A stretch of DNA of 53,575 nt, the filler included, from Bipalium vagum (taxonomy: Eukaryota): NCBI GenBank assembly GCA_037834085.1. It is 3 parts of 3 records of this genome, joined end to end, with 100 filler letters (N's around TTAATTAATTAA, not from the genome) between each part and the next. Parts side by side here need not be neighbours in the genome. Positions count along the whole stretch, not along the records: positions 17,241 to 35,680 come from JBBMKC010029351.1; 2 more parts are not named here. One strand, given 5' to 3'. The notes under the pieces were generated by a model. That model made no database searches. It was not told the DNA's origin and worked only from the letters and a program-made list of their open reading frames with translations. Position numbers and translations under genes: made by a program. This document shows positions 1 through 53,575 of the stretch, piece after piece (position 1 is the first letter of the stretch; each line of letters begins with the position of its first letter).

Positions 1-379
1 GTTAATTTTTAAAAAGTAAATAATTTAATTTTAATAAAAGGTGAGGTCCAAGTTTGAAAAGTTTGTTTAATTAATCTAATTTAATGAAATATATTATTAT
101 TATGGCTTCGACTTTGAATTCTTATTTAAAAATGACTACACAAGAATATAACTGTGAGAAAACAAGCTGAAGGAGAATAATAATAAAAACAATAAAAATA
201 TGATTATTATTTATAATTTTAATAAAAATAATAATTTCAGCGTTAAAATGATGTTAAAAATATTTTCTTTAACAAAATCAATATAAATTATTAATCGATT
301 CAAACTTAAATTTATATTGATAATTAATTAATTATCAATAATATTTTGTTGATTGAAGAGTATTCATTTTTCGTCGTTA

Positions 380-1250
380 GTTTCAAGCTTGTTTCTGACT
401 GGACGGCAGAAGGGGATTATTTTATCTTAATGAGGCTTTTTGATGTTATCCATTATTCCTTAATGAAGATTTTTTATAACTAGGCATGTAATGTTGCCTG
501 TCATTAAAGAGTAATAATTTTCCCTCAACAGCCGGCCTTCTTCCTATGAGGTTTCACAATTGTTTAAAATGGATAGATGGGTCTGGAATTTATGATATTT
601 TTGAAAAAGAAAAACAACGTTGTCTTAGAGTTATAATTGATTGATTGGGTGTATAAAAATAATAGTCCTTTATCAAAATTGAAAAGGATAATAAATTTTC
701 GTGAACCCACCTCAAATGACCTGAGAGAGAACTCGTGTTTGGTGAAGGAGCTTCGTCTCAATAGCTTTATTTAAATTTTTATTTGATTCTATTCTTAATT
801 TAATTTACTAATATTTTTATGTAAGTGTATTTTGATAACTATTTGCTAGTTAATTAACCGTGTTTATAACCATTAGTTTTTAACCAAAAAAATCGAAGAC
901 AGTCGTTATGCCTTTACTGGTATACCTTTGTCTTGATTGATCAAAATAAATTGTTTTGTCACACAAAACTAGGTAGTAAAAGATTAAGTTTCCCGAGTAA
1001 GGAAAATATTATTAATTAAGAAAAAAGAGCATAGTTTGATTTAAGCCGGAAAATGTGGCTGCTTTGTCGTTAAGAAGATTATCTCTCAATTCTGAGAGTT
1101 TGTGATTTGACTGATTGAAGAGTCATAAATGAAGCGAAATAAATTGTGATAGGGAATTGATCACAACTTTTGTGTTATCTTAAGAAGTCAAAGGGTGTTT
1201 TATAAATGAAAGGTTCTGCTACAAATAATTTCTGGTACTGTCAACACCCA
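380..1250 (-). mobile_element. Highly decayed non-LTR retrotransposon (RT region) relic
   Basis: Broken minus-strand frames give KTTLFFFFKNIINSRPI (like the RT motif GRTTLIxK...NYRPI), then KAGC and KNLH*GIMDNIKKPH (like EQxGC and NLxxAWIDYKKAFD) in the expected order. Many stops and frameshifts; ends approximate. Confidence 0.35.
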
Positions 1251-2609
1251 TTGATACGTTCGTTTTGAATATTTGTTAAGTTTCAACCTGAAAAGATAAT
1301 GTAATATGAAAATGATTATTAATATTTAATCGGGTTAAGAAGATTGAAATTGGACTTTTTACTTTTATTGGGTTAAGAATATCAATAGTGGACTTTTTAG
1401 GAACTTCTGTATTTATATTATTTTATTTTCTGTATTTTTAATTATAGTAACTTTATGTTACTATTTTTAGATTTCACATTAAAAATTTTGACTATAAATT
1501 TATTTATAGTAACATTTATTAAAATTTTTATTGAAAAAATTATTTATAGTAACTTTATGTTACTAAACAATTTTTCCAAATATTTTATAAATTAATCATC
1601 AAAATGATTAATTTTTTAATTAATTATAATTATAACAATAATTTTTTGTATTTTATATATTATTTTTACTATAATTTTATATTTCATATTTTACTTTATA
1701 TTTTAGACAGATAGGAAGGATAATTAATAAAACTTCGGGTTTTAACTTAACATAAAAATAAAAATTATATTTACATGAAAATAAAATTTATACGACAATA
1801 AATTTTATAATTTTTTAATAAAAATAAAATTTATAAATAATAAATAAAATTTATAATTTTTATACGACACAAAAACAAAAACATAAAAAACACTAGAATG
1901 TTTTTCAAAATCACAAAATTGTCATTTATTGTTTTTAGAATTTGAGATTGGATTTGGGATTGAATTTGGGACTGGGTCTGGGAGTCTCTACATATTTGAT
2001 ACACCGAACGTGTGTTCTGAGAATAATGGGTTCTTTTGGTTATAGTTGAATTATTTCAAAGTCATCCGCATCATCTAAAGCGAAATCTGATGGATCAAGT
2101 AAAGTAAATCAAAGTGAAAGGGATGAACAATTTTTTATTTATTAAAACAAAAATAAAAATTTTTGATTCATTAAAACGAGACAATAGTTTTTTAACAACA
2201 CAAATCACATTCCTCAGTACTATTTAATAAGTAATAATAATTAATATAATATTATAAATAAAAACTCAAAAATATTAATAAATAATCTATAAAAAATGAA
2301 TGAAAATATTAAGTTATTTTAAGTAAAAATCCGAATAATTCTTTAATTAATTCCAAAAATTATTATTATTATTATTATTATTATTAATTAATAAAAAAAA
2401 TTAATATTAGTGAAAAATAATTATGTTAATTAAAGAACCCTTATAGCTAGAATTTTTGCAGAAATAATATTTTTATCCTCTGTCAGATCAAGCGTTTTGT
2501 AACTACACTTGAATCTGAATGAAATGTAAACAATATTATATTATCATCTATAACTATTAATTATTTTTTAAATAGACGCATTTCAAATTTTGGGCAAATA
2601 TTTTTCAAA

Positions 2610-3800
2610 CATTTATTATCAAGAAACATGTTTCGAATTATTATCAGTTCATCATCAGTCATTCATATTTAAAACAACACACTTTATTTATCAAAACATC
2701 TGTCTAATTTTTAATTTAAATATTTTGTAAAATTCTGAATGGTGGAAATTATTATTTTAAATTTTTAAAAAATTATTTTCTCTTTATTAAAGAAAAAATT
2801 TTTTAATTAATTAATCTGAGAAAACATTGACTATCCATTGGCTTTTACTTTCTCCAGTTTGAATATGGATCTCCGGTTGCCGCTCTTTTTTAAATAACGA
2901 TTCGCATATCTTCCCTTCATTGTTATTATCAAAATTATTCATAAGTTTTCAAAATTCTTCAGCATTAACTTTCCCTTTTCGCATAACACAATTCAAAGAA
3001 TGATCTAAAACTTTACCCGTTCTGCTTAATTGCGAATGTTCGCTAATACGTGTTCTGAGGTGACGCTTTGTCTCCCCTGTTTATACGCTATTACACCCAT
3101 GACATTTAAATTCATATACGATATAAGCTTGCAATATTGCAGTTGTTGGCGTTTTAATTTTTAAAAAGCTTTTTGTTTTTGTTGTCATTGAAATAACTTT
3201 TAAATCGTCAAGCTCAACAGTTTTTTCTATTATGTTCTTGAATGTTCTAAATCCTTTTGAAAATGGTATTTTTAGTACGTTCTTGAACTCTTCTTTTCTA
3301 TTTTCAATTTTCTTTTCATCTTTTTCTTTTCCAGTTATTAATTTGCTAATAGTTCCATTGATTATTTTTTCTATCTTTCTATCTGGATATGCATTCTTTT
3401 TCAACCTTTCTTTGATAATATCCAGTTCTTTATCTATCCCTTTATAATCTGATGTTAAAGACCATAATTCACTTTTATATCTTTCTTCACAGAAACTATT
3501 GTTTGACGTGTATAGTTCTGTATCCGTCTCTTTCTAAATATATTAATCTTTAATTTATTATTCACTTTCTCATTTTTAATGATAACATCTAGAAATGGTA
3601 GTTTTTCATTTCTTTCTTTCTCCATCGTGAAATTAATATTTTCATATAGACTATTCATGTGTGTGAAAAATGGATTGATGTGATTCTCACTTTCGAATAT
3701 TAAAAATACATCATCAACATATCTTTTATAAGCCAGTGATTTACTTCTTTGGTAATTGTCGATTTTCATTTCTAAGTAGTCCATAAATTTTGATGATAAA
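2610..3800 (-). mobile_element. Penelope-like retroelement, 5'-truncated, inactivated (RT C-terminus + GIY-YIG endonuclease)
   Basis: ORF 3455-3832 has YKRYVDDVF...NINFTMEKE..KLPFLDVII. ORF 3081-3404 continues through a stop into IVYEFKCHGCNSV*TGETKRHLRTRISEH, the PLE GIY-YIG signature. Confidence 0.9.
2618..2665 (-). ncRNA. Degenerate minimal type I hammerhead ribozyme in a Penelope pseudo-LTR
   Basis: Minus strand reads CTGATGA-T-GAACT-gataat-AATTC-GAAA-CATGT-T: both core boxes, a 4/5-paired helix II and the palindromic ACATGT helix III typical of PLE minimal hammerheads. It lies just 3' of the GIY-YIG region. Helix I is weak. Confidence 0.55.
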
Positions 3801-4436
3801 TTATTAATTAACTTAAGGAACTGACAGACCAATGTACTGAGGGAATGTCATGTTTAAAATAAAAATAATTTATTTCAGATCATATTTTTATGCTAATAAT
3901 TAATAAACATTACATTTAATTGTGGGTTTTATTAGTTTTTTTAGAGATGAAATCATCATTACGTTTTACTTATGTTTCATAAATTCATAAATAGTAAATA
4001 TTAAATATAATTAAATTTTGTAGTAATAGTAATAGTACATTTTCTAAACAAAATAAATTTCCATTGCACAATTTAATATATAATCTCGGAAAATATTTAA
4101 GAAAAATACATTAGTAATTATTAGTAATAATAAAATATTCTTCGTAGAGAAAGTCATTAATGTCCCATAATAATATATTACACAAATCATTAAATGTTTA
4201 TCAATTATTTTTAATAAAATGCGTATTCAAATTTATTATCATAGAAGTCAAACTTAAGAAATTGTTATTTTAAAAATTTACTAATAGTAGGAAATTATAA
4301 ATCAGGATATATTTTTATTCAATTTTTTTTGAAAAATATCAGTTGAAATTAATTGACAATACCATTATTTCATTATCCTTGAAAACAGAATTTGTTTTAA
4401 AACTCCAGCTAGCGGCGACCTTTTTAAACATTATCC

Positions 4437-5063
4437 ATGCTCAAAGATTTACTGTCGCAATCATTTCAAAGCAAATTTATCGCTGTTTGTCGTTCTCTCA
4501 TGAGATACAAGTTCAATATGAAATTTATTGAAGACGCTCCAAATGAAGACATAAAAATGGTTCTCGTCGTGAGGACCGATTTAGGAATAACCAAAGGTAA
4601 AATTGCTTCACAAGTATGGATTTTGTTTCTCACAAATTAAGAAAAGATTAATTTATTCACCGTCACAGTGTGCTCATGCGGCTGTCGGTTGTTACAAAAT
4701 AACCTCGTTGAACTCGCCGAACACGGTACGACTATGGGAGACCAAACACGGTCAAGCCAAAGTGATCGTCAAAACAGAAACGGAACAGTCCTTGTATGGG
4801 CTTGATTCTTGTTTTTAAGAGCTCCACTTTGATTCCACCGTTTAGATTGACTTTGGATTCGGCTGCCAGATCGCTCGGGCTGACCAGCCTCATTGTCTTT
4901 GATGAGGGAAGAACTCAGGTCAGTCGGGGCACCGCCACGGTCTTGGGGATTGGTCCAGGTTTGATTTTGTGTCACTGTTGAGGTTTAACTGATTTGAGAC
5001 TCGTTTTGTGTAGGTCCAATGTCATTGGTTGACAGGGTGACAGGAGAATTGAAGCTATACTGA
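4437..5063 (+). CDS. PTRH2: Peptidyl-tRNA hydrolase 2 (PTH2/Bit1), 154 aa; exons 4437-4613, 4669-4793, 4846-4958, 5014-5063
   Basis: Spliced product has KMVLVVRTDLGITKGKIASQCAHAAVG, GQAKVIVK, DEGRTQV..GTATVLGIGPGP..VDRVTGELKLY*. Three GT-AG introns (55, 52, 55 nt) restore the frame exactly. The start codon choice (4437 versus downstream ATGs) is uncertain. Confidence 0.93.
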
Positions 5064-7574
5064 TAGATCGATACCGCTCCTTTTCTTTCGATTCTGTCCT
5101 TTCTTATTTTTTTCGGGTGTTTTATCAGGAACAATTATGCAACAGCATTATAGAACTCGGATCGAAATCAAAACTTACTCCAATCACTCATTCATGACGA
5201 CCTCTTAGTCAAAATATTCTAATATATTTTCATAAATTTCAAAAATAGTTTTTTGAAGTGAAACTTTATTTGCAATTTTTACGATATGTATATTATTATA
5301 TTATTGCCTGCCAGTTATGTGGTTGTTTGGTCTTACTGTATGATCGCTTTTGTACTTCTCACTAAATTGTTTTTTGATTTTTCGGCCTCTAAAATTTTTT
5401 ATAGAAAATTAAAATTTATAATTTTGTGATCCTAAAAATATAATACAAAAAATCAAAGAAAACCGATTTTAAAAATTTATTAAGAGAGGGAAATTCATGG
5501 ATGGATGTTTTAATAAGATAAATAATAAAAGAATAGGTATATTGTCTTTCAAATAGACAAATCAAGATAACCATAGTAGATTTTATAGAGGACCTCTCTA
5601 TCCTAGAAGGTCATAGAGGAGAATTTTCAGAGAGAAATTTTAGATCGCTAAAGCGACAGTCACTAGGATAAATTTGCAATGCAAATCTTTTACTAATATT
5701 TTTTCGACGGAGTGGTTTTCTTGCTTCAATATGTCCAAGCACGCCTTTTTCTTGTAATCGTCGTTGAATGGTTGACAGAAATAGTCAAAGATAACTTCAT
5801 TTATTTCAGCTCTGATATCGGTTGCAGTAATAATCGTTCGTTCTTTTTGATATTTTTCGAGTACAGCCAGATCAGCGATCAAAGTCTATACCTGTTTCGC
5901 GGTGACGCGATATTTTTCGAAATTGTTTCCTTTGAACACTTTCAAATTTTTTGTGATTTCCGCGCATGACTTACCTGTTTCACTCAAAATAACTTCTCAG
6001 TTCGAATTTTTTTGATTTAGCCATTACAATCATTTTGAGGAAATGCAAGATTGATAAGATTTAAAGTAAATAATTTACTTCACGTAAGCATTACCTTTAA
6101 ATAAAGACCTACCGTTATATTAATGTCGAAATATTTTATACTTAACCTTTAATTCAATATTAGATATTAAAACAAAAGCAATATATTAATTGAAAAAATA
6201 TTAAGAAAAGGATGAATGCTAAATAACTTTTTAAAATTTAGTACATTGATGAATGCAAACAAAATATAGATGTCAAATCAAAATTTTAATAGGATCGTAA
6301 AAAAACCTATATAACATAAAAACAATAAATACATAAAAATCGTTGAGTAAAATAATTTAAGTAGACTACATATGACATAAATCTTGATTTTTCATGTGTG
6401 TGTTAGGATTTTCCAATTTTAGACCAGTAATTTAAATATAAAATGTCTTTAATATATGATTTATATTTTTTAAAATATCAAGATTATTGGTTTCACAATC
6501 ATTATTAGTGAAATTATTTTTTTTTATTTAAAAGAAAACACGCTTTATATCAATATGCCGAAATTATAAATTCGATCTATTCGATGGTGCTACGTGAAAT
6601 ATTTTAACATCATTAGTCACAAGAAAGAAGGAGATTGAGAAAATAAAAAGTAGAGAAAGATAGTGAAAATAAATTAATCATTTGAAAAAATTATTAAAGA
6701 TTATCATTTCTTTTCATATTTCTTTATAAAATTTTTTGCTTTAATTTTTTGAAAGATAAATTGTGTTTAGTTTTGTGTTTAGCGATGTTGAGACTGGGAG
6801 AGCGGCAGGGGGTTCAGTAGCCAGATGGATTCGTTTGGGACTGTCAGACATGGTTGTGTGGCATGTAATTTGAGGAGAAATCATTTGATTGGATATTTGT
6901 CGAAAAATCATGATTGTGTCTGTTTTTGAGTAAGTGTGTTCAATACTGTCTGATTTGGTCAAACGATTACTCATCACTATTCATTGGTGTTTTACTTTAC
7001 AGAAGGAAAATAACAGGAATATACTTACTTGATAGTAGATATTTTTGATCGAAACAATGAATCATTGTCGTTTGTTCTGGCATTTTAAAAATATGTCCAA
7101 CATTGATGGAAATATTGAAAATCAGTTCTTATATCTATTTTGATGGTTATTTCTATAAAGGTGTTGACATTAATGAAACCCTTTCAGGAAATCTCAAAGA
7201 AAAAAAAGTTTTTACGCCCGTAAAAATAAATAAATGAACTAACAAATTAACAAAATAAAAATTTATTAATAGTAATTGCTACTATACATCGCTGGTACCT
7301 TTGGAATTTATCTTCAGGATTCGTCATAAAAAAATTGTTCAAAAATTTCCAATTTTTTACTCACAAAACGTTTCCGCTATTGTATCCCAACTCCTTTCTT
7401 CCCCTTCCAATTGATTATTGCATAAACTAAATGGACTCAGCTCGATGACATTCGACTGATAACGGCCTGCTAATAACTTTACCGTTAGTAATCTCGCTTC
7501 ACTCATTTCGTGAGTAGGAAACCAAATGTTATGGTTTCCTCATGTTTCACTCTTCTAAACTGGATCAATCGAAA

Positions 7575-7948
7575 AAGAATAATAATACAGCACTGGCAGG
7601 AAAACATAGGGAAAAATAAAGTAGTTGGATGCCTTTGAAATTTTACCACATCTAGCTTATAGTGAAGTTCTCGCGCCATTAAACTATCATTTTTTTAGGT
7701 CTATGACACATTTTCTGCGAGGTTGCTGTTTCAATGATTCGGATGAGGTAGAAAAATGGTACCAAGACTTTTTCAGCTCCAAAGACATAGACTGATATCA
7801 ACTCGGGATCCAACAACTTGCCGATATATGGATTTAAACTATTAATCCAAATGACCTTTATTTTGAAGCTTAACAAAGATTTGTTCTTGTTCTATTTTGT
7901 TTTTAATTTTTGATTAAAAACACGAAGACTTATGGACCACCTTAATAA
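7575..7948 (+). mobile_element. mariner transposase C-terminal relic with 3' terminus
   Basis: Translates as FEILPHLAYSEVLAPLNYHFFRSMTHFL..F....V..W...FF.SK (YSPDLAPxDYHLF motif), followed by a TIR-like end ...cttatggaccaccttaata. Confidence 0.8.
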
Positions 7949-8250
7949 TATAAGTAATTATAAATGTAATAATATTAAGTTTACAAAATTGAATTTTCTT
8001 TTTAAAAAAATAATTTAAGATAATTTTAACTTAAATTTATTTTCACTTAATAAACTTAATGTATATTGGTATCCATTTTTAAATAAAATCAAATAATTTG
8101 AATATAAATTAAAATGGATTTTACTTATAATCTTTGTTTAAACTACCTTCTTTGTTTATTTCACAAAATTGTAAAGTAAAAATTCAATTTTGAACAGCTT
8201 CAATTCACTTTCATTTCAAAACGACATTGATTCAATAATTTTATAATCCA

Positions 8251-11200
8251 ATGGAAAGTTCATACGAACGACGACTGTTTGGTTCGTCACCTTTTGTTTC
8301 AGTTAGTATATTGTTAAAACCCAACCTCGAGTTGATTTCTTAACCAACTTTTTAAATTTAATCCTTAAAGCCTATAAAATCTGCACATTCCACTCCAAAC
8401 AAGACCCCCGTTGAGAAAGTGTACCACGACAGATTTATCCCCGTCCGCAATAGCGCCTCTTGGAAAGAGAACAAGCAGCAGGAACATTATCAGATGTTCG
8501 ACATCGAAAACATCCAGAACCAGCCGCTGAACAGTAACGACTGCGACAGCCGATCTGGCAACAATCTCATGGCTGACCTCATTGACAGTGAGCTTGTCAG
8601 TGACACGAACAATTCACACAATTTCGACGCCGAATATAACCCCAATAGCGTCCTTGAAAACCGACGCAATCACAATACCTTCACCGTATTCATTTCAATT
8701 TTTTCTGATTTGATTCTTATTTTGTAATTAATTAATTAATCGATTATTATATCTAGAAAATTTATTCAATTAATTAAATGGATTTTTAATATTTTATCAA
8801 TTTCTTGTTTTTTTAAAAATATCTTCTCAGTTCCGACAAATCAGAGAATCTCCAAGCAAACTGCTCTTTGCCCAAAACACAGAGATTTCGTTTTCGGAAA
8901 ATACGAAACGAATCCTCCAAAGTCCACGACCGGTAATTATGTTGACTTTATTCACAATAATTAATTAATAAATATTTTTAATTTAAAGTCAATAAATCGA
9001 TATATGTGATTAAGTATGATTTTCAAATATTATCAATAATTATTTAATTATTGTATTTCGATCAATATTTCTATGAATTAAATATTGAAAAATATAGCTT
9101 ATTTGTTCGGAATCGATTTGTTCCTATCAATATATCTTTAAACCAAAAAAACCAATATAAAAGAGTCAAATCAATTGAGTAAATTGTCTCAAATGATAAT
9201 TTATTTAAATCAATAATTATAAAATCTATACAAAATAATATCAATTATTGAACATAATTTATTTTACAGTAAAATCAATAATAATTAACATATTCATTTA
9301 TGGAAAAATATGATTGGTAAATTGAATTTTTTTATTGAAATCAATATTTTTTTTAAATAATCGATATTTTTCTTATTTTTAAAATTGTTAAAAACACTTA
9401 AAGATAGACATTTTCCAATTTATTTCAGCAAATCAGAAAAATTCCAAAGTTCCCGTACAAAGTTCTTGATGCTCCCGACTTGCAAGACGATTTCTATCTC
9501 AATTTAGTCGATTGGTCTTCTCAGAACGTTCTGGCGGTTGGATTGGGAACTTGCGTTTATTTGTGGAACGCAGTCTCTTCTGAGGTTGTCTTTGTCTTCT
9601 TTTTTTATCTTAAATTTGTCTCACGTTGTTCTGGTTTCCAGTCGAAATTACGATATAATTTCTTAAATGATAAAATCGACATTATTCTACTATTGATTTT
9701 ATTATACATAAATAAATTAATCCAGTTTTACGCTCCGCGTTTAATGTTTTTTGGTAAATCTTAATTATAAACTAATAATCAGAAATTAATGAAAAAAAAT
9801 TTGATTTATTTCAAAACATAATATTTATGACAATGATTCGCATTGATAAATTGATTATTATAAATATATTTAATCGATAATTATTGGAAATGAATATCTT
9901 TAAATAACTATACATCGTTTTTAAGATTTTTTGGATTTTATGGACGAAAATATTTATTTAATCAACAGAAGTATCGTTGAAATCTGTTGATTGTGATATT
10001 TTTTAAAAACGGAAAAGATTTTTTTCTCATTTTAATTTCTGATTTTCATTTAAAATAATTTTATTAAAATATCAACAAAAATATTGATTTGTTGAATATC
10101 GCTATCATGTTATAAAGTTGATTTTCTTCAGATATCTAAAAATTTTGATCAAAATTGAATTAATTTTTAATTAATTAAATGATAAAATCGATATTATTTG
10201 ATGGTAATTAGAATTTTAAACAAGAGAATTTATGGAAAGATGATTTTAATTATTCCATAAAATGTAAGTCGATAATTTTATTTTAATAATGATTTTTATA
10301 ATAAATCGATCAATTTAATTGGTAATAGTTGAAATTGATCTAATTTTAATGAAAAAATTGTTGTATTTGTTATTTGTTGATTATTATTATTAAAATCGAT
10401 ATTTTGTGCCATAACTGAAATTTTTCTTTCCCTTCTATTCAATAGATCAATCGACTCTGCGATGTGAATTCCGACAACGACACGATAACTTCGGTGGCCT
10501 GGTGCGAGAAGGTCAGTATGTTGTTGATGAGATTAATTTTTGGTCTTGTAAATCATCGATAAGCTATAAAACAATGTTTTACAGGGAACGCGAGTGGCAG
10601 TCGGAACTCATCATGGCAAGGTTCAAATCTGGGACGCTGCCACGGAGCAGCAACTGCAAACACTGGAGGGGCACACAGCGCGAGTGGGAACCCTGGCCTG
10701 GAACGCGGAGCTGTTGGCGTCCGGGAGTCGAGATCGCAACGTGCACTTGCGCGACACGCGGACGTCATCGACGGAGTTTAAGCCGCTCAAGGAGCACCGA
10801 CAAGAAGTATGTGGCCTGAAGTGGTCTCTGGACAAGCAGTACCTGGCGTCGGGAGGCAATGACAATCGATTGGTAGTCTGGAACCTGACCAGTCGTAGTG
10901 GAATGGCGGGGTCGTTTGGGGACAGAGCCATGGGGGCTGGAACCATGAGTAGTGGTACTTCAGGGACGGCGGGTATGGGTTCGGGTGGCGGAGGAGGAGG
11001 ATCTGGTGGAGGAACAGGGGCGGTCGGAGCGGGGTCCGTCTCGACCACCACTGCCGTGAGCTCAAACGCCGGGACCTACTGTCTGAGTCCGTTCATCATC
11101 TATGAGAACCATGCCGCTGCTGTCAAGGCTATCGCGTGGTCGCCGCACCAGCACGGGCTGCTGGCAAGCGGAGGCGGCACGGCAGACCGTTGCATCAAGT

Positions 11201-11758
11201 TCTGGAACATTTTAACGCGACAGGCTGTGCACAGCGTCGACACGGGCAGCCAGGTCTGTAATATCGCCTGGTCACCCCATTCCAACGAGCTCGTGTCAAC
11301 ACATGGCTACTCGCAGAACCAGATAGTCGTTTGGAAATACCCCGGCTGCACACCACTCGCCAAGCTCACCGGTCACTCTTGTCGCGTCCTGTATCTGGCC
11401 CTCAGTCCAGATGGTTCCAATGTCGTCACAGGAGCTGGCGACGAGACCCTCCGCTTCTGGAACGTGTTCGAAAAGCAAAAGTCCACCAAAACCACCACGG
11501 TAAGACCCACATCTAGACTGAATTTCCTTTATGTTTTTCCTTCAATTGATTTTATCAAAACAAAAAAATTCATTTTATTAATATTGATTATTTATTAATT
11601 TTAATGTCAATAAAAAATTATACATTCTTATTAATATTATCAATTATTATGATTTTACTATTATTATATATCCATTCAATTAAAAATAATCAATTGTTAT
11701 ATTTTGTTTTTTTCAGTCTAATCGATCAGCACTCGACCTTTTCAGTGGAATGAGGTGA
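8251..11758 (+). CDS. FZR1: Fizzy-related/Cdh1, APC/C co-activator, 548 aa; exons 8251-8301, 8371-8685, 8831-8932, 9429-9584, 10446-10511, 10585-11499, 11717-11758
   Basis: N-terminal YERRL, C-box [45 protein letters not shown]40 repeats ([72 protein letters not shown]), C-terminal LDLFSGMR*. Six GT-AG introns, all phase 0. [13 protein letters not shown] and RVLYLA favour Fzr over Cdc20. Confidence 0.96.
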
Positions 11759-13999
11759 GAGAAAAACGAGGGAGAGGAGTGCATCTGTGAGTGTCTCTAA
11801 TAATGTCTGTCAGCCCAAAAGAATCGCTGTTTTAGTTGTTTCCCTCTCTCTCCCTTCTCGGTTTTATTTTCTGTGTTTTTGTCAATGTCGGTGTCGGTGT
11901 CGATGTCTTAGACTCCCAGTCCTCAGGGCATCCACTGTCGAGCGGTATCTTCAATCTTTCTGTATGTAAATCAATAATAATCGATAGTCGATATCCAATA
12001 ATGAAAATAATTTTAACGTGCAGTGTCGATCAATTTTGTTATTTCTGTAATTGGGAATCATCAATTATTTTTGTCTTTCTGTGTTCGATGATATTTGAAC
12101 TCTATCTATGTTTTCCATTGGCGGTCGATTTCTTCCTCTTCCGCTATTTATCACGTAAGGCCAATTTCTTTTATCTGTTACACCATCACCGCCAACCATT
12201 GTCGTGTGCCACCACTGGTACCGGCGTGGATTGGTGAGTGAGTGATCGGTGTGATGTAACTCATCAAAAATACTTTTTCTATATGTTGCACTCACTCACA
12301 TTTTATCTTTTAAAATGGATACCGTTGTTAACCAATTTTTTGTTGAATTTTGCGGGATGAAACCTAGTCTTCATCACTGTTGTACTAAGAGGAGATGAGA
12401 CATGATAGTTTGTCTATTTTTCCGACAATTATTGTCTTTAAAAAGTAATATTATTATAAGGTTTAAGAAAGGAAAATCGATTTTGCTCATAATTTTTAAA
12501 ATTTCTTCTCTTGATTTTTTTCTTTATTTTAAAAGTCGTCTCATTGGAAAAAGAGGTATAATTGATTTTATCGATTTTTATCTGTTCGATAAAAAGTGCA
12601 AGGTCAAATTCTTTTTTATGCAATCATTCGGTATTATTATCATTATTACTGTGTAAATTAATTTTCAATTAAACAGTTAAATTTATTTTTTGCGATTTTT
12701 AGTGTCAGTTGTCCAATAAAAATTTATGAAAATTTGTATATCTGACAGTGGTTGCCTATTAAATAGAAATAAGAAACGAAGAGAATTGAATGACAGTAAG
12801 AAGAGTACATTTAAAATCTTAAATATGAATTAACTTAGCATAGTTACTTTAGGATAGGTGATGGTGATGTGGTTACAATAGGAATATTTATTCTTCACGT
12901 TATCATTCATATTAATAAGATAAAGGTGTTAATATAAATTAGTAATTGTGATTATTTAAACATAAAAAAAATATCTAATAATCATTTAAAACCCCTTAGT
13001 TGGATGCGATCTTCATTTGTTCTTATACTGCTCAGGTTATATTAAGGATATCTATCAATTTATATAGTACCACAGTCATCAGTACAGAGTATATAAAAAC
13101 AACCAAAAATGAAATTGGAGCGAAAATTAAATTTTCAAGCTAAAACTTGATTAATAAGTCATTTAAAATCAAAAATCCTAATGAACAATTGAAAAGAACT
13201 TTTGTTTATTTTAACTATTCTTGATTTGATTAAAGAATAAATGATTAAAATATTGAAAAATTTAATTATAGTAAAAGTGTATTAACTAAAGAAATACATG
13301 ATAAAATATTCAGAATTTTAAATTAATGAAAATATTTTGAAGTAAATAATAAATTTAAATATCAGATATTAATACAATGTAATTATGAAAGAGATATTTC
13401 TGGCGAAAAACAAGAATAGCTTTATAATATTTTAAACCAGAAAAATAAGATATACAATTATTAAGATAGCACATTGCTCGTTTTATGCTTTCGACGACTT
13501 TCCTCATTGTCTTCTGAAATGTTCATGGGACTGTCGCTATTCCAAAGTGCGTTCTACTAAAACAATAATATCTTTCCTTAGTAGAAAAATAGTCTTGATC
13601 TTTGATGGAAAAAATAAACTTTGCCCACTAAAAGAGCTGAAAACAAGGACAAAAGTGAATTGATTCAAAGTGACATTAATTTAAAGTAATTTTTCTTTTG
13701 AGATAAATAAATTGATTCGAACAAACCTTTATTTCGGAGTCTCAATTAAATTCAGTTTGGGTAATATTTATTTGAATATTAACAGATTGAATGGTATGAA
13801 AGAAATCTCTCTTGTTCTTGATGCACTACTATCTTCTGTAGATTTATCAATTAAATAAATAAAATTCTTAAGATCATGTTTTTTGATTAAAATGACAATT
13901 TAGTATCATTTTTATCTGGTTAATTACACCAATCATTATTTTTGAACTTTGTATTCAATCAAATATTAATTGTGACCGACATGAAATTATTTCGGTGAT

Positions 14000-14250
14000 C
14001 ATGAGTTAAGGGTTTTTGGCATAGTTGATGACTCCAAGAATGCAAACATATTTTTGAAGTTAGTAGGAGACAGGAAGTGTGTCACCTTATTATCTATTAC
14101 AAAAAGCATCGTTGAGCATGACTCCGTTTATATGAGTTATCAGTGAATAAATTATGTTCATCGAAGTGTAAACCACAAGATGGATTTTGTTTACAAGAAG
14201 ACTGGGGTTCACACATAAAAATTAAGTCGATTTTTGGAAACTGAAGACAG
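14000..14250 (+). mobile_element. Merlin (ISXO2-like DDE) transposase relic
   Basis: VFGIVD...LVGDRKCVTLLSI...HRSVNHKMDFVYKKTGVHT matches Merlin WVFG..DR...TL..I..H.TVNH..FV....G.HT; stops present. Confidence 0.75.
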
Positions 14251-14548
14251 AATATTCAATACAACAATTGCTAATCAATTTTTACTTAATAAATTTGCAG
14301 CAAATTTAGGTTTCTTAATTTTTAAAAATTAAAATAATGTAATAAATATCTTTAAGTTAAGTATCATTTTTGAACTTTTTATTCAGTCAAGTATTAATTT
14401 TGACCGAGTCGGTCAAAAAAAGCAAATGTAATTTTAAAATCTTTAATCAAATGTGTAATTCATTCAAATTTTTTTCACTTGGATCTCAATTTTATTAATT
14501 AATTTCATCACTACTATCATTAATATCATATTAATAATGTAGCCATAA

Positions 14549-14975
14549 TGTAGAGGCCGCTAAGGGCTAAGTCTCTCTAAAGCTCGTAATTTATTAAAAT
14601 CAAAAATTAGAGAACTCCTTAATATTACTATTGAGGGTAAAACGTTTCTGTAGATAGTCGTCACTCAAATACCCACGAACTCCAACTTTGGACCTGTAAT
14701 CGTCAGAATTGGTGATGATATCGACATTTTGTTTTACTTTTTAATATAATTAACATTTAATTTTTGATTGATATATAAATTTATATTAATTATTCAATTA
14801 ATTATTATTCAAGACAATTTATTTTTAGTGTGATCGACTATTGAAACATTTGATTTTGTGATTGAAGACATTTTTATTGATTATTTGAGACATTGTGTTT
14901 ATTATTGTTACTTTGATAATAAAGTGTTGTTCGTAGTTAATTTGATTCATTCATTTTGTACACATATTGACAACA
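14549..14975. repeat. Candidate solo LTR
   Basis: About 430 bp bounded by TGT...ACA, with an internal AATAAA and imperfect 4-bp flanks (ataa/gtaa). No second copy is in the window. Confidence 0.3.
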
Positions 14976-16093
14976 GTAAAGAGGTCAGTAAACTTTTCGA
15001 GCTAAGTGTTACGATAACGTTCATTTTAAAATAATAGCGTAACATTATTTTCATTAGGTCCGGATTAGATGCTTTTAGTAATGCATTATTGATGAGATGA
15101 GCCTAACGAGATGGTAGAAGGGAAATTGATTAGCGAATTTCTTCACCAAATTTTTAAATAAATATCAAGTTTTAAGTATTTTAACACTGATTAACCAAAA
15201 AATTAAATTTTCAAAATATTTTTATTAAATCAAAAGTGATGAAAGTTCGTCTACCGTGTTTTGTCGGAAGAAAGAAGAGAGTATCATCCACCAATATTCT
15301 ACAAAAGTACTTTACGATAATTTAGGTAATAATAATAATATTATTATTATTATTGTTTACATAACACAAATGTATAATATTGAATTCGTTACCAGCCATC
15401 AATTCTGTGTACGATTTGTCTTTATTACATAATTTATCTTTTGAAAAAAATTTTGAACAACATTTTCCTCTTATTTTTATTGAATTTATTTTGACGTTTT
15501 ATTTAATCACTAAAATGTTTTTGGTAGCATTTTAAAATTGATTTTCTACTCTTTCTTTTTTTTTTCTTCTAAGCCAGTCAATTTACTTTTTCCATCATTG
15601 ATCAAAGGTCAATTATGCATCTAATTTCCATTGTTATATCTATTAACAACCCATCTCTATTATAACTTACCTGATAGTTCGCTGAATTACAGCAACAATT
15701 ATGGTATATGATATACAATGGTCCGTGTCGATTCAGAGCGCTATTTTGTAAAAATAGTGCTTGGATTAAGCAGTAGCCAGCACATAGTTTCTGCGTCAAC
15801 ATCACTATTCCGTGAATCATTGAAATCGCACTTCTATAATAATTTGAACAATAAAACTATTTTTAAAGAATTGTTGAATAAAAAATTGTATAACAAAATG
15901 AGGTTTCCTTTAAACTAAAGCATTATTTTACTCTTAACCTCTTCTTCTGTCAAACGCTTACCTTTAATTAGTATTACAGACAATAGGAAAGCTTTTTCTG
16001 ACAGCCCAAATATTTTAATTGATAAAAAAGAATTAACCTTCCTAATCGACTGTAATAAGCTGAATCTGACTCAAAAAATGTAAAGCTCTAGAC

Positions 16094-17060
16094 CAGAGGT
16101 TCTCAAAATGTATTCTCTCGTAGAGCCTTTGGCATGTTTTTCGGTTTTGGGTGGACCCCTTGCTATACACTATAAAAGATTTAAGTTTTAACAGTAATGC
16201 AGTTTCTATAATGTGAAAAGGCAAAACATTTTAATATAATTATTAATTTTATTAATTAAATTTAAATAAAAATATTATGGTATCTGTTACAAAAAAAGAA
16301 ATAAGCAAAAAATTGAATTCATTTATTGGGAAAGATGAACTTGATGATTTAATAAAAAATTATCAAAATTTTTCTTGAATTTACTAGTTAGATTTAATCT
16401 CAAATCTCATTGGTTAATGATGTCCAGTTGTGTCATTTTTGTAATTAAATTTGTCACTGCGCTGAAACCTCTTTCCACTAGTTCTAAAGACGTAAAAGAA
16501 ATTAAAACCTTTCTTGCGGTATTCCATAATTCGGGATAAGTAATAGGTATGTCTTTTTGAAGCCAGAAATGTAGATATCCTTTTCTAAACTGTATCTTAA
16601 GCTCTTCGTTAGTACTTATTCCGATCAATTCTTCGTGTAATGTGACATCCGTTTCTTTTATGTGTTACACTATTATTTTATTATGAACACCGTCGTAAAA
16701 CTTAGCTCGCAAGGTTTACTGACCCTTTCATTTTTGTCAATAAGTGTACGCAAATGAACGAATCAAAACAATTTAGGTTTGCCATCTTCAAGATTACATC
16801 GTTATTAGAAAATAATTGATTACCCTATTTTATATTTTAATTAAGTTGTACTTTATAATAAATTATTATTATTATTTTACTTCTGACTCTTTTGCGGTCT
16901 TTAACATATACTTTTTACAAGGGTTAACAGAAATGTGTCTTTGGCTAACCAAACAAATATCACCATATTGATTGATAATTCATTGCAGTATTATCAGCGT
17001 CAAAAAATCCTCAAATCTCGTTTCAAATCTGAATTGAGTGCTTTCAAATGTTGGACATAA
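16094..17060 (-). mobile_element. hAT (Buster-type) transposon 3' part, interrupted by an insertion at 16663-16955
   Basis: C-terminal dimerisation region EELIGISTNEELKIQFRKGYLHFWLQ..YPELW..A...ERGFSAVTNL...DLRLNL...HQVH. The preceding segment YVQHLKAL..D..RFED...IINQYGD lies at 16958-17059. TIR CAGAGGTTCTCAAA at 16094 with an nnnTAnnn flank (ctctagac). Confidence 0.85.
16663..16955. repeat. LTR-like insertion (TG...CA, ~293 bp) splitting the hAT ORF; an inverted second copy starts at 17064 and runs into the spacer
   Basis: It splits hAT codons YGD|IKETD. The reverse complement of its right end matches 17064-17140 (tgtttggttagccaaagacacat vs tgttgggttaaccaagggcatat; taaagaccgcaaaagagtca vs taaagaccgcaaaagggtca). 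Confidence 0.55.
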
Positions 17061-17140
17061 ATTTGTTGGGTTAACCAAGGGCATATCCCTTATAACCTTT
17101 TTAACCTTTAAAACTTAACGTAAAGACCGCAAAAGGGTCA

Positions 17141-17240
17141 NNNNNNNNNNNNNNNNNNNNNNNNNNNNNNNNNNNNNNNNNNNNTTAATTAATTAANNNN
17201 NNNNNNNNNNNNNNNNNNNNNNNNNNNNNNNNNNNNNNNN
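17141..17240. other. Artificial contig spacer N44-TTAATTAATTAA-N44
   Basis: Exactly 100 nt; the central 12-mer has stops in all six frames; an identical copy is at 35681-35780. Confidence 0.97.
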
Positions 17241-18780
17241 CTCTTGCTATACAGCAGCATATTTTTGAATAAATATTGTTTTATTTTTTAATAAAATTAT
17301 ACTTTAATTACTTTTTTTCATCATACACGTTTTTATAATAAAAAAGAGAATTTTATTTTGAAAAAGGGATAATCTTATTCTGAAAATGCAATATAGAAAA
17401 CCCGCAGTAAATTCTAGTCCAAAATTAAGTTTTTTGTCAAAAACTTAAAATATTTGTTAGAGAAAAATTGGAATATACAGTTGAAAAAATATAAATATTG
17501 TCTCAATGTAATTATAGAAAAAAATAAAACATGAAAAATATCTGATCAAAAATTTTAATTATTTTCTACATTATTTCTTTTTAAAATATTAAATTGAAAA
17601 TCAACTAATTTTTTTTTAAAGAATTGAAAAATTTTTCAATAACAATAAAGTTGAGAATTGCTTTAATCTGTAACTAATATTAGATAATATTTTGGATGAA
17701 TATAAGTTTTGTGCAATTAAATAACTGAGCAATTTTTTAAAAATTATCTTACAGTAAATATATTTGTTATTAAATGGGCTTATAGATAGATACTTGGAAA
17801 TAATAATTATTTAAATATTGTATAGGAGTTATATACTTTACACTACAATAATCTGTTTAAAGGGAAGTAATTATTTGTTTCTTAAAAGTAGAGCAATTAC
17901 CCAATTTCTAAGTACCGAGAAATTATTTTGATTATGGCAAAGATATTGGGTGTTTTAATAAGTAAATTTTTAGGAATGAATACTCAAAAATGATAAAATA
18001 TTAATTTCCATAGAAAATGATTTAGAAATATTTAACTAAAAATTTTTAAAGCCCTTTTAATATTCAATTAACTTAAAAATTAGTTGTGCATATTTATAAT
18101 TACAAGTTTTTTATTTTAATTTAGTTTAATTAAAGTTTTGTAAACCAATCAAATAACTTATTACAATTACAATATTTTTAGGTTTCGTATTTGAATAATA
18201 ATTAAAAACTTTTTAATTTTATTAAATATCTTTTTGCAATTCTTCCATTATTTCAGAAATATTTAAAAATATTTGAAATTTATTTTAATTTTTTATTTGA
18301 AAATTCTTAGATAAATTTTTGAATTTTTAAAATAGTATACTAAACATTTACATATTTTTGAAAACTTAATTTTGAAACTTGAAATTTTTTTTACTCTTTA
18401 TCTGTATTTATTGAAATTTTTAAAATTTCTGATAAAATTTCTCAAATTTTCTTTTAAAAATGTTAAAATATGTAAGTTTTTTGAAATGAATTCATGGAAT
18501 CTTATTTTTCAAATTATTAAATAGCGTATCAATTTTTAAAAGTATTATATAATTTTTATTTGTAAATCTTTTATTAATAAGGTAAAAGTAAAATGATTTT
18601 AACAATTTTACTCAGCTTTATGAATGGATTTATCGTTAGTTTTTTATTGATAAAAAATTTGATGCCCTAATTTATATTATAATTATTTATTGATGTAAGA
18701 ACATAAATTTTTATTACTGATAATAAGCATGAATTTTCTATTACTAACTGATGTTTGATATTAAATAAAGTTATATTTAG

Positions 18781-21700
18781 TCCAGTTACACTCAATATCA
18801 TCATTGGAGAGAAGGAAATCTACCAAGCAATTCTAAATGCGAAATTTGTAGGAAAGTTTGTTGGTCCAATGAATGTCTCACAGGTTTTCGGTGTGAATGG
18901 TGTGGAATAACTGTAAGTTTTTTCCATGGTATATATTTATATAGTAAATATAAAATATCAACTTTTTATTAATATTCTTAAGAGATACGATTAATTGTCT
19001 TTGAAATGAAGTACGAAAATCGAAATAAAATCCAAAAATTTATTTAAGAGCATGGAAAAATTCTTTTATTAATTTATAAGTCTAATTTACAATAAACAAT
19101 TCTGCCTCAACTTCATGAGAATTCTGGGAGGTACGTGAAACTTAGGATGAAAAATGGTGACAAAAACTGATATAAAATGTGGTATATATATTTTCTATTT
19201 TTTTCCGATAATTAAGAAAGAATTCTGTAGATTTTCTCAAGTTTTTGATCACTCGAATGGATTTTTTGTATTTTAATTATTTTAAAAATAAAAATTTGAT
19301 ATGTAATAATAAATCCAATTAAATTAAAACCATTAAACAACTTACTCTATTTCTTCACTTAATTAACTCTCATTCTAATTAATAATCTTCAAAAAGAAAA
19401 TTCTATTCTTCAATTACTAGATGAATTTTAGATTTCATCATTTAATGGTTTTAAAAATGGTTATAAACAGAGAATATTTTTGTAGAGTCATGCTGGATGT
19501 TTAAAACAAATTCCTGAAGAATGCACGTTTGGTGACTTGAAAGAAATTCTTCTTCCTCCAAGAGCTGTGTGCCTTCCAAGAACTAAGGTATCAATGGAGA
19601 ATATTATAGGTGTACCTCGATCTAATAACTGTGAGACAGTATTATTTTATTTTTAATAAATGATAGACGTAGTAGTTATTTATTTTTGTTATAATTTTTT
19701 AAAATTATCCAAAAACTAACTGATTTACTTTTATTGATTTATATTTAATAATTTGTTATTTTTCTATAACTGAAATAATAAAATTAATATGAAATTTTAT
19801 TCAAATTAATAATGTTTTGATATTACAAGATTAACTTTGAAGTTAATAGTAGGATATTTTCCAATACTAAATTTCAGACTCAAATATTGGAGTTGATTAT
19901 ATTTATAGTGTATGAATGAAGTAGTAATACTCAAATGGAAAGAATGTCTTGAGTACGTTCTAATTTATACTGTGAGAAATGGTAAAATATTTCATAGTTT
20001 GGCAACATCATTTTTTTTGTTGAGACTAACAAAATTGGAGGTCCAGGATCGAAATAGATGAATCTCTGTTGACCAAAATAAATATCGTCGAGGTAGAAAA
20101 TTAAGTGACCAAAAAACGGTTTTTGCTGGCGTTAAATGCCAAAATAAACAGAATTTCTTTTTCAAATTTTGTGGAAAAAAGGAACAAAAAAATTTTATTT
20201 CCAATATATAATACGTACTTTGCCTGGAACGATAATTATCAGTTGTTTATCAGCCTATCATAATTTTTCTGTTACTGCCTCAGATGATGTATACCCACAA
20301 AATATTGGAATTCGCACGCAAAACATCAAGGTACAATGGAAAAATCTCAAACTAAAATAAATGAAGCACCAATTATATTAATATAAATATTATATAAATA
20401 ATATTGAAAATCGTATTGTTGATTTAGATTATCGAAAAATATTTGGAGACAATTGTTTGATAACTTGTAGAGCAATTAAATAAATATTTCTGATTTATAA
20501 TTCTATTGTTCTATTGAAATTATTTTTGATCATCTTAAGTTAATGAAAATAATAATTTGAAACTAAAAAACGAATAATGTATTTTTTAACCGTCATCAAA
20601 AATGAAATATTTATATTTATTTTAAAAGAAAATATAATATTATTATTAATAGATAATATTATCAACAAAAATCTATATTTTAATAAATTTAGCTCGCTTT
20701 GCTCCAGGAACGTGGTCAAGTGATGAAGAAAGTAAAGAAGACAGTTTTGTAGAGAAGAAATCTCCTAAAGAACAGTCGGAAAAAGAGTCATCGGATGGTT
20801 AATTTATGTTTTTAGTTTTTGTTAATTAAATCAGACATTTTTAGTTTTAAAATAATTAGTTGAATTTAATTTAATAAATTTCTTATAATTTAACGTAAAT
20901 AGCATATATAAATTATTAAGTAAACATAAAATTTAGTTAACAGGATTTCTTTATTTTATAGTTTATAAATATATGCTCTAATCTATATCAAAATCTTTTA
21001 ATTAAAATATTTTTTACATTTAAATAAATCTTTTAATTAAAATATTTTTTAAATTTAAATAAATATTTTCTTTTTTGTTGATCAATTAAAAAAATGATTA
21101 CTTTCAGAATACGTAAAGGTATTTGATGGTAATAGTAGTCTAAAGCGCAAAACATATCGCTGCTTCAACTTTAATAAATCAATGTCACCACAAAATGCAG
21201 TTGAACAATGTCTGAAGTCATTTCATTTACCTGGAAAAACTGACGAATATTATATGGTTGAAATAAATGAAAAAGGCTAGCAAGTTTTTATATTATATCG
21301 ATCCATTTACAAAATATTAATATTACACATATCATGATATTACATGTCAAATATTTATAGTATGTATTCAAATCATTGATTGGTTCACTTATCACTTCTA
21401 TATATTGCTATGGGTTGTATCGATGAAAAAGTAACTAGCTAATATTTATTAGGTTGTAACAATTTTTCTTGAATTTAATGTATTATAGTTTTTGTTTAAC
21501 CAGATTATATTTATTTATTAGTAAATACATTTATTTGAAATGTTTTAGTTATTAACAAAATTATAGTAAGTATTTTGATATCATTTAATTTTTTAAAAAA
21601 TCCACAGGTTTGAAATGAAATGCAAATTTGATCAAAAGCACCATTTTCGACACCTATTATTTTATTTTTATCGCGGTAAGAAAGTAGCAGAAGCTGTCTA

Positions 21701-24700
21701 GTAAATTTGCAGTGTGTGGAAAATTCCCCCCCGTAAAAATTCTTTTTGGTAAATTTTGAATAAATATGAATAAATAAATATTTAATAAATAAACCAAATA
21801 TTTATTTAATATATTTTTTATACATGATACATATTGTTAATATGCCTCACAATTGTCTCAAAACACCTATTCTTATGTTGATATTTCCACAAGAAATCGG
21901 TGATATACGAATATAAATGATGTCTATGAGTACCATATCTGGTTCTGTGTTTTTCTAATTTCTGCAAAATTGACTCCATGGTGTTATTGTATGCAAGTCT
22001 TATGGGGTCCACAAAATGCTCACTGTGATTATCAGTTGCATGGGTATATCTTTGATTCAAATCAGAAATCCCTCCTTATATGTCCGGGACCGCACGCGCG
22101 CTACAATGGCAGTATCAACGAGTATTTTCCTAGCTAGAAATAGCCGGGTAATCTGTTAAAACACTGTCGTATCAGGGATAGTGGATTGAAAATTTTCCAC
22201 TTGAACGAGGAACTCCTAGTAAGCGCATGTCACTAGCTTGCGCTGATTACGTCCCTGCCCTTCGCTACTACCGATTATGTGTCATCAGTGCGATCTTCTA
22301 CTGGAATGAAGAAAACTTTGCGGGTTTCTCGCTCTACTCTCCCAAAAAGAGAGTAGAAATAGAAATCTAGACTGTTCTAGATCATTGGCCCAGAAATAAA
22401 TCAAATAAATTAGATTTCAAATCAAATCAATGTTATCATAAAATTATTTAATAAAAAATCAAAAATATTATTCATATTTATTCAAAATTTACTAAAAAAT
22501 TTTTTTGCGCAGGGTATTCTCTAAAAGTGCTCATGTTTTGGCCTCAACAACTGCGAAATATTGGTATAATAAATTTGAAAATGGCACATTTGACCTTCAA
22601 GACAGGCCACATACCGATCATCCATCCAATTTCGATGATCACCAATTGATCAAACTGCTGGAAGTGGACGATCGTCAACATGCAGGGAATTGTCACAAAA
22701 GTTGAATAGCCATCCAATGACAATCTTCCGTCACCTAAAATCAAATAGTTATTGTCAAAAGATTGGTTCTGAGTACCATATGGGCTCAATGAAAAAAATC
22801 AGAAAGTCTTAAAATTGCTGCTCAAAATCTTGCCAAACACCGAGCAGCATGCGGCCAAAAAGAGCATTTTCATCGAATCATAACAGGGGATGAAAAAGGG
22901 TGTCTCCATAAACTTAAAGTATAGGAAGGAATACGCGGCTCCTGGTTGCACAGGTACGTCCAGAATTAAAACAGAATTGCATCTAAAAATGGTGGAATTG
23001 GAATGGTCTGATACACTGGGAAATATTTCCAAACTGCAAGACAAACTTCTATTCATAAATCAATTGCGTCGAGTAAACGATATTATTAAAATGAAATACC
23101 AGTATAAACTAGCCAAAGTGATTCTTCATGATAATGCCAGACCACACACAGCAAATATTACCAAAACCACCCTCTAAGAGCTCGATTGGTCGGTTCTTCT
23201 ACACCTTGCGTATTCTCCGGATCTTGCGCCAATTGATTTTTATCTTTTCCGCTCGCTGTCAAACCAAATGAAATATATTACTTTTCAGAACGAGGATGAT
23301 CTTAAAATTTGGATAAAAAATTTCTTTCAGAGCAAATCTAGCAATTTCTGGAATAAAAGTTTCGACAAATTGATGTTTTAATTACTTCATTTTATATATT
23401 GTAAAAAATCACGAAAAATTATGTTACAACCTAATATATATATCTTCATTTTGATTTTATTTTGATGTCTTAATTTGTTTTTATATAATAAAATAGTAAT
23501 AATAATAATAATGATAATTAATAATAATAAAAATAAGTAATAATAATAAATAATTAATAATAAAAAATTATAATAAAAAGAAAAAAGTAATACAAAAAGA
23601 GATATCCTTTAATAAAATTCTATGAAATTATTTTTGGACTTGACATTCAAATATCTTTACAAAAATCCAACATAAATGGTATACATAAAAGTAAAATTAG
23701 GAATTTAGTCATAATGAAAAATATTTTAACGTCTTAATTTGAATTTGATAGAAAAAGGTTTAGTTTCATTAATTAGTTTTGTACGAATTTTTTACTATAA
23801 ATTTTGATTGTACCCAAGTTTTATATAAAGTGAAATGGAAATTTTATATTTTTCCACTTTGTGGTGCCTAATGATGAATCTATTTTCCAAATTGTATATA
23901 AAGTAGCAGTCAAACTTTTTCTGAGTCCTTAATTGTTCTTTAAATTTCCACAGGAAATAATTATTTTCTTAATTGAATGTTATTGAACATTGTTTAGTTC
24001 TTATTAATGTTTATCGTACTTCCTGAATACATATAATATTTTCTATTATGGTTGTATTGTGTTCTGATTTTTTAAATAAAAATTTAAACTACTCTTAACT
24101 TGGTAAACCATTTTAAAAATATTTTTTCTTTGTTTTTTGAGATGTATTTTCTGTTTCTTAACCTAGGTTATAACTATAGTTTCTTGATCACAGAACTGAA
24201 GAAAAAATTCCCAATTGACTTTTTAATATTAAATTTTGATGACTACTGAACTTAAAAATGATATTAAATAATGTCTGGATTACCTACCTAGTTTTATTAA
24301 ATCTAATTATTATCAAAGTAGTGTAAGAGGTTAAAAATTGATATAGGTGTATACAATTTACCAAGGTTTATTTTATGATTTTAAAGAATTATTTAAAGGT
24401 AATTCAAATAAATTTCAATTGCAAATTTTATAAATCGGAAAAAAACATTTATTCAATCGCACATCGTCCAAGGCGGCACTGGTACTGATCATTAGGTCAA
24501 ATAACATCCTTCAAAAGAATTTATTTTCAGCCCAACAACTGTTCTTTCTGATCAATACACTGAACAATAGTTGTGGACTATGTAAAATTTTTAATATAGA
24601 ACAAGGAAAAGAAATTATATGTCGTTAATGCGGAACACATCATTCAACTTACTGAACCACTGATTTCAATTCCATTTTTCTAACTGCAAAACATAGCCAT

Positions 24701-27700
24701 GTTATCGCATTTATATATAGATCTCTGAAAGATTATGGATGTGATTTTGAAATGGACATTAGTCTAATGGAAATAAAGACGTCTTCGTCGGGACTTGATC
24801 GTACTTCTGAAGTATACATTTCAAATTACATAAAATATCAGAAAATTGATGAAGGATTGAGTTGAAATGTTGAATTGAAGGGACAAGATCAATAATTAAA
24901 ATCTAGAAGATCAATATTGGTTAATGCTATAGAATGCTGTTAATATGATAAATTGAAGATAAAAAACAATGAATTATTAAACGAAATAACGAAGACGAAA
25001 TTAATAGTGTTACAAAATAAATTTTAATTTAATTTTCTTTTCTAATCCAGATGAATTCAAGTAAGTGATCCTTAATATTAAATTTTCTATATCATGGTTT
25101 GATTTTTAAGCTTAAGGGTCCCAAGTACCCTCAATTATATTTGTATGTGGCTATTATTTAAATTTGAATAAATATTATTAGGTCATTAAGTATAAAATGA
25201 TGGATTTTTAATCAACATTTGATTTACAAAATAAGAAGCAAAAATCGATATATTCTAAATATTCACCAAAACTACCAACGCAGTTCTATGGTAAATTGTT
25301 TACTCCAGAAGCGAAGAAGTCTGGCGATAGAATGGCGATAAAATCACGAAAAGCGTTTTCGCAGCCACTTCTTTATTGAATATTTTTCTAACCAAGAAAT
25401 GATCCAAAGGTCCGAAGAAATGATAGGCAGTTGGCGCAATATCCGGTGAATAAAGTGGGTGACAGAGTTTCCAGTTCAAACTCCTACAGTTGGAGTAGCG
25501 TTGCTTTGGCAATAGGTGATTGATCGTTGTCTTGCAAGAGAATTGGTTTGACTCCATTAATCAATCTTAGGTGCTTAATAGCGAGCGACTTCATATTCTT
25601 TAATTAGTTACAGTAAAGTCAGAAATCTCCTTCTCAAAACTTATGAAACAATCGCGCGGTACCTTTCGTTTATTGTCGAAATTGCTCCCAAAGTCATTAT
25701 TCATATTTCAATTTGTTTGCTTTGTAATATTTCTACGATTAAACTCGTATTCAAAAATGACACGATTTTCTGAAATATCCATTGTTTAAAAAAGTTACTC
25801 TAAGACTGCCAATTTATAATATAATCAGATATTTAAATGTGTGCTAAATTAATGTGCGAGTTAAATTATTTAAAATATCAAATATCAAACTTTGGATTTT
25901 GCAAATCCGAAATTTCATTCTTAATGACATAATATTTATACACGCGTTATGGGACCGTTGAATGTATGTGCTTGAAATCATCAAAATAATAATTTTTAAA
26001 AAATTGATGAAAATAATCAATATAAATTTTACTAATTTAAATAAAATTTGTAATATTTTAATTTTTATACTTATATAAAAATGAAATTGTACACGCATAT
26101 ATCACTTGAAAATCGTATAATATATTGATTCTTAAATGTTATAATATGTTGATTCTTAACCATTAATATTTTGATTTTATTAAATGGGATAAAAATATTT
26201 GCAGATGGATCTCAAAGACCTATTACTGATGTTTCGTCATTTAAAAGTCAATTGAAATATGATAGTAAGCGTCCAGCAATAATGTTACGACACAAGGAAA
26301 CTAAAGAATTTAATGTCGAAATACTGAAAGTGTATCCCGGTGATATAACGTAAGAGTATTAAATGAATTTATAATGTTATTTAAGAAATAAGTTTAATGA
26401 GTTAAATACGAAATGGGTATTCTAATTCAGATGCAATTAATATTTTAATCTATGAAAATATTCAAATTTTAAAAAAAAGATTATTTTTTATTATACTCAG
26501 AAATTTTTGTAACTACTATGGTTATAACTTATCAGTAATATCGAATTATGTTTTTACAAGATAACACCCTATAAATAAAAATGGGACTTTTTTAAAAGTT
26601 TAATAAAAAAATAAATGGACCAACATATTAGAAAATGATAAAATGATTAGAATTTGTCATAAAATCCTTTATTTATACAAAAATTGTTTGACCTCATACC
26701 TGGCTATATAGTACAGTCTATAGTAAACCTCTGATGTCTTTTCTTGTATATTCTTCAGATTTTTTTTTAAACAATAAGATATTCATTGTTTCGGTTTCTG
26801 AGAATTTTGGGGTCTTCAATATATTTGGGTCTTATTATATGCAGTTCGCTTCAAATCTGCTCAAAAATCTTAAATTGGCCGCGCTTCTGAAACATTTGTC
26901 GGGTTTTCCAATTTTTCAAAAAAAAATCACATCTTCATCTCTAAGATACTTCTGGATCTCTTTTGGGTAGTGAGATTAAGCTAGATCAGGTCAAAATACG
27001 CAATTATCTCATTTCTTGATGAATGACATTAACAGACGCTTAATGCATTCATTAAAGTATACATTTTGGTTAATTTCCTGCTTTGACGTCACAAAAAATA
27101 TGAATTGAAACACCAAAAGATGAAAAGGATATCCAAACCAATACTTTTCCTTCATATTTGGACTTTAATTGATGGTTAACATGATCCGGAGTGGTCTTCA
27201 CTTCATTCGAAAAATAATGGCGGTTTCCAGCTATTGTACTGTTGGATAACGTAAATTAAGATTAATCATCTAAAATAAAATTTTATAAGTATTGTAAAGA
27301 TTTAGACATTTAGGCCTCATTTGTTTCAACTGTAATGATGATCGTTTTGGTTTTATAATTTTCTTAAAGCAGCGTATCTCTTTATGTTTCTTTAAAATCA
27401 TTTTTGTAACAATTTCAGGATGGATTTCGTCGCAATTTTGGGTTGACAACTACTTCCTTTTTTCTTTTACCGTTTACAGCACATGATATTACTCTGTAAA
27501 TAGTTGATTTTGATATGCCTTCATCACTGAAATGCCTTAAAATAAAGTTTATCTCTAAATGTATGTTTTTATTTAAAACATTTACAATACGACTCTTAGT
27601 CATTTCTGAAAATGTAAATAATTTAATATTACTGATATGTTTATCATACTTATATATATAATTTTAAAGATCTTGATTTGCTTATTAAATTAAAATAAGT

Positions 27701-30700
27701 TATTTAAACAATTTGCATATTACATAAAAGTTTTAAAAATTTCAATTTTTTATTTTTAAAATTTATTTATTTAAATTTATTCTTCATTTTTTATCAATAT
27801 ATAAATATATTTTATCATTCTATGTTTGAAAGTATTTTCTATTGTTTTTAAAAATACAGGGCGTGTAAGGTAATTGAGGACATTGATGTCGAAATCGCTT
27901 GCATGTGTTAACTATGTGGTTCTGCCTAATGTTGGAGTATAGTGGCTATAAGCGAATCAAAAGTATTGTGGAAATGTTCATTGACTTCTTTCGCCCCATA
28001 TACAATAGTCTTTAATAAATATCTTTAAAAATTATAAAATATCTATATAGCTCTATATATTTTCATTAATTGCTTTTTCACTTTAGTTAAATCATTGAAA
28101 TGAATAAATTAGAAATAATTTTCACAAATTATTAGTTATAAAAAAAACTTCGGATTTTAAAGGCGTGTAATATTTATTGTTCACGACTATTAATATTAAT
28201 ATTAGTAATAACGATAACAGGTGATAGATTAATTTTTGAAGATAGATTAATTTTTTAAAATTATTACCTTTAACCATTCATTTTTAAAAACAAGTTTAAT
28301 ATTTCAGGGTTATTATTAATCAATGTATTTATTATAAAGATTATTAATGTATATTAATTTTAGATCTCAAATAAATATTTCCTCGTCTCATTACAAAGAA
28401 ATTCCTATTACAAAAGACACAACTTCACGCGAAGTATTGATAACAGCACTTCGAAAATTTAATTGTGAAGTTAGTTCTTCATTCTGAATCAATTTTTTGT
28501 AAATATTGTTTTACTTTTTATATTATTTTCCAGAAAGGTTTAACAATTTTTTGAGATTAATTATAATTTAAATTTAAATATTTAAAGTTCTGATTTAATC
28601 AGTTAGAATATCCATTATGTTTTGAGTACAACATCATTTAATATTTTAAAAAATTTTCCATTTTGAATTTTCCGAATTGCATCTATAATGAATGAGATTT
28701 TAGAACGAAAGTTAAAAATTATTATAACAACTCCTAGCATTATAAATAAATATACACAAATGATGTTAGATTTTTCAGTCTCCTCTTATTTTATTAGAAT
28801 TATGTGTACAAGAAAATTGCATAAGAATAAACAAAATTAAAAAAATATAATTAAAATATCAATTCATTAAAGAGGAAATTAGTTAAATATTGAAATGTAT
28901 AAAAAATAAAAAATAAAAAATAAAAAAAATATTGAAATGTAATATCTAATATTTTTTGTTGATAGTTAATTAGGTTTTTGTCCATTTCATCATATGGAAA
29001 TTGTAATAATAATTGAATTTGGTAATATGAAAAATTTAAAAACATGAAATCAGTTTTAAAGCTGTTAAAAACGAATCGGACCATTTTAAAAAAAAATTTG
29101 GTAAATCCAGACTTTTGTCACTACTGAACTTTGATTTGTTAGTGTAAATATGAGAAAATTGATTTTTAAAATCCCCTTTTTAATTCAATTTTATACCATT
29201 AATTTATAAAACAAATGATAGTTTTTGTGTAGTCACTAATTTTATGAAGGATGCCAAAAAACTTCAAATTTTTCTGTTGTTTTTTGTTTTATAAATAATA
29301 AAAAGATTTTCTAGTTGTGTACAGTAGGAAAAATTAAACTTTCTGTCCTGTTTAGAGTACTTCTATGTAATATTAGGCTTACCAGGCTTAGATAAACTAT
29401 CATTTAAAATAAGAAATGTATATTAGTATTTCTTTATTGTTTTACATGTTATAACAAAACTTTTGAATAAAGCCTAAAGATCTTTGAAGACAATAAGAAA
29501 TATCGATAAATATTAATAAATAAGTCTTCACTTTCACATTACTTTATGTTAATTATATTAAATCAATACTGTAAAACTTATTTTTAAAATGAAAAAAAAT
29601 CATTTAAGTCTTCTTTATTATTACATTTTATTTCAAAAACCCGTTATTTCTATTCTTTTTAGCAATAATAATAAGTGAGTAAAAATATAAATTAAATGTA
29701 GCGTCTCAACCATTCAAAATTTTATTTGGTGGAGGTCTGTATGGATAAAAATGTTACGGAAAGAGAATTGTCGCACGATGAATGTCCTTGGAATGTTATA
29801 CAAAGACTTAAGCAGGAATCGGTTCGATCTTTACGACTGACTAGATTTTATATCAAAGCTTGTGACGATCCTCACGGTCCAGGGGTAGCAATATTTGTTG
29901 GAAATCTTATAGAGAATCTTGATGAAAAAACATATGAAAGGATGTTAATAGAGAAATTGGGTCCACAAAACAAATGGGATAAGATGGATGTTATATATTA
30001 CGAAAACGGTTGCTTGATATTGTCTTACAGTTCCGGCGAAAAAGCTGAAGTGGCCTATGAAATTTTAAAAGTAACTATATTTACAAAAGTTATGCTGGTC
30101 TAAATTACTCTTTTTCTAATTCAAGGACACAATATTAATGGATAAGCAAATAATGGCTATTCTTTTACCAAGAATAATAACTTCATTGATCCCAGATGAC
30201 ATTCAACCTTTATTGGTATTTGTGAATATTAAATCAGGTGGCGGCCAAGGGAATCACTTGATAACGGCATTTAGAAAACTACTCAATCCTCACCAAGTAG
30301 ATTAATTTCCTGTATACCAAAATATTAATATTTATTAAGTTTTTAAATTACTGAAATAATTTATTAATTTCTATTCTTTATGAAATAAAATATTTGACTA
30401 ATTATTTATTTTAGTAAAAACATGATGTCATTAAAAAATTGAATTTGTATCATATATATTTTTAAAAACAAACATCCCTAAATATTTGACTATAAAAATG
30501 TTTTGTTTAAATAACACATGAAATCAAAATGTCCAATTTTATTCCAAACAAAAATTTTTGCAAGAAATTTTACTTATTGCGAAAAAACGCATCAAAAATA
30601 CATCTTGTTGCTCTTAGAAATTTATGATACACATATTCTTTCTACTACGACATACAAGAATTGGTTATGTCGATTCAAAAATGAAGGAGGACAAAGACCA

Positions 30701-33700
30701 TGGTAAACCAAAAAATTTCTGAAGATTAAAAAAATGGTAATTTTATTACATAAAGACAAATGTTTAACATAATTTGATCTGATCGATGTATTAAATATAT
30801 TTCACATTGTCTGAGAAGAATGGAAAAAATTATTAAGTTAGGAACTTCGATTTAACATAGATTGACAAAAAGAGTAATTGAGGATCGAAATATAATTCAT
30901 CATGTCCCACTTCAAAGACCAGAAAGATAATCTTTTTGAATGGAATGGTTACGGAAATGAAAAATAATATGTATTATGATAGACCTAAACACAAAAAAAA
31001 AGTGGATGAAGTCTGTACATCAACGACAAAACAGAATGTCCATGAATCTAAACTTCTGTATATCTGATGGAATCAAGGTGTTATCTATTATGACGTGCTA
31101 AAACTATTAGAAACCATAACTGGTTATAAAGCCAATTAATCCTTTAGAAACGAGGTCTGATTGTAAAAATAATAAGGGCCGGACATACATGAAAAAATAT
31201 ACAGTAGCGCTCAAAATTTAGTTGACACTGAAAATATGTGCTTTTATGAAGTTTTTTTTATTTTGACTACCCAAACAAATATATAAATATATGCGTTTTC
31301 GTAAAGGTTAATAAAATCAATCAAACGAAAATTGTATTGAAATTGATATTAAATAAATGAAATATTCAAGAAAATATGCAATATTAAGAGTTCATAAATT
31401 AGTTGCCATTGAAAATGTAACACCGAGAAACGTTTAATAATATATTACACGAATTTTAAAAAAATTTATTATTAATACAAGTGATCCAAAATATTTAGTA
31501 GCATAACCATTGGAAGCGATAACAGTTGCACATCTGCGAAGCAGAGTCAACAAGTTTAATCAATTTTTCTAAGGAATTTTAATTCAACTTTCCTGTAAAT
31601 TTTTAAAGAAATCTTGTTTATTGGATATCTTTTTAACGGATGGTACGATCTATCTCCTTCCATAAATGCTCAATCGGATTAAGGTCCGGACTCTGACTAG
31701 GCCACTTCAATAACATGGATTTTGTTACGTTCTAGCGTTTTTTTAATGACGTTGGATATGTGTTTGGGATCGTTATCATGCTGAAATATCCAGCCTTCTT
31801 TCATGGTTTCATGTGCAATCGGAATCATTGTATCCTTAATTATGGTATCATATATTTTCATGTTCATGATGCAGTTTATTTGAATAAGAGGTCCGACTCC
31901 ATCTCTGGAAAAACAATCCCACACCATGACATTTCCTCCACCTTGTTTAATAGTCGGAACCTGATATCTTGAATTAAATCTTTGGTTAACAGATCAACGA
32001 ACATATAGAATACCATCACTAGATAGCAAATTAAATTTGCTTTCGTCACTCCAAAGCATCTTAGACAAATCTTGAATTGTCCAATCTTTATGAAGGCGAA
32101 CAAATTCCAATCGGGTCATTCGATTTTTCTTCGAATCCATTTATTATCTGAAAGATGTTGAAAATGTCCTTGTTAATAAAAAATATTTTATGTCAAAATA
32201 TAAAACGTTTTTAAATAAAACTTTCTTTAGATAAAAAAACATCCGGTTTCATACTTATACAATATTATTTCTTTTATTTTGACAGAATAAAAGAATAATT
32301 TTTTAAAAGTTAATTTATATTTTATTAATTAATGAATCTAAATTGTTTTTAGTTCTTTGGAATAATTTTTAAAATGTATTGTTAAAGTTATTTTTAAAAA
32401 TTAAATGTTTCTTTTAAAATAATAAATCCATTTTCCCTAGTAATCAATGATATTGATAATCTAAAGAACCGTACTAAATAAAAATAATATGAAATATTTT
32501 GTTTTTTATTATTTTATTTTCTTGAAGTTCGACAAAGTTAGAATACATTTATTTTGCAAATTATCAATTTTTACTTATAGGTTTGTAATCAACAAACTTT
32601 TATTGAATCTCTTAAAAGTAGAATTTGAAATGTATTTAAATAAATATTTATCAAATTATGAAAAAAACATTATAGATTAACCGATTCCCCATTTGACATG
32701 TACAAAGGTTTTTTGTATGGAAATATAGCCGGAGATGAAAAAAAGATATATTATTATTACAAAAGTTAGTGGGTAAATCCTGGAGAATTGGGATCATCAC
32801 AGTCAAAAAGAAATATTCATTTTCACAAGGTCCTCCTATGAATATTGTAGCTTGTGCAGAGAGAGTTATACTCTGAAAAAAAACTATTGAGTTATAGGGC
32901 CGCCAAATATACAATTGGACGAGAAATTAATGCCAAACGTCCGTATTCTGCAACTAAAAAGAATAAAGTACTCCAGGATGACAATGTCAGACTATATTTG
33001 GTATTAAAAACGAAAGGATACTTAAATTATAGGTTCTAAGTAAAATTTCCGAGTAGTAATTAGAGTCAAAAAGAACCTATTTTCCATTTTCGTACAAGTT
33101 TTAAATGTCATTTTTGAGATTTGTGGTATTATGTTAGTTTGTAGTGGGTTAGTCTACTAACCAATAATGGACCTCAGCGTTGAAATTTTTTCGATCATTT
33201 CTTCTTGCTGACCTAAACTAAAAATTCTAGCTGAAAATGTTACCAGATACCGAGTAGAATTCGACTACAAGGAATCTTTTCTTTTTCGATTTATCACCAT
33301 AAATGAGAAATGGTGTTTGGGTAAAAATTTGAAAAATGGAAATGAATGGTTTGCTCATATTAAAACATATGTCCAAAATTAAATAGGATTTACATCTTAA
33401 GAAAATGTTGATCTCTGTTTGGCGGAATCTGGTAGATCTCATATACTAGGAAATGATTCAGAAAAACTAGAAAATCGACAAGTACCTATACATGAATTAA
33501 TTTCGTTAAATAAACGAAATTATGAAAAAAGGAAAGATAGTCTGAGCCAGTAAAAGTCATTCTTCTTGAAGATAACTTGAAACCAAACACAGGAAATACC
33601 GCCTAATCTACTCCAAAGAGCTCGATTAGAGGGTTTCAACACCCTTTGCATTCCTGAGAACTTGCAACAACATATTTAAATCTTTTTGCTCGCTTTGTAA

Positions 33701-34436
33701 CCAAATGAAAAGCATTATTTTTGAGGAAAAACCTTTAAAATTATTTGACAAATTTTCTCTGAATTATTGAAAGGCCGTCGACCAACATGGAAATTACTTG
33801 ATTAAATAAGGAGTTGAATTTCTCTTAAACATAAATTATATTAGAAAAAAAAGAATTTTTCAAAATTTCTTCTTATGTATTGCGATGTATTTTATAGGTT
33901 TTTAATTTGGATTTCGGTGGTCCACTTCCTGGTTTATATTGCTTTCGTAATTTGAAATCTTATAAAATACTCGTTTGCGGTGGTGATGGTACAGTTGGGT
34001 GGGCTTTATCTTGTCTTGATAGTACTAGTCAAGATGCTACATGTGATTCTCCACCTATTGCAGTTTTACCAGTTGGTACTGGAAATGATTTGGCACGAGT
34101 GCTTAATTGGGGTGGTGGTTACACAACGGAAGACCCTTATTCGATTTTGAAAGATGTTGTTATAGCTGAAAATGTTAAATTAGATCGGTTAATATTGAAT
34201 TTATCAATTTATGGATTTATGTGTCTGTTAAGTTGGACACTAGTGGTACGTTCAGACGATGGAGAAAAGGATGAGGCTAAATTAGCTTTGCAACTAGAAA
34301 CAAATGTATGTAATACAAATGAAGACAATTCTATTCTTATTATTATGAACAATTACTTCGGAATCGGTATTGATGCTGATCTGGCCTTGGATTTTCATAA
34401 TGCCCGATCTGAAAATCCTGAAAAGTTTAATAGCAG
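18781..34436 (+). CDS. DGKQ: Diacylglycerol kinase theta, partial at both ends; exons 18781-18912, 19486-19630, 20693-20797, 21108-21275, 26205-26349, 28364-28469, 29702-30070, 30126-30296, 33898-34187, 34233-34436
   Basis: Third C1 domain [21 protein letters not shown]...CEWCGITSHAGC, LLPP extension, KVFDGN and KVYPG RA-like segments, AIFVGNL RRM-like segment, catalytic [14 protein letters not shown]...[39 protein letters not shown], accessory [11 protein letters not shown]...KFNSR. Intron phases are consistent throughout, given one GC donor at 21276. Confidence 0.95.
19850..20480 (+). mobile_element. Merlin transposase relic in DGK intron
   Basis: KIGGPG / IEIDESL / KYRRGRK / LPGTIII..LSAY / TQNI.VQW across frameshifts; ends approximate. 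Confidence 0.75.
21718..22522 (-). mobile_element. Internally deleted Merlin element (~805 bp) with ~55-bp TIRs
   Basis: Left end ggaaaattccccccgtaaaaattctttttggtaaattttgaataaatatgaataa matches the reverse complement of the right end (inner ~25 bp identical). ORF 21818-22060 ([12 protein letters not shown]....NTMES......[17 protein letters not shown]) is the Merlin transposase C-terminus. No clear target-site duplication. Confidence 0.85.
22074..22305 (+). pseudogene. 18S rRNA gene fragment (3' major domain to start of helix 44), non-functional
   Basis: Conserved eukaryotic SSU blocks in order: CCTTAtATGTCCGGG.CCGCACGCGCGCTACA, GGGTAATCT, GGGATAG, TGAACGAGGAA.TCCTAGTAAGCGC, GCTGATTACGTCCCTGCCCT, TCGCTACTACCGATT. 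The 16-nt TTGTACACACCGCCCG block is deleted. Confidence 0.92.
25178..25800 (-). mobile_element. mariner relic, internally deleted
   Basis: N-terminus [16 protein letters not shown] at 25782; [16 protein letters not shown] in ORF 25300-25557; TA+ttaggtc terminus at 25176-25184. Confidence 0.8.
26563..27867 (-). mobile_element. IS630-Tc1-mariner DD37E-type transposon relic
   Basis: [19 protein letters not shown]; FILDD*S*FTLS; F*PDLA*SHY...[14 protein letters not shown] with 37 residues between the second D and the mutated E after correcting one homopolymer frameshift. Ends approximate. Confidence 0.72.
30520..31200 (+). mobile_element. mariner relic (mauritiana-like), cut by a Tc1 insertion at 31202
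   Basis: [21 protein letters not shown] and later GVIYYDVLK-like segments in broken frames. Confidence 0.7.
31202..32140 (-). mobile_element. Tc1 (DD34E) transposon relic
   Basis: [45 protein letters not shown]; TA+CAGT terminus at 31200-31205. Confidence 0.88.
32690..33040 (+). mobile_element. mariner relic
   Basis: IAGDEK, WVNPGE and LQDDNVR (degenerate HDNARPH) in order. Confidence 0.65.
33260..33810 (+). mobile_element. mariner relic (catalytic and C-terminal part)
   Basis: [13 protein letters not shown] ... LLEDNLKP ... VDQHGNYLI* in broken frames; resembles the 21449-23434 family. Confidence 0.65.
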
Positions 34437-34979
34437 GTAAATTAAAATTCCTTTTTAATTTTATTCAAATATAATTGTTCATTATATATGTGAAAATTTA
34501 ATTAAAAATCTTAACAAAGTAAATGTAATAATATGTTGCGTGAAGGGAAGTTTTTTGTAATTTTGTTTAAAATATTTAAATATTTGAAATAAGAGTTATA
34601 AATAAAATAAGAAACTTTAACAGGAAAATTATTGCTCGATGATTTACTATGATCTTAAAATATCACTTACACCGAAGAATTTTCCAGATTGACTTCATTT
34701 AGTTTTTCAAAATGGGACACGGATTTCATTAGATGTTGTCTGTCAACATCCAATTTAGTCACAAATATTGATTGAAATGATTGTAGAGATCATATATAAC
34801 ATCGTGAAATTGAAATATTCAGTGAAGTAATAGGAGTAATAAGATTTAATAAGTAAAAAGATAATAATAAGTAAAAAGATGTTGTTTTTATAAGATGCAA
34901 CATTATCAGAATTTACTGGTTTCACTAATAATTAATTTTATTTATCTATTCAATTTATAAATCATTAATATATTATTTT

Positions 34980-35340
34980 ACGCACGAGAAGTGGTGAAGA
35001 TGATTTGTAGGCTCTCGTAGAAAAAAAAATAGGCTCCTACTAAAAAAAATTGAGGAAATTTCAAAAATGACAAATATCTCATGGGCACTTGAATATATTG
35101 GGAAATTTATGCATTCCGATAAGTGGGTGCCTTATAATATCAATGATAAGAAGAAATATCTTCAAAAACCAAAATTTTCTTCAAAACTACATGTTGTCAG
35201 GATAACTGGAAAAAAATTAAGGAGCTCTTATGGGAGATTTTCACTCATCCTGCATATTCTTACTCCGTCTGATTTTCACCTGATTACAACAATTTCCAAA
35301 TGGAAGAATGTTAAAGTTTTATTGAAGAAGTGAAAAATAT
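34980..35340 (+). mobile_element. mariner relic
   Basis: DKWVPYNI (WVPHEL-like) and LTPSDFHL in ORF 35067-35333. Confidence 0.6.
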
Positions 35341-35525
35341 CTTTTTAAAGTACAGTCTACCCTCTACGATTTTACACCTCTATTTTTTTCCTATAAATAA
35401 AAAATCATACACATTTTAAGGCTTTATTCTACTTTTTACCACTTCTAATTTCCACTTTTTATATCACATTTTACTATCTCCAGAAGCAATCATTTTTAAA
35501 ACTTGGATTGAAGATTTGATAAATA

Positions 35526-35680
35526 TTAGGTTGTAAAGAAATAAATGGCGGTTTTAAACATCTAACTTTAAAGGAACAAATGACAGCTTAAACAAAGTTT
35601 TAATTATCAAAATAGAATCCGCCAGACTGTACACACTTCTCCCAACGAGTGACAAGCTTATTTATCCCGATTCAATAAAA
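35526..35680 (-). mobile_element. mariner 3' end running into the contig edge
   Basis: TA+ttaggttgtaaag TIR-like terminus; the minus strand gives GINKLVTRWEKCVQSGGFYFD*. Confidence 0.75.
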
Positions 35681-35780
35681 NNNNNNNNNNNNNNNNNNNN
35701 NNNNNNNNNNNNNNNNNNNNNNNNTTAATTAATTAANNNNNNNNNNNNNNNNNNNNNNNNNNNNNNNNNNNNNNNNNNNN
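35681..35780. other. Artificial contig spacer N44-TTAATTAATTAA-N44
   Basis: Identical to 17141-17240. Confidence 0.97.
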
Positions 35781-36129
35781 ATAATAATAAATATTATTAT
35801 TATTATTATTATTATTTATAATATTATTAATTTGTCCTTTAAAATGAAATTCTGAAATAAATTTGAATATTAATATTTTAAAAAGATTTTACGGATGAAA
35901 AAAAAATGCAGAAAAAGATTTCATAAGTAATAATTTTTCTTTGAAAACCAGAAAAAACATTGGTATAATATTTCATTTTTAGTAAGTTTCAAATTTAAAT
36001 GTAACGTTAATATGGATCTTTAAGAGTTATAAGTGGAAGAAATTGAGATAAGAGTAAAAAACTTTAACTTCTAAAAAAGAAAAAATCAATATTTCACCGA
36101 AAAGCCTTAGTAGAACAAGTTGTCAAGAT

Positions 36130-36836
36130 GTTGTCCATTTAACTTTTCCCTGGTCGCAAAATCACAATTCATTAATACCACATACCCTATCCTAATATTT
36201 ACTGAGTTGGGTTTTATTTATTTTTATCTGAAACCGGATGAGAACTTGACAATATCAATTCCATTTTGTAAAAAATGATAATTATCCAAATAATTTAGAA
36301 CCACTTGAAATTATCTTCGCACAATGGCTGGTCGGTGTCAAGAAGTCATTAGAAAGAAAAACATTACTTTTATAATAGTTCAGTTATAAAATCCAAAATT
36401 CTAAGCTGTACGTTAAACATGACAAATAGTAATATTACTGTTATTCATTACCAAACAATTAATAATTGTTTTTTCCTATTATCAATTAATTAATAATAAT
36501 AATGTTGACATTGAAATAATCAATAATGCACTTTAATTAAATATAAAATTGTCACAATCATAAAATATCACAAAAATAATTTTTATTACTTAAGTAATAA
36601 TATAACTGGATAAATTTTTATAAAAATATTGGCTTAATTAATTGAATTAATTCACAGAAATAATAAATTTTGATTTTATAATTTATAAAATTGTTAAGAA
36701 ACTTTGTCTATTTGTGAATTTTAAAATTATCTTCATGTAATATCAAAATAAGATTAATGCGAAACTAAAATAAATAACTGAATAATTCAATTAATTAAAT
36801 ATCAATTAATTTTATTTTGGGTAGGTAATTAAATTC

Positions 36837-36914
<78 letters not shown>

Positions 36915-37100
36915 TAAAATTATACAGATTAAGAAATTTTTTATTTTTACAATTTTCCAGAATTTCATTTTCTTTTTAATTTTCGTTTATTATTCAATAA
37001 AATAGAATAAATGATTTATTTATTCATTTCTTTGGTAATAATTTTAGATATCACCAATCATATATTTTCCCATTTTCAAACTCAGACAGTCCAGGTGTAA
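36130..37100 (-). mobile_element. Highly decayed Tc1-like relic
   Basis: LSEFENGKI near 37090 (like the Tc1 N-terminus LSEFERGxI) and HCAKII..GIDIVKF near 36240-36335. Confidence 0.4.
36837..36912. repeat. (TAA)11(TTA)14 head-to-head microsatellite forming a 68-bp perfect palindrome
   Basis: Read directly; centre at 36870/36871 with no spacer. Confidence 0.95.
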
Positions 37101-38470
37101 AATGTGATTAAGAATATTTAATAAAAAATAGTTTAAAAATCAATATATTGATCAACTCAGTTCAATAATTTTACCCGATTCATTTTAGATTTTTTAAGAT
37201 GATAAACGAACACAAAATATAAAAATGTCCACTGTAGCCATTTTTCTAATGGTGACATCAATATCTTATAAACCTATTGTTTTTTTCATAATTATCTTTA
37301 TCTCATTTTCTTTATATAGATAAAGATCGACGAACCAAATAAATAAAAATAATAAAGAGCAGAAAACGACGAAAACACCTTCAACATTGAGATTTGAGGT
37401 TTTGTTATCCATTAAAAATCAAGAGAGACAACAACAGAGGCTTACATGCAACGATTCAAAACGATATGGACTTACTTCTTTTATCATCAGAATTCAATCT
37501 GAAACAGTTTTAAGAGTAGATGATGATGAAAATCAATTTATACCATAATTGTAAGAAAAATGATTAAACGGAAAGAAATATTCATAAAATATTCAGTGGA
37601 AATCGACAAATGTTCTAAAAGCATTCTTGAGGAAGTTCAAAAATTTTTCCATAAATGTTATTTGTAGTAGAGAAAATTATTAAGAAATAGAAATTCAGAA
37701 AAACAATATAATTAATGAATGTTGAACCAAACGATTTTTTTGAAATTTATCCTTTTTAAAGTTTTATCTGAAGGTGAAGAAAATTTGACATAAATTTTTG
37801 TAATAACAATAAGACTGTTCCAATAATAATAATAATAATTAGAAATAAGTGAATGAATACATTTAGCAACTGAGACAATTATTATTAAAAATGCAGAAAA
37901 TAAATGAAAAGACATTAATTAAAAACATCAATATTTCAACCTTTTTCGGGAGAGCCAGTATTGGAAAACCATTAATACCTCAGCAGAATTAAATCCTGTT
38001 CAAATCAATAAAACACGGAGATTAAGTGGAAATTAATGTCTTTTTTATATTTTTTCTTAAGATCTCATAACTCAAATTTTGAAATTCTCGTAATTATTTT
38101 TAAAAATATTTTTTTCTAAAATAAAATTATAATTTTGACTAACATTGATAAAAATGAATAATAATAATAATAATTTTTTAAAATGTTTTTTATTATTCTC
38201 TTTATTTATTATTGAAACTCTTGCACCACTCTTCCGATTTCGATAAATAAGACTTCCTAAAAATCAAAACAATGAAATATGATCACAATAATATTTATAA
38301 AAGGATTAGTGAGTAATAATATATTTGACAACTTAAAATCAATAAAAGCATAATACGACAAGAAATTTAAAACCAGATTTCATTAATATCTGCCTCGCAC
38401 TAATTTACCAAGACAAAAACATCTGGACATTTATTTTATAATAAAACATTTAGAATTGAAAAATAGTTAC

Positions 38471-41400
38471 TTTGTTATAACCGCAAAGGACAACTGAGAA
38501 CATGTTCGGTATATGATATTTGCCTATCATATCATCCAGCAAAGTCGATTTCGGATTTATGTTATCAGGCTGTGTCAAAATTGCGTATGCCAATCCAAGT
38601 ATACCTTGAAAATTTCCCTGCTTTAAAAAGAAAGAAGTCGATTCTTTTATAACACCAAAGTTTGACCGGACAGAAAGGGGTTTAGAATATTTTAAAGTTC
38701 TGTTCAAATCTAAATTAGATGGCCAATGTCACACAAGCAAATAGTCCAAAAGATGTGTTCATTTTGTTTAATGATAAAAATTTCGTTTTATTAATATATT
38801 TATTTATAATAATATAAATAAATTATATTCATATTATTGAATAAACAGTTATCATTTAAATGAAATTTTTTAATATATTTAATGAAGTTAATATGTTTTT
38901 GAAAAATAAATTCAGTATAGATATTAATTATTTTAATAAATAAATAAATATTAGGTGTACAACTATGACTCCGGCTTTTTAAAAAATGATAACAGCAATT
39001 TTGTTTGCATATATATCTAAATTATATTGAATTGATATATAAACAAAAATATCATATCATTATTAATATCACGAGACAGTGGTTTTAATATTCCTTGTTT
39101 AAATATTATAGCGATTCAAAATGTCATTCATCCCAAATAAACGACATTTGCGGGAAGTAATTCTACATTACTTTATTGCCAAGAAAACTGCAGCGGAAAC
39201 GTACCGCTTTCTTCGAGATACCCATGGAGAACATGCTTCTTCGATGACCACATGTAAAGATTGGTTTTACCGTTTAAGAAATGGCCAATATGATACGAAC
39301 GACAATGAGCATGGGAAGCCACAAAAACAAATTGAATATAGAGACTTGAGTAGGCTGTTGGACTAAGACCCATGCCAAACACAATCTGATCTAGCTGTCG
39401 CATTAAATGTGACTCAACAATGCATTTCAAAACGTCTGAAGCTTTAGGAATTATTCGAAAATTAGGAATTTGGATCCCACATGAAATGACAGAAAGATTC
39501 ATTGAATGGCGAAAAACAATTTGTGATGTCCTTCTTCAGAGACAAAAAGGGAAAATTTTTTGCATCGAATTATCATAGGAGACGAAAAATGGATTCGTTA
39601 TGACAATCCAAAACGCAAAGCAGCTTGGGTAATGCCAGGTGAACCCGGTTCATCAACAGCGAAACAAAATGTCCACGATTTGAAAGTTATGTTGTGTATC
39701 TAGTGGGATCAGAAAGGAGTGATCTATTATGAATTTAAAATCTTCTCAAACAATAACTGGTGAATTTTATCGATCACAATTAATTCGTTTGAAGCAATCT
39801 TTAAATGAAAAATGACTGGAATGGGTGACTAGACACGAAAAGATAATTTTACAACATGATAACGCAAGACTGCGTGTTAATTCAGTTGTAAATAATTACT
39901 TAGAAGGTACAAAGTGGGAAGTCTTACCTCACCAGCTCTATTCATCAGACACCACTCCTTCGGATTACCATTTTTCCGCTCTTTGCAATCAGCACTTTCC
40001 GGAGAGCAATTCAGTTCCATTGAAGACTTCCAAAATTGGATTGACAGCTGGATTTCTTTCGTGGAATTCATTTGTTACCTGAAAGGTTGGCAAAGGTTGT
40101 GGCTTCCAATGGAACATATTTCAATAAATATTTTTAAATAACATTTTTAATTGTTTTGTCTTTGTTTTCTTATTAAAAAATGCCGGAGTCATAGTCGCAC
40201 ACATAATAATATTATAGTAATAATATAATAATAATAATGAATTAATTATAATTATAAATTAAAATAAAACATGAAATTAAAATTTAAAAATCCTGATTCT
40301 GTTGGAAATAAAAACAGATTCCACATATTATCACAATAACATTTTCATGTATTAAAATCAATTATAAATAGTCAGAAATTTGAAAATTAAGGATTAATAA
40401 ATTATTAATTAAATAAAATAATAATCTAATAAAAAATAATTAAGATATTCTACACGGAAAAAATCTAATTATGTTAGAAATTTATAGAAATTCAAAGAAA
40501 TAATTTGAATAGAAAATATTTTATCGCCATTATATTTTTTCAAAATTCATTATCACTATTGATTATTGTTAATAGATTTTTAAAGTCAGCTGGGCACTTT
40601 AGAATGGCAATTAATAATTTTAATATTATTGTAATTGTTTTTAATAATATCATGAATAAATTTAACAACCATGCCCTCTACCCATGTCATTGAGGACTGA
40701 CTACAAATCGAACAATTAAAAATTAACAAGAATTATCCTCATGTTTTCCTGTTTTACTATTAAAAAATTTCAGTTTGGGGCGCTCTGTTACACCTCAGAT
40801 GTTTAATATTTAATAATATCAGATGTTAAGAGCTTGAAAGAGATTTCAAAAAAGATCTTAATGAATGAAGATTAAATGATGAATATTTTTTAAACATTTT
40901 CAGATAAAAAAGAATGTGATAAATGTGGATGTTGAGCAGATGAGAAAAGATTTACGCCAAACTGGACATCAAAATTCATTAACGTAATAATTTTTCTTTA
41001 TTTGCGTTTCGAAAAAATAGAATTTTTTCAAAAAAAGATTAATAATTAGTGGAAAATATAAAAATAAAAGTCGATTTGAAAACACTAAGTATTAAATATT
41101 TAGAAAATCAATTTTTAAGGAACACAACCCAAAGTTGTTCACATAGAGTTATAGAGTTAGGCAATGACATGGGCAACAATGTTGCAAAAATCAGCTCCTT
41201 TGTCATTTATCAACACGGTTATTTCGATTGTGAAAAATGGAATGGAATGGATCTCTCAAAGAATGTCAATTTGCAGAAAAAGATCTTTCAAAAATTTATC
41301 AAATGGCAACCACCGACTCAACCATCGTCACAAGTCAGAGTGATTGAGTGATCAAAGTACCTTTACAGGAGATCTTCGATTCTGAACGAAAGGTTATCGA

Positions 41401-44400
41401 CAAGAAAGATGTGAAAATTGATTGTCATTTATATGTTGAAAATTATTTAGAAAAAAATATTTGTATTGACTTTGAATTTTATTGACCGACGAATAGTTTG
41501 TCACAAATGTTTTCTTTTTAATGGACACTTGTCAATTATTTGTCCCATAATTTTGCAAGTATGAACATTGGGCAACAATAATAAGTTCAACTCACCGACA
41601 AACGCTATTCCGTCTAAAGTAAAAATATCTGAGCTGAATGTGCCGCTCCATTTTCCAGAATCATAAGAGACTGAAAGTCCAATGTTAAGATCGAAAAATG
41701 TTGTCGATGCATCAGATTTGAAATAAGTGCTTAGAAAGGCATCAGGGTATCCAGCAACCGCCGTATTGCTGCTTCCAGTATCGATAATTAGATTAAACTA
41801 AATTGTGAATAAAATAACAATGACCATGAAAATCTTTGAAGTGTTCTTTATTTTCTTAAGTTAACTTTGTTAAAAACATTTTTAAAAAATTCAAAATATT
41901 AAAAAAAAATTTCTTCCTCACGGAAAATTTATTCCGTTGAAATATTTAAGTTGTATAAATTTTGTTATGCATTTATTTGTTTTGATTATCCTTCCAAAAC
42001 ATTTTGATCAAATATATACTTCAAATACTAATACTTCTAATTATAAAAAATTTAATTTATAATTGTGAATACCTTTCATTAAATTTTCTTAAGCTATTAT
42101 AGTGAATTATAAAATTTTGAAATTTGTATAATTTTAGTTGGAACTATCATTCTTTCGTGCCTGTGAATACAAAGAAACCTCGACATTCTACTTCAGTTCA
42201 AAAAGGTTTATACTAAAAATTTTCAATATCTAAATTGCCTAACTTTTCTTTTGTTTCAATGTCCCTATGCGATCTAACATTATCTGCTGCAGAATTACTT
42301 TGATTCCATTGGTAAATGCAAAAAATCATACACAGGGTCTTCCAAAAGAACCTTTACTACTTTAAGTCGCTATTTCTCCGTACATAAAAATTAAAAAGCC
42401 AAGTAATTTTATTTATACCTTTATTTAAACACAAATATTACAAAAAATTATTTTTTAAATATGATGTCATTTACAAGTTTGGGCTATTTTTATGGAATTT
42501 GCATAGCTTTTTGGCATAAGTCATTTGAAATAATAGCGATTTGTTCCGAAAAGTTGTCTTTGAGTTGTGTTACAGTTTTTAGTTGATTAATATAAACTTT
42601 ACCTCTTAGATATCCCCATAAGAAAGTCTGGAGCCGTGAAATCGGGAGATCTGGGAGGCAAATCAACATCACCGAAACATGAGATCACGCCAGATGAAAA
42701 AGTTTTGTATAATAATGCAATTGTTCTCCTATTTGTATGGGATGTGGCAGCGTCTTGCTGAAAGTAAATATTCTCCACATTAAAATCATTCAGATAAGGC
42801 TTAAGGAATGTTTCTATCATGTGTCGATATCTCTCTTCCGTTACAGTAACTGTTTTATCTGCAGCATTTTCGAAAAATTATGGACCAATTACACCTCTTG
42901 CCCATACTCCACACCATACAGTAGCTTTTGCCGAATGTAAAGCTTCTTCTTCAAAACATAGAGTGGCTTTGTTGCCCAAATTCGACAATTTATTTTATTA
43001 AAAACACCTTCACTCAAGTGAATATGACTTTCATCATTCATAATGATTTTTTTCCACAAATGAGGATCCGCAATTGATCTTTCTAACAACCAATTACAAT
43101 AAGTCTGATTCTTTAAGCTTCTGAACTACGATAAGCTTATATGCTTTAATATGCAAATCTTCATGCATTATCCGCGACAAACTGGATTTTGAGAGATTTA
43201 ATTCCTGTTCTCTATGACTGGTTGAGTTGCATTTATTATCTTCAATGCTTTCTCGTGTACTCGCAATATTTTCAGGTTTACGGGCAGATCGAGGTCGTCC
43301 AGATTTTGGTCTATCTGCTACAGAGCCATATGCTTTCAAAAGATTGCCAGACTGTAAATTGTTGGTTTTTATGGACATTTATTTTTCCCAAATTTTGCAT
43401 TTAATTTTTTAACGGTTGTATCTACCGCTTTGATTAACTATTTTGACAATTTCTGCCAGTTGCATATAACGATCCACATTTAATTTTCAAATGTTTAGCT
43501 AAAATAATGTTAAATATTAATTTATTTAAACAAAAACCATTTAGTATGTAATATGTTAAAAGTAGTAAAGCGTCTTTTGGAAGACCCCGTAGTTACTGGC
43601 AATAGAGGTCGAAATTAATAGCTACACTAACAGTTAACTTCAAATACTTAATAATTATTAAAAAAATATTAATAATTCATAATAATATTATAAAATAAGA
43701 CTCAAGTACAAAATAACTAATTTCAACATTATATTTTGAAAAGACTTCATAATATTATAAGTAATCATTAATGTTGAAATAGTTCCAAAATACCCTAATA
43801 AAAAATTATCGAAAACTAATTACATGCAATAATTATACACTAGAAAGATCAGACAAATATCATAATAATAAGTAATAATCAGAGATAATTAGTTATAAAT
43901 TATTTTATCTCCACTATTTAAACGATTTAGCGAGTTATACAATTTTATAAATTTTAATATAATAAATCAAAAACTGGCTGGTTTTTAAGCTCATCAATGA
44001 AAACGAGATATTGTTCTATAGGAGAACATTTGAACAGACAGCTTTGAGTTTTAAATATATTCATTTATTCTTAAACAGACTTGATCAACTTACAAATTAT
44101 TTGATGTTGAGTGAATATTTTCAGTTTCATCACACCATCAAGAATGATAGTCTTAAAAGCTGCAAATCAAGGTAACCGCAATCAAGTGTTAGAAGTTAGC
44201 TAGATCCCACAGGTTTTAATAAAGAAAACGTACTATACTCAATAATATCGTTAAATGTAGTGATTAATTCAATGGTACATTTGATATACATATATATGTA
44301 TATGAAAACTTGATTTATGTTTTTCTCTTTACAAAGAGAAAGGTGATAAAGATATCATGGCCAAATTTAGTATGAGGCAGATATTGAAACTTAATACGAA

Positions 44401-46496
44401 ACACGTTTAATTTTTATTCAAAAATGAATGGTACACGCAAAGAGATGAGTTGCTTTAGGATCACCTTAAGGACTAACATTAATTTCTTTATTTATGGATA
44501 GCCGAGAAAATAAAATAAATGACTTAATGGAAACAGAACACTGGTACACAAACGTTATTGTGACTATAAATGCGTATTATTCAAGAAGAAAGAAATTGAT
44601 CTATTCATTGTATACTTGAATAATCTCCATCATAATATAAAATTTATCATTGAAAAGGAAAACAAATAATCATTCTTAGGTTTGTAAGTAATAAAAGAAT
44701 TAAAAGTAAATTGAAAATATCAAATTACAAGAAAAGACAGATATCGGTTTGTGTACATCAAATAATAGTTACTGCAATGAAAAGTATAAAAATAGTCTAA
44801 TGAAAGGATTAATACACAGAATTTGGTCATTATCATCGGCCTGAAAACAGATTTACATCGAATTGAGTGAAATTAAAAGGTTAAAAAGAATTGTCTATCG
44901 AAAATCGAAATGATAGAAGTGTGATTAAGTTTATAAGTAACAAAGAATACATAGTAAACAAAGAAAGAAGGTAAATATAAGAACATTAATAAATATTCAT
45001 ATTTAGATGTATTTTGAAGTTTTAAAGAAAAATATTGCAGACCATAAATGAAGGCCTCTTTAAAGTAGTCTCTGTAACTGGGAAGAAAAAAAATTAATCT
45101 CGTTTATAAATTTCAATGACATGGATGTGATTCTCTACACTTATGGGAGACGCAACGTTATCTCGAAACTTAAATTAGCGAAAATTCCAAAAAGCCCGAA
45201 TAAGTAAATTTTTTGGATTACCAAAAAATCACGCTTTTTAAAAAACATTTTTGAACACAAAATTTTATACATAATCTTATCTTGATACATGTTTTGATCA
45301 ACTATTTTCACCTTTCTCCATTTTGTGAATTAATTTCTGGTTTCAGTTTTTTAATTACTTATGATTCGGATTTTTTACTTTCGTCATTATGATCAAAGTT
45401 GTTCATTATTAGACAAACTTCACTTTCATTAGCATATTTATTTCCTTGTCTTTTTTGCAGCAAACAGTATGAACCAACACTTGTTCTACTTTTTGGTGAA
45501 TTTCACTAATTCAACTTTTGAAGTGACGTTTTGTTAATGTTTTTTTAATTTATATTTTGGATAACAAAAAGATCGAAACATGAATTCAGATAGTATTATA
45601 AATAAATAAAAATTTCTGTGTTTAAAAATGATTCTTAAAAAGCCTGTATTAAAAAATACAAGAGACTAAAAAAATATATATTTGAAACACTAAATCGATC
45701 TAAAATTATTTTTTAATTAATATTAATCTTCACTTGTGTTGAGACTCCATTAAATATGTCTTTACCATTATCGTGAACTTTTTGTCTTTGTTAAATAAAT
45801 TTTGGAAAACTTTACCTATATATATAAAAGAAAGAATTAAAATAACAAATCATTGTCTTTTAAGAAATAAAGATATAAACAGAACTCTAAGATACATTCA
45901 TCCTATAATTTTGAAAACCCTTGATGTTGTCAAAAAACCACAAGGAATATCCGGTGAAAATGCAAAAAGTAAAATTTTTTCGTACAAGGAAAAATAACAT
46001 TAAAATATCTGAAAGTTTCATTACGATTGTTATGGGAATTTTATTTTAAGAAATACTGAAACAGTAATAATTTTTAATTTCAATCAAATATTAATATTTC
46101 ATGAGTGCATTCATTACACATTAAGTCAAAAAATTTAGCCAATTTCACTTGAATATTTTTGACAATAAATTATATTTTTTGTAATTTAAATTATACCTTT
46201 ATATTAAAAATATTGTAGAAATAATTTTTAAATACTTTTTGGACCGGTGTCCCAATTCCAACGGTGAGATAATATCCAAAATTTGAAACACCAGTCAAAT
46301 CTGCTTCCATATATGTTATTATAGTATCAGAAGGTTTTCCCATAGTTTGGAAGCTTTTTAAGTTGATCTCAAAACTTTTAGTATAAATATTGGGAGGTGG
46401 AATGACTCGATACAAAGGCGCATGTATATTTCCAGAACATATTATCACAAATAATGAAGACAATATCTGACAAATCTTGACAAAATATATTGCCAT
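38471..46496 (-). CDS. BACE1: Beta-secretase (BACE)-like aspartic protease, 5' half; exons 46496-46236, 41797-41596, 38709-38471
   Basis: Signal-peptide-like start; DLTGVSNFGYYLTVGIGTPVQK|FNLIIDTGSSNTAVAG...YDSGKWSG..SD; VRSNFGVIKESTSFFLKQGNFQGILGLAYA...PNMFSVVLCG. This aligns in order with human BACE1 (ILVDTGSSNFAVG, YTQGKWEG, WEGILGLAYA, PNLFSLQLCG). Phases 0 and 1 are consistent. The second catalytic motif was not found before the contig edge. BACE1 versus BACE2 cannot be resolved (probably a pro-ortholog). Confidence 0.88.
38951..40206 (+). mobile_element. Near full-length mariner (mauritiana/Mos1-like, DD34D), inactivated, in BACE intron 2
   Basis: 25-bp TIRs (22/25 match) with TA flanks; MSFIPNKRHLREV..KKTAAE, WIPHEM, IGDEKWI, HDNAR, YSSDTTPSDY; several stops and frameshifts. 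Confidence 0.93.
40780..41560 (+). mobile_element. Highly decayed Ty1/copia RT-RNase H relic
   Basis: Weak motifs in copia order, ending KKDVKIDCHLYV....I..EF (like KHIxIxxHFVRE...I.LEY). Confidence 0.4.
42333..43589 (-). mobile_element. DD41D (rosa/VS) Tc1-mariner transposon, both TIRs, inactivated, in BACE intron 1
   Basis: TIR c.gggtcttccaaaaga..ctttactacttt at both ends; GSVADRPKSGRPRSAR, MNDESHIHL, FQQDAATSHT...PPRSPDFTAPD with 41 residues between the two D. Confidence 0.92.
43975..45190 (+). mobile_element. Second Penelope-like relic, heavily decayed
   Basis: NEWYTQRD..ALGSP, LNNLHHNIKFIIEKE, KGLIHRIWSLSS and GETQRYLET..SE pieces in PLE order. Confidence 0.75.
45225..45650. repeat. 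~75-bp imperfect inverted repeats (45225-45300 and 45571-45650)
   Basis: gctttttaaaaaacatttttgaacacaaaattt...catgttttgatc versus the reverse complement of the right arm, gctttttaagaatcatttttaaacacagaaattt...catgtttcgatc. Confidence 0.6.
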
Positions 46497-47219
46497 CTAA
46501 AAACAAAAATTAGGTAGCACATGTATTGAAATGAATTAGTAAGATAAGTAGTAATTTCCATGATAAGTTTTAAATTAGTATTTATATTATAATAGTAATT
46601 AAAATTAATTAAAAAATAAATTTTAATTTTAATTTTAAAAAATTCTAATGTAAATTTAATCAAAAATATATATTTAAATTTGAAACAATTAAAAAGCTTA
46701 AGATTATTAAATAAATTATAATTTATTATAACAACACAAAATTATTCTGAATTGTAAAATAGAAAAAAATTAAATTCTCAAAATAAAAACTAAAAATTGA
46801 AAATTCATATTTTTAATATTGTTATATATTAGAAAATATAGATATTTATCTTTTTAAATGAAATATATTTAAGAAATCACTAAAACTTAAGTGATTTGGA
46901 TAGTTTATTATTAATTTAATTTAAATCGATTAAGGAATCTTAAAAATTATATCATTCGTTTTAAGTATTACAAAAACTTATACGATACACAGATATCAGT
47001 TTAAATTTCTAACAGTACATTCTTTAATTAGTTAGAAAAGAGAATATCATATCACATAAAAAATTTGATAACAAGTAAGAACATTAAAATTTTAAAACAG
47101 ACATAATAAAACAGAGAAAGGTTAAATTCTAACCATATCAACAGTTAGAATTTACAAGTAATTGAATTTAAGTCAATCAATTCATTCATCATCCAATTTA
47201 TAATATACATTCAAGATCA

Positions 47220-47990
47220 TGTAACGATGCCACTTGATGCGGAGCATCCAAACAAAATGACTTGATTTATATAATAATTTTTGAGTTTTCCTTTACCTGA
47301 TCTTACATGACTCCAAATTCAAACAAATTTTTGGTAAAAATAATTGATTCTTGGATTGATTGTCTTTCAAATCGGAATCAGTAAGCGTTCAGAAAACTAG
47401 TCTGGATAATGATAAGAAATTATTCTGGGATATTTGATAAGTAATAACCATGGATTTAACGAAGATAATTAAAGAGAAATGAGTGGAAGAGAATCAAGTG
47501 GAAGTCGAAGATATTAATAGAGAAGTAACATTAAAAAATTTCGACAAATTGGCCAAAGAAGTAGATTATTAGTGATGTTCTATAATAGAAAAAGTACTGT
47601 TGTTGTGATTGTTTTATTGAAATTGCGTTCGGGTTCCCCATCACAAGGGTATAACTGAGCAACTGTAAGGGAATCTCGGCAGGGGTTATCTCATAGGGTA
47701 TTTTTCTTACTTATCATATATTTTATTGATAACAATTTATTTTCCTTAATTAATTTAATTTAATTACTGTTTAATTTATATTTAATTTTGATTATTATCA
47801 TTTGATTTTTAAATTTGATTTCTGTTATTTGCTAACATTTGATCGTTGAAAGACTGTGTGATTGTTCGATTAGACAATTTTTTATCAGTATCATTTTTAT
47901 CCATGTACTTATTTGATAATTTGATTGTTGCTCAGATTGTTATTTGAATTCATTTAGACGATTTGATAGTGTTATCGTTGTAACCTTGCA
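47220..47990. repeat. Candidate LTR-like segment
   Basis: Begins TGTAACGAT and ends near ATCGTTGTAAC, with a T-rich U5-like second half like that of 14549-14975. No clean TSD. Confidence 0.25.
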
Positions 47991-48208
47991 AGTATTACTT
48001 TTATATTGTAACATAAATATACATTATTGCTTTACTGATTGTTGAAGATTGGACCGCCTAATAGAATTGGAGTCAGTTTAAATTCGAGGTACTTAACATT
48101 GAACAAAATAAACTGATAAATAAATAAAAGATAAGCCCTTTGACAAATGTTAAATAAAATTGACTTTTATTTGATTCTACTGGCGTTTTTGAAAGTGGAC
48201 TGTTGTAA

Positions 48209-48661
48209 TTGAAAGATTCAATAAAACTTTTTTTTAAATTAACAGAAAAAGGAATTAGAAAATGGTTATACTTATTACCTAATTTAATAAATATTTATAA
48301 TAACACAATTCATTCATCAATTAGTATTTCTCCCAAAGAAGCGAGTAAAAGTCCAGACAGCTTAAAAATAAAAAATAATACAAATGAAAATATTAATTCA
48401 ACGAAGATGACAGAGCCTTTAGACGATCCCTTAAAATTAAAACCAAAACATAATATTGGTGACCATGTAAGAATTTTTAAATATAAAAAGAAATTTAAAA
48501 GAGAATATACAGTAAAATGGACTAATGAAATTTTTATTATTAATAAAATTATTTTTTTTACAAATACCATATTATATGGAATTATATATAAAGATGGTGA
48601 AAAGATTCTTGGAAGATTATATGAGAATGAGTTGCAACGATCTAAATTTTTTATAAAATGA
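48209..48661 (+). pseudogene. Polinton-type (c-)integrase, C-terminal fragment
   Basis: KW..LLPNLINIYNNTIHSSI..SP.EA...KPK..IGDHVRI.K.K..F...YT..WT.EIF.I....Y.....GE.I.G..YE.ELQ. Confidence 0.85.
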
Positions 48662-51600
48662 ATAAAATTAAATATTTATTTTTAAAAATCTTTTACAGCA
48701 TTAATAAATCTTACAATATAATTAAAAAAATTAAATTAAAATTAAAATTTTAAATACTGAAATGAAATTAAAAACGATTTTAGTGATTCACTTTTTCAAT
48801 TTTTTTGAAACTCAACAAATGAAACCTCAAAATGTATACCGTTTTTGTTTTAATTTCATAGACAAGTATACGTAAAACTATTTACCTAAAAATATCTTTA
48901 TCATTAATATTTGATCAAGACCAAATTTAACTGCTCTTTCTGCTGGTTTCACTTTCAGTTTGATCCGATCATTATTTCTGACCTAATTATTGATTTTATT
49001 GATTTTTGTGAATATCTCCGAAAGTAAATCGATGAAATATATTCTTTATTTTATGATTATTAGCATATCATTCTTTATCTCACTACAAAAAAAGATTTCT
49101 ACCCAGATAAATAAAATAAAAATATTAAAAAATGGATGTGAACAAGGTTCCAAAAGGCTTAGCCAAAAATAATAATTTTACACATTTTAAAACTCCTTAT
49201 TTATATAATGATTATAGAAATAAAGATAATAAATTAAAAGAAGAAAATACTTATTAAAACTGAATCTGAAAATAAATTATTAAATGTTAATGATGATGCT
49301 GTGATAGATATTATAAATATGAATAATAAAAAATAATAAATGTAGCAGATCCAAAAAATGATAATGATGTTGTAAATTTAAAATATGTGAAAAGTTTGAA
49401 AAGATTTATTAAATGAAATTAGTGTAAATAGAATAGTAATTAGAAAAAATAATTTTTTTTATTTAATATTTAGAGTGAAGTAAAATTATATGAAGAAGAA
49501 AAAAATAAAATTAAAACTAAAATAGGAAAATTGAAATATAAATTTTACAATATAATTGTAAAGAAGATTAAAAAATTTGAAAGAATTAGAAACCAATCTT
49601 GAATTAAAATATTCTAAATTTAAGAAATATTTTATATCATTTGTTGAAACACTCAAACAATGGCAAATTGAATTTAAAAAAATTTATAATAATATTAGTT
49701 GCAGACAAAAATGAATACATCATCATTAATATTGTATATTTTGGAACATCAAATAATTACCACTTTTTCGGTTGGTATAATACTTATATTAATTATTTTA
49801 TGTTTGATGGAAGAACTTTACAGAAAACATATGTTAAGAGTTATAAAGGAACGGATATAATATTTTTACGTTATAGGTATTCACTTACAAAATATTACTT
49901 TGATTATAATTCTGAAGAAAAATATTCAAGTGAATGTAGAGAAAATAGTGGTAATATTAATTTATTCAAGAAATATAAAAGTTTATGAAATTCTATTTTT
50001 CATCGTTATGTAAAAGATAATGAATTAAAAGAAATAAAAATTAACTAAAGAAATTAAATTAACTACAACGTAGTTTTCTCAGACTACATCTTTATACTTT
50101 ACATTGTAAATTTCTAAAAACTTATTTTTTATTATAAAAATTGAAATTTGATAATGAAAATATTTATGATACAGAAAAACAAACTGATCCTATGACTTTT
50201 GCTCAACTGAGGAAAAAGTCTGATATCCTAAATTAAATGAAATATTTTCAAATCTGTTTTTTCTAATCCTTTAATTAAAAAATTAGAAAAAATAAAAATT
50301 GAAAATTTTATTAATGAGAAAAACGTTTTAGAGGATTTATTAAAACATTATAAAAAAATTAAAATATAAATATACTTCTATAGACTAAAATTTAAAATTA
50401 AGAAGTATTTTTATTGGAGAAGTCTTAGGAATTTGAACTGATATTATGACAGGAATACCAACATTATGAACTAGTTTTTTAATTTATGTTCCTGTTGCAA
50501 CATCAATTTTGGACAAGTAAAATTATTTATTGGAGAAACAAATAGTATATGAATTATTTCAAAAAGAAAAAAGATACAGTATATAGAGAAATTTGGGAAA
50601 TAATAGAATCATCAATTAATTAACTTTATGTATTTCAATTAAAAGCATTAGAAGATAAAATTTTAAGTAACAATGAAGTTGTACATGCAAAAATAATAAT
50701 TACTGAATGTAAGGAAAATATTATAAAATTAAAGAAAATAAAATTATTAAAAATTTAAACGATTACCTCGGAAAAGCTGTGTGCAAGGAAATTAAAAAGA
50801 AACTCAAACAAAGTTTTCCTGATGCGAGAGGAGAACTCAAAGAAGAGTTTAAAAATATATAAAGAGAGGATAGAAAAAATTAAACAATTGAAATATTTTT
50901 AATTAAAAATAGTTGTGAATGAAGTTCAAAAAAGAATTGAAAAATTAAAAAATTATTAGACACAAAAAATAAATTTGAAAGTAACCAATTAACTGAATGG
51001 AAAGGAGAAAGAGAATTAGAACAAGATTTAACATATTTTCTTTAACCAGTTACTGATGTGTTAAAAAAATGAAAAAGCTAATAAAGAGTTTCATGATGAA
51101 AATGTTAATAAAGAAAATATAATAAATGAAAAACCTTCAACCATTACTCCATCAATTATAGCTAACACCTTAATAATATATGAAATCCCATTTTTAATTA
51201 TTGTGGAGACTCCCAAAAGAGTCCAAAAACGCCAAATAACAATTTCATTTTTTAATTTCGATTTTACTGTCATTCTGTGCATTAATGAACAATTTTATTT
51301 GTATTTGAAGAATTAATAGATATTTGTTATTTTAATTAGTGTTGTCTACTTTTTAATTTTATTTTCTTTGTAGAGAATTGTTCAAACAGCAATCCCCATT
51401 GTTTTGTAAAATCACTTAGCCATTTGTCATTTACTATCAATAAAGATTGAAAACCATTTCGTTATCTTAGTCGATTAAAAATCAAAGTCAGATCATGCCT
51501 TAAAATAACCTTCTACCCGTTAAGCTCTTAGTTTTAGCTTCCCTTTTAAGAGACTTAACATAATTAAAGAAAATGAAAAAATCGAGCGAAGCACTGAAAG

Positions 51601-52136
51601 TTATGCCCAAGAATTTTTAAAATATAGTAATCCAAATGATCCTAAACCAGATGATGAACAATTATTTGAATTAACTGATGATTTAAAAGTAATGATAAAA
51701 GGAAAATTTAATCCAAGTAAAGACACACCATTTAAAGTAAAAGATTTGAATAATTATCTTCAAATAATAATACTTGCTAATGGATCAAAAATATGTAAAT
51801 ATATTAAAAGTATAAAAAATGAACTAAATAAAAAATATAATATTAAAACGAGAAGGACAAGGATATAAAATTTATAAACCTAAATATTCTCTTGATAAAT
51901 TTATAACTGCTAAATTTATTCAACTGCTAAAAAAGCAGGTCATGATAATCACAGATCATTTAGTTTTAAAAATTTTCAATAAGTTAATAAAGCAAAGTAG
52001 TATCACTAATGATTGTTGGGAAAAAATAAGTTAAATTTGATATAGACTCTGATTAAAATATATATTAAAAACGGAAGATTCTGTACAAAAATTATCAAAT
52101 CTTTTATCTTAAAAATTTTCAACATCATTTTTTGTA

Positions 52137-52460
52137 GAAAGTAAAGATTCAGATATAACATTTAAGTTAAATACACAACTAAATTTTAACTATGAATTAG
52201 CTCTAATTTATTTTTCAACTTATAATTCTATTTTTAATGTTACTGATAAAATAATAGAATAGATTTACGAGTTACAGATTCAAAAGGAAAAAAATAAAGA
52301 TAACTCCAGGAACATATGAAATTTCTGATATATCTGCATATATTGAGAATGAATTTAAAAGTATAAAAAAATTGGAACCATTAAAATCAGAAGAGTATTA
52401 TGTAACAATTAATGGTAATTCAAATTTTGCCATCGCCTCACAAAACTTTGTTGAGTGAAA
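52137..52460 (+). pseudogene. Polinton minor capsid (penton-like) fragment
   Basis: SDITFKLNTQLNFNYELALIYFSTYNSIFNVTDK...ITPGTYEISDISAYI, resembling the penton pattern YExAL..F.TYNSI.N...IP.GSYEI.DI..YI. Confidence 0.7.
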
Positions 52461-52559
52461 GTTATCATTCTTGTTAAAATCCTTTATAGCTTCATTTCAT
52501 TCATATTTAGATAGTTCATAAGAATAATCAAAATTTTTATTTGTTATTTTATTATTTAA

Positions 52560-52810
52560 TTTAATATATCTATTTCCATGTACTGAGGAAATTCCACGTA
52601 TTATTCCTTTTTTAATTAATAATAAATACATATATATGTGCTTTAAAATATTTTAATTTTACATTTGTAAATTTTAATCCTATATTCCAGCTTAAACCTG
52701 AAGCTGAATAACAATAACAAGGATCTATGTCATAATATTTTAAACATGTTTCTCTAAAATTTTCAAAAAATTCAGCTAAAATTAAAACATCTTATTTCAA
52801 ATAGTAAAAC
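52560..52810 (-). pseudogene. Protein-primed family B DNA polymerase fragment (Polinton)
   Basis: YLK*DVLILAEFFENFRETCLKYYDIDPCYCYSASGLSW...LKFTNVKL...KGIIRGISSV. Confidence 0.88.
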
Positions 52811-53099
52811 ACAATCTTTAAAATATTAATGAAAGGAATAAATTTTTATTAATATTAACTTATAAATAATAAATCATAAATATTTTTAAAATAGTTTTTA
52901 AGTAATATATTAAAATTTAATCCTTAATGTAAAATAATTCTTTTAATAATTTTAATAAAATTAAATCTTTTTCAAAAATTAAATTAATTAATTTAATAAA
53001 AGTTTTAGATAATTATTTTTTTAAATAAAGGATAAAAAGAGGACACTTATTAAATCTATACAATTATTTTCTTCAAATAAAAATGTTACAAAATCAATA

Positions 53100-53575
53100 T
53101 AATAATTCAGAAAAGTGCAAGTTATTACGGAAAGAAGTAAAGTTCCTGGGACATATAATTGACAAAGAAGGGATTCGAACAGATCTCACGAAAATTGAAG
53201 CTATTAAAAATTTCGAAAAGCCAAAATGCGTTAAGAATTTAATGAGCTTCCTTGGGATATTCAACTATTATAGAAGATTTATAAACAATTATTCAAAGAA
53301 ATCGATGGCCTTAGATGAATTATGTGGAAGCAATAAAACAAAATTGATATGGTCTGAGGGGTGTGAGAGAGCATTTTGCGAGATGAAGGATGCATTAACT
53401 AAAGCGCCTATCCTAGGATTCCCGGATGATAAAAAGACATTTATTATGGACACGGATGCCAGTTTTGATGCAATTGGAGCGTTTCTTTCACAAAAAGATA
53501 TGGAAATGAAAGAGTTATTGCGTATGGATCTCACGCATTGTCAGCGCATGAAAAAGGTTACTGCATCACAAGGAA
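53100..53575 (+). mobile_element. Ty3/Gypsy LTR retrotransposon pol fragment (RT thumb/connection + RNase H start), runs off the window
   Basis: EKCKLLRKEVKFLGHII...SFLGIFNYYRRFI..YS...AF..MKDALTKAPILGFPD..KTFIMDTDASFDAIGAFLSQ / ERVIAYGS..LS.HEK.YC.T; one frameshift near 53500. Confidence 0.93.

Follow-up and report, generated by a model that had tools for sequence, protein, structure and literature searches.

An 18S rDNA fragment inside a decayed Merlin transposon of Bipalium vagum: probable filler DNA from break repair

How does a piece of nuclear 18S rDNA come to lie inside a DNA transposon, and does it travel with its carrier? The question is raised by a 53.6-kb stretch of DNA from Bipalium vagum (hereafter the window). 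A preliminary description of this DNA had offered two answers, namely Pack-type capture of rDNA by a non-autonomous Merlin that then moved, or an 18S-derived retroposon or repair patch that landed in a Merlin. Our analysis bears out the nesting order (DGK intron > mariner > Merlin > 18S), and the 18S piece is probably filler DNA, copied or captured during double-strand break repair of a decayed Merlin, which would make the unit a probably single-copy Pack-TIR with no predicted function [Table 1].

Table 1. Features of the nest and of the neighbouring DGK exons, with positions in the window
Feature	Positions	Strand	Basis
DGK exon 5' of the nest, RA domain	21107-21277	+	tblastn of P0277 covers 21107-21229; Pfam RA E 1.4e-4; frame open to 21277
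Next DGK exon found 3' of the nest	29717-30124	+	tblastn of P0277 E 1e-26; intervening exons may have been missed
Decayed mariner with TIRs, TA on each side (21447-21448, 23435-23436)	21449-23434	+	TIR alignment; Mos1 match; motifs
Mariner ORF 5' piece, first HTH half, two stops	21615-21717	+	HTH_48 1-21 at E 0.0018, under the cut-off
Mariner ORF 3' piece, second HTH half and DD34D region, stops and frameshifts	22523-23378	+	HTH_48 32-49; Mos1
Merlin 3' TIR, starts GG	21718-21773	-	TIR alignment
Merlin transposase residues about 217-302 and stop codon, catalytic Glu kept	21818-22075	-	68 bits on HMM; relatives
18S rDNA piece, triclad-type	22074-22276	+	Rfam; L001 2475-2694 (gene nt ~1445-1664); Schmidtea probes
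Merlin transposase residues 170-193 and one base of the next codon	22277-22349	-	HMM 14.1 bits
Second deletion junction, residues ~105-169 lost including the first catalytic Asp	22333-22382		Twin hairpins
Merlin transposase residues about 73-104, a weak match interrupted by stops; N-terminus missing	22372-22460	-	HMM 3.8 bits
Merlin 5' TIR, starts AG instead of GG	22468-22522	-	TIR alignment

A Merlin relic nested in a mariner and a DGK intron

DGK exons on the plus strand span 18781 to 34437 and flank the nest on both sides, which places it within a DGK intron, as had been proposed; by its strand, the 18S piece is also sense to the DGK pre-mRNA, as described earlier. At the end of the RA exon, a stop directly follows AAAG/GC (21277-21280), which suggests that the donor site of this exon is GC, or else a GT that lies earlier. 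An Atlas look-up of the DGK exon returned RRM look-alikes alone, all <0.9. Translations of the mariner, which measures 1,181 nt without the Merlin, carry the motifs ITGDEKG, HDNARPH, and YSPDLAPID, and its 3' part matches Mos1 (E 4e-11). The HTH_48 domain is divided by the Merlin unit (positions 1-21 lie to its left and 32-49 to its right, each below the Pfam cut-off), in agreement with the earlier view that the unit splits the mariner ORF inside its HTH region. By our own count, joining the two HTH halves leaves about +1 nt.

The Merlin unit occupies 21718-22522 (805 bp) and is indeed bounded by the two TIRs of ~55 bp previously seen; they align over 47 nt at 85% identity, with 1 mismatch in the inner 31 nt, and their alignment score of 33 compares with a background maximum of 18 in 3,550 windows. 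The Merlin superfamily (Feschotte 2004, summarised in PMC8101967) has DDE_Tnp_IS1595 as its diagnostic domain, TIRs of 24-462 bp, 5'-GG-3' ends, and a TSD of 8-9 bp. Here, the TIR length (47-55 bp) lies within that range and the terminal GG is present at 21718, while the opposite end is AG, one change in a decayed copy. No TSD of 8-9 bp was found at the Merlin ends, the best of 98 end combinations being 5/8 and off register. The join of the HTH halves with only about one extra nucleotide is indicative that the duplication was lost or never made, and that the flank is ~7 nt shorter than an 8-bp duplication would leave it. The unit is hence called a Merlin-derived relic and not an intact insertion.

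A HMMER scan returned 230 relatives of the Merlin C-terminus at E<=1e-3, which upholds the placement of the transposase C-terminus on the minus strand (22075-21818). DDE_Tnp_IS1595 (PF12762) was above cut-off in 12/12 relatives scanned. The Merlin piece of the window was by itself without a Pfam match, and a word-index search with it gave no match, whereas the full HMMER scan found relatives. With an HMM built from 23 full-length relatives among the 150 matches listed, the score of residues 170-193 was reached by none of 500 shuffles (maximum 0.7), and the weak score of residues ~73-104 was likewise reached by 0/500. By homology, the Merlin has lost three coding stretches, i.e., the N-terminus, residues ~105-169, and residues ~194-216; its catalytic triad is not intact, with D150 and D211 inside deletions and E248 kept. 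Judged by its DDE_Tnp_IS1595-type transposase, the unit is a member of the Merlin superfamily, and it is a relic that lacks both a TSD and a complete triad. It resembles other Merlins in transposase type, in TIR length, in the imperfection of its TIRs, and in one GG end (PMC8101967). Unlike the superfamily, it has three coding deletions with 2/3 of the catalytic residues gone, AG at its second end, no 8-9 bp TSD, and an rDNA cargo (PMC8101967); the available text of that paper does not mention rDNA.

Several other elements and genes occur in the window. A second and more decayed Merlin transposase relic lies at 14003-14221 (+; HMM positions 167-246, 29.6 bits), near a 45-nt direct repeat (13935-13979 / 14363-14407); its DNA was too diverged to serve as a same-family reference and it was rejected as such. 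A possible third Merlin relic at about 20048-20221 (+) shows an IEIDES-like first-Asp motif across two frames, with weak scores. A mariner relic at 33420-33725 is 69% identical to 22990-23288. Labels given by eye include Tc1/mariner-like frames (31697-31993 and 42599-43378), a reverse-transcriptase-like relic (3081-3847), and BACE-like aspartic protease exons (38450-46496, -). An inverted repeat of ~105 nt at 82% (14941-15044 / 16663-16767) possibly represents DNA transposon ends. The fizzy-related (Cdh1) exon at 10570-11598 (+) carries a long Gly/Ser-rich insertion inside a WD40 repeat; the Logan protein P0003 is 98.7% identical to it in conserved columns, with a much shorter insertion.

Extent, junctions, and source of the 18S piece

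The 18S piece matches Rfam SSU_rRNA_eukarya beyond chance (157 bits, E 2.4e-45) and is the sole Rfam match at gathering score in the window, where Rfam shows no rDNA array. An extension of the Rfam match to 22000-22070 was rejected as a low-confidence alignment over transposase sequence. The preliminary description had ~230 nt of 18S starting about 15 nt after the transposase C-terminus, in place of the 5' part of the transposase. The piece is in fact 203 nt, begins right at the transposase codon 22073-22075 with no gap, and replaces ~23 codons (~68 nt) in the middle of the transposase, including the second catalytic Asp; residues 170-193 and ~73-104 lie beyond it, and what had been taken for a tail of the 18S is transposase residues 170-193. 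The residues of the Merlin run in order on the two sides of the insert, with 193 ending at 22278 and ~217 resuming at 22075. By hand count, 34/150 tblastn queries stop exactly at 22278, the queries being all 150 listed relatives, many of which are fragments that do not reach the far-side part. The span at the 18S measures 31-35 residues in 87/95 references against 10 kept in the window, so that 21-25 residues are missing.

At the left junction, CC at 22074-22075 is common to 18S and Merlin, and the right junction is blunt; the lost Merlin bases and the microhomology were deduced from conserved residues and not from an intact family copy. Of a full element, the lost ~68 nt would make up no more than ~6%, and the target sequence at the insert is deleted, not duplicated. 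Neither 18S junction shows a poly(A) or A-tail, a duplication, or retroelement sequence. One sequencing run, X1, gave a word match of 0.56 of 223 words, which is silent on the junctions; no RNA run matched.

A single metagenome contig, L001, matched a 23-nt motif of the piece, and its 18S is complete. The piece is 91.5% identical to this 18S, with 187 of its 203 nt the same, and at most 79.3% identical to 29 other distinct 18S stretches, these being the ones with sufficient upstream sequence among 42 loci. Two Schmidtea mediterranea tiling probes (PMC11275719 supplement, as available) match by eye at 62/69 and 63/69 (~90%), and a third Schmidtea probe (in the available PMC6884822 supplement) has 32 nt exact up to the deletion, also by eye. 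On account of the matches to L001 and the Schmidtea probes, the piece is classed by its sequence as triclad-type. Schmidtea itself has two 18S types ~8% apart, of which type I alone was reported as predominantly transcribed (PMC6884822). An exact eukaryotic 18S motif also occurs in 42 contigs (L002-L043) of bacterial and archaeal assemblies, with ~180 estimated collection-wide; these contigs are eukaryotic contamination of those assemblies. The viral contigs held neither the 18S motif, nor a junction-like motif, nor a relative of P0122, the closest relative of our Merlin.

From within the piece, between two GCCC repeats at 22261/22262, 16 nt of the most conserved (invariant) 3' motif have been deleted. 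At 8/133 sites conserved in the panel and L001 the piece differs, or at 7 after excluding one difference that is natural in a Schmidtea probe. With its 203 nt, its deleted invariant motif, and these changed sites, it falls short of a functional 18S gene, and its sequence marks it as a pseudogene fragment. The motif removed by the deletion is what we take to be the V9 forward-primer site; with the shortness of the piece, this makes it unlikely that the fragment confounds 18S barcoding, as had been feared. The 18S decay is about 5% (95% CI 2-11%). In the Merlin, 6/33 conserved residues changed, or ~8% per base (simulated CI ~3-16%), the 33 being a hand subset where P0122 keeps the consensus. As the two intervals overlap, patching before and after the last jump of the Merlin are indistinguishable. 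The rDNA is likely the host's own.

Break repair and comparison with known systems

A second deletion junction lies ~70 nt away from the 18S patch. Its filler of about 22 nt (22350-22371) forms two perfect hairpins with the flanks, with arms of 9 bp (22333-22357) and 7 bp (22365-22382). The pair is unique in the 53.6 kb and arose in 0/2,000 dinucleotide shuffles, in a test chosen after the feature was seen. Snap-back SD-MMEJ products are described with junction-spanning inverted repeats and complex inserts of nearby sequence (PMC2943611), and where P elements have excised, pol theta takes part in end joining once gap repair has been aborted (PMC2895639). The twin hairpins suggest that this junction was sealed by snap-back, polymerase-theta-type joining, and breaks in the Merlin lineage would have gone through error-prone repair on two or more occasions, or on a single one that involved several switches. 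The inverted repeats of the filler with both flanks and the repeated short motifs are like those of snap-back products (PMC2943611, PMC2895639). Unlike those systems, which involve induced Drosophila breaks and local templates, here the junction is a fossil, the enzyme is deduced, and the 18S insert came from a distant template (PMC2943611, PMC2895639). Double-strand breaks in yeast do capture distant nuclear fragments with 0-4 nt of microhomology, and inserts of rDNA and Ty are mentioned there as a category that one of the figures sets aside (PMC11724301). The 18S patch is like these templated insertions in its distant nuclear source and short microhomology; unlike it, the yeast insertions are experimental, mutant-enriched, and not fixed in a transposon (PMC11724301).

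The class to which the locus comes closest is that of the Pack-TIRs, of which Tan et al. 2021 reported 370 in 100 animal genomes (PMC8277862). Single-copy members have a median microhomology of 2 bp and a median lost TE piece of 4.6%, and the source of their filler mostly lies on the chromosome of the element, in many cases no more than 15 kb away (PMC8277862). Our unit shares with them a non-TE sequence flanked in order by one decayed TIR element, and a small TE loss (<=~6%) with 2-bp microhomology at one end (PMC8277862). It works like a gap-filling Pack-TIR, an assignment that rests on these two structural features. It departs from the surveyed cases in its Merlin carrier, its rDNA cargo, and the lack of a nearby source in the window (PMC8277862). 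In the survey as available, the word Merlin is absent from the main text and appears in the supplements as a column head only (PMC8277862). The survey pipeline required a unique source match (PMC8277862), a filter that would drop rDNA, so that the absence of rDNA from the survey says little. In the open-licence literature, we found no report of rDNA or 18S inside a Merlin or other TIR DNA transposon, nor such an rDNA-carrying case in the literature on 18S-derived SINEs and planarian Merlin.

The history of the locus begins with a mariner sitting in the DGK intron and a Merlin sitting in the HTH region of that mariner, where it presumably arrived by transposition with no TSD surviving. The Merlin has lost the three coding stretches named above, the middle deletion presumably being sealed by snap-back end joining of the polymerase-theta type, to which the twin hairpins point. 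At the third break, one end may have paired with rDNA through the CC microhomology, some 220 nt of 18S would have been brought in by copying or ligation, and the remaining end would have received a blunt join. A slip between the two GCCC repeats would have removed the 16 nt, then or later, the whole decaying neutrally. The repair-patch option of the preliminary description thus fits the anatomy (colinear Merlin, 2-nt microhomology, no duplication or tail). Against a single-copy reading, both TIRs survive, as in non-autonomous families; against a patch made in place, the overlapping decay means that it could predate the last jump; and against gap filling, fillers in the survey are mostly local, with no rDNA array in the window. 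The missing TSD also counts against this explanation.

Alternative origins and their meaning

An unlikely alternative, which is nevertheless the strongest competitor, is that patching took place in another, donor copy of the Merlin and that the 805-bp element was moved by an active Merlin transposase, the unit being one copy of a non-autonomous Pack-Merlin with a fixed 18S cassette that spread through the planarian genome as a multicopy family scattering 18S. Both TIRs are kept, with the well-matched inner 31 nt, the 18S and Merlin decay overlap, and multicopy Pack-TIRs do exist, with 3/23 in frog, where elements are active (PMC8277862). Nevertheless, the 53.6-kb window holds no second copy and the unit has no TSD, and multicopy cases number only 4 in the whole survey, or 1.4% (PMC8277862). 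Of the Pack-type capture followed by movement that had been proposed, the capture names the right class, while the movement is unsupported, given this survey rate (PMC8277862). If true, nuclear SSU rDNA would have been scattered in an animal genome by cut-and-paste transposition; a multicopy family would provide a route for rDNA pseudogene pieces to spread in animal genomes and would make it possible to ask if the silencing of a carrier family changes when its cargo is rRNA-like. The retroposon option is not supported. An 18S-headed SINE with a specific tail that landed in the Merlin deserves next to no credence: beyond the presence of an rRNA piece nothing speaks for it, its tail would be transposase residues 170-193, it has neither a TSD nor a poly(A) or A-rich end, and ~68 nt of target are lost instead of duplicated.

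The same one-off repair could also have used rRNA or cDNA as its template, leaving a reverse-transcribed patch without endonuclease or poly(A), which we consider improbable. In its favour, rRNA is the most abundant RNA, and endonuclease-independent insertions come without TSD and tail. Breaks can also capture cDNA (PMC11724301). Neither junction, however, shows poly(A), duplication, or retroelement sequence, and the neighbouring twin-hairpin junction points to DNA-templated synthesis. The chance that the assembly joined rDNA reads into a repeat is very small. Although assembly is difficult for rDNA and for transposon relics, the 7-8 conserved-site substitutions and the 16-nt deletion of an invariant motif are unlike functional rDNA, and this decay, together with the transposase resuming in order beyond the 18S, argues against a chimera; the nearest N runs begin at 17141-17197 and 35681-35737. 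Equally remote is the scenario of a host that is not a triclad, into which a Merlin brought planarian rDNA by horizontal transfer. Host placement is weak: in a tree of 45 rows (the window and 44 of 120 matches), which has no named triclad or nematode and carries a long-branch warning, the fizzy-related protein groups with a fluke at 95/85, and rare shared states number 6 with the fluke versus 5 with the next, a long-branch row. Yet the existing signal points, weakly, to flatworms, and the 26% GC and the abundant mariner and Merlin relics fit planarians. Merlin elements are moreover known from Schmidtea (PMC8101967), and capture of own rDNA takes fewer steps. That a planarian captured its own rDNA is the simplest reading of the sequences, with which the weak host signal agrees.

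In essence, 18S inside this Merlin is most likely a known kind of accident and not a new mobile element. If the 18S piece is filler from break repair, one dead transposon would preserve a fossil of error-prone repair, in which a distant-template patch and a snap-back junction lie 70 nt apart. The range of Pack-TIR capture would also come to include a Merlin as carrier and rDNA as cargo, a pairing which unique-source filters would miss.
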